Part shown: in pieces, positions 1 to 64,000 of the stretch
How positions within the stretch are numbered: the stretch's first letter is position 1
Layout: each line of letters starts with the position of its first letter
Assembly (NCBI GenBank): GCA_050084515.1
Contig: CM114271.1
Span: 14,508,001 to 14,572,000, forward strand
Source of the DNA: Blasia pusilla
Taxonomy: Eukaryota
Reading direction: 5' to 3'
Length of the DNA stretch: 64,000 bases
Made by a program: the position numbers and the translations under genes
The notes under the pieces: generated by a model
The model's database searches: none
What the model saw: only the letters and a program-made list of their open reading frames with translations
Told to the model about the DNA's origin: nothing

Positions 1-840
1 TGCAGTGACATCTAGCACACGTAGGATCGTGCCGCTTGCTGTAAATACACGTAATCTCCACGATGAAACCTCCTAATCCCGGACGGGTGCGTTTAGGGTC
101 CGCGCCCATCCGCGTCCGTCAGCGCCCGTCGCCGCCCGTCTGTCGCCCGTTGCCGCCCGTCCTTCGCCCCTCGCCCGTCGCCGCCGCGCCCTAACCCTAG
201 ACCGGCCGCGACCTAGCTAGCCATCTTTACTTAACAGCCCCCCGACGGCTGCAAGACCCAAATCTTCTTTTCTTCTCTCTCTCAACACCCTCACTCGCGT
301 ACACCCGACGCCTACTCCGTACTACACTCTGCCGTTGTGCCCAATTCCTGTGCACAAAATCTGAGAAAAACGGACAGCACCAGCCCCCTGCCATCTTTCT
401 CATGTAAAAATAAAGAGAAGTAAAAACGGCACACCCCGCCTAAAACTCCACTCCTCAATCTACATCGGCATATCGAGCCTCGTCCACCCTGTGCTATCAA
501 GGAATCCAGACGCTAGCACCCTAGTCCTAGCTTACACACATACAAGGGAGGTGCTCCAACGGCCCAACATGAGAAAGATGGCTTAGGAAAGCCATCTTCC
601 TCTCTTATATAGGGTTGGGAAGAGCCAAAAGGCTCTTCCCCTAGAAATAGCCCTCCCCTTGGTAGCCTGCGCGCACAGGTTACTAGGGGCGGGTGACCTG
701 GTCAACAAGTCACCCGGCTGTAAAAGATCTCAACATGAAAGTTATCAAAAACGAATGGACCTATCCTCAACCTCATCCGACACCATGGGACAAAGCTACA
801 CTCAAGATAGTCCGCTGGCTCCTACGCCCTATCCACGATA
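1..840 (-). mobile_element. Internally deleted copy (E0) of the split-repeat Gypsy-type family: 5' repeat A1, self-primer site and 5' UTR fused to a post-integrase fragment
   Basis: Minus strand begins TATCGTGG at 840 (cf. TGTCACG/TGTCATG family ends). TATA-like TATATAAG near 604-611. 567-582 is the perfect reverse complement of 390-405. 1-82 on minus translates PGIRRFHRGDYVYLQQAA, matching the post-integrase region of the other copies. Confidence 0.6.
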
Positions 841-3074
841 GATCTCGGCCTATCACCTGCTCAGATGTGAGCCGGGTTCCCGCATTCATGGGATTGGCGA
901 ACTTCTATCGGCGATACGTCAAGGGATTCAATTTGATTGCGAAGCCACTAACCTTGGTGACCAAGGTGGATCACGAGTGGCACCAGGGGGATGAGCAAGA
1001 GCGAGCATTTCAGTTGCTCAAGGAGAGGTTGACGTCTGCGCCCATCTTGAGGAGACCGATCAGGGGGCGTCCTTTTCAATTGCACACAGATTGAAGCATA
1101 TTGGGACTTGGAGCGGTGCTCACCCAGCATGATGATGAGGATAGAGAGTTCATGGTGGCTTGCGCTAGCCGCTCGAACAACGCTGCAGAGGCAAAGTACA
1201 ACTCGTATGAGGGTGAGTGCTTGGCTGCGGTGTGGGCTGTCACGCATTTCACGTGTTCCTTATTCGGCGACCCCTTTACCATCATCACTGATCATCAACC
1301 ACCGAAGTGGTTGATGGAGTCCGACAAGCTTACAGGGAAGCTTGCGAGATGAGCTCTGTTGTTGCAGGAGTATGATTTTCAGGTGGTACATAGACCTGGG
1401 ATGCTCAACCAAGATGCAGATGGGTTGAGTCGTAACCCATGCCCAAGTCAGCGAGATGCGACTGGAGCTTGATGGCATGGAGAGAGTGATGAGGAGTTGG
1501 TGCTAGGATGGCACGCGTCAGCCTATTTAGGCATGTTGGCTATGGAGAGCCATAGTGTGGAGACTTCGATGGCGAGGTCTAATGGAGAGTCCTTGGATCC
1601 CGAGGCCAGTGAGGAGACGACAGATGGCCGAGATATTCATGATGATGGAGTAGTCTTGGAGTACCTTCGTACTGGCAGCGATGCGAGCACTCTGGGTGCT
1701 AGAGAGCGAGATCGGATCCTACAACGGGCCAGACGGTTACGTTGGGAGGGGACACATGTTTTGAGGGTTTGGGAGGATGGCAAAGTACGCGTAGTGCCGC
1801 ATCCTTTGTAGAGAGCACGATTAGTGTAGCATGCCCACGAGGAGTTGGGTCACTTTGGGGTGAAGCGGACGTACAGCTTGCTCCAGATTCAGTATTGGTG
1901 GCGAGGCATGCAGACAGACGTTGAGCATTTTGTTGCCTAATGCATGGTGTGTGATCGGGTTCGAGCCTCATTCAATGCTCCGACTCCACACTTGCATCCA
2001 TTACCGATCATGGGCTTAGGGTATAGATGGAGTTTGGATTTTGCAGGACCTTTGCCTTTGACAGAGCGTCACAGTCGTTATGTGTTGGTGATGGTCGAGC
2101 ACTTCTCAAAGTGGATCGAGTTGGTTGCATTGCCTGACAAAGCGAGTGAGGGAGTAGCTTATGCCCTCCTCGAGAGAGTGCTGAGTCATTATGGCGCACC
2201 GGCTGAGGTGCTGACAGACCAGGGTACCGAGTTTCGGGGTGAGTTCCAAGTCTTGTGTGATCAAGCGCTAATCGACCACCGCAAGACTTCGCGAGATCAT
2301 CCCGAGGCGGATGGATTAGCGGAGAGAGTTGTGTAGACGGTGAAGAGGGGTTTACACAAGTATGGCTTGCAGAGAGATCACCTAGGAGATTGGGACCTCC
2401 AGTTTCCATGGTTGGCGATGGGATACAGATTCAGCAGGAAGGCATCCTTAGCGTCTTTTTCATCGTACTTGCTACTTTATGGCCGAGAGCCAGATTTACC
2501 TATGGCCATTCATCGAGATGCTAGTGAGGTGATGGACCTTGATGACCCACATGTATGGGTGCGAGCATGTTCTTTGAGGGCTGAGTTGTTTTGGAGAGTG
2601 ATGCCCATGGCGCTCGAGAACTTGGCGATTGTGCAGCATCGGGATACGTTGAGGTATGCGACTATTTGGGGTGGTGATTATCGACCAACTATCTGGAGGT
2701 TTCATCAAGGAGATTATGTCTACTTGCAGCAGACAGCACCGACGACGTTGGATGTGACTGCAGGGCACACTATCTTGAGAGTGCGTGACATTTTGCCATC
2801 TGGTGTTCTCTTGCTGGAGGGACGCGATGGGTTGGTATGGAAGGACCATGTGCGTAATTGTGCACCATGTCACCTTCCTAACATTGATGGTACAGTGGAT
2901 CCGAGCTTAGCAGTAGTTCCTGCAGGCTTGCGTTGTATGTTGTGTGGTTCTGCCCGTGGTGCGGTCACGATGCTAGTCTGTGATGGTTGTTCGAGAGGTT
3001 GGCATATGGCATGTCTGACAAAGCCTCTCACTAGGGTTCCTCGGGGACGATGGATGTGTCCCAGATGTACATAG
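841..3074 (+). pseudogene. pol: pol remnant: RT connection/RNase H, DDE integrase, PHD finger (2934-3068)
   Basis: One frame broken by stops. C4HC3 motif CMLC...CDGC..WH..C...CPRC at the end. Confidence 0.92.
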
Positions 3075-3260
3075 AGGAGATACTAGATAGGTTTCGATCC
3101 CGACTTTTTCTCTAACATGGATGAGAGGAAGGCGACTAACGATGGGGCCACATGAACACCCGACCTTCTTGCTCTTAGCGTCCGAGAGATGTATGTCATG
3201 GTAGGTAGGGATAGATGGTTATCTGGAGTAAGTGGGACCTAACCACCAACTAGGGGGGTG

Positions 3261-3388
3261 ATTGGAGATATTTTGGTACTTCTTATCTCGTTGTTTGGAT
3301 GCCATGAGTTAGCATGGGATCGTGCGTGTTTGTGTGTGTGTTCAGTGACAGTGATGTATGTTGTGTAGCAATGTGTATGTGCACGACA
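3261..3388 (+). repeat. Repeat B1 of E1 (128 bp), copy of 3906-4033
   Basis: ATTGGAGAT...GCACGACA occurs at both positions. Follows the purine tract TAGGGGGG at 3251-3258. Confidence 0.95.
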
Positions 3389-3390
3389 GT

Positions 3391-4033
3391 TGTCACGTCC
3401 TTTAGGATAGATCGGTGAGATCTAGTAGAGTGTCTTCAAGAGTAGTGGAGAACAGGCCTAGGAGGTCGAGGATGACGTGCTGAGGCCCCGGGAAACCTGA
3501 GAGAGCAGGTTTTCCCTTCGTTTTGGCTCATTTGGAGCCATATTGAAGAACTTGCTATTTTAGGCAAGTACTATTTTGAGTATATGATCGACTTTCTATT
3601 TTTGGTTAGCGACCCTTGATCTCCTACATCAGGTCAAGAACCAAGGAGGTGACTTGGGAGAATAGGTTACCATGGAGAGAGCTTGGGAGAGGGGAGGGGT
3701 ATATATCCCAAGGAGAGAGAGCTTGAGAGCTCATTCTCTCTTTGTTGAACCTCTTGGCATGAGGCGGCGGAGCTATGGTCCCTTGCCTTGTGAGTGTAAC
3801 CCAAGCCTCTCATTAGGAGAGTGGGTTTGGTTTGACATGAGAGAGAGTGCACACCTTTGAGAGCTATGGTGTGAGATTGTGTAGAGAGAGATTAGATCTT
3901 ACTTTATTGGAGATCTTTTGGTACTTCTTGTCTCGTTGTTTGGATGCCATGAGTTAGCATGGGATCGTGCGTGTTTGTGTGTGTGTTCGGTGACAGCGAT
4001 GTATATTGTGTAGCGATGTGTATGCGCACGACA
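3391..4033 (+). repeat. Terminal repeat A2+B2 of E1 (TGTCACG...CACGACA)
   Basis: Near-identical to 21305-21948 and similar to 22931-23574. TG...CA ends; TATA-like TATATAT near 3700. Confidence 0.95.
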
Positions 4034-6400
4034 GTGGTCCTACCAATCGGGCATACGAGATGGTCGACCGGGGTAGAGGATAAGGTTGCACGATTTAATA
4101 GCAGAGTTTAGGAGTTGGTGCGACTCCCAGCGCGCCAGGAACTCTAGAGAGTTAAACCCATTTATAGCATGGAACAGTATGTTTCATAATTTAGAGGGGG
4201 CGCCCATGGACGATTACCATGAGTTCTCTCAGAGATATGCACGTGAGATCGAGGCATGGAGGCTCTACTATGACCTTCATTATGTGTCATGGACGGAGGC
4301 ATTCCCAAATGAGGAGGAGGAGTCAGGAGAGGCTACTTTCTCTTCCACTAGTGACGTCTTAGGAGGGGTCACTCACACATGAGCACTTGCACCGTCTAGT
4401 CGGGTTCGTCCCAGGTTCAACCCTGTGGTTGAGTTCTTTGCTGAGTCGAGGGCGAGCTACCAGGGGGTACGGACGGAGAAGTTGCGGAGCATCCACGACT
4501 TCTAGAGGCGCCCGGGTGAGAGTTTGCGTGAGGCTTACACTCGCTTGCGCCAGTTGATCAATGTCACTCAATGGGTGACAAAGGCTTAGGCTATCCAGTC
4601 ATAGTACGCGATGCTCCAACGGACCTTGAAGATACGGGTTCGGGAGGGGGTGCTTCTTATGAACATCTCCCGTTGAGAGATGTTTTTAGGACTACCGAGA
4701 ATATTGAGCGCAACATGGCGGAGGAGAGCGTAGCCACCATGGGTTTTGGGCGAGAGCAGTCGTGATTGTCTACAACAACGTAGACTCCGAGATAGGTCGA
4801 CTGTGGCACCACGAGCTCAGGGAGGGTATCAGGAGGCCGTGCCACAAAGACCTATGCCTTCATATGTGGCTGAGCAATAGTCGCCTATTATTACTTGTTG
4901 GTCATGTGGTGGAGTCCATCATCAACACGATTGTACTCGTCAGGGTCATGGACGTGTGCCTTTGCATGGAGGAGGAGATGGTGTTGCACCAAGAGGTTAT
5001 CAGTGTGACTCTTGTGAGAGGTATGGTCATACACTCGCGAGATGTTTTAGTTTACATCTTGAGTTACGTCCATACCGAGGGCTAGAGAGGGCACCAAATC
5101 GAGTAGCCCGTCTAGGTGGGCCTAGAGATCGTGCACTTGGTGGTCCCGTTAGGGGACAAGGAGCAGGAGTTGCCCAACAGGGTGGTAGACCTGCCCGTGG
5201 AGGAGGTAGAGTACCACCACCTAGACATGCCGAGGGAGACATCAGACATGAGGCTGCGATGGCTGCTCAGATACAACATCTACATGAGCATATTGCCACT
5301 ATGGCATTGACGTTATCCGATGCCGGATCCATGTCATCGACATCATATGGAGGTGGCAAAGATATGCAGGATCCTGGTTGGATGTGCGGGGTTGCCCAAA
5401 TGGGGGCCGCCATAGTTGTGAAGCGTGGAGCAACCGCAGAGTTGGATCCAGAGCGAGGGAAAGCCAGAAAAAAGACTAAGCTTCCTCAGTCTTTCACGTT
5501 GTCCAAAGCGATGCGGACCACATTGATGGGTCCTCATCAAAGTTCCTGGAGAGTTGGTGATATTGTTGGTGTGCACTCTTGGAGGGCGATGGGAGAAGCG
5601 AGTGCGACGACTCCTATTTTTGATCCTTAGGAGGGGCACGCGTCGAGCACGTTGTTGGGGGCGGCTAGTGTTGTGTACCGCACTCCTTTATTTTCTGCTT
5701 CCGATGTTGTGACGTTGGGGGTGACGCCCGCCAAGGGTTTTTGGCTGGCCGCTTTACTATGTGAGCGCGGAGTTGGAGTTCTTGCATCACGTTCAGAGGT
5801 GATTGCAGAGGAGGTGATGGACTTGCCCTTGGAGCGGATGCTCAGGCCATCCACGTGAGATTCATGGCAAGCTGCGGGTGCTAGGATGGCGGAGATGCCC
5901 GCTAGAACCGCGATAGAGCGTGCCATGGCTTCTCCTGGTGTTTTGTTGTTGGATAACCAAGGAGATGTCTTCTAGTTGGTGAGTCCCGGAGATAGAGCTT
6001 TTAGTCTGCAGCACGTCTTGTTGGATTCAGGAGGGCAGCCCTTGATCTTAGGGAAAGCGTCATTTAGAGGATTGGGCTTGACGAGAGCCAATGTCGAGCA
6101 TTTTCCATTCCGGATATAGACATCCTTGGGTGGAGTGAGTACCATATAGTTTATCACCCGATATGAGGTCATGGTGAGGATTCTCCCTGAATACCCTATA
6201 GATGAGTCCGTGGTGCGAGCCAAGGCAATAGTGACTGATGCAGAGTCCTACGACGTCTTGGTTGGTGGAGCAGTGTTATATTCGTTGGGGTTTTCCCTGG
6301 ATTACTAGGAGGATTCAGCGTCCTATAGACGAGGATGGTAGTCAAGTGATGGGCGCCTTAGCTCATTACCTGTTCAATTCACCGGTGCAGTGATCGAGCG
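4034..6400 (+). pseudogene. gag-pol: gag (CCHC knuckles, RGG-rich) and aspartic protease remnant of E2
   Basis: CDSCERYGHTLARC near 5003-5044. Protease HVLLDSGGQP with DSG at 6024-6032; YDVLVGG near 6249-6269. Confidence 0.8.
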
Positions 6401-6737
6401 ACGGCCAAGAGAGGTGGAGACCTTAGTAGCATTTAGCGATGCCATCACTTGGCCTAGTGATTTGATTGAGGGACATGTCCATGCACAGGATACTCCCGTT
6501 CCTAACATTTCTATGGAGAGGAGTGTTATGGTAGCTGCATCATTCCGTGGAGGAGAGGTGCCGTTGTGGGGCTCAACTGAGGAGCTTTGACGATTGGCAG
6601 ATGAGCACGTGCAGACCGCGTGGAGCGAGGCATTTGCACGGAAGTATGACGGGTCAGAGGAACCCGAGGTAGCAGGGAGTGCAGCGATAACACCCTTGGA
6701 TACCACACCCATTGAATGGTGTATCCCGGAGCAGGGT

Positions 6738-7433
6738 ATTCGAGTATTAGATCTCTTTGTAGGGATTAGCACTAGATTAGCTGCTATTTTGTAGGAAGGA
6801 GTGCGAGTGCAGTAGTACCTGTATGTGGAGAGTGATAATGTTGCGAGGCGCATCTCACTACAACATATGGCGCAATTACGCCTAGGTTTTCCATACTAAT
6901 TATTTGCGTTCGCGGTACAGGGGTACCAGAGTTTCCTACTGAGAGATAGTTCGTTGTTGGGGGCGCAAGACTTAGAGCGGATAGGGAAAATTGATTTGGT
7001 CATTTCCGGTTGGCCATGTCAAGGCCAATCAAGTGTTGGACGAGGCAGCGGGTTGGCTGACACTCAATCCAGGTTATTTTGGGAGATGTTGAGGGTCTTA
7101 CAACAGTTGCAGGAGCACCAGTCTCGTTCTCCAACCTACATTCTCGAAAATGTGCCGATCTTAGGAGACTCTAGGTCACGGGTGGTGACGAGTGCTCATC
7201 AAGTGCGTGCCTGGATTGGCCCAACAATGTTCTTGGATGCGGCAGTGTAGGTTCTAGAGCCCATCGCCCGCGTCTATGGTGGACCAACTTGGTGCCCCAT
7301 GCGGTGCTAAAAAGGGCGTATGCAAGAGTGGAGCGCCCCTTCCATTTGTTAGTGGATTCCATTCTAGATCCAGGTTGTCGATCACAAGCCATGAGGCACG
7401 ATGATTGACCACCGATGACTATGGTCAACAGGG
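6738..7433 (+). pseudogene. DNMT3-like C5 cytosine methyltransferase domain of E2, N-terminal part (motifs I-VIII)
   Basis: IRVLDLFVGIST (motif I), IDLVISGWPCQG (IV), RLFWEMLRVL, YILENVP (VI), DAA..GSRAHRPRLWWTNL (VIII). Collinear with the DNMT3 catalytic domain. Confidence 0.88.
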
Positions 7434-7729
7434 TGTGGAAAACCGCTAAACAAGCATAACTGGTGGAAAACGGCTCTCACACACACACACACCACCATGG
7501 AGAACAAAATTTGTAATGAGAGAATGAATGGAGGCTGGTCCTCTTCTCAATTATATAGGATATGTATCCTTAACCATAGTCTCAAGTTAGTCTAACTGTG
7601 ATTAACTAACCCTAGTTAAAATAATCATTTTTAACTGACTAACCAAGATTAAGCTTCCCTATTTCGTATGAGTGCCAAATGTAGCAGTTCAGGTGTCTCA
7701 TAAGCTTGATTGTAATTCAATCTTCAATA
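7434..7729 (-). repeat. Copia 3' LTR
   Basis: Direct repeat of 19231-19540; adjacent PPT TTTGAGGGGAG on the minus strand. Confidence 0.93.
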
Positions 7730-7740
7730 CTCCCCTCAAA

Positions 7741-10700
7741 CTCATATCAATATCTTTAACGCCTAAATCCTTTCTAAACATCTCAAACTTATCTATAGAC
7801 AATGCCTTTGTAAAGATGTCATCAATTTTCTGATTTGTACTTATATACACAAAATCAATTTCTCTTGCAAGCACTTGCTCTCTAATAAAATGATAATGCA
7901 CCTCTACATGCTTTATACGAGGATGAAACACAAGGTTATTAGCAAGCTTGATGCTACTAATATTGTCTGCATATATTACACTAGGTCCTAAGTTACTAAC
8001 ACCAATCTCAACAAGTAATCGATGAAGCCACACCGCCTCACATGCTGCATTGGTTGCTCCTCTATACTCAGCCTCTGTTGAAGATAAAACAACTGTAGGT
8101 TGCTTCTTTGAAGCCCAACTTATAGCTGCGCTTCTCAAAGTAAATGAATAACCAGATGTGGAGTGTCGATCAGACACGCTTCCTGCCCAATCAGCATCTG
8201 TGAATCCCTATTATTGAAAACTCAAAGAAGGTTCAAATTAAAGCCCGAATTGAATAGAGAATTTCACATACCGCATAATCCTCCTCACAGCATCAAGGTG
8301 AGGTTTTTGAGGTGCTTGCATAAACTGGCTCACTAGGCCAACAGCATAGCTCAAATCTGGTCTGGTTATAATTAGATAGATCAAACTTCCAACCATACGC
8401 TTGTACATATTAGAATCTGCAAGCAGCTCTCCTTCATCCATTTTTTAGATTCACGCTCTGGTACAACGGTGTAGAGATTGGTTTACAAGCGGTCATACCA
8501 TATTTTGAAAGCATATAAAGAGCATATTATCGTTGTAGTAACCACATGCTCTCTCCAACCTTGATAAACTCAATACCAAGGAAGTACTTGAGTTCTCTCA
8601 AGTCCTTCATATCAAATTTTGCTTGTAACTTAAGCTTGATTTGTTGTACCATTTCTTCAGGACTCCCAGTAATCAAGAGATCGTCAACATACAACACAAT
8701 GAGAATTGTATGATCTTGTCCTCTCAAGACATATAACGAGGAGTAAGAATCACATACCCTAAAATCCAACTCTTGTAGGACGTATGTAATCTTGCCATAC
8801 CAAACTCTGGGAGCTTGTTTGAGCCCGTGTAGAGCTTTCTTCAACCTGCATACGCAAAATGGAAACTTGGGATGCTCATATCCAGGTGGTTGAATCATAT
8901 ATACCTCCTCGTATAGATCTCCATTCAAGAAGGTATTCTTGACGTCTATGTGATGTAATCTCCACTTCTTACTCACTACAACTACAACCACTGTTCTCAC
9001 AATCGCCATCTTTGCAACATGGCTAAATGTTTCCTCATAATCGATACCATATTGTTGTGCATATCCCTTAGCCACCAATCTTGCGTTGTATCTGTTAATT
9101 GTACCATCTTGATTGCGCTTGATTTTGTAAACTCATTTGCAACCAATAGCTTCCTTACCGAAAGGTATATCAACCAGCTCCCATGTTTGTTGATGTCTTA
9201 ATGCAGCAAGCTCTTCGTCCATAGCTTCAATCCATTCGGCTTTACTCACAACTTCTTCAAAATAACTCGGCTCCTGCTCTTGAAGGGTAGTCATCATATA
9301 TGCATGATGTGTCACAAGGAAACCGTCATTGATGAGTCTATGAACTGGATGTATAACTCTACTTGATCTACGAAGTTTTTGTTCAGAGGTAGATGCTTTT
9401 GACACCTGACTCGAGCTTTGACTAGTGTCAACAGACTGAATATGTACTCTTCCCGTCCGTGAACTCACAGATTTAATGGATGAATCTAGGACCTCTCCCA
9501 ATCCTCTACTAGTACTTGGGAAGTTGAAGACAATGTCTGTTGGTTTATAGTCATATTCTCCATCTCAATAGACAAGTTTAGAGATGAAATAAGCTCAGAT
9601 GGAGCATACCATGATGTTAGCTCATCAAAGACAACATCTCGACTAATAATAAGCTGCCTAGAGGATGGAATGTAGCACTTATATCCCTTAGTTCCATCAG
9701 CATAGCCAATGAAGATACATCTTTCAGACTTGGGGTCTAATTTCTAACGTCTCTGAGAAGGAACATGAGCATAACAGATATAGCCAAATACTTTCAAGAA
9801 TGAAAAATCATCTTTACTTCCTGTGAAGACTTCGAATGGAGTTTTATCATGAACTCCTGCTCTTGGAGTTCGATTGATTAAGAAGACTGCACATGCTACA
9901 GTCTCTGCCCAATAAACCTTAGGTATGTTCTTCTCATTCAGCATAGCTCGTGTCGCTTCAGGAATAGGTCGATTTTTCCTCTCAGCCACTCCATTTTGTT
10001 GTGGGGTGTAGCGGCAAGTCACTTGACGTTGGATGCCATTCTGACGTAAATAGTCATCAAACTCTGTTGAAAGATACTCTCCTCCTCCATCACAACGCAA
10101 TTTCAGAATGTGTTGTCCAATCTGCTTCTCTACTAGAACTCTGAATGTTTGGAACATTGAGAATACCTTTGAGTTGGCTTTCAAAAAGTATACCCATATA
10201 TACCTAGAGAAGTCATCCAAAATATGAAACAAAGTACTGGAAACCACTAAGGCTCTGTTGTGATGTTGTCCACACATCACTGTGGATCAACTCCAATATC
10301 TTGGATGCTCTTCTACCTTACTTTGGAAAAGGAAATGTAGCTTGTTTTCCAAATTGGCAAGCAGGACATACCTCTAACTTAGCAAGACTCGCTAATTTAG
10401 GGAGTCCTACTACTATATTAGATGATGAAAGACTCTGTAATCTTTGAAGATTCATATGTCCAATTCTTTTATGCCACACATTTAGATCTGTGACTTGTTG
10501 GCCGGTTTGACCATACATTGTTGTTTGAATCTCTGGCATAGAAACATCTAATTTGAACATTGTGCTAGATCTAGTTCCTTTGGCTATCGTAGTCTGGTCA
10601 TCCATTGTTTCAATGAAACAACCATCTGCGTTAAACTTCACTTGATAACCCTATTCTACTATCTATCCTACAGAGATCAGATTTCTTGCAATGGTAGGAA

Positions 10701-11100
10701 CATAGAGAACATTTCCAAGAGCACAAAGACCATCTTATGGTATTCGAACGTTATCGGTATGCCTGATATGATATAGAGTGTCATCTCCTATGAGCACAAT
10801 TGCAGGATCTTTCACCGGCTCCAAACTACTAAACCATTTCGCTTGTAAGGTCATGTGATTTGATGCACCAGAGTCAATGTACCAATCTGCTGTCGAGTCT
10901 TTCTTGACCATTGCTTCCATATGATGAGTCATGACCAAGAGATGCTCCGTTTGTGAATGTTGTTGTTCTTGGTACTACTCTTGGTGTTGTTGCTCCATAT
11001 AGTTTTGTTGCTGTAAGGCTCCTATTCTCATATCTGCCTTCTTCTTGAAGGAAAACTTTGCAAAGTGATCTTTTATCCCACAGTAATTGCAAGATCCAGG
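7741..11100 (-). pseudogene. pol: Copia pol remnant (knuckle, protease, GAG-pre-integrase, integrase, RT, RNase H)
   Basis: [68 protein letters not shown] in Copia order. Frameshifts and stops. Confidence 0.93.
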
Positions 11101-11103
11101 AAC

Positions 11104-11416
11104 CCTTATATAGGGCTGTAGTGTCTAGGTAGAGATGCAGTTCCATAGATAGGGTTGGGGATTACTCTGTTGAGGGTGACTTTTCTAGTAGGGCCCGCTC
11201 TTAGGTAGGAGGATATAGTATCCAGTGCACTCAAAGAACAGTTAGTTCTTTGAGTAGAGCGTGTTGCGTTGAGAATTAGCCTTGGTAGTGAGTTGAGCTC
11301 TTGGCTATGGTGATTCCCGCAAGCTTCGACCTGGATTCTCCCATTGTGGAGTGGGTTTGGCTCGATTGTATGTGATTGTATACCCGTTTAATGACAATAG
11401 GTCTTTCACGAATTTC
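11104..11416 (+). repeat. 5' repeat A1 of E3 (no B segment follows)
   Basis: Aligns with 17998-18310 and stops exactly where B2 starts in the 3' copy. Confidence 0.9.
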
Positions 11417-11428
11417 ACTCAAAGAACT
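11417..11428 (+). promoter_or_regulatory. Putative self-priming primer-binding site
   Basis: ACTCAAAGAACT is the exact reverse complement of AGTTCTTTGAGT (11244-11255), which lies about 30 nt after a TATA-like GATATAG. Confidence 0.65.
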
Positions 11429-11999
11429 GGAATAGATGGATGGTACCTTCGATCGTGGATTAGTAGGATCTGGTTAGGGTTGATTGTGTACTCAGTCATG
11501 GATATTCATGGCTTGTGGCCTATGTTGGAGATGTGAATCTGGTGCGTGGTTTGTTGGGAAAGAAGCGCCTTGCGGAGAGCTTTCTAACGCGCTTTAGATC
11601 GCCGAATTTCGTCAAGGGAGTTGGAAGTTATCAAGGATTGAAGATTCTTATTCGTGTTCGACAATTTTCTTATGTGGAGAGCTTGGAGTGCGGAAGATCT
11701 GTTGAAGTTCATCCAGATCGGGTGAGAGGTTCCTATTGCTACATGTATTTTAATCTCATGTGAAGCTATGTGCTTCACATGAGTGTGTGGAGCGTTGCGG
11801 ATTTCTGTGTGTATGAATCTGGGCGGAACCGCTGTCGGATTTGCGATTCTGGAGGTGTATGGACAGTAAGATTGTCTGATTTTTAGCTCAGAGTACGGAG
11901 CTCAATTGTAGCTGAATTTTTGTCAAGGAGAAATTTGTTGGACATATGGAGATGATCATGTCAGGAGGTTTTTTCCCCAAGAGGATGGGAGATGGACTT

Positions 12000-13560
12000 T
12001 GGAGGATGGGCCTCAATCAGCCCCAACTCAGTATGATCATTGTGGGAGACGAGGTCATCCTCGAGAGCGTTGCTTTGATCTTCATCCAGAGTTGAGATCA
12101 AGCCGCGGCCGTGGTGGAGTAGCTCCGAGAGGCCGAGGTGGTAGGGGTGGTAGAGGTGGACCAGCAGTTGGAGAGCCTATGGTGGCTACCCCTACCACTA
12201 CGACAGAGTCAGCTATGGTTGCCACGATTGAGCAGTTGTAGCAGAGGTTGGCTACTATGGCTGGAATCCAACATAGAGCAGGCTCAAGAGCAGGGGCTTC
12301 CACCTCTTATGGAGGGGATGATCTCTCTTATATGGAGAGTGCAATACAGGTTGAGGCATCAGCTGTAGTTACGAGAGGAGCCACTCGAGCGTCATAACCA
12401 TGTGGTGCTATTGTGGAGTTGGACCCACAGAGGGGTGAGGCTGGGAGGCAAGCTAGGCTCCCCAGTCATTCTTGTTGTCTGAGGTGCTGAGGACTCCATC
12501 CATGGTTCCTACGCAACCTATTGAGTCTACAGTGGGGATTGAGGCATCTACATTGCGTGTAGTAGACACGGATGCAGCATCGAGTGCAGTATTGCGGATG
12601 GCAACTTCAGTGTTGGGATCCCCATTGTTTTTAGCCACGGAGTTCATGGCTTTAGGAGTTGACTTAGCTCCTGTATTTTTGCTAGCAGCCACCTTGTGTG
12701 AACGTGGGAGTGTTACTGCTACACATGCTGGGGTGGATGAGGGTGTTGCGATGGAGCAACCCTCTATGTCAGGTGTAGCATTGAGTACCAGTGCTACTTG
12801 GCAGGCAGTAGCAACGAAGATGGATGCATTACCAGCCCGGCCAGGCATTGATCGTGAGAGGCTTACACTTGGTGTATGTATGTTGGACAACCGCAGTGGG
12901 ATATTCTGATTGGTGAGTCCTACAGTACAGGTGTATAGACCAAATAAAGTCTTGTTAGACTCTAGTACCCAACCTTTGAGGTTGGGAAAGGCAGCATGTA
13001 TTGGTTTGGGTATTCGGAGGTCAAAGCTTGAGCCTTGCCCATTCCAAATTCAAACATCACTTGGAGGAGCCAATGATAGGTCTCAATTCATGATACGGGA
13101 GAAGTTGTCTATACAGTTGGACCAGATCATGCGTCTGATAGCTCCCGGTTGGGAGTACCTGCAATAGTCACATCATCCGAGTCGTATGATGTACTAGTTG
13201 GAGGAGCACTATTGTACCCAATGGGTTTTCAGATAGACTACTGGACTGAGACAACGTCTTATAGACCTGGTTGGAAGTCCGAGGATGGACGTATGAGCCA
13301 GGTTCCTATGAGATTTATTTACGGGGCTCGACTAGGAGGATCTTCCCCAACGGTGTTAGCATCCGTGGCTGGTTTTAATGGAGTAGTCACTTGGCCAAGA
13401 GACTTTTTGGAGGATAACCTTTCTGCTATGGATTCTCCTGTGCATGAGGAGGTAGAGGAGGTCCCTAGTTTTGCAGCAGTGGCATCCTCATTGTTGGATG
13501 TGCCACTTTGGAGTTCAGGCGGTGCACTACGGCATGAGGCTGATCGCCTAGTGTAGGAGG
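12000..13560 (+). pseudogene. gag-pol: gag C-terminus (knuckle, RGG) and protease of E3
   Basis: YDHCGRRGHPRERC, RGRGGRGGRGG, KVLLDSSTQP (D at 12958-12960), YDVLVGG. Confidence 0.8.
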
Positions 13561-13682
13561 CTTGGTGTGATGTTGTTATACCTCACGAGGAAGAGGAGGC
13601 TCCACGACGGACTCCTACTTCTGGTCCAGTTGGGTTATCCCCTTTGGATACTACACCCATTGTATGGCAGTATCCGCTCGAG

Positions 13683-14320
13683 GGCATTTGTGTGTTAGAT
13701 CTCTTTGGTGGGATTAGCATTGGTTTGGCTGCAGTGTTGCAGGCCGGTATTCTTGTGCAGAGAAACGTGTATGTGGAGCGAGATGAGACAGCCCAGAGAG
13801 TCTCATCTTGACATATTGGTCAGTTGATGCGGAGATATCCTAAGTTGTTGCCGCCATCAGCTATTCGTGGGTACCAGCGTGCTTTGCCATCACATATTGT
13901 ATTGTTGGGGGCGCAGGATCTTGAGAGGGTTGGTCGTGTGGATTTGATGATTGCTGGATGGCCATATGCATGTCAGGATCATACACGTGTTGGTTGTGGT
14001 GAGGGATTACACAACCCTAGATCTCGATTGTTTTGGGAAACGTTACGGGTGTTACGACATCTTTAAGTTCATCAGGCACGTGCTCCAGTTTACATTCTGG
14101 AGAATATTCCATTGTTTGGTGGCACTCGGACCCGGATGATGGCGAGTGTTCATGAGGTGCGGTCTTAGATTGGACCAGCGGTGTTGTTGGATGCAGCGCA
14201 AGTTGGATCGCGTGTACATCGTGCGATGGGATTTGCTATTGGTGTGACATCGGTTGCTTCCATTTCTGAGGCTTCACGACGTCATGTGTTGGGTCAGGCC
14301 ATGGACCTGGATTTTGAATC
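13683..14320 (+). pseudogene. DNMT3-like methyltransferase domain of E3 (internal deletion near 14222)
   Basis: ICVLDLFGGISIGLAAVLQAGI, VDLMIAGWP(YA)CQD, RLFWETLRVL, YILENIP, DAAQVGSRVHR|AMGF...RRHVLGQAMDL. Confidence 0.86.
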
Positions 14321-14574
14321 TTGGTATGGCCGAGCAACGTTGACTTTGGACTATGTCTATGGGTCTTCCACCCCTTGTGATGAGCTCGATGCCTACCGGG
14401 ACGGTAGAGACATCAGCTCGGGGTGAGGAGAACAGTATTTTGCATCCTTGGAGTAAATGGGATGTAATGGCTGGGCATGTGGAGTTGGTTGCTCATGCAA
14501 GTGGAGGAGATATTTGCTCAGATGATGGTGTAGCTAAGGGTGTACCATCTTGTGAGGGGATTGCATAGCAGCCA

Positions 14575-17500
14575 ATGGTGTCGTCCTCTCCCTCTAGTGT
14601 GCCAGTGGAGGAGACTTGGGAGCCATTACTTGGGCCCAAGCTTACGGGAGGTGAGAAACAACGCTTGACACAGTTCATATATGCTTATAGGAGTTGTTTT
14701 GCCTTTAGCATGAAGGAGTTGGGTGCTTTGGTTGGACCCGATATACGGATTGATTTGGCTAGTAATATGCCAATCTTTTGTCGTCCCTACCAATATAGTG
14801 ATATGGAGAGGGACCTGATTCAGAGTAGGACGTTGGACCTTTTAGAGGTTGGATTAGTGGAGTTGTCGCATGGAGAGTATGCATCAGCCACTATCATGCG
14901 TGCTAAAAAGGATGTGCATGGCAACTACACAGATAGGCGGATGTGTGGAGATTACCGTCCTATCAATCGGCAGACCAAGGCCAATAGGTATGCCATGCCT
15001 ACACTTGAGGAGATCTTTGATGTGGTGGGACAGGCAAAGATTTTTAGTACTTTGGATCTCCGGGCAGGATACCATCAATTGCCGATTCAAGAGAGTGACA
15101 AGGCCAAGACAACATTTTGGGGTGTCAACTCTCATGGCAAGGATTGTTTGTACCAGTGGAAATTCTTACCCTTTGGGTTGAAGATCGCACTTGCCAAGTT
15201 TCAGAGAGTGATGGACATGATCCTAGCAGGGTTGGATTTTTTTCGGTGTTACATTGATGATATCTTGGTGTTCCGTAATACGGTGGAGGAGCATCAGATA
15301 CATTTGCAGATTGTGTTTGAGCGGTTGAAAGCTCATGGTCTACGTTGAGATTCAGGAAAGTGTAAGTTCTTCCATGAGGATGTTGAGTATTTGGGTCATG
15401 TGATCTATCCATGTGGTTTGGGAGTTCAGCAAGCAAAGGTGGAGGCTATTGCACTTATCCCTCGTCCGATAGATGTGAGTAGAGTTCGAGCATTCATGGG
15501 ATTGGCGAACTATTATCAGAGGTATGTGAAGGGATTTAGTGCTATGGAAAAGCCTTTGAACCAATTGCTGAAATCAAATCAGGAGTGGCACTGGGGAGAT
15601 GATCAGGAGAGAGCTTTTGTGCAGCTCAAGGCCCACTTGGTGGCGGCGCCTATCTTGAGGAGACCTATCAAAGGGCGTCCATTTCAGTTACACACTGATT
15701 GGAGTAGGTTGGGACTTGGAGCGGTGTTGACACAACATGATGATGAGCACATGGAGTTTGTGGTGGCCTATGCAAGTTGTTCGAATAATGCAATGAGTCG
15801 CTATAATTCATATGAGGGAGAGTGCTTGGCAAGAGTGTGGGTTGTGGCACACTTTAGGTGTTACTTGTTTGGCACACAATTTACCCTTGTTACTAATCAC
15901 CAGCCGCTCAAGTGGTTGATGGAGTCTGACAAGCTTACAGGGAAGCTTGCACGGTGGGCTCTTATCTTACAGGAGTATGACTTCCAGATGGTACATAGAC
16001 TTGGAGTTGCCAACCTTGATGCTGATGGGTTGAGTAGAAACCCATGTACTAGCCAAGAGGATGCAAGTGGGGCTAGATGACATGGCGAGGTTGATGAGGA
16101 GATGGTGTCAGGTTGGCATGCATCTGCCTTTTTATGTTGGTAAGGGGTGGACTCTAGTATGGAGGACCACATGACATCTTACTCTAGTCAGAGGGTAGAT
16201 GGCCAGCCTTCAGATCCTAAAGTTGGAGATGGTGGTACGGATCAGCCTGATATTCATGATGATGCGTTGGTGTTGGAGTTCCTACGGATCAGTAGGATGC
16301 CATGCATAGTGAGTGCCAAGGAGCGAGATCGTGTTCTTCAACGTGCTAAGAGGTATCGATTGGAGGGAATACATATTCTCCGTGTGTGGGAGGATGGTAG
16401 AGTACGAGTAGTGCCGCATTTGGCTGAGAGAGAGCGCATTGTGCGACATGCCCATGAGGAGTTGGGACAGTTTGGGGTAAAGCGTACTTATAGCTTACTC
16501 CTTGGTCAGTATTGGTGGCGCGGCATGCATACTCAGGTGCAGCAGTTGGTGTCACGTTGTATGGTTTGTGATTGGGTGAGGGCATCATTCAATGCCCCTA
16601 CACCATAGTTATACCCCTTGCCTATTATGGGGTTGGGTTACCGTTGGAGTGTGGACTTTGCGGGACCGTTACCGTTGATTGTACGACATCCTCGATATGT
16701 GTTGGTGATGGTGGAGCTCTTTTCCAAGTGGATTGAGTTGGTGGCATTACTTGACAAGGCAAGTGAGGGAACGGCATATGGGTTTCTTGATAGAGTGCTT
16801 AGTCATTTTGGTGCACCAGCTGAAGTGCTGACCGACCAGGAAACAGAGTTTCAGGGTGAGTTTCAGGTCTTGTGTGTCAAGGCGTTGATTGATCATCGGA
16901 CCACGTCTCGAGATCATCCAGAGACGGATGGTTTGGCTGAGCGTGTGGTTCAGACGGTGAAGAGGGCATTGCGCAAGTATGGCCTACAGAAGGGGCATCT
17001 TGGAGATTGGGATATTCAGTTGCCATGGTTAGCCATGGGGTATAGGTTTAGTCGCCAAGCATCCTTGGCTTCCTTCTCACCTTATTTTTTGTTATACAGC
17101 CGAGATCCAGACTTGCCAGTAGCAATTCGTCGGGAGTCTAGTAAGGTGGTGAACCTTGACGACTCCGGGGGCAGAGCTCTTTTGGAGAGTTATGCCAACA
17201 GACTTTGAGAATCTTGTCATTGCTCAACACAAGGATACGTTGCGGTATGCAACCATTCGGGGTGGAGGTTATCGACCATCGATTCGTAGATTCTATGTGG
17301 GGGACAATGTCTATTTGCAGCAAATTGCACCAACAACATTGGATGTGACGGCAGGCTGCACTATTTTACGAGTGCGCGAGGTGTTAGCTTCTGGAGTTCT
17401 CATAATGGAGGGTCGTGATGGAGTTGTTTGGAAGGACCATGTGCGTAATTGTGCATGTCATCTTCCAAATGTGGATGGTACTATTGACCCAAGCTTAGCC

Positions 17501-17661
17501 ATGATACGTGCTAGCTTGAGGTGCATGTTTTGTGGGTCTGCTAGTAACGCATCCCGTATGTTGGTGTGTGATCGGTGTTCTAGGGGTTGACACATTATGT
17601 GTTTGACTCCACGCATGGATGTTGTTCCTACTGGAAGGTGGGTTTTTCCTCCATGTACTTA
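14575..17661 (+). pseudogene. pol: RT, RNase H, integrase and PHD of E3
   Basis: RMCGDYRPIN, DLRAGYHQ, LPFGL, YIDD (Ty3/Gypsy RT); RNase H; HHCC + DDE; CMFC..CDRC..H..C. Confidence 0.93.
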
Positions 17662-17834
17662 GGAGGGGTAGATGACTTGATCTTTGCATGATATGGATTA
17701 CAGATGTGCGACTAACGATGGGGCAACCTGGCACCCGGCCTTTTGATTCGTGCACCCATGAAGGAGTATAGCATGTAGTAGATGTATAGGGCTACTTGGG
17801 AGTTAGAGGGACCTAACCGCCAGTTAGGGGAGCG

Positions 17835-18418
17835 AGTTGTGGTACACTTGTGTTTGTGGATGCTCTCGTCTATGTTATGTATGTATGTGAGTATGGTATG
17901 TCAGCGATGTATGTTGTATGACGATGTGGATTCGCACGACAACTGTCATGACCATACAAATTATGTCATAGAGTATAGTGTGCTAGTAGAGGCCATACCT
18001 TATGTGGGATCGTAGTGTCTAGGTAGAGATGTGGTTCCATACATAGGGTTGGGAGTTACTCCGTTGAGGGTGACTTTTCCAATAGGGCCCGTTCTTAGGT
18101 TGGAGGATATAGTGTGGAGTGCACTCAAAGAACAGTTAGTTCTTTGAGTTGAGCTTGTTGCGTTGGGAGTTAGCCTTGGTAGTGAGTAGAGCTCTTGGCT
18201 ATGATGGTTCCCGCAAGCTTCGACATGGATTCTCCCATCGTGGAAAGGGTTTGGCTCAATTGTATATGATTCTATACGTATTTTATGACATTAGGTCTTT
18301 CACATATTTCTAGTTGTGATACACTTGTGTTTGTGGATGTTCTTGTCTATGTTATGTATGTATGTGAGTATGGTATATGAGAGATGTATGTTGTATGACG
18401 ATGTGGATTCGCATGACA
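17835..18418 (+). repeat. E3 3' repeats: B1 (17835-17941), AC spacer, A2 (17944-18311), B2 (18312-18418)
   Basis: 107-bp B duplicated; junction CACGACA-AC-TGTCATG. Confidence 0.93.
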
Positions 18419-18714
18419 ATCTGGAACAGCTTTTCCAATGCATCCCAGGCACCCTTTGGAGTATCAACATCTTGGATGTGACCTATTATTGGCGAACTGA
18501 TCGTTATTGAAATGTAGTGGATTACTTGCCTTGCGCGTTTGTTCCAAGCGCGAACATTCAAATCTGTTGAGTCACCTTCTGGCTTGGCGTCATCACCTGT
18601 GACAAGCTCCCATAGTTCTTGACCCATGAGAAATTTTTTCATGCGAAACTTCCAGACATTGTAATTTTGCTTGTCTAGCTTCTCGCATGTGATTGTTGTT
18701 GAGGAATACTCCAT
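18419..18714 (-). pseudogene. gag: Copia gag N-terminus
   Basis: KLDKQNYNVWKFRMKKFLMGQELW...AWDALEKLF. Confidence 0.85.
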
Positions 18715-19230
18715 GATAAATGATTTCACTCACAAAAATATAATTTCAGGTTTTCTACTGCTCCAATTGAAGCATAGACCACTCCTACACAGAAATTGAC
18801 CTGAAATTTGCCAATATTGATCAACTCTATGAAAGAACTAGTCGAAATTGGCCTGTAGAGAGCAAACTGCACAACTTTTTTTCACTAATTGCACTTTCCT
18901 ACATTGAAATTGCTGTTGTAGGAGCTCAGAGTGTCAGAATTGAGCCATTTTGGATGCATTGGAAAGCTCTCGACAAGTTCTACGAGATTGTTGGGACCAG
19001 CCATACGCAACGGTCTAGAAAAAGTGGAACCTGACGGCTGAATCAACTGGGAAAGCCCTCAAAAACGTATCCAAAGTTTTATCACCATCAAAGATCCACT
19101 TGAAATCTGCACCCACTGAGCTCAGAGTAAAATTTCCTTCTCCCAAACTGAAATTGTGCCTTCTCTTGCCTCTCTTCTCTCTTCAAACACCAAGTATTTC
19201 AAGTGATGTTCTCCTCTCGCTCTGATACAA

Positions 19231-19540
19231 TGTGGAAAACTGCTAAATAAGCATAACTGGTGGAAAACGGATCTCACACACACACCACCATGGAGAACGA
19301 AATTTGCAATGAGAGAATGAATGGAGGTTGGTCCTCTTCTCAATTATATAGGGTATGTACAAGCAACCCTAACCCTATCCTTAACCATAGTCTCAAGTTA
19401 GCCTAATTGTGATTCACTAATCCTAGTTAAGATAATCGTGCTTAACAAACTAACCAAGATTAAGCTTCCCTACTTTGTGTTAGTGCCAAATGTAGCAGTT
19501 CAAGTGTCTCATGAGCTTGATTGTAACTCAATCTTCAAAA
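19231..19540 (-). repeat. Copia 5' LTR
   Basis: Direct repeat of 7434-7729, followed on the minus strand by a PBS. Confidence 0.93.
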
Positions 19541-19545
19541 CAGAG

Positions 19546-19790
19546 TAGGCAGGTCCCAAGCAGCCTCGTCCACGTTTGTGAGTTTTCTCGCTTCCTATGC
19601 ATACAAGGAGGTCGGTCCTGGCTTGGATTGGGATGACCAGGTGCAACGATTGGTGGAGCCCAACGCCGATGAGAGAGAGCGAGTGATGGGATTTCCCACA
19701 AAAGTGACGGCAGTACCGTTAGTGTCAGAGGCACCACAACGCCATGTCTTGGGTCAGGCGATGGACCTGAACTGCTTGATATGTACGAGC
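19546..19790 (+). pseudogene. DNMT3-like domain of E2, C-terminal part (motifs IX-X)
   Basis: EPNADERERVMGFPTKVT...SEAPQRHVLGQAMDLNCL, cf. DNMT3 EMERVFGFP..YT....SR..RQRLLGRSW. Confidence 0.85.
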
Positions 19791-19909
19791 AGCGCCATAT
19801 GAGATCGCGACAGATCACAGTGGTTGTATTGGTGAGCCCCATGCCTACCGAGACGGTGTAGGCAGTGGCTGGGGACGAGACCCGAGGAGATCTACACACC
19901 AGGGGAGAT

Positions 19910-22606
19910 CAACTTCTATCGGCGGTACGTCAAGGGATTCAACTCGATTGCGAAGCCTCTAACCTTGCTGACCAAGGTGGATCACGAGTGGCACTGGGGG
20001 GATGAGCAAGAGCGAGCATTTCAATTGCTCAAGGACAAGTTGACATCCGCACCCATCTTGAGGAGACCCATCAGGGGAGTATAGCTCGTATGAGGGTGAG
20101 TGTTTGGTTGCAATGTGGTCTGTCACGCATTTCAGGTGTTACTTATTGGGCAACCCTTTTACCATCATCATTGATCATCAACCACTAAAGTGGTTGATGG
20201 AGTCCGACAAGCTTACAGGGAAGCTTGTGAGATGGGTTCTATTCTTGTAGGAGTATGATTTTCAAGTGGTACATAGACCCGGGACGCTCAACCACGATGC
20301 AAATGGGTTGAGTCGTAACCCATGCCCGAGTCAGCGAGATGCGACTAGAGCTCGATCGCATGGAGAGAGTGATGAGGAGTCAGTGCCAAGATGGCACGCG
20401 TCAGCCTGTTTAGGCATGTTGCCTATGGAGAGTCATAGTGTGGAGACTTCGATGGCGAGGTCTAGTGGAGAGTCCTTGGATCCCAAGGCCAGTGAGGAGA
20501 CAACATATGGCGGAGATCTTCATGATGATGGAGTAGTCTTGGAGTACCTTCGTACTGGCAGTGTTGCGTGCACCGTGGGTACTAGAGAGCAGGATCGGAT
20601 CCTACAGCGGGTCAGACGGTTCCGTTGGGAGGGGACACATGTTTTGAGGGTTTGGGAGGATGGTAGAGTACGCATAGTGCCACATCCTTTGTAGAGAGCA
20701 CGACTAGTGCAGCATGCCCACGAGGAGTTAGGTCACTTTGGGATGAAGCGGACGTACAACTTGCTCTATATTCAGTATTGGTGGCGAGGCATGTAGACTG
20801 ACATTCAACAGTTTTTTTCCAGGTGCATGGTGTGTGATCGGGTCCGAGCATCGTTCAATGCTCCGACTCCACAGTTGCATCCATTATCGATCATGGGCTT
20901 AGGGTATAGATAGAGTTTGGATTTTGCAAAACCTTTGCCTTTGACGGAGCGTCACAATCGTTATGTGTTGGTGATGGTCGAGCACTTCTCGAAGTGGATC
21001 GAGTTGGTTGTATTTCCTGATAAAGCGATTCAAGGGAGTAGCTTATACCTTCCTTGACAGAGTGCTGAGTCATTATGGCGCACCGGCTGAGGTGTTGACA
21101 GACCAGGATACCGAGTTTCGCGATGAGTTCCAGGTGTTGTGTGATCAAGCGCTGATCGACCACCGCACGACTTCACGAGATCATCCAGAGGCGGATGGAT
21201 TAGCGGAGAGAGTTGTGCAGACGGTGAAGAGGGGTTTACCTAAGTATGGCTTGCAGAGAGGTCACCTAGAAGATTGGGACCTCCAGTAGCCGTGGTTGGG
21301 GATGTGTCACGTCCTTTAGGATAGATCGGTGAGATCTAGTAGAGTGTCTTCAAGAGTAGTGGAGGACACGCCTAGGAGTTCAAGGATGACCTGCTGAGGC
21401 CCCGAGAAACCTGAGAGAGCATGTTTCCCCTTCGTTTCGGCTCATTTGGAGCCATATTGAAGAACTTGCTATTTTAGGTAAGTGCCATTTTGAGTATATG
21501 ATCGACTTTCTATTTTTGGTAAGTAGCCCTTGACCTCCTACATCAGGTCAAGAGCCAAGGAGGTGACTTGGAAGAATAGGTTACCATGGAGAGAGCTTGG
21601 GAGAGGGGAGGGGTATATATCCCAAGGAGAGAGAGTTTGAGAGCTCATTCTCTCTTTGTTGAACCTCTTGGCATGAGGCGGCGGAGCTATGGTCCCTTGC
21701 CTTGTGAGTGTAATCCAAGCCTCTCATTAGGAGAGTGGGTTTGGTTTGACATGAGAGAGAGTGCACACCTTTGAGAGTTATGGTGTGAGATTGTGTAGAG
21801 AGAGATTGGATTTTACTTTAATTGGAAATATTTTGGTACTTCCTGTCTCGTTGTTTGGATGCCATGAGTTAGCATGGGATCGTGCATGTTTGTGTGTGTG
21901 TTCGGTGATAGCGATGTATGTTGTGTAGCGATGTGTATGCGCACGACAGATGGGATACACATTCAGCAAGCAAGCATCCTAAGCGTCTTTTTCACCGTAC
22001 TTGCTACTTTATGGCTGAGAGCCAGATTTACCTGCGGCCATTTGTCGAGATGTTGGTGAGGTGTTGGACCTTGATGACCCAGATGTATGGATGCGAGCAT
22101 GTTCTCAGAGGGCTGAGTTATTTTGGAGAGTGATGCCCATGGTGTTCGAGAACTTGGGGATTGCGCAGCATCGAGATACGTTGAGGTATGCGACTATTCG
22201 AGGTGGTGGTTATCGACCAACTCTCTGGAGGTTTCATCAGGGAGATTATGTCTACTTTCAGCAGACGGCACCGACGATGTTGGATGTGATTGCAGGGCGC
22301 ACTATCCTGATAGTGCGCGACGTTTTGCCATCCAATATTCTCTTGCTCGAGGGACGCGATGGTATGGTACGGAAGGACCATGTGCGTAATTGTGCGCCAT
22401 GTCACCTTCCTAGCATTGATGGTACAGTAGATCCGAGCTTAGCAGTAGTTCCTGCAGGCTTGCGTTGTATGTTGTGTGGTTCTGCCTGTGGTGCGGCCAA
22501 AATGCTAGTATGTGATGGATGTTCGAGAGGTTGGCATATGGTATGTCAGACGCCACCTCTCACTAGGGTTCCTCGAGGACAATGGATGTATCCCAGATGT
22601 ACGTAG
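19910..22606 (+). pseudogene. pol: RNase H/integrase/PHD remnant of E2 (RT deleted near 19905)
   Basis: Closely similar to 895-3074; interrupted at 21305-21948. Confidence 0.9.
21305..21948 (+). mobile_element. Solo A+B repeat with 4-bp TSD
   Basis: GATG|TGTCACG...CACGACA|GATG. The uninterrupted site in E1 has a single GATG. Confidence 0.93.
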
Positions 22607-22792
22607 GGGAGATACTAGGTAGGTTTCAATTCTGACTTTTTCTGTGACATGGATGACAAGAAGGCGACTAACGATGGGGCCACATGAGCACCCGGCCTTT
22701 CTACTCTTAGCGTCCTAGAGATGTATGTCGTGGTAGGTAGGGATAGAGGGCTATCTGGAGTTAGAGGGACCTAACCAACAACTAAGGGGGCG

Positions 22793-23574
22793 ATTGGAGA
22801 TATTTTAGTACTTCTTGTCTCATTGTTTGGATGCCATGAGTTAGCAGGGGATCATGCGTGTTTGTGTGTGTGTTCAGTGACAGCGATGTATGTTGTGTAG
22901 CAATGTGTATGTGCACGACAGAACGACAACTATCACGTCTTTTGGGATAGATCGGTGAGATCTAATAGAGCGCCTTCGTGAGTAGTGGGGGACATGCTCA
23001 GTAGGTGGAGGATAACTTGCTAAGGCCCCGAGAAACTTGAGAGAGTAGGTTTCCCTTCGTTTCGGTTCATTTGGAGCGATATTGAGGAATTTACTATTTT
23101 AGGTACATACCATTTTGAGTTTATCATCAACTTTTTATTTTTGTTAAGTGCCCCTTGACCTCCTACATCAGGTCTAGAGCCAAGGAGATAACTTGGGAGA
23201 ATAGGTTACCATGGAGAGAGCTTGGGAGAGGTGAGGGGTATACCTCAAGGAGAGAGAGCTTCAGAGCTCATTCTCTCTTTGTTGAACCTCTTGGCATGAG
23301 GCGGCGGACCTATGATCTTGCTTGCTTTGTGTGTGTAACCCAAGCCTCTCCTTAGGAGATTGGGTTTGGTTTGATATTGAGAGAGACATGTGAGAGTGCA
23401 CACATTTGAGAGCTATGGTGTTGAGAGAGATTGGATCTTGATTTATTGGAGATATTTTGGTACTTCTTATCTCGTTGTTTGGATGCCATGAATTAACTTG
23501 GGATCGTGTGTGTTTGTGTGTGTGTGTTCGGTGACAGCAATGTATGTTGTATAGCGATGTGTATGCGCACGACA
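22793..23574 (+). repeat. E2 3' repeats: B1 (22793-22920), spacer, A2+B2 (22931-23574)
   Basis: B duplicated at 23445-23574. Junction CACGACA-gaACGACA-AC-TATCACG carries a small duplication. Confidence 0.92.
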
Positions 23575-24774
23575 AAATAGACATTCAATACTCCACACAA
23601 ATAAATCCTCCCTCCCAAGGAGTTCTCTATTGTAAGATCTACTAGTACTAAGGGAAAATTTTACTTCGATCCCTTTGGCCTTCTTAGCTAATTTTTACAT
23701 TTAACACTCATCAAAAGTAGATTTTTTTCAAAAGACAAGTGTCACCACTGGAGGATGGTTTCTCTAACCCCATGTTAATAATATAGATTTCCACACTTCC
23801 CATATTTTCTTCCCCAACCAAGATTTCGGGAGTTCTTTCGTGTGGGCTACATGATTGGGAATTCCAAATCGGAAACAATAATCCCAACTCTTGAACCGTT
23901 TTTAGACATCATATACCCAGAAACTACACAAATTCAACCAGTTTTTGGTAGGAAACTTTACAACGAATAGGGCTAAATTTAGGCCAAAGATTTAAGTGCT
24001 AACTTTATTTGTAACCCGGATATCCCCAAACCCAACCAATCGGAAATTAGGAAGATTCCTAAATATACATAACTAGTAAGGTGCATGTGTGATGCATAGG
24101 AATAAAAAGTGTTTGAAAAATTTTGTAAATGTATAATTTGCGAAGGGAAGGGATTAATGATGCAACACACAAATTCAAATCGTTTTTTATCGCTGCTTGC
24201 ATAAGGAGATACAGTTTCTTGCTGCCTAGTTGCCACATGCCAAACAAAGAGGTGAGGTGTTTGCAAATCAAGAAGGCACTCTCCCACAATAATGTAGATG
24301 TCCCGTGCCATGCACGCCTAGGATAGTTTCCTCAATAGAATGGCTCATACACAAGTGTCGATGATATTTTTAAAAATTTTATTGAAATTTTATTAAGAGA
24401 CTTAATTTCAAATTTTAGGTGTAATTTCCACTCTTATAAATCTTAAAAGAGTAAGAAAATCATCTTTAGAGAATATCCATCTCCCCTAAATAATTACATT
24501 CCTCCCTAAAAGTTCCAACAAAAAATTATTCTTCCCCTTCCACTTTTCCTACCAAAATCACATTCACTAAAAAAAACTTCATTAATTTTATTTAATTAAA
24601 TGATTTTCCTTTTCCATTAAAATTTATTTTCCTTTCCCAAAATATCACATGTGAATTAATACGATTCATATAAAAATAATAACATAATAATTTTAAATTT
24701 TAAATTATTAAATATTATTTTCTGAAATCTTAGACGAATAAGAAAATTTCACTCTTTTAAGTAATTACAGTACT

Positions 24775-25650
24775 CCATTCAAATTTAAATAATTTCCCAA
24801 TCCTATAAATAACTTTAACCTTCCATAAAATTTGATCTATTCCTTATCCATTAAAATTTTCCCTTTCCATCACATGTGAAAGACACAAATTCTAAAAAAA
24901 TTTAATCCAAATTATTCCATTTTATTAATATTTATTATCCCCCATTATAATATTAAATAAATTATTAATCCTTAATAAAAATATTTTTCCATTTTATTCA
25001 AATCCTTATGATTTTTTGTACTTGGAATATTTCTACCCATCTAGTGTGATTTAAAAATAAAATTCAAACAGGTTCATTATTTGAATGCCCCCTCCCTACC
25101 CCTCAAGCCTCACTACCCCACCCCCCCTTCCCCCCCCCCTCTCTCTCACGTGTCATAAGGCTAAGACCTCAAAACGCCTACGTGTCATTACCCAAGGACG
25201 GGTTCTCAAACCCCGTCCTCTTTTAATAATATTGATTATAATATTACATTCAAATTTAAATGATATCCCAATCCTCTAAATAATTTTAATCTTCCATAAA
25301 ATTTCATCTTTTCCTTATCCATGAAAATTTTCCCTTTCCATCACATGTGAATTAAAACATAAATTCTACAATTTTTAATCCAAATTATTCTTTTTTATTA
25401 ATATTTATAATTACCCATTATAATATTAAAGAAAATTTTAATACTTAATATAATATTTTTCTATTTCATTAAAAGAAATTTACTTCAAATATTTCTATTC
25501 ATGTAATGTGATTTAAATAATAAAATTCAAACATGTTATTACTTGAATGGTCCTCCTATCCTAAACCCTCGTTACTTAATATCCCTCCTCTTTCACCTAA
25601 GAGACCTCAAAATGCATACGTGTTCTCGTACCCGTCCTATTTTAATAATA
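24775..25650. repeat. Diverged AT-rich tandem duplication, unit about 470 bp
   Basis: CATTCAAATTTAAAT...CCCGTCCT recurs from about 24775 and about 25247. Confidence 0.75.
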
Positions 25651-26139
25651 AAGATTAATACGAGGCATATATCTTAAACCGGATGATTAGAACTATCCTA
25701 ATGGACTTTAGGATTGGATTTTCCGTCGTTCTGATTGGTTTAGGTTTCGGTTGAATGGCTAAATCATGCGGAGGCGTTCGTACAGTTTAGAGGAGGTTTC
25801 CACATGCTGTAAGGTAGTCCATAAGTATTAGAAGGTTCGCACATGACTATCTGCAATGAGCGAAGGCCATAGTTTGTCCCGGAAACTCAATCAATGCGCG
25901 TAGGGTAGCGCCTACCTCGAGCTGCCCCGGGCCCATGTTTCAGGTTCGGGAGCCTCGGGATGGAGAGGTCGCGATGGAGGACAGGGAGTCGGACGTCCAG
26001 AGACGGACGGATTTAAACGGACGCCGTCCGGATCTAAACGGACGGCGCTAAACGGAGGGGACGGGAGGGTAGGGAGGACGGGGAGGGATGGACGTCAGTT
26101 CCCTCCCCGGCGTTAGGGCTCGAGCGGCTCGAATTCCTG

Positions 26140-26704
26140 GCAAGTCTCGAATTCTTGGAGGTTGATGTTGTTGCGGGAGGACGGGGAGGGATGGAGAACT
26201 GTTGTTGCAGGAGGACGTTAGTCTCGAATTCCTGACCGACAAACTTTTTGAGCGAAATCGCAAGTCTCAAATTCCTGGCCTGGCCTTGGAGGTTGCTGTT
26301 GTTGCGGGAGGACGGGGAGGGATGGAGAACTGTTGTTGCGGGAGGACGTTAGTCTCGAATTCATGACCGACAAACTTTTTGAGCGAAATCGCAAGTCTCG
26401 AATTCCTGGCCTGGCCTTGGAGGTTGATGTTGTTGCGGGAGGACGGGGAGGGATGGAGAACGTCCGGGGCAAGACGGCGTTAGTCTCGAATTCCTGACGG
26501 ACAGCATTTTTGAGCGAAATCGCAAGTCTCGAATTCCTGGCCCGGCCTTGGAGGTTGCTGTTGTTGCGGGAGGACGGGGAGGGATGGAGAACGTCCGGGG
26601 CAAGACGGCGTTAGTCTCGAATTCCTGACCGACTGCATTTTTGAGCGAAATCACAAGTCTCGAATTCCTGGCCCGGCCTTGGAGGTTGCTGTTGTTGCAG
26701 AGGA
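26140..26704. repeat. Subterminal tandem repeat, 131-bp period, about 4.3 copies
   Basis: TTGGAGGTTG recurs at 26155, 26286, 26417, 26548 and 26679. Confidence 0.92.
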
Positions 26705-28197
26705 TCACGCAGACTTTCTTTTCTGGGGTTTCCGCTACTTGGCAGGGGCGATACGTGTTTACTGGCATGTGGAGGGATTCGGGACGTACATGAAGCCAGG
26801 GATGCAGACGTTTTGCGAGGCTAAAGGCGCATGGTCTCTTAGCAGGGCCGAGTGAGACATCAGCAGACTGGAAGCTGGAAGCATTCAGATTTCTACGAGG
26901 AAACCGCAGTCGATGTGCGTTGATTGATAAAGCCAGGGGCCGGATGCGTCTTGCAATTTAACTGTTTTTTCTGAGCGGGCTTTCTAATCTCTTGCCGGCG
27001 GTGAAAGGCGAATAGCATAGGGCACATGCAGGTCGCAAAGCTGGTACGTCAACAATGCTCGTATGCAGCACTTCCAATGTTGAGTGTAGAAAATACCTCA
27101 ATTTTTCATCTGCTTTTCAGCAACACGTACTGTTCGTCCGGATGAGTTTCAGTACCTGTTTGACCGGGTTGATGAAGGTGCTATTCCCGTTTAGTGTCGT
27201 CATTCCTCGTTAATCCTCACGCCCGTCGATTTTTTGTAATTGCCACTAGATGCTTCCACTGATAGTTTTACTGAAAGTTCCATAGTCTAAGCTCCAGAGT
27301 TTCTTGCAAACTAATGGATACACGTTTAAAAAAAAGTAGGAGGTGGAAAGAGTGATTTTCAAAGGTTGCCATCGCTTTCAAGGTCAGTGTCGTGGTGGCA
27401 TCTAACCTTCCATACTGCTGTTTTGAATTTGGTAAATGGTAATTCAGATCGATGCAAAGACATAACCGTGGCTTTGGAAAGTTAGATTCGAATGGTTCAT
27501 GAAACTAGAGGAATTTTGGGTCGGAGCAGACATCGATTCTTTGACTCCTTTTTTTCTCCCTCGAGCAAAAGCAAAGCACCTTCCCTCACACCATTGTAAG
27601 CTTCTCTTCCATAGATACCGTGCTCGCGGTGTTCTCACTTTGCGTTTCGGTGAGAACAAGCTTCTCTGTCAAAAGGTTCACGGTTTCGCGATAAAAGCCA
27701 TGGAAGAGATCATGCTTTGGGATCGGGATTTCCTTTCCTATGGAAGGTTTCAGTATGACACACACTGAGACCACCTTGAAACTTGCTGAAAATTCTAAAG
27801 ATATCCCTTTCTAAACCAGTAATTGTTCCTAAAGCAATAACACACCTCTCTCAACGGTTCATCATCCTCGGAGATTCTGAAGCAACCATGTTTGCATCAT
27901 GCCCTCGAGTTGTGGATAAATTCACCTGGCAGCCTGCAAGACGAATCTCTTCGGCCATGGGCGCTTTCTAGGGTGTCCATACTGTCATGCTTGATTCCGG
28001 TGTCTTGGGGTTCTTGCTCTATTCAGGATCATGACCGCAAATCCGATCTGCTTAAACCGACTACGTGATTTGGGATAGCCAAACTGGCTGGTGGGTATTC
28101 ACATTGTCGCTGCCCTCTCTTGCCGCTGGATATTTTGGCCTTAGTCTGGTCATTGGGGTCTATGGGCATCTGAAAATTTATCGTAGTTTGGCAATAG

Positions 28198-28276
28198 TGA
28201 GTACGATAGGGGAGTCAACACCTTTTCACGAGAAGGACGACTGTTTCAAGTGAAGTATGCTATCGAAGCTATTAAG
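28198..28276 (+). pseudogene. Captured exon of 20S proteasome alpha-5 subunit (PAE-like)
   Basis: [26 protein letters not shown] followed by a GT donor; matches the alpha-5 N-terminal signature. Confidence 0.85.
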
Positions 28277-30139
28277 GTACACGTAAAATCTGTCAAGAAG
28301 CTCCGTGAGATTGTCAGACTGTTACTTTGGTCATTTTTTGGACTTGTTGTTGGACATCTCTCCACTCCTAAGTTTGGTTCCAAGAGGGTGAGTCTATTAA
28401 TATGTATCCAAAATTCTCAAATTGTATCCCAGATTCTACTTGAAGCTAGACTTTCTGATGCTTGCATCCCTATAGCCCGTTTATCTCGAACTTATTTTTT
28501 CATCATCAAAATGGGACTGTTGGGGCTTACGCAGTTCTTCTATGAATAGGGTTTAATTTTCTTTGACATCAATTTGTGCATCAATCGTTACTCATGATAA
28601 TGTTTGTGCTCCTTTGTGAATTCTGGAAACAAGCTGCTAGCAATTCGGACCATCTTGGACAAGGATTAATCAAACAAGGGTTCTCATAAGCTTCTTGAAT
28701 TGTGCTTGTTTTTGGTATTGTGTAGGTTTGAAGATCATTAGTAACACCGAAGTCCGCCATCGATTCGTTTTTTTGAGGCAGTAGGGGAGGTAGGTTTAAA
28801 GCCACCAAGGATCAACATATTAGGGCCATGTCGGGTCAGCCGAAGTTTTTACATGCCAAGGGGTTGCGGTTGTTGGGAATTCCGGTTAACAAACCTGAAA
28901 ACGTGATCGGTCTTTGTCAAGGAACTAGTGCAATCTTGAGACATGGGTCAGACCCATCAATACATAGTGATTCTAGTTCAGATTTTTTTCTACCGATATT
29001 GTGTGCAAGCGCTTGCATCCTCACTCAGTTGTATTTGGATGAGTGGATCGTCTTAGGTTTCCGTTGGAAACTTATAAGTGTCTAGAACAGCACCGATACA
29101 TGTTGGATTTAATGTTGCATTCTCACCCAAGGCCCGGTTTGTGGGGGACCATGTATGGTTAGACTCTTACTTCCAGACTGAATTTCTAGTGGTGGAAAAC
29201 CAGGGAGGTAAGATGAATGATGTCTGAATTAAGGACATAAAACATTTCATGGGGGTATCCAAACAGAACATGCTTGCCAAGATTGTTTGTACAATCCGGT
29301 TAAAGAGGAGAGTGTCCATCTCTGAGGAGAAGGACCCTGTTCCTTGGGTTATCGGAGTTACTCCTAAAAATATCTACCTTTTCAACCAGACTGATGTGGA
29401 TGACAAAGCACCGATTGGGAATGAGCACATTTCAGATTTGTCCGAAGTACTAAGTTCCATGACCCTTCTGAAGTTATCCCGGGGTATTCCTCGGAACCTT
29501 GTTTCCTTCTGGAATTGTTTGTTTTACGTTTAGCGTGATTACATTTGCGGTATTTACATTGTACACCTGAATTCCTCATGCATGTATGTTGTTCTCCATT
29601 GGCAAGGCTAACAAATTCGAGTCTTTGTCATCTTGTGTTTGGCAGGTAGTTGGGGCTCCTCAAGACCTTGACCACGTGGGCCATGTTAGGTTTAGGGTAG
29701 AAGTAGGTTTTCTTATTTTTGTTGCGTTCACACATTTACATATTTCGGATTGCTGGGATGTTCATCTGATTTCTTAGTGTATATCAGTATGAAGTAGACA
29801 TTCTCATCAACTTCTCAGATATAGATGACCCGGTGACAACCAGGAAATCTTGCGTTTGGCTAAAGTATTATAGCCAAAACCAGAATTTTCATGGGATGGA
29901 ATTTGAGGATATGTATCCTACAAATTTCGGTAGGAGCTTCGGGGTATGGATGCGAGAGGAATTATGTATCTACATTCTAGATACAGAATTCTAGCTTACA
30001 TTTTTGCTTTCATTTTTAGAAGTAAGTTTTTAAATTCCAGCTTTGCATTCCACTTTAAATTCTAGCTATGCTTGTATCTGTTGGTGTGTTTACATGTGAG
30101 TGAGAACTCGTTGTGGAAACACTCCAGGTTGAAGCCCAA

Positions 30140-32340
30140 CCAGCAAACATGTTTGCTGCATTTAGGGGCAAGAGTGTAGGTCCTCCAGAGAAACCAGCCG
30201 CACAAACCTCTCTTTGGCGGGACCCGGTCGAGTGGGTTCATTATTGCTACTCAAAGGAGCATAAGCAATTCGTGTGCCTGTGCTCCAAGTGCATCGAGTA
30301 CTTTCGTGGGCCAGAAACTTTTAACTCGCACATTGCATCACATTGGTTGAGGCCGGTGCCTGGAACACCAAGGGCGAGTGGTAAGAAGAAGGTGGAAGCA
30401 TACTACGACCGAGACGACGTGGAGGATGAAGATGATGGTAAGGGTGTAGGACTTCTTCTTCTTCATACGCAGATTAGGAGATGGTAGCAATGTTTGGTGT
30501 ATGTGCTCTATGATCCTCAAGACTTCATTCATTTATGTTCCAAAATTGTGCAGGAACCAGGCTACCCCATCATCAACTTCCAACTGCGTGGCATGAGGCA
30601 CGTGCGCAAAGAACGCTGGTCTCATCAGAAAAAGTAAGAAGAAGGCTGCTCTGTTCAAGAAAGCGAAGGAGCATTGAAAAGGCAGCGGGCCCGTTTGTAC
30701 CTATGCCCATTTTGCAGATCTTTTGATTGCTTTTGAGGGCTACTGGGACGGAAGAACACGGTCATATCTCATGGGCAGGTTTAGCTAGGATACACGAGTA
30801 TGAGAAGGTCCGAGAGGAGCTAGAGGGTGCCCTTGTGTGCCCTACCACCTTTGTCGAGGGGATGGATTGAGTCGGGCCGCCGGCTTCTCCCTACTACTAT
30901 CCCCTGTAGGATAGAGGTCAGCGTTCCACCCTTTGGAGATGCATGGCCGCTTTCCATCATCTAGCCGCAGTGTGGATCATGATGACAGGAACCGTATCGA
31001 TGGGATCTTTGGAGCCGAAACCAGGAAGCATCAGGTTGAACATTCCCTTCATGTTCTAGATGAAATCGCCGAGCACAAAGGCATGCATGGTACATCGGTG
31101 AGGAGTACTACCTCCCACGCTTCAAGTTTAACTACAAGATCTGGAAAGAGAAGAGTAAACCTAGCATTCTTGCCAAGTTCAGGGGACAAAGTCTCTCGCA
31201 TGTATGTGGATGGGGTCGGCTGCTCCCTTGCTGATGCGGTTGTCGGGTATAGTGCTCGCTTCATTTCATGCAAATTTCTCAGTATGAATTGTCGAAGAGT
31301 TGTGAGTTCATGATTTCCCATTGTATCACTTGTAATTCCGCATTGTCTCTAACAACTTGTAGATGTGCGGGGTGGCTGGATGTGGAAATCATAGATTCAG
31401 TGACTCGACTCGGATGGTACACATCTCCCAAGTCCCCAACCCACCACGCATAATACCGGGCGCCATGTGATACACGAGGAGCAGGCGCCAAGCGAGGGTG
31501 GTGAGGAGGGTATTGCGGGAGATCATGTCGAGCAGAGTGAGGAGGACACTGTTTTGATTCAGATGCGGAGGAGACCAGCGACGCCGGACACGTAACGTCG
31601 CGTGGTGAGAAGGTGGAGAAGCGAGGTAAAGTGCGGTAGGATCTCGGAAATCCCGTCGGCTGAACCCGGAAGTTGACATGGAAGTGGGTGAATCTAGCCC
31701 GGCCATGGATAGTCATGGGCCAGGTGATGATGAAGGCCCAATTGAAGACTCGCATACCCCCGATGAAGTGGTCTTGCAGGCGGATCCACAAATCATGGAA
31801 AGAGCACCCAAGGGCATGACTAAAGAAGAAAAAGCCCGAAACAAGAGGATGATGATGGCTTCACAACAGGTGTCTTGCATTTCGCTCATTTCATCGATGA
31901 CATTATTTTATTGTATGTCTTGGACCATCTCCGATAATTGTGCTTGTGTTGATATGTTGTAATGTGTTCAGAACCCTGCAGATGGGACTCTGAAGGACCG
32001 GGGCACAAGCCATGAAGACCCTTTGGTCTTACCTTCGCAGGACGGTATTGAAGGGGTTAGTGCTCACGAATTTCAGGCCACACCTTTACCCGAGTTCTGC
32101 ACTCCAGCATTGCGGCCTCTAGATGGGATGTCTTCAAGTCCTTGACCACCACGGGTGATCACATTTTGGTGAGTGTGTTCCTCGGATCATGCGATTTTAC
32201 TATTTTGATTATCCTTTCATCTGGTGATTGGCATTTAATCTCTCCGACCTGTGTGTGAACTTTCATTGCAGAGGTTGCTGTCATACTTTTTGATGTGTTT
32301 CCTTGGAGATTATGACGACATACCTTTGGACCACTTGCAG
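30140..32340 (+). pseudogene. Probable spliced accessory gene of the MULE, with a Cys/His finger, convergent with the transposase
   Basis: CLCSKC...FNSHIASH, acidic low-complexity exons, plausible GT-AG introns, in-frame stops. Product not recognised. Confidence 0.35.
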
Positions 32341-32557
32341 GTAATGTGTCGCTTCTCTCTTTGGTCTTACTTTCCCTTGTGTCAATTCTTTACAAATGTG
32401 TTGTGTATATGACGGTTACTACTATCTGAACATGCTTCTGTAGCGTATGTGTGTGCATGTGACTTTCTGCAGAAATTTTCAAGCATTTTGGTGGGAGTTC
32501 ATATCATCATATTTTGCGGATGTTTAGGACTTAGTTCATGATCAGGGCGATTCCTTA

Positions 32558-32797
32558 GAGTAAGTATAGGATAGTACCTACCTGGCACGTAGGCTCTGAA
32601 GTTCTGTCTTTCTGCTTTGGACAAACCAGAAACGGGCAGATTTATGTTCTTAATGTATGGCCTTATGGTTCATGAATCTGAGTAAGTATAGGAGAGTACC
32701 TACCTGGCACGTAGGCTCTGAAGTTCTGTCTTTCTGCGATTCCGGGACAAACCAGAAACGGGCAGATTTCTGTTCTTAATGTATGGCCTTATGGTTC
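32558..32797. repeat. Tandem duplication of about 120 bp
   Basis: GAGTAAGTATAGGA...GGCCTTATGGTTC occurs twice. Confidence 0.9.
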
Positions 32798-33700
32798 TTC
32801 TATTTTGTGCAGGTGCAATGCAGGCCGTTTGGTGTATCGCTTCTGGGGCACATTTTCCCTTACCATTTTCTGTGTTATGAAGGTCTATCCAAGAAGGTTA
32901 GGTTACCTTAGTTGGGCTATAGGTCATGGTCTGCTGAACTATTGTGGATGAAATGGTATGGACCAAAAGGATACCATTGTCAATCAAATTAATCATACAA
33001 CTTGCAGAGCTATTCTTGATCTTTGTCCCTAAGTTTGTACTCTTGAATGATACCTTAACAAATTCCTCCTTACCTTATTCCGATGTGTCTTACATGTTAT
33101 GAATGATCACATGTGCCTCCACCTGTAATTGGTGGTAAACTTTGTAATCCTGTGAGGATCAATGTTTTGTCCCACGCTTGTCGATTCCTGAATTTCCAAG
33201 AAAGTAAAGCACTCATGTGTAATCACCTCATGAATAGATAGAGTCCATGACACCCTATTCAAAAATAAAAGACAAATGGTCGAAACACTCAGAGCAAATA
33301 CAAGTTTAGTGATCAGAAATGCAGTGACACGAAAAATGTATGAACAGCGAAATGTAGGTGTTCATTCATGAACACCTCAAAGGCTGTGTTTCAAGGGCAT
33401 TTGCTTCATACATCGGACAATCAATTCTAGCCTTCTTGTTGCGTATCCCCCAGTCGTCAATCCATTGTGACAATCTCGGTTAGATACGATTTTAATCAAG
33501 CCCTAATTAGGGGAAGGTCACCTCACACCGCTAAATGTTTACGAAGAGGCACGACCCTCAGGGGTAGGGTTCGTGGGCCTTCTGAGGTGTTTTTTTTTAG
33601 TTACGACTATAGAAGTAGTCAGAACTATATTACAGAAGTTCTCTAAAATTGACACAAGCGCGTGGCGGTGCGGACATGCCCCTAAAGTATGCCGCACGGT

Positions 33701-33832
33701 GTTGCGGACGTGGTTCGGGTTCAAACATACCTCGTTGCGGACGTGGTTCGGGTTCAAACATACCTCATTGCGGACGTGGTTCGGGTTCATACATACCTCG
33801 TTGCGGACGTGGTTCGGGTTCAAACATACCTC
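33701..33832. repeat. 33-bp minisatellite, 4 copies
   Basis: GTTGCGGACGTGGTTCGGGTTCAAACATACCTC x4, near-perfect. Confidence 0.95.
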
Positions 33833-34580
33833 GTACGTTTACTACATCCATAGAAAACCGACTGTGGTAACCATAGTTTGGATGCTTGAATATTAATTGA
33901 ATTGGGTTCGAACTATTACTATACAAAACCGTGAAGACAGGTTACTATGGTTCACAATATGGCCTACATGATGGTTACTATCGTTTGGATGCTTGCGTAA
34001 AAACTAAACATGATTGCTCGCCGTACATGAAAATGGGACATGGTGGACATGAACATGAGAAGGGAACACATTTCTCGTGCGTAAACATCCGGTACATAAA
34101 AAATACATTTTTTTTGTTGAACACCACATTTCTTGTGTTCTGTGCTAATATGTGAAATTCGGAAATGCTTCATGAATCATGAATGGGAATCTGTACTACA
34201 TACAAATTATCGGGTCTTCTTGAGTACTCATCGGATTGACTATCCTCTCGCAACATATCGCTCTTCATCCAATGACTATCAAGTATGACATCTGCAGTGG
34301 TTCTCTTTGTAGTAGTGCTGATTTTGTAGTTCTTATGTGGCCTTGTATCAACCAGAGGCCATTCTCGATCGTTGAGTATTCTCCTTAGTTGCCTCGCTTT
34401 CATATTGGCTCACGATAGCCCAAATCAAGATGATTACATGCATCCGCTTCCAATTCCGCCTCCATGTTCGATATTTTGATCGTTTCACTCGGGAAAGGAC
34501 TCCACCTGATTCATTGTTGCTTGGGGTTGATTCTTCCATGTGGAACGTGTGGAATGTGAATTCCTTCTCGATGCATCCGC

Positions 34581-37340
34581 TCAAACCAACCCATCCGCCG
34601 ACGCAATGACGCGATCTTGAGAATTGCCTCCAACAAAGGGTTCAGGGAAGTGTTGTCCAATGTTCATTACATTTTTTGGAAGTTCTGTGTTCGTCTCTAT
34701 CCGCGCCTTCAGGTTCAGAAGTGAGTCCATATCCTTCTGCAAAAGTACATACAAATGTTCAAGAAGAACACTGCAGAATGGGACTCCAATGGTTGTGGCC
34801 AAGCATTTTTCCACCATCTCTCGAACATCTTCTTGAGTTGTTGCTTGTGATACAACTGTAGGAGTAGTAGCTTGCACCTCTTCTGGATAACCAACACCGT
34901 AAGACAAGTCTGATTCCACTGGTGTGTCTCCATGTTGCTCCTGTGCATGCCTTTGCACCATGTTTTCCAACCCACCAGCTTTGCTACCAAAACGTGTGCC
35001 AAGGAAAGACAACAACTCTACTTCAGAGTGCCCACTCAACAATAAGCACTTCACCTGATACAATTAAAAAAGTCTCAGTAGGCTGCATGTAAAATCCTCG
35101 TACATCTAGTGCAGGAATAAGACATACTTAATACATAGGACTGTTTGATTTCAGGTGGGACTATAGCTTGGTCACCAAATCTGGGGTGCAAGAAACACAC
35201 CTGATGTTTGCACGTGAATCCTTCATTGGCACGAGAGCATGTACAAGCAACATCTTTCTTGTCGTAGTCAACCACATCATGCCAATAGTCGGGCTTGGAG
35301 CAACTCTTCACCATTGCGCATTTCCTCCCATCTACCAATTGAAATGTGACATGGCTCTCTGGGATATCATTTGCCCTTCTAATAGCCATGAGAATGACTT
35401 TATGGATTGCCTTGTTCCTCACCATACCCTCTCGTTTCAAAAATCCCAAGTACCAAAAGAAATCTTCTATTTCCCTGCATAAGATCTGCACAAGCCATAT
35501 GAGCTTCTGGTGGGTTTTGTAGGCATGCTAGAAGTGAGATGCATCTTGAGTGTGGTGTCACCTTTCTATCGCGGCATTTGTATCTTGGTTGGATCTTGCA
35601 TGCTTACGATAGCCCTTTGCCCAAGTAACAATCTTAGGATGCCAATAGTTTAAATAGTATTTCACAAAGTGACGTTCGATTCTGACCCACTTGCGCATGA
35701 AACGATACGAGACATCCATAGGATCTGGGACAGGCAACCATTGCTTAATTAATATGAACCCTACTCCCACAACGGACATAGCTGAGAAACAATGAAACGA
35801 ACTACTATTATTGACTCACATAGAACATACCTTCTTCACGTGAGTACATGATACCACCCAAGTCCCCTGTTCATGTATGCGCTTTTGTAATTGGACAACG
35901 GACTCGTTGGTGCAATTGCTTTAACCAATTCTTCCTGACATGCCATAGACACAGGTCTATGGGAACATCAGGGAAGACTTCTCTGATTGCAGATTGTTCC
36001 TCTTTGGAGTCGTCAACTATGAAGCATGACGGTTTCCAACCGGGGCTACCAACCGACGCATAAAATCTCTTGTCATATATGTATCGCCCAATCCTTGATA
36101 TGGGCCAATGCATCCACTAGATCCCGATGTTGATGCCCTTGTAAAATGGCCCATACTAGAGGTAATCCGTTCTGAAACTTGTCAAAACCCAACAACGTGA
36201 ATAGCTATAACTGTGAACATAGAAAAGAGTGTGTTCAGGAATCCGATTGTTCATGTACATATCTATTAAAGTGAACACAACGTTCCAAATGTTACCATTT
36301 CTCTCGGATCATCATGCAATTTTCAAATGATAGCACGTAGTAATATAGCCTATAAACTCCTATAAGAGAATGACATTCTGATTCGAGAATGTTTGAAATT
36401 ACCTCATATGTGTTTGTGCCATGAGTGGCATCCATGGAGATGGCTCCACCGTTACCAAGATGCAAAAGATTCTGAAGCATCCAAGGTGTAGAAATGACCA
36501 GGATGAAAGGTTGGCCTAAACTTGAAATGGCCTCCCTGTAGTGTATGACATTTTCAGGATGAGCTGCAACCCAATGTTGGATTGCAAAGATGGCGTCATC
36601 GGTTCCATCATACCCCACTGCGCGTCTTCGCATTGAATGCTTGATATTAAGGATGTCTTGTGGTTTTAACATAGCGTCCTTGCCCCAAGCTTGTGCCTGA
36701 TTAGGATTATCGAGAATGTGTTCACGAATCCATCTCCTATGCTCCTTCATGATATTTAAGGGGCTCACGTTCACTCGCAATAACGTTCAACAAAATCCCT
36801 ACAATGAGAACTCAACTGGGCAACAATAGCATTCGCAATGTCCATGATCTGTCTAAGTCCCCATGGCATATACATCTGCCCGCCTTTATCGACATGCTTG
36901 GAATGCATATGCCTCAACATAGAACACCAGGCGGTCCTTTGAGGTTACAACGGCAAAGTGAAATTGGCATCCACGCCCCCGAGACGGCCCAAGCCGTGTA
37001 CTTTGGCTTTCGGCCTACTACCCTTACCTCCCTTGCAAACAAGCAGTTTGAATCAAAAACCTCACTTGGCATAGAGGTCCAGACGGTATTCCTATGATCC
37101 TGGGGTCCATATGAACACCAGTATCGAACTGTAACATGTATGTTCCCTGATTTGTCGGTATTCCTTTTCCTAAATGTGGTCTGGAAATGTGGTCTTTGTT
37201 CTTCACCATGAATGAAGTCTTCAACCCTATCTGAGGGAATCCATGCCTCTTTTCTATTGCCATACCAAATCAAATGCTCGCTCAAAAAGGACCAGGAGAG
37301 GGTTTTGGATGACATCGCATTCAAATGCAGCTGAATATTT
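34581..37340 (-). pseudogene. Intron-containing MULE transposase with SWIM zinc finger
   Basis: SMDATHGTN (D1), FIVDDS...DLCLWHV (D2, CxxH), QDTNAAIER (E) followed by a stop, SWIM CTC...TCKH. N-terminal WIPSDRVEDFIHGEE...YWCSYGPQD. Confidence 0.88.
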
Positions 37341-40300
37341 CTTGAATTTCACCATGGCTATAAGCTGTTCAGGGATTCAAGTGCAGGCTCCAATTAAAGT
37401 GCAGACTTCAAGTGCAGGCTTAAAGTGTGAATTCTGTCCATTCGACTTGGGCAAGACCGGACAGTACATAAATGGAACCGAACACCAAAATTATAGTGCA
37501 CATAATAATAGACATGTTTTCCTGGATTACGATCTAAGCTTTTATCTATCACCATGGCTGAATGTGTGGCACTGATAGCTACTTACGTGCAAATTGGAAA
37601 ATGATACTCACGGACGCAAAGAATCTCTTACATGAAAGTTACGGAGTGGACCCCATCCGCCTAATCTGGCTTGAAATCCGCGGTCCGCAGCTCGCAGCAG
37701 TTCGACTTACAACTAATCAAGCTCGTAATGAAATGCTAATACGCTGATAATCACAGCTAATCACGGTCTCTGCTCTTCCTCGTTCCCTCTTTCTCCTCGC
37801 GCGCCCTTTGTATTCCTCGGTTCCGGGTCTTCCGCTCGTAATCAAATGCTAATCCGCTCGTAATCAAATGCTAATCCCTCCGTGTTCGGTTTCTACCGCT
37901 CTTCTCCTTTCTTTCCAAAATGATCGAATCCCCTAATTCCCGCCCTAATACCCGTCGACAAATTCTGTCATTTGAATGGACGACGTAAATGACGGACGCG
38001 CCGCCGTGTCCGTCCGCCGCCGTCCGATTAGCGCCGTCTCGTTTAGATCCGTCCGTCTCGGACGGCGTCCGTCTCCGAATGTTGTCCTCCCTGTCCTCCG
38101 TCGCGACCTCTTTACCCTGAGTCGCGACCTCTCCATACCGGGGCTCCCAAACCTGAAACCTAGGCCCGACCCAGCTCGAGGTAGACGCTACCCTGGGCGC
38201 CTTGAATGCGATTCTGGGACAAAGTATGGGCTTCGGCAATGAGCGAAAGATCCATCTTCTCTTTCCCACCATTTCTTTTCTTTTTGGCTTTCTTCTTTTT
38301 CGATAAGGATCTTGCAATACGACATGTCTTTGACAAAACCGAACTTTTTTACTACGTTTTGTGAGTCCTTTCTAAAATTATGAAACTCTCTAAGAACAGT
38401 TTATATTTCAGTTTTCATTTCAAAGAAATTGGTTTTACTTTTCTTACGTAAGAAACTTCAATACAAATTAATTTCGAGGAATTTGAAATGAGATAAAGTT
38501 ACGACGATAGACAATTTTTTTAAAATCTTGTGAATGAATGCACCTCCCAAATCCCCATAAACACCAATATCATACTATTCAAGAGCCATATTCTAAAACT
38601 TGTCAATAATGCAAGGCAATTAAAGCCCAAGGCCTCCTAATCGGAGTTTACGCCAAACACAAAATCTTAAAATTGGAGTTGGATTTTTCACATCTCACCT
38701 TCTACAATTCTTTGTCTCCACACGAATTAATTAGTAATTATAATAAAGTGTGAATATATTCAATTAGGAAGAAAGGAGAAGACATAGGTCACAATTTCAA
38801 AAAAGTCGTATTTTAGAAGGCACCATTTTGATATTTATTCATTTTTTAGAATTCATTTAATATTAAAAAAGGGTAATAATGACTTTAGGATTCATTGAGT
38901 GAATATACCAAGACATATGAGATATACCATCCAATCTATGAGGGAAAAAGCTTCAATTGTTTAGTTCATCGGGACTTGAAAAGAGAGAAAACTATTAAGG
39001 GAATGAAGAAAATCTAAGAAATACAATTAACATTTCAATCCCCTTTGAAGTATGGGAGAATTCTCATTGTTAAAGATCATAGTAGAGTAATGATCGTATA
39101 CTAAAACGTGCAAGATCTATTCTTATAAAGAAGTATTTTAGACCCCAAATAAGAAGAATTTTTCTTTCAAATTTTGCCACACCATAAATTCCATAAAGAT
39201 ATATCATCCAAGCATTCTTGGACCATATATATATATAATGAGTTATTTATCTAAGATTAAGTTACTTATGTAGTTTTAGTAAAGGGTTTTTGATGATGAT
39301 ACACCAAAAGTGACTTGTGGAGATTAAAGTGATTTATTGCCACTTGCCATGATTTAGAGAAATGGATTGTACAACAAGCACATCTTATCCATGTCTTAAA
39401 TACATAAAGTGGGAGGGGAAATCATGCTCTTCAACTAAACTTTTATTCTCTCTTTTGGCAAGACAATTTCCCTTTGCACACATTTACTTATTGTCTACGA
39501 TTTGTATTTTTTGTAATGTAACAATGTCATAGCTTTCAAGAGTGTGAAGAATATTTAGGCGTATAGGAGAAGATATAAGATTTTTTGTGATGTTGTCATA
39601 CCAAGGCTTTACCAAATCCCATTAGAACTCTGTAATTTAGTGTCCTTGAGCCAAAATCATATTGGGATGGGTGACCTTTTTGTGAAGTCTTGTTGCTCCA
39701 TCCAACCTTTAGGCCGGTAGGGGGATTGTCCCCTTCTTTTTCTTTCACTCGGGCCAGGTATGGCCTTCACGTAGTTGATTCTTTGAGCATCCCCCCCCCT
39801 CTTTGCACTTTTGATAGATTTCCCCATCATCCTTTTATGTAGGCTTTCTTATTCCTTTAAGAGAGAAAATGAAAGAGATGTTATAAAGAAACTAGTATAT
39901 ATTCCAATTTTAGTGCCTTTAATGCATAAATGTTATTGAGTGAACACTAGCCATTTGATGTAACTCTATTCTTCTGAATATCTTAAAAATTGTGGTACTT
40001 AACAAACATCTTCATGAGCTCAAGTTAAATCTCTCGAGATTTCAAGTTTTGAACAAAGTGTTGTGACAAAATTTAAGGCATTACGCAGGGTTTAGGGTAA
40101 TTGGACTCGTAAGTGCCCATAAGGGACAGATGTATAGATCCCTGTTTAGAAGATTAGATTTAATAAGTCCACTCTTCAAAAGGAAGAAAAGAGACACACA
40201 ATATGACCACAAAAAGTATTAACTAAATCTTTGAGGCATGTATCAAGCAACAAGTAGTCACCCAGAGAACTGCAAGTAGAATATAGATTATGCCAAGGTG

Positions 40301-42182
40301 CTTTGCCCGTAGTTAAGTATTATGGATTTTTTTACAAAAACAGTCATAATCAAGGTTAAGTGACTTGTACTCCGTCTTTGAAACCAAGATCCAGGTATTT
40401 TTCCAAAATTTCAATATTTTTTCCTACGTATATTTAAGGTTTTCCCAACTCTGGTCTATATTGATAGAATTACGAAGGATATCCACACATGCAATTGATT
40501 TTTGGCTAATGATTGAGAAATGGAGACAAAAATTCTCCCCAACATTGTTAAAAACGTTACACATGCCTCAAAAGAAGTGAGTATACGTTTCTCACCAAAA
40601 ATTGTGAGGGACGTGCCGCATTTTTTGACTAGAGATGAATCAGATAACGAGGTGAGGCTTGTGACCTCCCTCGTAAGTGGATTATTCTTTATTTGGCATG
40701 AAAGAAAATTGATCAATAAATAGTAAAACCAAACAATAAACATAATTTCGAACTTGAGATGAGACAATGAATTCATAGTACATTCCTGAATCTTACATGG
40801 TTAGATATGAACAAAAATTATGATGTTCAACAATTATCAATCACGGTGTATCGCCAAAAGACTTTAGTCTGGAATGATCCATCGGCAAACAGTGCTTTTC
40901 GAGGCATTAATGGGATACACATGATGCGTCGAAGATGAAAGGATTTCCGAAACTAGGAAGGTGCTACGACACTTGCCATAAATACTACGACAGAAGCATT
41001 CCTCAAAAGTTCATGCATTCCTACAAAGAATGCATCAACAAAATAAGAATTAAGTTCCGTACGCTGTTAACTTGACATAAACTTGACGTTGTTCACTAGT
41101 GGACAACTCATGTCTTTCACAAGAATGAAGGGACTAATCACAAAAACTTTTTTTTCTTGTTGATTTAAAGGCAATAAGAAAACATTTTCTTATTGCCTTT
41201 AAATAGAAAACATTTTCTTAATACTTCAAAATTACCCGATAATCACATGTGACTTGTTCACAAATCAAAAAGGCCCTTTTTTATAATGATAAAAAATATC
41301 ATGCCAATTACCAAACCTCCGTTGCACTTTGACATTTGCAAATAGAGGGCTCCTCCGTTTCATATGGGCAAGGACTACATCCATATTTTGACGGAGGATA
41401 ATCTTCTGGTCTCCAGATTGGTGGAGGTGCTCTGCAGAAGTAGGAACAGTAATGCCGACAGTTGCTGCGGTGCTGGAAGACTGGGTCAAAACTACATTCC
41501 AAGGTCATTCTTGAAGAGTTCCGTCTTCTCGAGAGCAGGTTTGTGAGCTACTAATACGAGACCATAAGTGCAGATTCCAAATTCCGTCAACCCAAAGGCA
41601 TGCCACTAACAGGGGGTCGGACATCACGTTTTGGAGCTGAACTAGGGACTGTACTGGTGATCAATGAGTTGAGTACCAACTCACACCGTAATTTTTCAAA
41701 TGTCGTCACAGGTAGCACAGCAGGCATGGACATTTGATTGTATTTCCCTGTGGATACTCTTTTTCTGGAAATTGAAGGTTTTGACCGACTCCAAATGTTA
41801 GCAAAACAGTTCTTTTGACCTTCGAATTCAGATGTTTCAGTCTTAAGATAGAAGTTGTCAAGGTCTTGAGAACAATCACGAGGGCAATCCTACCAAGCAA
41901 TGTGCATACTGGTCAGGTGCCTCGCATCATGCTTTAGGGTGACTTCTCCAACATGAAGTCGTGACAACTTAGCAGAAGTAATCAAATGGAAGCCAAGCTT
42001 TCCTACAGTGGTGAATTGGTGCATTTCCATGTGGACAGTAAATTTACAGATTTCCTCAACCCTACAAAAGAAGCCGATCATATTTACTGGCTACGAAACT
42101 CAAGACAGCACAATCTTGGTGCATTTTCAGACTCTAATTGGATTCTATTCAATAAATACATCAAATCATGACTGTCCTGTAC

Positions 42183-45100
42183 CTATATCATCTCATGAAA
42201 CCTTGCCAAAGCCTTCTTCTGGATCACAATGCGGTAAGTATCACCCGGCTGTGTTTCAAACCGGGCATCAATCTTTCGCTGGCTCGCACTCCCCAGCCCT
42301 GCCCTTTCCCCAGTTCCTTGAGCTTGCACTGGTTCAACTATTCCTGTTCCTTCCTTTCCAAGCCCCTGCACTTAGCAGTGCTGATGAGTCAGTCTAATGC
42401 ACAATTTCTTTTCACCCGTCTTTATGATGACATGCGACTAGATTTGTTTGTACACCTGGGAGTGCAGGAGAGACTAGCATAGAACCTGAATGTGACTCGC
42501 ACAAGGATTATCCAGAGTCATTGTTCTTTGAATCTCTACTCCCATAGCTAACATAGAAATTTCGACTAACTACTTGGGTTGAACTGATTCAAAGAGTGAC
42601 AGGATTTTGGGACTTACCGATCCTTCTTGCCAGCCCATATTCCTTAGCATCCGATTGCCAACATTCCTCTCATCCAAAGCTTTTTCAGCAGATATCACCT
42701 CAAATGACTGAACTTCAGGACCAGCTAATGCTGTATTTCCACCTGAAGACTTGGCCCCAACACCAGGAGGGAAAGGCATATCCAAACCCCGCCCTTTAAC
42801 ACCTGGAGTCCAAGGCATTAGGTGGATTGTCTGATGGAGAATCTGATATCTGTGAGCATACAATCCCAACTCCCCATTTTCCAACTGTCTCACACTCATA
42901 CAGTGAAATATTCCCACCTACCTAACACTTGTATACTTTGTTATTTTGGTTGGGGTTGCAACCAGTAGGCCAAAAGGACACCAATTGTAGCAACAGAAAG
43001 ACAGAGATTACTGGATAAAGAAACTTTAAAACCTGGGGAGAATGGAGAAAAAAAAACTCATACAAATTCCTAAAAGTGGTAGACCATCTGAGAAACTTAT
43101 CTCTACAGATCATAAATTTTCAGGATAGTACACTCTTGCACACGTCTCCAATTATGAATACCAGGATGAACGGATTCATTTCTTTCTTGTGTGAACGTTT
43201 TCTGTGAACTATTGCACCAACATACTCTTCCTACATTAGTCAGCAGTTCATCTACTAGTTTATTTCCTGGGACCATTAGGGGGAGAAAATCCCGAGTGGT
43301 AGAAAGAACCTTAGCAAGTGTCATTGCAGATAAATAGTCAATAATGATCCTAACCTAATAAAAATGCATGCTGAAATTCATTCAAACAATCCTACTTAAA
43401 GTCGTACCTTTATCCTTCAAGTCAGTGTCAGATGAAACATCACCCGGTAATGATGAACCATACAAATTTCTCCGCTCTGCAGCTCTATCTCTATATCCTG
43501 TCTGGGGTGTCTCCGTGAACCTTCGTCTAGTACCTGCCATTGGACCATATGAACCCAATGCTGATGCATCAGTTCTAAAGGGAGCCGCACTGGCTGTTTC
43601 AGACGATTGAGTTGCATTCCCTAAACCTCCACTTTCTGTAACTCCCCTTCCAACTCCTCTACCCGCACCTCTTCCAGCTCCTCCAGCGGGTCTTGAGAAG
43701 ACGTTGGTGGAAGTAACTGTCCTGGGAGCGCTTTGGTGGCCAGTGAAAGTGTTACTGTTTTGACTATTTATAGGCTTTGCCCTTCCGACCCCTTCAGACC
43801 CATGAATAATACCAGTAAATGTGCTTCCCCCACTGCGCCCTATAGACACAAAATTATCCTTTGAAGTACTGTCTGATCTGAATCTTGGATTCCCAATCTG
43901 ACTGGATGTATTACTATTTGTTCCTGAAACTGAAGTACTGGTGTCAGTTGCAGTATCAACTGTTGCAGGAGGGCCTTGAGGAGTGGCATCTGCTGTCCCT
44001 TGGCCTCCCTGGCCTTCGAATTGGCGTTGTTTCCACATTGTCATTGCATTGGTTATCTTCTTCTTGCTTACCATAGCTGGTCCTTTACCAGCCAACCGAC
44101 TTTCCTTCTCCTTCTCTTTCAACCTCTCTTTCTCTTTCTTAGCGGCGGAGACCTGAGCAGCCACTGCAGCTGCTGCCACTGCCTCTGCCAGAGTTGGCTT
44201 CTTCTCCACAAGTTCTAATGAAACTGCTGGTGGTGCTGATATAACAGCTTTGGAGGTGACAGCACCATCCATAGAAGATTCATAAACCTTGTCATCAGAT
44301 GATCCCTTAGCAACTTTGGTCGCATCTGATCCTGCATCATTCACATTTTCGGCAGAGGAATCCACATATGGCGTGTACTGCTGTGTCTCTTGATGGTATG
44401 TATACCATACACCAGTGTTACCATCATAGTATAAGCCTGCACTCAGGAGATGGCATATTAATTGAAGGCATAAATCACTCTACAAGTTATGCCTCATGAT
44501 CATTAACCCACAAGTTGAACATAATACAAAACGTACCACGGTGTCCATCGTAGTAGAACCCAGACGCTGCATCATAATAGTATCCTGAGGCTTCATCCCA
44601 GACAAATCCAGATTGCGGAGCCTCCGTTCCATCTGAAGTAGCAGCATCATTTGTACCACTGCCATCACTACCTCCTTGTTTACCTTGTCCTGCATCTTGA
44701 GGTGGTGCTTTTCCCCGTCCTTTCCCTCCTACCTTCGCTCCTTTGGTGACTGTTCCTTGAAGTCCATGACCTTGATGCAGACTTCCTTGGGTAGAAGATG
44801 CAGTCCCATTGGCGACATCATCGTCCGGGTTGTACTCCTTTGGTGCCCAACCTGCATTGTCATACTGCCACCCCAAATAACCATTATTGAATTTTCTTCC
44901 TTCTGTCTCATGGAAACCAGAAAATTGGAATAATCCTTCCTGGTAAAGCCAACATTCAGCACATCTCATAAAGCACACATTACACTTTCAAAACATCCAC
45001 TATTATGTGATAATTGAGTTTAACTTCGAAAACACGGGGATTCTTGACCAGATCTCTCCAGCACACCCGAAAAATACAGCATCAAATCACAAATGTCTAG

Positions 45101-48100
45101 AGTCCCAGAAAACATCCTGAAGGTGATCATCACCTAATGAATAACTGGAACAAAAGCTGATGGAGAGTACCTGCTGGGCAAAAGTAGCAGCCTCAATTGC
45201 TGCCGCGGCAGCCAGACTTCCTTGCGAAGGAGTAGAACTAGGTGCAGATGATCCTGGACCATATATACTCTTGGCGAAGGCCACTCGTAAAAGTTGACCA
45301 TTTTTTTCAAGGGCAGTTCCATTACTTGCTTCCAGAGCTTTGGAGGCCTCCTCCACCTGTAAAATAACCATTCTATATCAGTGAATGGATCAAATCAAGC
45401 ACAAAGAGAAATTGAAGATGAGTCTATGCAATTGTAGTGAAACCCTAAGAAATTCCTTTCTGTAATTTGATGACACTAAATCCGACTTCTATTCTTCATA
45501 TCTTCAGTTCTATTAGTTTGGACTTCTGGCCTTCCTAAGGTTCTATGAGAACTGCCATGACCCCCACCCGGAGTTCCTATATCACTTGCACAATGAAAGT
45601 CTTTGGGTGTTCCTGAATGACAACTAGTGTTAACACATCACAGAGGTGCAGCATTTGCTGTTGTAAGTTGTTATCAAAGAATTCAAACAAAGTTTAATTC
45701 ATAGATCATAGAACAATTACTTTCACCCGTCCTGCTGTTAGGAGGAGAATGCCTTTCGCTTCATTGCCCTGAAATAATTTTGAGAGCTACAAGTGCACAT
45801 GTCACAATCCTACACAGAGCACCACCACCTAGGCCACTCACTTGTTAACCCTAGCCAGTAACACAATCTACTCCAGAAGATACTGGATACCACACTACTT
45901 CATTCCCCAGATCAAAGTTAGTACTACTCAAATCTATTTCAAGCTTATATCAATCCTGACTTCCAAGATAAAATTAACCACCATGTCACATGCACCCCAG
46001 TTTCCAAGGAAGCACTCTTTAATAGCTTACCGAATGGAAATGAATAAAAGCGAATCCTCTTGAAACATGTGTGAACTTGTCTCGAACTAGTCGGAGATCC
46101 TGGATACAAATGTGGGTTTTACATGAATGATACAATCTGGAACTTTGACTCAAAGGGTTTCCAGCAACTACTAGGGATTAGCTAAGGCACAAAAAAGTAG
46201 ACAAGACCAGAAACAACCCTACACACCTATCCCCAAGTTCACAAAGGGCTGAAGAGAGAAAAGTTCTTCAAATGTGAAGAATTGAAAGGAGGATACCCAT
46301 AATCATAACCCATTTTCAAGAAACGCTCAAAGGCCAGATACAGGGAAGAAGACATAGACAACTTACCTTAATAGGAGCATATTTTGAGAACTCGTAGTGC
46401 AAGCTCTCTTCATTGACATTTTCAGCCAAGCCTCTCACAACTAGCACATGAGTAGGACCTGCATAAAGAACCATTACTTTCAGTTAGCACCCTTCTGCCA
46501 CATTCTCAGCTACACATCTGTATTGCCAAATACTGTTGTCCCTCAATAAAGGAGTGCACGCTCATTTCACCCTATCCACCACTATCCATCAATGAAACTC
46601 TCCTTTTACAAAAGAGTTCCAGACAAAAGCTCACAACAACATGCAACATGAGCTGTACAGCATATTACTTGCTGGCTAGCCAACAAAAAAAGAATTGTGA
46701 CTGCTGAATCATGACTGCCATGAACTCGACCAACCTGCTTCAGAACTCCTCCTCCCACCAGAAGCTGGGGCTGCTGATGCTGGTAAGTCAGCAGCTGGGG
46801 CATCTTCAGCTCTCCCCTCATTGCACTACAGCCACACAGACATAAGAATAGTGAAAGCTAAGCTACTCATTCCAAATATCAGATTGAGCTAGTGCAAAGC
46901 AGAACATCGTAGAAGTTTCAAAGACACCCTCACCTGGAAGCAAAGAGTGCGCCGTGCAAAGTTGACACACCCACAAACCGTGCACATCCAGTCAGAGCCA
47001 GTTCCAGTGCTGCTCTTAGAAGAGCCTCCCCGTCCACTGCTTCCACTTTGTGGTGCTCCCACTCCACCTGTTGGCTTGCTACTGTTTTCCAAACACACCA
47101 ATGACAGGATAAATTAGGGGTTCATTCTTGAGTCCAACTCATCACTGTTGAATTGTAACAAAGGTACACAGCCCCAACAAACCCTAAGCAGACACTCGTA
47201 AGAACATAGATATTAGTAGTCATTTTCTGTGAGAGATCTATCCAGCGACCAAAACGGGAGTTCTGCTCATTGAATATGATGAGTAGTGGAGGGTCCCATT
47301 CCTTCAACTAATAGTCATTCAGAGTTTAAAAGTAATACGACAAAGCTTACTGGATTTGCATTGCAAGAAAATTGCAACCTGACTTGATTTAAACAAGTAC
47401 TATTCACAACCAGCTCGCAAAACATTTGCCATTTCCCTGGCTTCACTATCTAAACTGCTCTTATTTGTTTAATCATATGAAAAATTCTCACAGGAAAGCA
47501 TGGACACTCCAAACAGGAGAAATACTCTGAAGGATGAATCCAACTCCAGGGAACTGAAATAAATCCTGCTATACAAGATACGAAAACCACCCACAACACT
47601 GTTTGAAGTGCTAATAAATCCAGAAGAACAAATTTCACACCTGTACTCAAAATAGAGGCACCGACCATCTACCACTAACCCAGTATATCCAACACCATCC
47701 ATCATCTTCTGCGCTGCTTCCTGCACCAACATTGGCAATAGTAAATGTCGGAGAGTGCTTTACAATTTGTGGACTCAGGTGTCATTTCAGCAATCCAGTT
47801 GTGTCATATTTTGTCTGAAACAGAACAAAAATTACTGCTTGAAACAAATTGCCAGCCTCACTGATAAACTTGTTTATGGCACTCACTGGCGCAATAAGGA
47901 ACATGGAGTACTTTTTTTCCTCCATATCTGAAACCCGAGGGCCAAATAATAAACCCGAATGTTGACTACGTGTTCAGCCAAAATCCCAGGTATTTTCTTT
48001 GTATCAATCTTATGGATATAAATTTCTTTATACCAGATCACATAGTTTATAAAGGTTGCTAATCAGTCTACAAGAAGGGAGAAATTGGATCCCTAGGTAA

Positions 48101-51100
48101 ACTGGACATAGAATTTTCATCCATCCTACTCCACAGGTACACCGGCGGCAGGAAACGGATCCCATAAGATGACAAAAGATAATCAATTGTCAAACTTAGA
48201 GCTAAGCTTAAGTGGTTGATAGCTAGGCTGGTTTCGAAGTATTTTGGCTCAAGAACTAGACTTCACAGGAAAGATCTGACTAATACCATCAAGATATTTT
48301 TGGACAGTGCCTTATTTAAAGGTGCCTTAGTTACACTCATTTTAAAACAGTAGAACTTTATTTCAATCTTCATTACCTTCCACGTTTGTATAATATATTT
48401 TTTATGACTTGTCGAGGAAAAAGTCTGAGTTATGAGCTACTATGCGAAAATGATCAGAAACAAAACCTTATTTCTAAAGGTTATTAGTGTCACATCCTAT
48501 TTCTCTTGTATCCTGACAATCACTTGAAACTCCGGAAAAACTAGACACAAAAAGACAAAATCCCTAATGCAATGATCACAGACAAATTTATGCGAATTGC
48601 CAATGGGCAGAGGCACATATGGATTTGACATGTGTGAAGGGAGTATCTTACCACAGAGGGGAAATCCACAAAAGCAAAGCCCCGTGAGACACCTGAATTC
48701 CTTTCTTTGATCACACGTACGTGCCTCAGGGGCCCCCAGTCAGCCTGCATGTGAGATCCTTTTAGTTAGTGACATGGCAGCATTGGCATGTGGTTGCCAT
48801 CTTAGCCTTTGAGTCCCTGCCCATCAGATCCAAGGATGAAGCAAAACGAGCCCTGGCACTTGAACACCATTCGGAATGTGCTTGGGGAGAAAGCCTTAGT
48901 GTCCGGCAGTTTAATTATGCGTTGCGCCCCACTGATGGATTCTCACAGCAATGTATACCATGAAAGAAGCAATTGTTGCAGGTTCTTCATGAAGCTAGGC
49001 ATGTGAAATTACCAGAGCATGATAAAGGTCATCGTCCACAGTTTTCTGTGAAAGCCCTTTCACCACAAGGGTTGCAGATGGTGCCTGCAGCTCACCACAA
49101 AACTTGAACTGTGAGATTGTTGTTTATGGCAACAGACACCCAAACGCCAGGCCGGCAGACCAACATCCTCAACTCACATCCATCACTGGCCATAAAGGTT
49201 GCTGCCAAGATGCCCCATAGAAGGCATCCAGTAGGCATGTCCTCCAGAGACAACTAAGTCGCTGTTGTAGGTGGTTACAATCTCCCAACATGAGTATATG
49301 CAAGGAAGGCACAGGTCTTGGTCACTGTGGAGAGAACTTCGCCCAGAAAGTGAAAATGTAAGGATGACAGTCAGACTGTCCTTTGACCCCCCACCTGGCC
49401 ATCTAATCGTTCACAAACCAATCACCAATCATGTGGCGTCAACCAAGATCTTTCCTCTACTTGTGAGTATGTTTCTGTTCCACTTTAAAAGGCAGACAAT
49501 ACTCGCAAGGGCAGTACATCAAACTTATTACCAAGGGCGCCCGTTCATGATGGCTACTCCTGCCCTCCCGATCTCTTCGCCTCTCACTACGAGTAGATTC
49601 ATGACGGGGGACATCTTCATAACTATCCTCTCTCCAACCACGGCTGCGACTTCGAGGAGACCGTGACCTCCGGCTCCTTTCCTCATAACTGAAGGAACGG
49701 GACCTTTCTCGTCGACCATCTCTATCCAGAGGACTCCAATCGCGGTCCTTCTCTCGACTGCGGCTTCTATCCACTTCTCGATCTTTTCTTCGACGCCATT
49801 CTCTGTCCCTACCAGGATCCCTGCGCATCCTTTCTCTGTCTGAATCATACCCTCGATGGCGTGTGAACTCAAAATCACGACTCCCTTCACGACTGCCCCT
49901 CAGTGCTGGCCTTCGTCTGTATTCATACTCATCCCCATCATAACTATCTCGATCCCTACTGCGGCGCCCAGCTCTTTCAAAGCCATAGTCTCCAAAGCTC
50001 TCAACAAATCCAACTTTGTCGTGTCTTTGCACTTCCTGCAGCAAAACCAGCTCATCTTCTAGAGTTCGCCTTTTGGCAGGTGGCCACAGTCCAAGGACAG
50101 TTGGACCCATTCCAAACGCCTCTCTTTCATACAAGAGTTCCCTTTGATAGGAGTCCCGCAGAGCAGTGTCTCGTGTATAATTTCCTTCCAAGTAGGCCCC
50201 TCTTCCTCCATATGTTCCTCCACCCCTGTTGACACAAATCATCAATAATGAATCACACAAAATACTCATCTTGAAAATAACATCACAATATGAACGTCCC
50301 CAACGGCAGTCTGAGCTTCATATTGACTAGGAAAATCTTTCAAAACTCATTTGATGTCACCATCTAGTAGCCATGTAATCCAGATCTACGCAGCTAGACC
50401 CAAGCAGCTTAAATTTAAGCCAGTTATTCACTGAGTACGGTTTAGTATGGCATAATGTAAACAAACAGCCCTTCAAGCCTCCCAAAAATTCAAAAGCCGT
50501 CAGTAAAGAATTAGACTATTGAGTGCCGTGCATAACGTCATTGAACAATCCTAAGACGGTGAGAGGGAAGGGCTTAAAAAATAACGAAAGGGTAGAGAGT
50601 TATGTTGTCCAGCGTCTTGCAAGTTGTGCTACATGGATAAAAAATGAAATTATAAAATTTATTAGGCAGCCTCTAAGTCCCAATCGGTCAGTGAGTCCTC
50701 TCATTTCCATCAGAGATCTTCACCAGGTAATCTTTCAATCGATGATAAGGTATAAACATTACCACTCATGACCCCAACATGAAGTCACTTCACGATATCA
50801 GATAGTCATTACACTCGATCAGAAAATCCACAACATCTGACCGATACGTGAAAATGGCGTTAGCAGAAAGTAGAAAGAAAATCTACCTACCACACTCGAC
50901 TGCAGGTCCACCTACCAGAGCTAAGAAACTCCGGTCCGAATCACATCCTTTCTAAAGCCATGTCTTAGTCTCGCATTTGCAGAGCAACTAACCGTTCAGC
51001 TCTTCACATACACATGAGTCTTTCACAGAGGGTACTAGCCCAGATTTTCCAATTTGGACCCAAGAAGGTTGCTACCTAAACTAATCGTGGGCTCGTCAAC

Positions 51101-51568
51101 AACTCTCCACCAAACAGGAGTACTGCAACAGCGATCATTTGACCAATCACAATTGGGTCGATCCTAACGGGGCAAAACCAGAGAAACGTCGGGAGTGGTT
51201 AGAACCTGAGGTCAGAGTCGTGAACGGGATCGTAGCTCTCCAAAGCCTGTGCATCCAAAAGAAATAGGGCAAGTCAGCACCCAACACAGAAACGGGAGGA
51301 GAGGAGGCCTCTTTTTCTGCCAAATCCAGAAGAGCCATATCCATATTTGGCGTTGGGCGTGCGTGATTGATTGTGTGCTTGCGGGTCAGGATGGTGAGAA
51401 GCACATGAGCCATCATTCTTATGGTGGGGTGATGTCACCCCGTAGCACAGGACTCTAATGAGAAAACCACATAATATTTTGTATTGATATCAACTTTCTT
51501 TCTACTTTGTGTCGTACGCTGCTGTTATCCCATCCTGCTTGCTGCAGCACAAAGCGTCCGCTGTCCAT
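42183..51568 (-). CDS. SUA: SUPPRESSOR OF ABI3-5-like (RBM5/RBM10 family) splicing factor, about 1113 aa
   Basis: 15 GT-AG exons join in frame: 51518-51568, 51206-51246, 49532-50225, 49013-49084, 48652-48744, 47641-47720, 46934-47081, 46735-46825, 46367-46458, 46031-46099, 45171-45356, 44537-44864, 43408-44436, 42618-42802, 42183-42365. Domains: RS/RD-rich, RRM1, RanBP2 finger (DWMCTVC...CFQC), RRM2, OCRE (WDEASGYYYD), G-patch (NVGNRMLRNMGWQEGSGLGK). Confidence 0.93.
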
Positions 51569-54003
51569 CGCGCCCCCTCTTGCTTGATTGCATATCCCTC
51601 GCAGGGGGTCTCAAATCCCTTTTCGCAGCTCTCCTTCAATTTCACAGACTGAGGTATCCTGTCCCATCAGTGACACCCAACTACATCAGGATTCCATTTT
51701 CGGCATCCAATCTACTCGTGGAGAACGAACCCTCGGTTTCCCTCAAGAGAGAGAAATGCATCGCGGAAGACCTCAAGAGACAAATGACCGGAAACAGGCA
51801 TTGCACTTGCAAATACACAGGGCGCTCAGAATCCGCCTCCGCAAACCAGCCGGAAGCAACCGACCGATCCACGACCCCACTTCCTGACCTCAAGAACCCC
51901 GCCACACTCTACTCATCCTACCAACCACGAAAGCACTCTCCTTTCCACCAAGTTCGAGCGTAACACAAACGAAACAGGGCAGTACACAGTGCCCCCTCGC
52001 AAAATTGGACTGACCTCCCATCCCCAAGCCCCAATTCTCTGCGTGCCTTCTGCGTCTATCTACCCTCGACTATCCTCTCCCACTCCCAAACCCTTCCTTC
52101 CAACCCTGCAAGTCTGAATCAAACAATTAGTCATCCAACCAAATCAGCAGCTCCCCCTCCCAGCACTTCCTCCAGAAAATCAACCACCGGCCCACGAGCG
52201 TCGAAACCCTACCACTTCAACCTCCTCAAACCGTCGCAAAGTCCGCCTAAACAGCACCACCACCGGATCCGTCCCTCTTCCCTGCTTCATCAACAATCGA
52301 AGACCGGCCAACCACACAATGCCCTTCCTCCTCGCCCTCGTCCTCCTTCTCCTCGCCCTCGTCCTCTCGTCGCCATCCGCATCAAAACTCCCCGCAGCTC
52401 CAATTCCCTCCTTTCTTCGCTCGCTTCCACGCTGCTCAACAAGACCGGCGCGAATTCCCACGAACTCTCGAGGTAACCCGCAACAACGACAGCAGCGGCA
52501 GCAGTCGCAACCACAACTCCTACCACTCCAGAAGCGCGATGTCCAAGCGGAAGGTAACTGTCTTCTCTGTCCGAGCGATCGCTTGTCTGTGTGGGTAACC
52601 TGTGCTTGTGCTAGTGCGAGAGATGAAAGAGATCGCCCGTTCCTCGTACATATTAACCGCAACCAGACGCACGCCAGGTACTGCCTCCCTGCGCTCCCCG
52701 GTCATTCGGGGATTCTATCCTCTCGTGGCCGGTCACCGCACGGAATGGTGAGCAGAACACACTTTGCGACCGGTGAATCGATTCGCCGAGACCGGGGATT
52801 CTGGAGTAGTGACATCTAGGGCACAGGTGGGGTACGGGTTCTGATTTTTTCCTTTTTCTTTTTTTTTCCCTTATTTATTATCGAGGAAGCATAGAATAAT
52901 TTCTCAGGTTTTCGTTCCATTAATTTCCGGGAAATATGCTAAAGGTGGCACTTAACGACCGGATGGACAGCTTGCAAAACAAGCCACATCATTGGTAACT
53001 TCCCTTCCCTACATACTTTGCCATAATGGCATGATTACAACAATAACGAGGGCTCTTGATACAAGAACATACAATTGTAGACAATCACGAGCCCATACTT
53101 GCTCCCAACTCTAATGGGAGTGGAGATGTGCAAAAGCATCTATCATCAAACAAGTATGAGAAATTGCTGCGAAATTGATGGAGGAGGAGGAAGAGGAGGA
53201 CTATGGCGGACGTTTAGAATTTTTCTTGTAATTATTTCCATGGTGATCCAATCTTTTCAATTTAAGGTCCAATGTGTTCATCTTCTCAAGCTTGAACTTT
53301 GGGTTTTTCTTTTTTCCACTTAAGATTGAGATTTCCAAAGTTCTTAGGATCTTTGGACCTCTTTCTCTCCTAAATGTGTTGATAGATTCCTATACGCAAT
53401 TTCAAACATAGCGCTCTCCTTATAGAGTGATACCGGGTTACCATCGGTTTAAGGGATTCCTCTTGCTTTTCTGGATATTTTAATACGGGCTGGGCCCAAC
53501 ATTACGAACTCATTCCCTAATAGCGGTCATTGGTGGGTGGCTCACTTACTCCCCACATCCTCTTTTTCGGTGTTTCCAATTTCTTTCATAATTTTCTTCT
53601 CGAATGTCGGTTTTTGGTGTGTTTGGGCCTGTTTCGATCGTTTTGATGAGCTCATTCTTTTGATATCAAGTAGATTTTCTACTTTTTCTTCCTTCTTTGC
53701 AGGCGCCTATTTTTTTGTATGGGTTTGTTTTAGGTCAATTCCTCCCAAAAGTCTTCCTTGCTCTTTCAACTCCTTACCTTACTGTTTCGCCCCTACATAC
53801 GTTTAGGACATTAGAAATTCATATTCTTGAGCCACCTCTTCCGATACCATATCCATCACTTTTCCTTTTCAATTACTTTTTATATTTTTCTTATAGTAAT
53901 TTTCAATCATAAATTCGGTATTGCCTAATCTTCATCTCTCCACTACTTTTGCTTTGTTCGTTATCCTCATGCTTTCTCCAAACCACGTTTCGTATGTCTT
54001 TTC

Positions 54004-57000
54004 TTGTCTTCGGAGACTTGCCTACCTTTACTTCTATGTCATCAGAGATGGAGTTGGATTCTCCATCTACTCGCTTATCTGGTTTTACACGCCTCCCTGA
54101 CAGTAGTAACCTCTCCCCCTGGTTCACCTCCTCATCGTCGATCTCGCCATTTTCCTCCAGATGCTAATACACCCATTACACTCGCTAAATTTCTTCCGGA
54201 TTCTCCTCTTCTCCCTTCTTTGCCTTGTCCTATTGAGCCTAATCCTGATGCATTATTACCGAATCCTTCTACTTTGCCATCCCCACATATCTCATCTAGG
54301 CCCTTGCTTCCAACTCCCATCTATTCTACCCGAATCTCCCCTCTTCCTCCTCCTCCTTCCCCAACCTATTTACCCCCTCATCGTCGGCCATCACCACCTC
54401 TTGCACCTCCCACCTCCTCTCCTTGTAACCCTTCTACTTCTCCATTTGTACCAAAGGTTCGTTGCATACCTTGTGGTAAGGACTTTGCTCCTAATGGGAT
54501 CAAAAGACATCAGTGGTATTGTCAATCCATGCATGGGCCTTCAATCCCTAACCCGATACCAACTCCTACTGCACTCCCCACAACAACTTCTTGGACCTGG
54601 TTAAGCCAAATTGATCTCCTTTGCTCTTTCCATCCAGGTCTTCCTCGTCCTAGACTCTACACTCGCATTCCTATTGCTCTTCACCCCATCACCCAACAAG
54701 CTTTGCTATTCCCATTAGAAAGGTTAGCGCGTGACCCCACAAATATAAATGCTTGGTATCTCCTATTACTCTTCCCACAATGGGATTTAGTCCTCCCTCC
54801 AAGGGGGGGTGCAACGAGTCATGGTGAAACCTCCACACGTATTCAACGCTTTATGTCAGGGGATTGGGAGAATCTTCAGAATGAGCATGTACTTCGAGCT
54901 GAGGCCTTAGCTGCGGCTCATCCCACTCAACATGCCAATCATGGAAGGCCTTCAATACAACAACGCCTTCGACGAAGTCCACTATTGGGGCAGGTTGGTG
55001 AGTTTTCACATGCAGTTCGAGCATTGGGTCCTCTTTCTCCGGCGGTTCCAAGTGCGGAAATAGTGGCTCTCTTAGAAGCTCTTCATCCTCCTTCAAGTGG
55101 CGATGCTCCATCTTTTGTGGAAGACTATACAACAGACCTTGACTTGAAGCTTGACTTGGAGGTTTTCACAAGGGCTTTTCTACATACTCCTCGCTTATCA
55201 GCAAGCGGGCTATCAGGGATGGTTTTTTAGCATCTCCGCGATTGCTTTATCCCAGCAGATTCAGCAAGTGGCTTTGTCTCTCTATATAAGGTGTGTGCAC
55301 ATATGGCGGCAGGTCGTTTCCCATTCTCTATCTCTAGGCTCTTAGGGGCTTGTCGTTTGTTGGCTATGGATAAGCCTCCTTCGGGTGTGCGCCCTTTGGC
55401 TATTGGAGAGGTTTTATACCGCTTGGTCAGTCGATCCCTATTCTTGCAATTTTGTCCTCACTTTAGTGCCCACTTATTTCCTCATCAATTTGGAGTGGCA
55501 ACTCCTAGAGGTTGTGAGGCTGTGGTGCATGGGATTCGCTCCACTCTTGATATTCATCCAAATTGGGTAGCAATTCAAGTCGATGTGGCTAACGCATTCA
55601 ATTCAGTTTCTCGTGCGGCCATCTTTGAGGAATTACGTTGTGCAGGAGGACAACTCGCGAGCCTCATTCCATTTGTTCACTCCTTCTATGCCTATTATAC
55701 TCCCATTATCTATTCCCATCATGCTACTTCTGGGGAATATAGTATTCTACAATCGGCTTGTGGCACACGTCAAGGTGATCCTATGGGGGGCCCACTCTTT
55801 GCCATTGCCCATTTTCGTGCCCTTCGAGCATCAGCGCAAGCATTTCCATCTTGTCTTTTCCCTTCTATTGCTGATGACACTCACATTTTAGGTCCTCCTT
55901 CTGAAGTGGTTCCTTCTTATACCCATTTCGTGGAGCAACTCTCTTTCTTAAACCTTAAAGTCCAACCTAGTAAATATGGAGTATGGTCTCCTTCATGCCT
56001 TCCCTCAACATTCATCCCACCTACTCCTGATTTTCCCATTTATATTGAAGGGGTTAGAGTTATTGGGGTCCCAATTGGCTTCATCGACTATGTCTCAAAG
56101 TTCTTGGATGAGGCCCTTTTGAAAGACGTGGAATGGCTTCATTTATTACCTCATCGTGGGGATCCCCAAGTGGCTTATGGGATTCTCTCCCAATGTTTTC
56201 TTCGACGTCCTTCCTACCTTCTTCGCACTTGTCCTCCCACTTCAAGCTTCGTACATCGGCTGGCCTCTTTTGATGCTTCTATCTTGGCAACTTTTGGTCA
56301 ACTTCTTGGCCCGAATACCTTTGAGGGAGAGGATGGTGACTTTGCTTCACGACAAGCTATCTTGCCTATTTCTTTTGGAGGGGTGGGACTATTCTCCACA
56401 GTCACATATGCTCCCGCAACCTTTTTGGGGAGCTAGGCGTTGGTAGCACTGATTATGGCTTCAAGGTTTCTCCAAGGAGATGCACCTATCTTGATGGATC
56501 ATATCGCCCATGTCGAGGAGGGGGACTTGTTATTTCAACAACAACTGAGATTTTCACGAGCTCTTCTTCCTCTTGCTACACAAGAAATTCTACCCCCTTT
56601 CAGTCAGCTAATTACAGAAGGGCTTGATCGACTTCAAGAGCATATCTCCGAGAATCTACATCAAATCAACTTTTCTAGCATTCTCTCGAGGTATCCTCTG
56701 ACGCTAATCGAGCTCGTCTACGTTCATGTGCGTGTACCAGAGCGGGGGCGTGGCTTACTGCAAATCCTCTTATTCTTCCATTTCGTCTTCCTCGAAGTAT
56801 ATTCTCGACAGCTTTGCGGTTACGTCTTGGACTTCCCCATTCTTCTCTCTTAGGTGTGCCGAATTGTGTATATGGGGATCCCATTGATGCCAAGGGTATC
56901 CATATTCTCCGATGTGCACATGGTGGAGAACGAACGGCCACACATGATGTCATTAGAGAGGCGGTAGCATCGGTGGCTCGTACGGAAGGATACACCGTTG

Positions 57001-57655
57001 GGCAAGAGCAACTCCATGTCCTACCTTCAACCACACAAGCAACCTCTCGTCGGAGAGTGGATCTTGTTATGTCTCGAGGTGGATTCCGGACACTAGGTGA
57101 TGTGGTGGTTGCTGATCCAACACGTTCTGACTTGGTATGTAGAGCCGCACATACCAAAGGTTTGGCGGCCAAAGCTGCAGCAAGAATCAAGGAGTTAAGT
57201 TATGTTGTGAGACATGCGACTGACGAATTTATTCCGTTTGCAGTGGAAGTATTCGATCATTTACATGTGTCTTTTGATACTTTCCTGAAAACATGTGCTC
57301 ACCACTCCCTCGAGAATCATCACCTTGCCCCTTCTCGTAGTCCTTCTCTCTCGGTTGTTACTACTTATTTTAGGCAATGCATCTCAGTGGCCTTACAACG
57401 TGCACAAGCCTTGGCATTAATACATCGTGCCGAGGTGGTGGGAGGTCGCTCGCCTCGTCGTCCATTCACGTCTGACCAACCACTCGTGTTCTTGTCAGAT
57501 TTGTTTCAGGAAATCAATCGTGTTGCTCGTTGAGCCGGTGTTTACGTGGGCTTGTTGCCATTTTCTTTTTGCATTCTTTTATGCATTTTTTTACTCCTCT
57601 TTTGAGTTGTTATTACCTTTCTTTGTCCTATTTTGAGGTTTATTTTAGAATAAAG
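54004..57655 (+). mobile_element. Non-LTR retrotransposon with restriction-like endonuclease (CRE-like); single ORF with 2 stops and a frameshift
   Basis: N-terminal CIPC...RH...C finger. RT motifs GVRPLAIGE, HQFGV, DVANAFNS, GTRQGDP, IADD. C-terminal RLGLP..C..H..C..R..HD and RVDLV..DVVV..K..FAVE. T-rich 3' UTR with AATAAA. 5' boundary uncertain. Confidence 0.85.
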
Positions 57656-60055
57656 TGGATTCAAAACTGCTCCGAGTATGAGGCTGCTTGCGTAGGATGT
57701 AGTTAGATTTGGGAATTTTTAAGATTATTCAAACCATTCTAAAGTCGTGCGTCGTTAATGGGGGTGAGGTATTTGGAAATATATTGATCTTATTGATAGG
57801 TATAAGCCATGCAGTGTCGATTGTGTTACCAATATGGATACCTGTAGTCCGTGAGAGAGATTGGATTGTGTGTAGAAAGAGATGGAAAATTTATTGGAAC
57901 AATGTGAATGCTGATTTGTTGTGTAATATGCAATGGTAATTTGTATTAAAATATTGTGAAAATCAGTAGGGAGAATAGGTGTCGGAAGCCCTTATTAGTA
58001 TATTTGGAAATCAATAAGAGGTAAAGTGTATTTGGAATGCAAAATGTATTGGATGATTGGTTGAAGAGCTAGATGGAAATTATTGACTGCAGAAAAACAT
58101 GTAGATAATAATGAGATAGAGATGTATCTTGTGGAAAAGGGTGAGAGGGCTTGAGGCCTCTATTGCCAAAATTAGATGAATCTAAGAACAAAGTAGAAAT
58201 TGCTCTCAAGTCTTAGCATACTTAGTCTCATATATTGCTATCTATGGGGTCACTTGCATAGCGGTGACTGAACTATATTAGCTTGGAGCATGAGCTTTGC
58301 ATCACCACTAATAAGAGGCTGGATGTGAGGAAGGAAATCCTTGAAATATTCACTTCCATCCTTGAGCTTTTGAGTAATAAGAGATATGTATGAAGTATTC
58401 ATGTCAATCTTCTTGTAGAGGGAGGAGAGAAGATCATCATGCACATCAAACTTAATATGAAATTTAGCCAACTCCTCCTGTGTAGTTGTAAGCTCAAATA
58501 GTGTATCTTGGAAGAGTCGAAGAGGAACTGAATTTTGAGGATGGCGAGTCGAAGAAGATGCCAAGGATTGCTGATGAGAATCCTGCAATAGGAAAAATCA
58601 ATGTGGATGTAAGAAAGAAGAGACTGGCATAGCAACATATGAATGTTGTAAGAATTCGGTCCATAATGTGTTACATAGTAAGCAAGGAAGTACGAGATGT
58701 ATCAGAGGTCTCAAGTATGGTTGGTTAAGAAGTGAAGTATATAAAAGAGATATCGCGTAAACCAATGTAATTATACATCTAAGTAGGCGGAGAGAAAATC
58801 AGTGGCATGTGGCGTGAAATTGTTGAAGCAGAAACAATAGAAGATACATATGGAAGCGACGTTGAGGAAAAAAATAGTCCAAGGAGAATAGAAAGGTTGA
58901 AGTAAGAAAGTTAGGTACAAAGAGCTAGTTATATGGTTGAAGATTATACGCACTTGCATTTTGTTGGCGATGTCACAAGAGTGGAAGATTCAAATGCATT
59001 GCGATCTCAGTGTCGTGCAAATACACATCGTTTCCAACATACATCAGCTCTCATGCACACACATGTCTAAGATCCATCTACCTATCAATCATAACATATC
59101 TACACATGAACGACCAGACAACCCCAATATAAAATTGAATATGCACTATAAACTTAGATGAAATCTGCAATCAACCGTGCTTCATCCAAACAACCATATA
59201 CATTAATCAAATACACACTGGTGTAATAGCAAGAGAAAGTGTACACAAGGACTCCCAAAATATGTGTGATCTTTCTTATTAATTGCTCCTAGCCCATTCT
59301 TCAAGAGAGAATCCAAGCTCGATACATGCAAGCCGTACTGTATCACGGATCCCAACAAGGGTCTGCAATCCTAAGGAGATGAGTTCCAAATGAGCTTCAT
59401 CCAAGATATACCCCCCTGGGCACCTCCATGGATGACTTGTACATACAGGTCACCTCCCTCCAAGCAGGTCACTACCCACCTATAGTACACCCATACTAGC
59501 TCCCTAACAACTACATATGTGGTCCCCTCATGAGACCAACTACCAACTAACCCGTGACCCTATAGGTCCAAGTGGAGCCATACATGGTTGGGAAGCTCAA
59601 CCTCTCCAAGGTTGTCACTCCTCATAAAGGGAAGGGTGATCTACACTCATAGATCACCTCCTAAGAGCAGGTCACATATTACCTCTCGGAATAGGGAAGT
59701 ACAAGACCCTTCTAAGGCCTCGATACTATCGCGCCCTACGCCTCATCTACCATGACAGACGTTGTGCGAATACACATCGCTACCAACATACATCATTTGT
59801 CATGCACACATATGTCTAAGATCCATCTAGCTATGAATCCTAACATCTCTACACGTGAACGATTGGACAATCCCAATCGTCCCCCTAGTTGGTGGTTAGG
59901 TCCCTCTAACTCCAAATAGCCTACAAAACAAGTCTAAATCTTATGCATCTTTTTGATGCTAAGATCACGAGGTCAAGTGCTATGTCGCCCCATCGTTAGT
60001 CACCTTCTTGCAATCCATAACATCGAGAGTCATCTTGTAATCCACCTATGCCATC

Positions 60056-62560
60056 TATGTACATCTAGGACAAAGCCAACGTCCCTGAGGAACCAAGTCA
60101 GGAGGCGATGTCAAACATGACATATGCCATCCTCGAGAACATCCATCACAAACTAGCATCGTGGCTGCGCCTCTAGCTCACCCACACAACATGCATCTCA
60201 AGCCAACACGAACAACTGCCAAGCTCGGATGAATCCTCCCATCTACGTTTGGAAGATGATATGGCGCACAGTTACGCACATGATCTTTCCAAAAAATACC
60301 ATCACAACCCTCTAAAACAAGGACTCCTAAAGGTAAAATCTCTCGCACTCGTAGAATAGTGTGTCTTGCCGTCACGTCCAATGCCATCGACATTGTCTGT
60401 TACAGGTAGATATAATCGCCAGGATAGAATCGGTGAATCCTGGTCGATAGTCTGCTCCACGCGTAGTCCTGTACCTCATAGTATCGCAATGTTGAGCAAT
60501 AGCGAGGTTCTCAAACGCCATAGGCATGACTCTCCGAAAGAGCTCAGCCCACTGAGAACACGCTTGTATCCATACGTCTGGATCTTTGAAGTCAAGTACC
60601 TCAACCATATCTGGTCGAATCGACGAAGGTAACTCTAGCTCTCTCCCGTAAGATGAAAATGATGCCAAGGATGCCTGCCAACTGAAGCGGTAACACATCG
60701 CCAACCACGGAAACTGTAGGTCCCAATCTTCCAAGTGTCCTCTATGCAGTCCATACTTGCGAAATCCTCTCTTCACCGTCTGCACAACTCTCTCTTCCAA
60801 ACCATCTACCTCTGGATAATCTCAAGAAGTCGTACAATGATCTATCAATGCATGATCACACAAGGACTGAAAGTCATCCCTAAACTCAGTACCCTGGTCT
60901 GTCAACACCTCTGTTGGTGCACCGAAATGACTAAGCACTCTATCAAGAAATGCATAAGCCGCTCCCTCACTTGACCTATTTGGCAACGATACCAACTCAA
61001 TCCACTTGGAGAAGTGCTCCACCATGACCAACACATACCGACTATGGCGTCCCATCAATGGTAAAGGCCTTGCAAAGTCTAAACTCCAACATTACCCTAA
61101 TCCCATTATTGATAAAGGATGCAAGTGTGGTGTCGGAACATTGAACGATGCCCGCACCCTATCATATACAATGCATCTCGCTACAAACTTTTGAACATCA
61201 GTCTGCATACCATGCCACCAATATTGAATCTAAATCAAGCTATACATACGCTTGACTCCAAAAATCCCTAATTCCTCGTGAGCATGTCTCACGACTCATG
61301 CTCGTTGCGAAGGATGCGGCACCATCCGCACTCGTCCATCCTCCCAAACTTGAAGCACATGCATCCCCTCCCACCTGAACCTCTTGGCTTGCTATAGGAC
61401 TCGATCCCGCTCTCTACCATCCACCGTGCTCGCTAAGACACCAGTGCGCAGGTACCCCAAGATTATCTCATGCATTGTCTTGGATGTCTCCAGTCCCAAT
61501 TGACTTCTCGCTAGCATGTGAATTTGAGGACTCACCATCCAACCTCCCTCCTAGAGTGGATGCCTCCTGGTGATCTGACATAGCCAACAAACACAATAAG
61601 GCAGATGTCTGCCAACCCGACACCATCTCCTCATCACTCTCACCATGCCACCGTGCTCCAGTCGCATGGCTCTGGCTCATGCATGGATTACGGCTCAACA
61701 TGTCCGCATCTTGGTTTAGATATCTTGGGCGATGGACAACCTGAAAATTGTACTCATGCAGCAAGAGTGACCATGTGGCAAGCTTCCCTCTAAGCTTGTC
61801 AGACTCCATCAACCATCTGAGTGGCTGATGATCAGTGATGAGCGTGAAAGAGTTCCCAAAAAAATAAATTCTGAAATGGGCCAGAGCCCACAATGCAACT
61901 AAGCACTCCCCCTCATAGGAATTGTACTTCGCCTCCGCAACGTTGTTTGAGCCGCTCGCATATGCCACTACGAACTCCTTCCCCTCATCATCTCTCTGAG
62001 TGAGCACCGCTCCTAACCCCAACATACTCCAATCCGAAAGGATCTATCCCCCAAATTGTCTTATTCCTGTCCTCCACTCGGATGGGCAATTGATGATAGT
62101 CAGCGCGGAGATCCAAACAACTGAAGATCCTTGCATACCCCACTGCATCAAAGATCTCCTCGGGAGTAGGCATAGCAAAGCGATCGACCTTCGTATGCCG
62201 ATTGATAAGATGGTAATCCCCACACGTCCACCTATCGGTCTATTGGCCATGCATGTCCTTCTTCACCGGCATAATTGTGGCACATGCATACTCTCCAAGC
62301 AATCTCCACACAAGTCCAAAGTCAACCAAGTCTCGACTCCTACTCTAAATCAAGGCTCGCTACATGCCAGAATATGTGGAGGGTCGTCGAAAGATTGGAG
62401 TATCACTATCCAACTCGATCCGAATACCTGGACACTTCATTGTACCCAAGTCGTGCATACTATATACAAAAAAGTCCTTGAATCTCCACAAGAACTGCAA
62501 CACTCGTCTCCTCTCCGCTCTTGTCAACCTAGGACCTATCACCGACTCCCAAGTTTCTCT
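60056..62560 (-). pseudogene. pol: RT fragment, RNase H, integrase and PHD of E5
   Basis: DLRADYHQ; deletion near 62040; LGAVL/YEGECL; LTDQG; CMLCG...CDGC..WH..C...CPRC. Confidence 0.9.
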
Positions 62561-62869
62561 CGTGACCTATGGAGAATCGGAGGGTGGTGGTTGCTAATTG
62601 GAAACCTCTAGAGCAACAACATGCGCTCCCAACTCAGAGGCCAAATCTCTAGGGACTCCACTATGTCTTGCATCAACGAAATGAACTCCCGTCTCTCTAT
62701 GCTCTCGTGATATGTCCCATGAAGTCCATGGATGCCTCTCCATCACCATTGCGCCCCCAGCCAGTGTCTCGCCCATCTCGGTAGACGTTGTGCTACAAAG
62801 TGGATGTAATGTCACAGATGCCTCTCGCATCCGTTGTTGCTCAGCCAAACCAAGACTAAACACCCAAGT

Positions 62870-63803
62870 AAGACACTTCAGGTCCATAGTCTGACCCAAC
62901 ACTTGTTTACGGGATGCCTCTGCCATCATAGGCACCATCGTTGTACCTCTAGAGAACCCCATAGCTTGCACTTGCTCGTGAGCATTGGGCTCCATCAGTG
63001 TACTTTCTTGTTCATGCCATATCATGCTTGGTCCTAGCTCCGACGAAAAGCATGAGATGATGGAAAACTCACCAACATAGGAAATGTTGCCCTTTGCTGG
63101 CCCACCCGATTGGCCACTGCCAACTATGGTACATCATCACCAGTAACAACTTGAGATCTCCGCCTTGGATCCAAGATCGCATCCACTATAAGTAGTGATA
63201 GTCTCTGGACTCCATTGTAAGCCCACCTTAGCAACTTGGATGGTAAAAGGTTCATCCACCACAATCGTGGAAGGTGTGCGCACAATCCAACACTCGCCGC
63301 ATCCAACATCACCGCCAATCCTATCCACGACCGCACTTGATGTACACTTTCCATCACTCAGGCTTGCGTGTGACCTAACAATGGGTCATTCTCTAAAATG
63401 TAGGTTGGAGAACATCGCTAGGTAGTCTACCAGTGTCGAAGAACTCGCAACATCTCCCAAAACATGGCCAACCTCGGGTCTTGCAAACCAAGTCCTCGAA
63501 CCGCCAAAGAATGACCCTAACATGGCCACCCTTCCACCACTAGGTGTATTAGACCAGCCCTATCCAGATCTAGTGCCCCCAACAACAAAATGTTGGCTGG
63601 AAATACATATTGATATCCCTTGACTGTAGACATTGGCAATAACGGAGGATACTGCAGGACTAGTTTCGACACATGATGTAATGAGATTCTACGTGCAGTC
63701 TCATCTCTTTCAAGATACAAGTACTGATGTACTTGTACTCTGGCCTACAACAATGCAGCCAATGATGTACTAATCCCTCCAAAGAGATCCAGTATACGTA
63801 CAC
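62870..63803 (-). pseudogene. DNMT3-like methyltransferase domain of E5
   Basis: VRILDLFGGIST, LVVEGWPC, PTYILEN, DAASVG.CAH.PRLWWMNL, EQVQAMGF...RKQVLGQTMDL. Confidence 0.86.
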
Positions 63804-64000
63804 TCTCCTCCGGATATTGCCACACAATCAGTGTGGTGTACAAGGGTGTCAACGTCTCCACTCCTAGAGCACGTGGTAACTCTGTCCCGTCTCACTCTAG
63901 AGCATAAACTCGGCTCCACGCTTGCCTCATGAGCTCGTCTACTCTCCTCTGCAAATTGATGCTCGTTCCCCAAAAGCTGAAGAAGTGTCGCCAACAAATG

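Follow-up and report, generated by a model that had tools for sequence, protein, structure and literature searches.

A putative self-priming signal and split A-B repeats in methyltransferase-bearing Gypsy elements of Blasia pusilla

Near the start of the 64,000-nt stretch of Blasia pusilla DNA analysed here (the window; G000:C1:14508001-14572000 of a 390-Mb genome), two 16-nt arms at 567-582 and 390-405 face each other as an inverted pair within a minus-strand repeat. The earlier note had seen a counterpart of different sequence in an element called E3, presumably the family Q element at about 11.0-18.4 kb, and had taken the shared structure as support for self-primed reverse transcription and for 5' ends consisting only of one repeat part, A. 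The locus raises two questions: is the pair a priming signal, and how does an element integrate whose two ends are not the same?

The inverted pair and the deleted copy that carries it

With positions 330-860 as query, 40 of 3214 candidates were scored and 19 sister loci were fetched, ten of which were extended to 19.9 kb. All 19 match positions 870 to 378 at 92-93% and have a common left boundary; we refer to them as family S. Positions 406-840, proposed earlier as a repeat, do belong to a repeat of this family, but the extent has to be corrected, as A spans about 872-406. The copy in the window is a 1.4-kb minus-strand remnant composed of A1, PBS, a shortened leader, the integrase end, PHD, a purine tract and B1; BLAST comparison with the sisters showed that everything from gag to most of the integrase is missing. 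The features used below, including those of three further families (P, Q and R), are:

1..85, minus strand: end of the integrase in the 3' remnant; PHD, purine tract and B1 follow before the window, as far as G000:C1:14507474; 89-92% identical to sister 3' regions
96..389, minus strand: GC-rich leader remnant, about 110 bp missing at 378 (BLAST against sisters)
393..405, minus strand: predicted PBS, its first base directly after the end of A (arm 390-405 of the earlier note); from A|PBS junctions and predicted fold
406..870, minus strand: repeat A1, U3-R-U5-like and 480 bp long in sisters; the 5' ends of 19 sisters match it at 92-93%; sister A2 stops at 406
567..579, minus strand: predicted self-primer, 13 nt from A579 (arm 567-582 of the earlier note), complementary to the PBS
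571..602, minus strand: 14-bp hairpin over the predicted start
605..611, minus strand: TATA-like motif TATATAA, found in most sisters
862..870, minus strand: 9-nt stretch common to element start and host site (empty-site comparison)
871..4033, plus strand: host element of family P, split between RT and RNase H; B1 3261-3388, A2 3391-3905, B2 3906-4033
11244..11428, plus strand: family Q (presumed E3), primer arm 11244-11255, PBS 11417-11428
59012..59877, minus strand: family R 3' end B1-A2-B2, the fourth comparison

Reverse-complemented, 390-405 equals 567-582 over all 16 nt, and this is the sole perfect inverted pair of at least 13 nt in the window (spacer 20-400 nt). Sixty dinucleotide simulations gave an expectation of 0.017 16-mer pairs per window; for 12-mer pairs, three were observed compared to 1.5 expected. 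On the minus strand, TATATAA (611-605) is followed by the hairpin (602-571), the first arm, 161 nt and the second arm, so that both the placement relative to the TATA box and the spacing are as claimed earlier (loop of 161-162 nt here, 160-161 nt in E3). The small hairpin reported to overlap the arm (GATGGC 577-582 with GCCATC 591-596) is present and grows to a 14-bp stem (602-589 with 584-571; z -3.86, none of 200 shuffles equally good), and a B-like segment between the arms was looked for and not found. In the predicted fold of 579-380 the 5' end pairs with the PBS; the 200-nt leader as a whole is no more stable than shuffles (z -1.17). In a fully transcribed A2 copy, the modelled hairpin at 571-602 would hide the primer sequence.

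What did not stand is the weight given to a perfect 16-nt match. Pairing as such is conserved, over 13-14 nt family-wide, and the remaining bases are specific to this copy. Counted from the predicted start, position -1 pairs in 18/20 loci, -2 in 2/20 and -3 in 19/20; PBS position 15 pairs in 2/20 loci, the window's copy among them, and in a set of 30 loci only in the window's copy itself (T in 26, C in 3). This failed pairing rules out a 16-nt primer. With A579 as +1, a start inferred from TATA spacing and chosen partly to fit the pairing, the primer has 13 nt and lies 32 nt from the first T of TATATAA.

Stranded RNA-seq was available from four runs of a related or identical species; most reads are less than 95% identical and stem mostly from other, diverged copies. 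Despite sense reads over A, these reads gave neither a depth step nor a pile of 5' ends at 579. Their sole 5'-end pile lies at 606, inside the TATA motif (5 molecules, one of three raw-read runs), and depth over the PBS is low. Sense transcripts of the host family P reach a depth of 50-110 in three runs, several times that of family S (L130:450-561 and 1962-2100; copy flanks).

Is the pairing more than a peculiarity of one family? Perfect arm/PBS matches at 5' ends were found in 18/20 loci of family S, 12/16 of P and all 14 scored of Q (15 fetched), and in family R a 5' end with PBS is present at 11 of 30 loci, with a perfect match at five of these. The arms measure 13 nt in P (loop 159-160), 12 nt in Q (loop 160-161) and 13 nt in R (longer loop). 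Their letters are unrelated among the four families; each arm starts with A, 30-33 nt after a TATA-like motif (weak in Q and R), and each PBS starts at the first base after A. Hairpins covering the arm reach -22, -20, -15 and -9 kcal/mol in the four families, weak in R. Duplexes of an arm with its own PBS have -15 to -19 kcal/mol, compared to -1 to -8 for cross duplexes; for S and Q (E3), whose arms the earlier note had called unrelated, the values are -16.7 and -15.2 compared to -2.6 and -3.2. In S, P and Q the duplex extends past the 3' end of the primer in no copy, and A2 ends at the same point. At the level of sequence, the self-priming claim is borne out. In all four families the arm appears to match no PBS other than its own, and we regard the pair as very probably a priming signal of the type known from Tf1. 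In addition, directly after the PBS, P leaders (L195-L222) contain short tandem units that resemble it (GAGAGAAT-like).

The window's copy sits within the P element listed above. Its A2 and B2 are absent in 19.7 kb upstream, and B1 is the last part of the copy, its end lying 526 bases before the window. A B-A-B about 16 kb upstream was rejected as its own A2-B2, being 72% identical, on the opposite strand and of another subfamily; the A of this B-A-B also stops at 406. The copy lacks both the terminal TG and the target duplication on its 5' side, presumably because the 9 bases 862-870 are common to host and element start, and we infer their loss via a microhomology deletion. The empty site of the insertion was seen in two loci (L144, L026) and in 130 RNA reads. 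What remains is a dead derivative of the A-internal-B form that has lost most of its interior.

Several other features of the window were recorded. Positions 4034-7432 hold P internal sequence directly after B2, without A1 or PBS, and are 88% identical to a stretch that begins 5.4 kb ahead of the window; these are probably nested P copies. The 85%-identical ends of a different repeat, inserted into P-family copies, lie at 7434-7730, next to RT-like minus-strand sequence, and at 19231-19541. There are tandem arrays at 26023-26808 (131-nt units) and 33669-33865 (33-nt units), a further 12-nt inverted pair at 40230/40561 and a near-perfect 42-nt palindrome at 41163-41204.

Coding content and repeat junctions

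Three sister copies (L029, L033, L035) of about 9.5 kb read A1-PBS-internal-B1-A2-B2, with an A of 480 bp and a B of about 137 bp. The ends are not the same LTR: the left end is A only, the right end is B, and a purine tract precedes B1. The frames of these three copies are broken; their domain order is PF00145, RVT_1, RNase H, integrase zinc finger, rve and PHD, according to a Pfam scan that covered sister copies of family S. PF00145, a C5 methyltransferase upstream of RT, was matched in L027, L029 and L033. RVT_1, RT_RNaseH, Integrase_H2C2 and rve give the Ty3/gypsy order RT - RNase H - integrase; the integrase core (PF00665) matches with E 6.5e-16, and the best solved match to the RT is that of Ty3 (E 2e-55). 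The last frame of L029 contains a PHD finger (E 1e-11) and gave no chromodomain match. No tyrosine recombinase family was matched in 12 of 22 L029 frames (all plus-strand) plus five frames of other copies.

The best named RT match is from the liverwort Calypogeia fissa (77%), followed by Klebsormidium nitens (48%) and Closterium (46%). Relatives of the methyltransferase include many Marchantia proteins, in Marchantia polymorpha at 54-72% identity and annotated as hypothetical genes. The best solved matches of one Marchantia relative, P0124, are DNMT3A/B; the family S query itself gave no solved-structure match, and its assignment to the Dnmt3 type runs through P0124. Methyltransferase-like segments also occur in copies of P, Q and R (window 6650-7430, 13641-14208 and 63285-63891) and are mutually 64-70% alike.

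Exact junctions were counted genome-wide: 812 for A|PBS, 489 for A|B, 500 for purine-tract|B and 331 for B|A, with 0 for each reversed-pattern control; the patterns differ in stringency, and the figures are counts, not ratios. A2 had been predicted to stop at B2. This holds in six of the seven extended sisters with a second A, where A stops at 406 and B follows, and could not apply to the window's copy, which lacks A2-B2. In the seventh (L027:9339-9944; G000:C1, near 9583300), unlike the other six, the second A runs through the PBS and 101 more bases of leader and is joined to the last 29 nt of B; this arrangement may go back to a plus strand that was extended too far, or to a tandem that later suffered a deletion. 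Homology through 390-405 was found only against other 5' ends and this aberrant 3' end.

Among 30 A|PBS loci, B lies upstream only in L120, which is the same place as the aberrant A2 of L027; the earlier reading of 5' ends as A-only appears sound on this evidence. B directly before A+PBS was also observed in L039 (L039:1-1244) and in L267 of family Q; in L039, the 3' internal sequence ahead of B reads as tandem-like. An LTR ending in ...TTACA at 403 was ruled out, as A2 stops at 406 and the integration ends lie elsewhere. Among 30 A|B loci, B lies upstream in 21, seven are solo A-B, two are rearranged and none has A downstream. Thirty purine-tract|B loci comprise 19 that run on into A, ten that end at B like the window's copy and one that is cut; a sample biased to B followed by flank was kept out of these proportions. 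Recombination between B1 and B2, a one-repeat circle, or a linear cDNA cut at both junctions could each account for the A-internal-B form. A further locus (L083/L136, the same place; G000:C1 near 6948300) has a B with a Q-like start and an S-like end, followed by S-type A and B, and is a possible inter-family recombinant.

Given where A2 ends (at the first PBS base) and where B starts (behind the purine tract), reverse transcription should make B-A repeats, and we regard it as probable that B-A is the unit of reverse transcription. The end of A2 at the PBS would also lend indirect support to release of the primer by RNase H.

Integrated ends and a model of the cycle

How, then, are the ends of the integrated element formed? 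In all four families B ends with ...CGACA and A starts with TGTCA. The B|A spacer measures 2 nt in 98 of 100 listed junctions (of 331) and is mostly GC, GT or AC, which suggests an inherited GC decaying through methylation. The integrated termini are TG...CA; among nineteen elements with both ends, the 4-bp TSD is exact in eleven, has one mismatch in six and is absent in two. PBS and purine tract thus bound a repeat B-nn-A, and integration uses a junction inside that repeat.

The second B carries traces of the first. B1/B2 distance is 0.049 within an element compared to 0.059 between elements (p 1.4e-4; 50/54 elements), minority alleles shared by B1 and B2 of one element number 37 compared to 11 ± 3 (maximum 22) in 2000 shuffles, and no alignment column sets B1 apart from B2. 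Of 36 A2|B2 junctions, taken from samples not chosen on that junction, 26 are exact and ten deviate; in two of these a shortened A runs into a B whose start is intact. In family P, one extra A (the first PBS base) occurs in 6/13 copies, unclustered on a poorly resolved tree (p 0.31). These data fit an end-joining event in each cycle, with gene conversion over 600 bp as the possible alternative. At the internal B1|A2 junction, 1-3-nt insertions were found in 4 of 18 measurable copies (19 examined) compared to 1/110 control intervals (a fifth control interval was left out, as its anchor was mis-matched); it looks as if this junction is occasionally cut and repaired.

These observations can be arranged in one scheme, which we somewhat favour as a whole. 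Transcription would start at A579, about 30 nt after the TATA motif. The first 13 nt, whose complementarity to PBS 405-393 is observed, would pair with it, be cut off and prime minus-strand DNA from 406, and the A2 copy of the same 13 nt would be masked by a hairpin for which only A2 supplies the upstream arm. Plus-strand synthesis from the purine tract before B1 would yield a terminal repeat B-nn-A and a cDNA B-A-internal-B-A with the boundaries seen in the genome. The two cDNA ends would then be joined, which would create the A|B junction and restore B2 with B1 as its source. Finally, the two ends used by the DDE integrase would be those that meet at the internal CA-nn-TG junction of the 5' repeat, and A1-internal-B1-A2-B2 would be inserted with the 4-bp duplication and the ends that we find. 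Integration from a joined-end intermediate, taken by itself, has about even chances.

Two simpler products are unsupported. Canonical integration of B-A-internal-B-A would place B before A+PBS, which among 30 loci is the case only in the aberrant L120. A free two-repeat circle opened at random contains two equal B|A junctions and predicts that half of the products are A-B-A-internal-B, but A followed in none of the 30 A|B loci. As this form is lacking, the process is one-sided; we speculate that the 5' repeat is double-stranded long before the 3' repeat during second-strand synthesis. A bolder reading is that streptophyte Gypsy-DNMT3 elements in general are self-primed LTR retrotransposons, that their cDNA ends are joined and that a retroviral-type DDE integrase, instead of using the ends left by reverse transcription, always opens the 2-nt-spaced CA|TG inside the 5' repeat, similar to circle-forming bacterial insertion sequences. 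We tentatively assign it a probability of about 0.45.

The strongest competitor, unlikely but to be taken seriously, retains self-priming and dispenses with the circle: a linear cDNA ending in nn-A and B-nn would be made directly, e.g. if RT jumped from one template end to the other and copied B a second time, and ordinary 2-nt 3' processing would follow. The 2-nt spacer, TG...CA ends and 4-bp TSD suit normal Ty3 integrase chemistry, and the one-sided product (no A-B-A forms in 30 loci) needs no extra assumptions. But the left B must be removed from both strands, for which a mechanism is lacking, and the insertions at the internal junction suggest attack on a junction embedded in DNA.

PAT, TOC1 and Ngaro are DIRS-order elements with split direct repeats. 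Replication in a DIRS/PAT-like manner, in which RNA reaches the end of B2, cDNA starts from there and the hairpin formed by the inverted pair has no more than a regulatory or vestigial role, is improbable here, although the A-B-A-B layout is that of DIRS-type elements. RNA reads do cross B|A (16, sense) and A|B (7 sense, 8 antisense), and as sense reads cross both junctions, B2 can be transcribed. However, such a course leaves the end of A2 at the first PBS base and the start of B after the purine tract unexplained in four families, B2 tracks B1, and the 17 scanned frames gave a DDE core and no tyrosine recombinase, with TSDs present at the ends.

Priming by a host tRNA or tRNA fragment at the PBS, with the leader match being secondary, is more doubtful still. 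For a tRNA 3' end, TGG is expected in the PBS, but the four PBSs differ, all start with A and each matches its own leader. In its favour stands that tRNAs are usual for most plant LTR elements and half-tRNAs for some, according to the accessible text of PMC6317226. The 64-kb window itself contains no tRNA gene. Least credible is a chance inverted repeat or an assembly artefact: 12-nt pairs do arise by chance and the full 16 nt are copy-specific, but chance is refuted by the expectation for 16-mers, by 812 exact junctions against none in the reversed pattern and by the arm/PBS duplexes of the families, and an artefact is disfavoured since the empty site occurs in RNA reads.

Relation to known elements and significance

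Circle-junction transposition of the IS3/IS30 type uses a DDE enzyme on two abutted ends with a 2-3-bp spacer and belongs to bacterial DNA elements. In family S, by contrast, copying of the junction passes through an RNA stage, and the circle is hypothetical. With DIRS-order elements such as SymbioDIRS-Dnmt3, family S shares the layout A-coding-B-A-B; it differs in that a DDE integrase, TG...CA ends and a 4-bp TSD replace the tyrosine recombinase, and in having a PBS and a purine tract.

At the priming step, the resemblance is to Tf1 and Tf2 of Schizosaccharomyces pombe and to plant Tcn1, in which a leader complementary to the PBS lies just after the 5' repeat and, in the text available, priming needs no tRNA (PMC7175516, PMC5341516, PMC6317226). 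In Tf1, as described in the accessible parts of PMC7175516 and PMC5341516, the first 11 RNA bases pair with the PBS and RNase H frees the primer; the primer here measures 12-13 nt instead of 11, and the element has a PHD finger, a methyltransferase and no chromodomain match. Unlike in Tf1 and Tcn1, the repeats are permuted, and the ends of reverse transcription and of integration do not coincide. Family S appears Tf1-like at priming, and is probably neither a chromovirus nor a DIRS element.

The closest described element is KnitGypsy-Dnmt3 of Klebsormidium nitens, with DIRS-type repeats, Gypsy domains and a Dnmt3-type methyltransferase (de Mendoza et al. 2018, PMC5890265). On the accessible part of that paper, Ty3/gypsy Pol, the methyltransferase type and A-coding-B-A-B repeats are common to both; the same text contains no PBS, primer, purine tract, att junction, TSD, PHD finger or mechanism. 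The host of family S is a land plant, as opposed to Klebsormidium, and the K. nitens protein that matches its RT, at 48% identity along the full query, is unnamed and may not be KnitGypsy-Dnmt3 itself. Most likely, family S belongs with KnitGypsy-Dnmt3. In the literature searched, as far as its text was accessible, the name Gypsy-DNMT3 occurs only in PMC5890265 and in a 2026 preprint (10.64898/2026.05.21.726589), whose accessible text mentions streptophyte Gypsy-DNMT3 once and a primer nowhere. This literature, to which subscription papers and Repbase Reports mostly do not belong, holds no account of the priming or integration of these elements in its accessible text; the supplements of PMC5890265 and of the preprint may show repeat ends. 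Self-priming in plants is assigned there to Tcn1 and TAR, with PHD unmentioned in the accessible text (Neumann et al. 2019, PMC6317226).

The A-B-A-B layout of the Klebsormidium Gypsy element appears in one 2018 figure legend and is left unexplained in the text available. From the priming signal, the start and stop points of reverse transcription can be placed; both differ from the integrated ends, and specific predictions follow for cDNA ends, circles and integrase substrates. Self-priming would thereby reach beyond the Tcn1 and TAR lineages named for plants in the accessible text of PMC6317226. LTR finders probably misannotate these families, as they require matching terminal repeats, and the model plant Marchantia polymorpha may carry copies that can be tested. 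If the bolder reading above is true, it would represent a third integration route for LTR-type retroelements, used by families with hundreds of copies each in this genome and with relatives in Marchantia.

Follow-up and report, generated by a model that had tools for sequence, protein, structure and literature searches.

Background

KnitGypsy-Dnmt3, from the alga Klebsormidium nitens, is a Gypsy element whose polyprotein contains an unpermuted, intron-less DNMT3-like domain with a Ka/Ks below 0.2 (PMC5890265). The copies of K. nitens were placed within DNMT3 in the published phylogeny, and the text of the same paper documents the recurrent capture of methyltransferases in other lineages and considers that another transposon DNMT might methylate RNA (PMC5890265). 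The KnitGypsy-Dnmt3 domain gave no methylation in yeast, where human DNMT3B failed too, and the authors call the result inconclusive (PMC5890265). SymbioDIRS-Dnmt3 methylates CG de novo in yeast, and for elements of the KnitGypsy-Dnmt3 type the legend of Fig. 4c of that paper gives a DIRS-like terminal-repeat arrangement (PMC5890265).

Later work speaks of DNMT3 in retrotransposons “in streptophytes” (PMC12344493; bioRxiv 10.64898/2026.05.21.726589), and an opinion paper of 2019 holds that land plants “such as tracheophytes” lack transposons of this type and places their loss at the origin of land plants (PMC6338049). That retrotransposons encode an enzyme of the class with which the host silences them is a standing puzzle, and the sole streptophyte case in print is algal and showed no activity in one assay.

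The window analysed here, i.e. the whole 64-kb stretch of liverwort DNA, contains what are very probably three dead, nested Ty3/Gypsy copies of a marchantiopsid liverwort family, with the order LTR-gag(CCHC)-PR-DNMT3-like methyltransferase-UAG-RT-RNase H-integrase-PHD-LTR, that belong to a land-plant branch of the streptophyte Gypsy-DNMT3 lineage. The kind of element is already known from Klebsormidium; what is new is the host range, a land plant. An initial inspection of this DNA without database searches (the sequence-only reading) knew of no description of the domain in land-plant Gypsy elements, and full-text literature searches likewise turned up no named bryophyte or other land-plant copy; supplements, which may list bryophyte copies, lay outside that search.

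Organization of the locus

Self-comparison of the window, together with tblastn using database relatives, resolved a stack of nested retrotransposons. Element A, a truncated upstream Gypsy copy on the plus strand, occupies positions 1-4034, and its 3′ LTR (3391-4034) is also the 5′ LTR of element 1, with which it stands in tandem. This common plus-strand LTR has the ends TGTCACG...CGACA and shares 85.3% identity with the LTR at 22933-23587; with a solo LTR at 21305-21949 the figure is 95.2%. Element 1, likewise Gypsy and on the plus strand, extends from the LTR at 3391-4034 to its plus-strand 3′ LTR at 22933-23587. Its gag, protease and linker were located on the plus strand at 4080-6590 by tblastn with the Marchantia protein P0011, residues 21-1049 of which cover 4080-7244, and the CCHC knuckle of its gag lies at 4896-4934. 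What remains of its RNase H and integrase is found at 19911-22932 on the same strand, with a decayed PHD finger (22466-22603) at the end; the RT core is gone, residues 696-953 of protein P0014 having no tblastn match in 19911-22932. The solo LTR at 21305-21949 is located within the integrase of element 1.

Element 1 is interrupted by a Copia element on the minus strand (7434-19541; LTRs at 7434-7730 and 19231-19541, 85.1% identical), the minus-strand ORFs of which encode a Copia-type integrase, RT and gag. This insertion splits the first copy of the methyltransferase and holds, in turn, element 2, a second Gypsy-DNMT3 element on the plus strand (11104-18310; LTRs at 11104-11416 and 17998-18310, 87.5% identical). 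In element 2 the RT (14569-15348), RNase H (15349-16080) and integrase (16144-17208) were read on the plus strand from the Pfam families RVT_1, RT_RNaseH, Integrase_H2C2 and rve. Element 3, also Gypsy-DNMT3, lies on the minus strand at 59873-64000 and runs past the end of the window; it includes a PHD finger, integrase, RNase H and a partly deleted RT. Elements 1, 2 and 3 share approximately 70% DNA identity wherever they can be aligned, the RT-integrase regions included, and so represent separate sublineages. The LTRs of elements 1 and A are of the ordinary kind, and a duplicate of the final ~129 bp of the LTR sits directly upstream of it; the 313-bp LTRs of element 2 are plain.

The assignment to Ty3/Gypsy follows from the succession RT, RNase H and integrase between LTRs (the Pfam order being that of element 2), from a CCHC gag and from an aspartic protease, the site of which is LLDSG in the relative P0014 and has decayed to LLDSS in copy 2. 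No target-site duplication of the Copia element or of element 2 was recognizable. The CpG observed/expected ratio is 0.56-0.74 in the four Gypsy elements versus 0.43-0.76 elsewhere in the window, and transitions predominate among the differences between paired LTRs, CpG sites accounting for 9 of 39, 10 of 69, 7 of 30 and 4 of 25; neither the ratio nor the LTR-pair substitutions of the window elements give a distinctive signal of self-methylation. The window also contains a host exon on the minus strand (43382-44479) for a SUPPRESSOR OF ABI3-5 (SUA)/RBM5-like protein, the identity of which is highest with Marchantia paleacea (67%) and falls from 63% in two Riccia species to 53% in Calypogeia, 45% in a lycophyte and 43% in Physcomitrium. 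On the strength of this exon, the window is assigned to a marchantiopsid liverwort, hence to a land plant.

The methyltransferase domain

The sequence-only reading had assigned a C5 methyltransferase domain to three intervals of the window, and tblastn with intact relatives placed one in each of the three, between protease and RT. Copy 1 is divided by the Copia element. Its N-terminal part (6591-7433, plus strand; motifs I to VIII) has three in-frame stops and one frameshift and ends at the insertion, and its C-terminal part (19542-19790, plus strand), which comprises the last stretch of the target-recognition region together with motifs IX and X, was delimited by tblastn with protein P0002. 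The cut is clean, at 7433/7434, and the domain resumes at approximately 19539, after the 12-kb insertion: by tblastn, residues 545-547 of P0002 align on either side of the cut and residues 545-624 align onto 19539-19778. The motifs of copy 1 lie at 6738-6764 (I), 7008-7031 (PCQ), 7140-7163 (ENV), 7262-7288 (VIII), 19656-19685 (IX) and 19746-19778 (X). Over its 348 codons this copy carries four in-frame stops, a frameshift and a G to V change in motif I, and its catalytic motifs are present.

Copy 2 (13557-14426, plus strand) retains motif I (13686-13712), the PC region (13953-13976), ENI (14094-14117) and motif X (14286-14315). It has four stops, two extra codons that separate the P and the C of PC, and a deletion of 99 codons from motif VIII to just before motif IX. 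Copy 3, which together with its linker occupies 62861-63975 on the minus strand, keeps every motif (I, 63775-63801; PC, 63511-63534; END, 63376-63399; VIII, 63250-63276; IX, 62966-62992; X, 62870-62902), with six stops, one of them in place of the Q of PCQ, and one frameshift. Motifs I, IV, VI, VIII, IX and X had been reported for every copy; this holds for copies 1 and 3, but copy 2 is without motif VIII. All copies had likewise been described as broken, and they are, with 4, 4 and 6 in-frame stops in copies 1, 2 and 3 and frameshifts in 1 and 3. The three copies of the window cannot make an enzyme.

A search for the Pfam family PF00145, suggested at the outset as a check, was run on ORF pieces and on intact relatives instead of on a consensus, for which the intact database relatives and a read-through of copy 1, its stops written as X, stood in, and copy 1 matches above the cut-off. 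The match covers 6900-7250 (E 2.8e-11, 43.9 bits, curated cut-off 22) and is the one that passes among seven ORF pieces; the piece at 13812-14066 reaches E 9.8e-4 and 19.1 bits, below the cut-off, and the other five of the seven gave no match. The family is matched by six of eight relatives scanned and by all of five further relatives. With the read-through of copy 1, 24 proteins were found (16 of Marchantia polymorpha, two of Calypogeia fissa, two of Sphagnum and four unnamed), at identities of at most 58%. In P0014 the methyltransferase, RT and RNase H follow one another in one protein.

The type of methyltransferase was approached through the intact Calypogeia protein P0002, which is collinear with the catalytic domain of DNMT3A (E 8.4e-11): residues 315-500 align with 9-174 (motifs I-VIII) and residues 589-628 with 238-277 (motifs IX-X). 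The HMMER alignments to DNMT3A and DNMT3C are both collinear, and the motif order is therefore unpermuted, DNMT3-like and not DRM-like, as had been argued from the window alone. Among solved C5 methyltransferases, a profile of 12 sequences scores 71-84 bits with DNMT3C/A/B, 34-43 with plant DRM, 31-40 with HhaI and 27-29 with DNMT2, and it finds no DNMT1 or chromomethylase at E 1e-3. The DRM match is limited to motifs I-V and lies towards the C-terminus of the DRM chain (query 634-764 to chain 226-350), which is what is expected from the permutation of DRM.

Structural comparison points to the same group. An AlphaFold2 model of P0002, built from an alignment of 70 sequences, has mean pLDDT values of 90-98 in 10-residue blocks over residues 301-640. 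The Foldseek matches listed to rank 50 with this model are all DNMT3A/B/C, the best at E 5e-17, and against catalytic-domain chains the target-normalized TM-score is 0.78-0.84, at 22-24% identity over 323-352 aligned columns. The Pfam matches of the scanned relatives include neither PWWP nor ADD, and the N-terminal side of these proteins consists of Gag and protease. The domain of the window is thus, as judged from alignments and a predicted model, of the DNMT3 catalytic type and, because PWWP and ADD are absent, is neither a full DNMT3 nor a DNMT3 orthologue.

The in-frame UAG and the PHD finger

In element 2 the frame that encodes gag, protease and methyltransferase ends at a TAG (14566-14568, plus strand) followed by CAG CCA, with the RT in the same frame, and the ORFs 14344-14568 and 14569-15348 are contiguous. 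Element 3 has an in-frame TAG at the corresponding end (62594-62596, minus strand) followed by CAA CCA, and both the tail of its methyltransferase and its RT are in frame -1. The ORFs of approximately ten relatives stop no more than four residues from the same aligned place and have a similar tail. The Marchantia gene models P0014, P0015 and P0021 continue from the methyltransferase into the RT, and the P0014 model omits the stop-bearing stretch.

The sequence UAG-CAR-YYA is a leaky-stop signal of plant viruses, and the contexts TAG CAG CCA and TAG CAA CCA, read in two decayed copies, would fit readthrough of this type. The domain had been described as embedded in pol. Its place between protease and RT is as stated, but there is not one continuous Pol, as the UAG splits gag-protease-methyltransferase from RT-RNase H-integrase. 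Since the in-frame stop after the methyltransferase is conserved, the enzyme would be made with Gag and protease and not with Pol. In active relatives, the enzyme would be translated as the C-terminal part of a Gag-protease-methyltransferase product, and synthesis of RT, RNase H and integrase would require readthrough of the UAG. It would then reach the abundance of Gag, enter the particle with Gag and be freed by the protease. Once packaged, it might methylate the new cDNA of the element, or the DNA of the integration site, with S-adenosylmethionine as methyl donor, a step to which we give somewhat less than an even chance.

The other chromatin-related module is the PHD finger of the integrase. 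In element A the integrase ORF (2337-3074) closes with an intact PHD finger (2934-3068, plus strand; PF00628, E 2.7e-10, 40.6 bits, cut-off 24), and in elements 1, 2 and 3 it is decayed, with a stop inside that of element 3 (60061-60195, minus strand). Among the 116 relatives whose architecture was read, 40 have a PHD finger, and the algal clade has it too. A scan of a single integrase C-terminal ORF gave no match to a chromodomain. The integrase chromodomain of chromoviruses has a role in targeting integration, and the PHD finger may tether integration to a particular state of the histone tail.

Conservation and selection

Across 70 relatives, residues C408, E451, N452, R491 and R493 are at least 90% conserved, as are parts of motifs I, IX and X. 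C408, Q409, G410, E451, V453 and R493 are invariant in 12 members of clade A (see below), Klebsormidium and Closterium included.

The ratio dN/dS, on which the sequence-only reading had made its interpretation depend, was estimated for the three copies by the method of Nei and Gojobori and lies well below 1, at 0.18-0.25 for the whole domain (230-327 codons compared) and 0.13-0.23 for motifs I-VIII; dS between copies is saturated (1.4-2.8, with one comparison not computable), so that the ratios are rough and say no more than that the copies diverged mostly under constraint. As a benchmark, RT-RNase H compared between divergent elements gives 0.10-0.18, and pN/pS is approximately 0.4 in the methyltransferase versus 0.26-0.35 in RT-RNase H. 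The constraint on the methyltransferase appears comparable to that on RT-RNase H, or slightly weaker, and these estimates, rough as they are, support the idea that the domain evolved under purifying selection.

The domain could have been kept for a role other than DNA methylation, either as a nucleic-acid-binding or scaffold module in the manner of DNMT3L, or as an RNA m5C methyltransferase that acts on the genomic RNA of the element. The lack of DNA methylation by KnitGypsy-Dnmt3 in yeast and the proposal of RNA methylation for another transposon DNMT (PMC5890265) speak for it, and so does the position of the enzyme in the Gag-protease frame, beside a nucleic-acid-binding CCHC Gag. Against it, the 70 sequences show at least 90% conservation of the catalytic Cys, the Glu of ENV, the motif VIII RxR and parts of motifs I, IX and X, features that a pure scaffold could dispense with. 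In DNMT3L the catalytic motifs have decayed. In fold and sequence, moreover, the domain is nearest to the DNA enzymes DNMT3A/B/C and not to DNMT2. This alternative is considered unlikely, and a DNA methyltransferase of the DNMT3 type is the preferred reading of the domain.

Distribution and phylogeny

A profile search of 1.84 billion representatives returned 5580 proteins at E<=1e-3, 1346 at 1e-10 and 325 at 1e-30. The best 150 of the 5580 matches all score at least 174 bits, and those whose neighboring domains were read look transposon-borne. The domain is near-complete in 116 of 174 proteins with a match to it. Two architectures were found: gag-PR-MT-RT-RH-INT, as in the window, and RT-RH-MT-INT-PHD, which is the commoner.

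A tree of 111 domain sequences separates a clade of 33 (clade A, SH-aLRT 96) from a clade of 78 (clade B, SH-aLRT 96); it is an unrooted tree from a quick search, with SH-aLRT as its only support measure, without host DNMT3 or DRM of plants, and with 40 of its 108 inner branches unresolved. Clade A consists of 23 sequences with the order PR-MT-RT, seven of the domain alone and the three copies of the window; its named members include P0125 of Klebsormidium nitens (GAQ93235.1) and four Closterium proteins. Clade B is made up of RT-RH-MT-INT proteins or fragments thereof, among them the “pol” of Scenedesmus sp. PABB004. Within clade A the window copies fall in a subclade of 17 with a support of 100, and the only named members of this subclade are from Marchantia, Calypogeia and Sphagnum, all of them bryophytes. 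The same position relative to protease and RT in the three copies of the window and in the 23 database relatives of the clade with readable neighbors bears out the proposal that the domain is a stable trait of the family.

A further search gave 217 matches; the named organisms among the best 120 are Marchantia polymorpha, M. paleacea, Calypogeia fissa and Sphagnum species, and no vascular plant is named among those 120. Several gene models of Marchantia polymorpha have domains that lie only 0.003-0.05 substitutions per site apart, and with many near-identical gene models the members of the family in this species appear to be young and intact.

In the comparison with algal retrotransposons that the sequence-only reading had called for, the window copies group with those of Klebsormidium and Closterium (SH-aLRT 96) and are not a separate land-plant invention; from the shared clade, the liverwort elements are placed within the known streptophyte Gypsy-DNMT3 lineage, as its land-plant branch. 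In a different scenario, a host DNMT3 would have entered the liverwort elements in an event separate from that in the elements of Klebsormidium and Closterium, the shared clade reflecting no more than similar host donors. Host genes could in principle fall within the clade, as the tree was built without host DNMT3, and recurrent capture is documented in other lineages (PMC5890265). Nevertheless, the insertion point between protease and RT is identical in all members of the clade with readable neighboring domains, and the same integrase PHD finger occurs in both domain clades. Clade B, in addition, scores at least 174 bits with the family profile versus 71-84 for animal DNMT3 (with a comparable but different profile), which suggests that host enzymes are further off. 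Independent capture is therefore held to be very improbable, and descent from the streptophyte Gypsy-DNMT3 lineage is retained.

The idea that the pieces derive from a host DNMT3 gene in which transposons landed, and are not parts of the elements, draws on similarity to DNMT3 only and is refuted, with practically no probability left to it: all three copies have the domain in frame and in one and the same position, between protease and RT, database proteins from several species unite gag, protease, methyltransferase, RT, RNase H and integrase in a single polypeptide, and PWWP and ADD are absent from the Pfam hits of the relatives scanned.

Significance

The broader picture that emerges is tentative, and we rate it at slightly less than an even chance. 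It would be that of an old green-plant Gypsy lineage with its own chromatin toolkit, a DNMT3-type writer and a PHD reader, which persisted in liverworts and Sphagnum after the transition to land, was lost or is unseen in vascular plants, amplified recently in Marchantia polymorpha, and uses a leaky stop to make its methyltransferase at the level of Gag. If this picture is correct, the role of transposon-encoded DNA methyltransferases becomes testable in a genetically tractable land plant, and the published view of land plants as devoid of such elements would have to be corrected. It also bears on the time at which land plants lost transposon-encoded methylases.

The window itself holds fossils only; what makes it valuable is that it points to a family that is apparently young and intact in a model liverwort. 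Should the lineage live in liverworts, the activity of the enzyme, the marking of cDNA, the landing site and silencing could all be addressed in Marchantia polymorpha, for which transformation, genome editing and methylome maps are available.

Comparison with known systems

KnitGypsy-Dnmt3 resembles the elements of the window in being Ty3/Gypsy, in its unpermuted, intron-less DNMT3-like domain and in the signature of purifying selection (below 0.2 there, 0.13-0.25 here), and the K. nitens protein P0125, which from its species and architecture is assumed to be one of the published copies, falls in the same domain clade. It differs in that the host of the present elements is a land plant, a liverwort, and in that these belong to a liverwort/Sphagnum subclade with a conserved stop between methyltransferase and RT. 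Neither the integrase PHD finger nor this stop is described for KnitGypsy-Dnmt3 in the passages of the publication on which the comparison is based (PMC5890265).

The catalytic domain of animal DNMT3A/3B/3C is the best match in both sequence and structure, with the ten motifs in the same order and with the PC, ENV, RxR-type and IX/X patterns. On the other hand, identity is 22-24%, the family of the window has no PWWP or ADD, and the enzyme is fused behind Gag and protease. The segment between motifs VIII and IX is also longer in P0002, with 88 residues between the aligned blocks versus 63 in DNMT3A, and motif IV reads PCQ in the window family and PCN in DNMT3A. Plant DRM2 is a DNMT3 relative and matches the profile over motifs I-V, but, unlike the domain of the window, it is permuted.

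The green-algal RT-RH-MTase-INT-PHD Gypsy elements, such as that of Scenedesmus sp. PABB004 (P0094), share with the window a related DNMT3-like domain (at least 174 bits), the Gypsy backbone and the PHD finger; in them, however, the methyltransferase lies between RNase H and integrase, and the domain belongs to the other clade, that of 78 sequences. A limited literature search found no paper that names this arrangement. SymbioDIRS-Dnmt3 and the EpiLTRs are, as here, retrotransposons with a cytosine methyltransferase, but the former has a DIRS backbone and the latter an enzyme of another family, sister to DNMT4, and their authors regard them as independent acquisitions (PMC5890265; bioRxiv 10.64898/2026.05.21.726589). 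Finally, chromoviruses carry, like the elements described here, a chromatin reader at the C-terminus of the integrase, which is a chromodomain in their case and a PHD finger in the liverwort family.

Arrangement of the copies and their LTRs

Elements A (1-4034) and 1 (4035-23587), two copies of the Ty3/Gypsy family characterized by a DNMT3-like methyltransferase between protease and RT (Gypsy-DNMT3 copies), have a single LTR in common (3391-4034), which results in a tandem internal-LTR-internal arrangement, and their internal parts are 88-91% identical. In both, the terminal ~129 bp of the LTR occur a second time directly before it, with 91-93% identity between the paired segments (3261-3388 with 3906-4034 in element A, and 22793-22921 with 23445-23574 in element 1). 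A "DIRS-like" repeat structure is noted for the Klebsormidium element by de Mendoza (2018; PMC5890265), and the repeat described here is possibly related to it.

The stop codon between methyltransferase and RT

An in-frame TAG marks the boundary between the methyltransferase and RT frames in element 2 (14566-14568, plus strand; next codons CAG CCA) and in element 3 (62594-62596, minus strand; next codons CAA CCA), and the ORFs of many relatives end at this same position. In plant viruses, UAG-CAR-YYA is a leaky-stop context, and both sequences fit it.

Base composition and surrounding elements

On the coding strand, all four Gypsy-DNMT3 copies (regions 1-7433, 11104-18310 and 19542-23587, plus; 59873-64000, minus) are G-rich and C-poor, with a GC skew of 0.13-0.25, and contain more T than A. 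This strand bias, which would fit a plus-strand loss of C to T, is less marked in the Copia element inserted in element 1 and in the remaining window. The latter includes a minus-strand host gene for a SUPPRESSOR OF ABI3-5/RBM5-like RNA-binding protein (43382-44987, perhaps also 49457-50317), whose nearest matches are in Marchantia paleacea (67%) and Riccia (63%), a similarity that places the source of the DNA among the marchantiopsid liverworts. It also includes two long ORFs that, by eye, resemble a LINE-type reverse transcriptase (53929-57533, plus) and a MULE-like transposase (34581-37348, minus).

Relatives and the integrase PHD finger

In the domain tree, the methyltransferase domains of several Marchantia polymorpha gene models (P0008, P0011, P0015, P0022 and others) are separated by only 0.003-0.05 substitutions per site, which suggests that the family amplified recently in this species.

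In the window's Gypsy-DNMT3 family, the C-terminal part of the integrase is a PHD finger (element A, 2934-3068, element 1, 22466-22603, and element 2, 17522-17587, plus; element 3, 60061-60195, minus); the one integrase C-terminal ORF scanned, that of element A, gave no chromodomain match. The integrase of the green-algal Gypsy relatives, in which the methyltransferase lies between RNase H and integrase, ends in the same PHD finger.

What the first reader, a model, noticed from the sequence alone, without database searches (positions are those of the whole stretch)
11104..18418. DDE-integrase retrotransposon with split direct repeats (A-ORFs-B-A-B) and an internal att junction: candidate circle-based integration
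Seen: all four 3' ends in the window (3261-4033, 17835-18418, 22793-23574, 59011-59877 on minus) have a purine tract, a 107-130 bp segment B ending in CACGACA or a variant, a 2-nt spacer (extended by a small duplication in E2), then a TG-type start of A followed by a second B. The one alignable 5' end (11104-11416) has A only. Established: A-ORF-B-A-B is the layout of tyrosine-recombinase PAT/Ngaro elements; Ty3/Gypsy elements normally have two equal LTRs with the PPT abutting TG. IS3-family DDE enzymes open circles at abutted CA/TG ends. Inference: the unit bounded by PPT and PBS is B+A, so cDNA would be BA-ORF-BA. Circularising it and cutting at the first internal CA-NN-TG gives exactly A-ORF-B-A-B. 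I do not know of this being described for a DDE element but cannot exclude it.
Basis: partly seen in the sequence, partly recalled or inferred. Interest (0 to 1): 0.93.

Follow-up and report, generated by a model that had tools for sequence, protein, structure and literature searches.

The report
Gypsy retrotransposon with permuted, split repeats
This is a decayed plant (liverwort-type) Ty3/gypsy retrotransposon whose end repeats are split (A-genes-B-A-B), so the ends its integrase joins to the host are not the ends its reverse transcriptase should make, which points to an unusual, still untested integration route.

Summary
All four 3' ends in the window read purine tract-B-2 nt-A-B, and the one 5' end has A followed by no B. 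The layout is general. In 80 related metagenome loci (63 distinct groups), 0 of 16 distinct 5' ends have B beside A, 14 3' ends are B-A-B, and 8 of 11 complete copies carry perfect 4-bp target duplications outside A1 and B2.

The pol gene is Ty3/gypsy, with a DDE integrase plus PHD finger and DNA-methyltransferase remnants. No tyrosine recombinase was found.

The purine tract abuts B. A Tf1-like self-priming site abuts the end of A, and it co-varies between two lineages. The reverse-transcription repeat is therefore B-NN-A. The integration ends (TG...CA) form a palindrome inside it, and A2|B2 equals a circle junction.

The architecture was noted before, in one figure legend for Klebsormidium Gypsy-Dnmt3 (PMC5890265). 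The E2 copy itself is old, broken and 5'-truncated.

The parts
11104..11416 (+). A1 of copy E2. It is the 5' repeat, truncated (lacks the first 53-54 nt of A), and no B follows it.
   Evidence: 87.5% identical to 17998-18310; sequence.
11212..11219 (+). TATA-like motif (GATATAGT) about 30 nt upstream of the proposed RNA start.
   Evidence: motif read by eye. Relatives carry GGTATAAAAGG at the same place.
11244..11255 (+). Anti-primer-site AGTTCTTTGAGT inside A, the proposed 5' end of the RNA. It is perfectly complementary to 11417-11428.
   Evidence: 12 nt, reached by 0 of 300 shuffles.
11417..11428 (+). Primer binding site (self-priming type), ACTCAAAGAACT, directly after the end of A1.
   Evidence: The same position and complement occur in 10 of 17 5' ends.
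11429..17816 (+). Internal region, with many stops and frameshifts: gag-like ORFs; protease/DNMT-like remnant about 13125-14234; RT 14569-15348; RNase H 15349-16080; integrase zinc domain 16144-16608; rve core 16609-17208; decayed C-terminus to about 17632.
17817..17834 (+). Purine tract region (...CCAGTTAGGGGAGCG) abutting B1.
   Evidence: conserved in 18 of 18 3' ends printed.
17835..17941 (+). B1, ending in CACGACA.
17942..17943 (+). 2-nt spacer (AC) at the centre of the palindrome CACGACA-AC-TGTCATG.
17944..18310 (+). A2, the full-length A, starting TGTCATGACC.
18312..18418 (+). B2, ending in CATGACA at the element's 3' boundary. It is followed by copia gag sequence.
3261..4033 (+). 3' end of copy E1: B1 3261-3388, spacer GT, A2 3391-3905, B2 3906-4033.
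21305..21948 (+). Solo A+B repeat inside the integrase gene of copy E3. The 4-bp target duplication GATG lies at 21301-21304 and 21949-21952.
   Evidence: sequence; contigs of X1, X2 and X16 skip 21300->21949 with 4 shared letters.
22793..23574 (+). 3' end of copy E3: B1, a junction carrying a short duplication, A2, B2.
59011..59877 (-). 3' end of copy E4: B1, 2 nt, A2, B2.
7434..19541 (-). Host Ty1/copia element (repeats about 7434-7730 and 19231-19541) into whose gag E2 inserted. It in turn splits another gypsy copy (about 4085-7433 and 19542-23574).

Best explanation
E2 is an old, inactive copy of a streptophyte Ty3/gypsy lineage. Its pol carries protease, a DNA-methyltransferase remnant, RT, RNase H and a DDE integrase; relatives and copy E1 end pol with a PHD finger. 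The integrated form of this lineage is regularly A-PBS-genes-PPT-B-NN-A-B, flanked by a 4-bp target duplication.

Shown:
- The integration ends are the TG start of A and the CA end of B.
- The purine tract abuts B.
- A self-priming primer site abuts the end of A. Its complement lies mid-A, about 30 nt downstream of a TATA-like motif.

It follows that the repeat reverse transcription should build is B-NN-A (U3 = B + NN + first half of A; R/U5 = second half of A). The A2|B2 joint is exactly U5-end joined to U3-start. B-NN-A holds a palindrome, CACGACA-NN-TGTCATG, that looks like a circle junction.

Inferred:
- The cDNA is BA-genes-BA.
- Its two ends are joined, either as a two-repeat circle or after cutting.
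- The DDE integrase cuts both strands at the CA-NN-TG palindrome of the repeat next to the primer site and inserts those ends. This gives A-genes-B-A-B.

A1 then supplies the promoter and the RNA start, B1-NN-A2 supplies U3-R for the next round, and B2 supplies the integrase end.
For: Architecture:
- 4 of 4 3' ends in the window are B-2nt-A-B.
- In 80 related loci (63 groups), 0 of 16 distinct 5' ends have B beside A, and 14 groups have B-A-B at the 3' end.
- 8 of 11 complete copies have perfect 4-bp target duplications, and the other 3 match at 3 of 4 nt.
- A solo A+B repeat has a GATG duplication, and the empty site is seen in three runs.

Concerted repeats: A1/A2 are 87-92% and B1/B2 92-94% identical within a copy, although the families are not alignable to each other.

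PPT abuts B in 18 of 18 printed 3' ends.

Self-priming:
- 10 of 17 5' ends have a perfect complement of at least 10 nt between the bases right after A and one site mid-A, reached by at most 4 of 300 shuffles.
- The two lineages use different sequences (ACTCAAAGAACT versus TCTAGAAAAACT), so the pairing co-varies.
- A TATA-like motif lies about 30 nt upstream of the complement.
- The minimum-energy folds pair the proposed 5' end with the primer site, z -2.9 and -4.2.

A2|B2 is A-end plus B-start with 0-1 extra nt in most copies. A 17-nt duplication at the end of A in L054 is present in both A1 and A2.

Integrase: rve and H2C2 domains, with D, D and E (35 apart) invariant in 15 aligned relatives.

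Precedent: foamy-virus integrase cleaves the palindromic junction of 2-LTR circles to give linear DNA (PMC1180852, abstract read).
Against: - No cDNA, circle, RNA end or enzyme activity was observed. Every step after 'PPT abuts B, PBS abuts A' is inference.
- A two-repeat circle has two identical CA-NN-TG junctions, and cutting the other one gives A-B-NN-A-genes-B. 0 of 16 5' ends show that form, so a strong unexplained bias is required.
- 14 of 33 3' end groups in the metagenome loci have B only. Four of these lie on contigs that also hold the 5' end, making complete A-genes-B copies; 3 of those 4 have perfect target duplications. They could be one-repeat-circle products, later B1/B2 deletions or assembly collapses. 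I could not tell which.
- 7 of 17 5' ends show no complement above chance, which I take to be decay.
- The relatives come from metagenome contigs, whose repeats can be mis-assembled.
- The RNA start and the poly(A) site are not mapped.
Confidence: 0.5

Rival explanations
1. Reverse transcription alone builds a linear A-genes-B-NN-A-B cDNA with TG...CA ends. This would need extra priming or template switches, for instance an RNA that runs through A2 into B2, plus-strand priming at the B/A junction, and end-to-end switching. The integrase then inserts this linear DNA in the ordinary way, with no circle.
For: It would explain why only one orientation of the permutation is seen (0 of 16 mirror forms) and why A2|B2 joints are mostly precise. 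One contig of a run guessed to be RNA spans A2 into B2 (17969-18376), so transcripts may include the joint.
Against: I could not find a series of standard steps that copies B after A. The conserved purine tract abuts B1, not A2. The primer site abuts A1, and nothing conserved follows B2, which is host flank. The end of B is not purine-rich. The RNA label of that run is a guess.
Confidence: 0.25
2. It is an ordinary gypsy element whose true repeat is A+B at both ends. B is missing at the 5' end of E2 only by deletion, and B1 is a sporadic extra copy.
For: A+B has TG...CA ends and exists as a solo repeat with a target duplication. E2's 5' end is damaged. At 3391-4033 an A+B repeat is followed directly by internal sequence.
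Against: 0 of 16 distinct 5' ends in relatives, and E2 as well, have B after A. B1 is present at every 3' end examined. B1 and B2 evolve in concert within copies. Other copies diverge from this locus upstream of 4085 (loose end in 9 X2 contigs), so that neighbour is a truncated copy.
Confidence: 0.02
3. The split repeats reflect DIRS/PAT-type mobilisation by a tyrosine recombinase supplied in trans or lost from these copies. The DDE integrase would be irrelevant.
For: A1-B1-A2-B2 repeats are the hallmark of PAT, Toc, Ngaro and Viper elements (PMC4157794, passages read).
Against: No recombinase domain appears in any ORF or relative tested. TG...CA ends with 4-bp target duplications are the signature of a DDE integrase. 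The integrase catalytic residues are invariant across relatives.
Confidence: 0.03

Closest known systems
KnitGypsy-Dnmt3 of Klebsormidium nitens (de Mendoza et al. 2018, PMC5890265)
   Same: A Gypsy pol with a DNMT inside it. The Fig. 4c legend says its repeats have the structure of a DIRS element. Relatives here carry DNMT, E2 and E4 keep remnants, and K. nitens proteins are among the hits at 37-43% identity.
   Different: Whether the window's elements fall in the same clade was not tested by a tree. The hosts here are liverwort-like.
PAT/Toc/Ngaro tyrosine-recombinase retrotransposons (split direct repeats A1-B1-A2-B2)
   Same: The same order of repeats, A-genes-B-A-B (PMC4157794).
   Different: Those encode a tyrosine recombinase. 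These encode a DDE integrase, end in TG...CA and make 4-bp target duplications. That TOC1 has this layout is recalled only; its paper was not held.
Tf1/sushi and Tcn1 self-priming Ty3/gypsy elements
   Same: The predicted RNA 5' end is complementary to the primer site right after U5. Self-priming is known for Tf1/sushi and predicted for plant Tcn1 (PMC6317226, passages read).
   Different: Those have two equal repeats and a chromodomain. These have split repeats and a PHD finger.
Integrase cleavage of retroviral 2-LTR circle junctions (foamy virus, HIV-1 in vitro)
   Same: A palindromic CA..TG junction is cut by a retroviral-type integrase to give processed ends (PMC1180852, abstract; PMC1905944, search listing only).
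   Different: In retroviruses the junction forms only on circularisation and the provirus has equal LTRs. Here the palindrome sits inside every reverse-transcribed repeat and the integrated copy is permuted.
IS3/IS911-type circle intermediates with abutted ends
   Same: A DDE enzyme would act on abutted ends separated by a few bases.
   Different: Those are bacterial DNA transposons with no reverse transcription. The resemblance is of logic only.

Membership tests
Ty3/gypsy (Metaviridae) LTR retrotransposon | Pol order protease-RT-RNase H-integrase, with gypsy-type RT/RNase H domains | tested here: met
   RVT_1, RT_RNaseH, RT_RNaseH_2, Integrase_H2C2 and rve, in that order and in one frame; relatives.
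Ty3/gypsy (Metaviridae) LTR retrotransposon | DDE (D,D35E) integrase | tested here: met
   D696, D756 and E791 (P0001 numbering) are invariant in 15 sequences; rve, E = 1e-12.
Ty3/gypsy (Metaviridae) LTR retrotransposon | TG...CA ends and a short target-site duplication | tested here: met
   4 bp, perfect in 8 of 11 complete relatives and at the solo repeat. E2 itself has none because its 5' end is deleted.
Ty3/gypsy (Metaviridae) LTR retrotransposon | Two equal long terminal repeats, with the PPT abutting the 3' repeat's TG and the PBS abutting the 5' repeat's CA | tested here: not met
   the 5' end is A only, the PPT abuts B1, and the PBS abuts the end of A.
PAT/Ngaro/DIRS tyrosine-recombinase retrotransposons | Split direct repeats A1-B1-A2-B2 | tested here: met
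PAT/Ngaro/DIRS tyrosine-recombinase retrotransposons | An encoded tyrosine recombinase | tested here: not met
   No such Pfam hit. Caveat: the copies are decayed and only ORFs of at least 80-100 aa were scanned.
Tf1/sushi-type self-priming elements | The first bases of the RNA are complementary to the PBS | tested here: inconclusive
   The complement, its co-variation, the TATA spacing and the folds support it. The RNA 5' end itself was not mapped.
Tf1/sushi-type self-priming elements | A chromodomain after the integrase | tested here: not met
   A PHD finger is found instead.
Streptophyte Gypsy-DNMT3 elements (KnitGypsy-Dnmt3) | A C5 DNA methyltransferase domain inside Pol | tested here: met
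   PF00145 in L037, L062, P0017 and P0024; remnants at 13125-14234 (E2) and 63795-62027 (E4).
Streptophyte Gypsy-DNMT3 elements (KnitGypsy-Dnmt3) | Same clade as the Klebsormidium family by RT/IN phylogeny | not tested
   No reference sequence of that family was at hand. K. nitens hits of 37-43% identity are only suggestive.

The most novel reading that the evidence does not exclude
A whole, ancient clade of DDE-integrase retrotransposons, from charophyte algae to liverworts and mosses, integrates obligatorily through a joined-ends (2-LTR-circle-type) intermediate. The integrase site is a palindromic CA-NN-TG junction built into every reverse-transcribed repeat, so the provirus is a circular permutation of the cDNA. 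If so, circle junctions can be on-pathway substrates for retroviral-type integrases in nature, and split direct repeats arose convergently with two unrelated integration enzymes.
Probability: 0.4. Interest if true: 0.85.

Novelty: new variant of a known kind. Interest (0 to 1): 0.72.

Why it matters
Textbook LTR retrotransposons and retroviruses integrate a linear cDNA whose ends are set by the primer site and the purine tract. Two-LTR circles are usually called dead ends.

Here those two landmarks and the integration ends disagree, consistently, across lineages that share only about 45% pol identity. The standard scheme therefore cannot produce the observed provirus. The clade gives a natural system in which to ask three questions: whether a retroviral-type integrase uses an internal or circle junction, why only one permutation is made, and why the same split-repeat layout evolved in tyrosine-recombinase elements.

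There is also a practical consequence. LTR finders that demand two equal repeats will mis-annotate these abundant bryophyte and charophyte elements.

The copy in the window is itself dead and has no importance for the host.

Tried and rejected
- No whole genome is held for the window, so no genome-wide census was possible.
- Sequencing runs: no RNA holder is listed. One run, X16, is only guessed to be RNA.
- Read laying laid very many contigs, but the tables were cut. The joints at E2's 5' end were not shown, so it added only three things: the empty site of the solo repeat, one B-AT-A junction contig, and a loose end at 4085.
- I first read the A+B repeat at 3391-4033, followed by TGGTCC..., as a complete 5' repeat plus a tRNA-type primer site, and took the family to be canonical with an extra B. 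I dropped this.
- A tRNA-type primer site (TGG...) was not found after A.
- I searched for a tyrosine recombinase and found none.
- L015 and L016 looked like one locus assembled twice, with and without A2-B2. Their flanks differ, so they are two insertions and give no evidence of assembly collapse.
- The E1/E3 family has no close relative among the 80 loci, so its 5' end remains unseen.
- The papers on REM1 and TOC1 were not held. What I say of them is recalled.
- Searches for a printed description of a DDE element with split repeats found only PMC5890265. The library lacks most subscription journals and the supplements were closed, so an earlier description cannot be excluded.
Full report
WHAT IS THERE

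The window is transposon-rich eukaryotic DNA, and no genome is held for it.

Between 11104 and 18418 on the plus strand lies a decayed element, here called E2. Its single long frame carries RVT_1, RT_RNaseH/RT_RNaseH_2, Integrase_H2C2 and rve. The frame is broken by stops: TGA, TGA, TAA and TAG inside 14569-17208, with a TGA at its end.

Its closest proteins come from liverworts (Calypogeia, Riccia, Marchantia; 67-80% identity) and, further away, from Closterium and Klebsormidium. Most of them add a PHD finger after the integrase, and several carry a C5 DNA methyltransferase. E2 keeps a methyltransferase-like remnant at 13125-14234. Copy E1 keeps the PHD finger at the end of pol. The D, D and E of the integrase core are invariant in 15 aligned relatives.

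THE REPEATS

In E2, A (11104-11416) recurs at 17998-18310 at 87.5% identity, and B (17835-17942) recurs at 18312-18419 at 93.5%. The three other 3' ends in the window, whose pol is only about 70% identical to E2, each have their own B pair.

Aligned, all four read as follows:
- a conserved purine tract;
- B, ending in CACGACA or a variant;
- 2 nt;
- A, starting TGTCA(C/T)G;
- B again.

Read base by base, E2 is B1 17835-17941, AC, A2 17944-18310, one base, B2 18312-18418. The start of A and the end of B are inverted repeats of each other, so A+B has the TG...CA look of a classical LTR.

A solo A+B (21305-21948) sits inside the integrase gene of copy E3, between two copies of GATG. Contigs from three runs skip exactly this stretch with four shared letters. 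A-start and B-end are therefore the ends that get inserted, with a 4-bp target duplication.

E2 lies in the gag of a minus-strand copia element whose repeats are at about 7434-7730 and 19231-19541. On the 3' side, the gag domain stops at profile position 74 of 172, exactly at B2. On the 5' side, the zinc knuckle abuts A1. At least about 300 bp of copia, and the first 53-54 nt of A1, are therefore gone. E2's 5' end is not intact and has no target duplication.

The short junction duplication is in the 22793-23574 copy, not in E2.

The A+B repeat at 3391-4033 is followed directly by internal sequence of another copy. That copy continues beyond the copia insertion as E3. At first I took this for a complete 5' repeat. 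Other copies diverge from this locus upstream of 4085, and every other 5' end contradicts that reading (see below). I therefore read it as a truncated neighbour next to E1.

IS THE LAYOUT GENERAL?

A scan of metagenome contigs with an alignment of relatives gave 80 loci, which form 63 groups after merging near-identical ones. They represent two lineages, at about 75-80% and about 40-46% pol identity to E2.

- **5' ends.** Twenty loci (16 groups) hold a 5' A upstream of pol. In none of the 16 is a B found within 400 nt after A or 100 nt before it.
- **3' ends.** 14 groups are B-A-B, 3 are B-A, 14 have B only with at least 600 nt of contig beyond, and 2 are unclear.
- **Target duplications in complete copies.** Perfect 4-bp duplications lie outside A1 and B2 in L037, L062, L054, L059 and L056. 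L014 and L043 match at 3 of 4 nt.
- **Complete A-genes-B copies.** There are four: L003, L023 and L050 have perfect duplications and L040 matches at 3 of 4 nt.
- **Concerted repeats.** Within a copy, A1/A2 are 87-92% and B1/B2 92-94% identical, although the families cannot be aligned with each other. Both pairs are therefore renewed at each transposition.

WHERE REVERSE TRANSCRIPTION STARTS

The G-rich purine tract abuts the first base of B1 in 18 of 18 3' ends printed.

Right after the last base of A1 comes ACTCAAAGAACT in E2 and its lineage, and TCTAGAAAAACT in the other lineage. No TGG-type tRNA site is present. In 10 of 17 distinct 5' ends these bases have a perfect complement of 10-17 nt at one fixed place in the middle of A. 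At most 4 of 300 shuffles reach that length. The other 7 show nothing above chance.

The two lineages differ in sequence but keep the pairing. A TATA-like motif (GGTATAAAAGG in one lineage, GATATAGT in E2; read by eye) lies about 30 nt upstream of the complement. RNA folded from that point to just past A pairs its first 15-17 bases with the site after A, with z-scores of -2.9 and -4.2.

This is the self-priming arrangement known from Tf1/sushi and predicted for plant Tcn1 (PMC6317226, passages).

The consequences, from the standard scheme of LTR reverse transcription, are:
- U3 = B + NN + the first half of A;
- R/U5 = the second half of A;
- the repeat built on the cDNA is B-NN-A;
- the expected linear cDNA is BA-genes-BA.

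The A2|B2 joint equals the last base of U5 followed by the first base of U3, with 0-1 extra base in most copies. A 17-nt duplication at the end of A in L054 is present in both A1 and A2, as expected if both are copied from one U5.

HOW IT MOST LIKELY WORKS

The integrated copy is a circular permutation of the expected cDNA. Some joining of the end of A to the start of B, and cutting at CA-NN-TG, seems forced.

The ends are joined, as a two-repeat circle or after cutting, and the DDE integrase cleaves both strands at the palindrome of the repeat next to the primer site, then inserts those ends. Foamy-virus integrase does cut the palindromic junction of 2-LTR circles (PMC1180852, abstract).

A one-repeat circle cut the same way would give A-genes-B, a form that is common in the loci. 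However, later deletion or mis-assembly could produce that form as well.

The weak point is asymmetry. The two junctions of a two-repeat circle are identical, and cutting the other one would give A-B-NN-A-genes-B, which I saw in 0 of 16 5' ends. Either there is a strong bias, or reverse transcription itself makes the permuted linear DNA by steps I could not reconstruct (the rival explanation, 0.25).

None of the intermediates was observed here.

COMPARISON AND NOVELTY

Split direct repeats define PAT, Toc, Ngaro and Viper elements, which use a tyrosine recombinase (PMC4157794). No such domain was found here, and the ends and duplications are those of a DDE integrase.

The layout is not wholly new in print. 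The Fig. 4c legend of de Mendoza et al. [quoted passage not shown] In the passages I read, no boundaries, primer sites or mechanism are given, and the supplements were closed.

Four searches found no other description. The library is incomplete, and the REM1 and TOC1 papers were not held.

VERDICT

- The reading 'PPT/PBS unit = B+A' is now supported by independent evidence.
- The circle-and-cut step is plausible, has a retroviral precedent, and remains untested.
- E2 itself is a dead, truncated copy.

Noticed in passing
window 1-23574: Nested transposons. Gypsy copy E1 ends at 4033. A 5'-truncated gypsy copy (about 4085-7433) is split by a minus-strand copia element (7434-19541) and resumes at about 19542-23574 (E3). 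The copia gag holds E2, and the E3 integrase holds a solo A+B repeat.
   Followed up: partly
window 13125-14234 and 62027-63795 (minus); L037 5627-6097; L062 8583-9146: C5 DNA-methyltransferase domain remnants lie between protease and RT. Copy E1 (2337-3074) and database relatives have a PHD finger at the end of pol. The lineage therefore looks like the streptophyte Gypsy-DNMT3 group.
   Followed up: partly
L003, L004, L010, L016, L017, L023, L033, L040, L044, L048, L049, L050, L076, L077: In fourteen groups the 3' end has B only (PPT-B-flank). Four of these lie on contigs that also hold the 5' end, forming complete A-genes-B copies; 3 of those 4 have perfect 4-bp target duplications. They could be one-repeat-circle products, B1/B2 deletions or assembly collapse. 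Which of these is undecided.
   Followed up: partly
E2, L014, L037, L043, L062 (repeat pairs): Within each of five copies, B1/B2 are less diverged than A1/A2. Summing the figures gives about 47 differences in 697 nt against about 158 in 1560 nt. Possible causes are gene conversion between the close B copies or a different decay rate. Not tested.
   Followed up: no
window 2001-24000 and 42001-64000: The gypsy copies show strong strand asymmetry: the sense strand is G+T-rich, with GC skew of about +0.2 to +0.27. B itself is very GT-rich, which might serve as a downstream element for RNA 3' end formation after A2. That idea is speculation.
   Followed up: no
L054 1889-1925 and 10895-10925: A 17-nt duplication at the end of A is present in both A1 and A2 of one copy, and it pushes the primer site downstream.
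   Followed up: partly
window 11228-11256: Inside A of E2, the anti-primer sequence also forms a perfect hairpin with an upstream copy of the primer-site sequence (CACTCAAAGAAC, loop AGTTA, GTTCTTTGAGT). I did not check systematically whether relatives share this.
   Followed up: no
window 24000-58000: The rest of the window holds many further ORFs of at least 120 aa on both strands and an AT-rich stretch at 24001-26000 with GC 0.32. Not examined.
   Followed up: no
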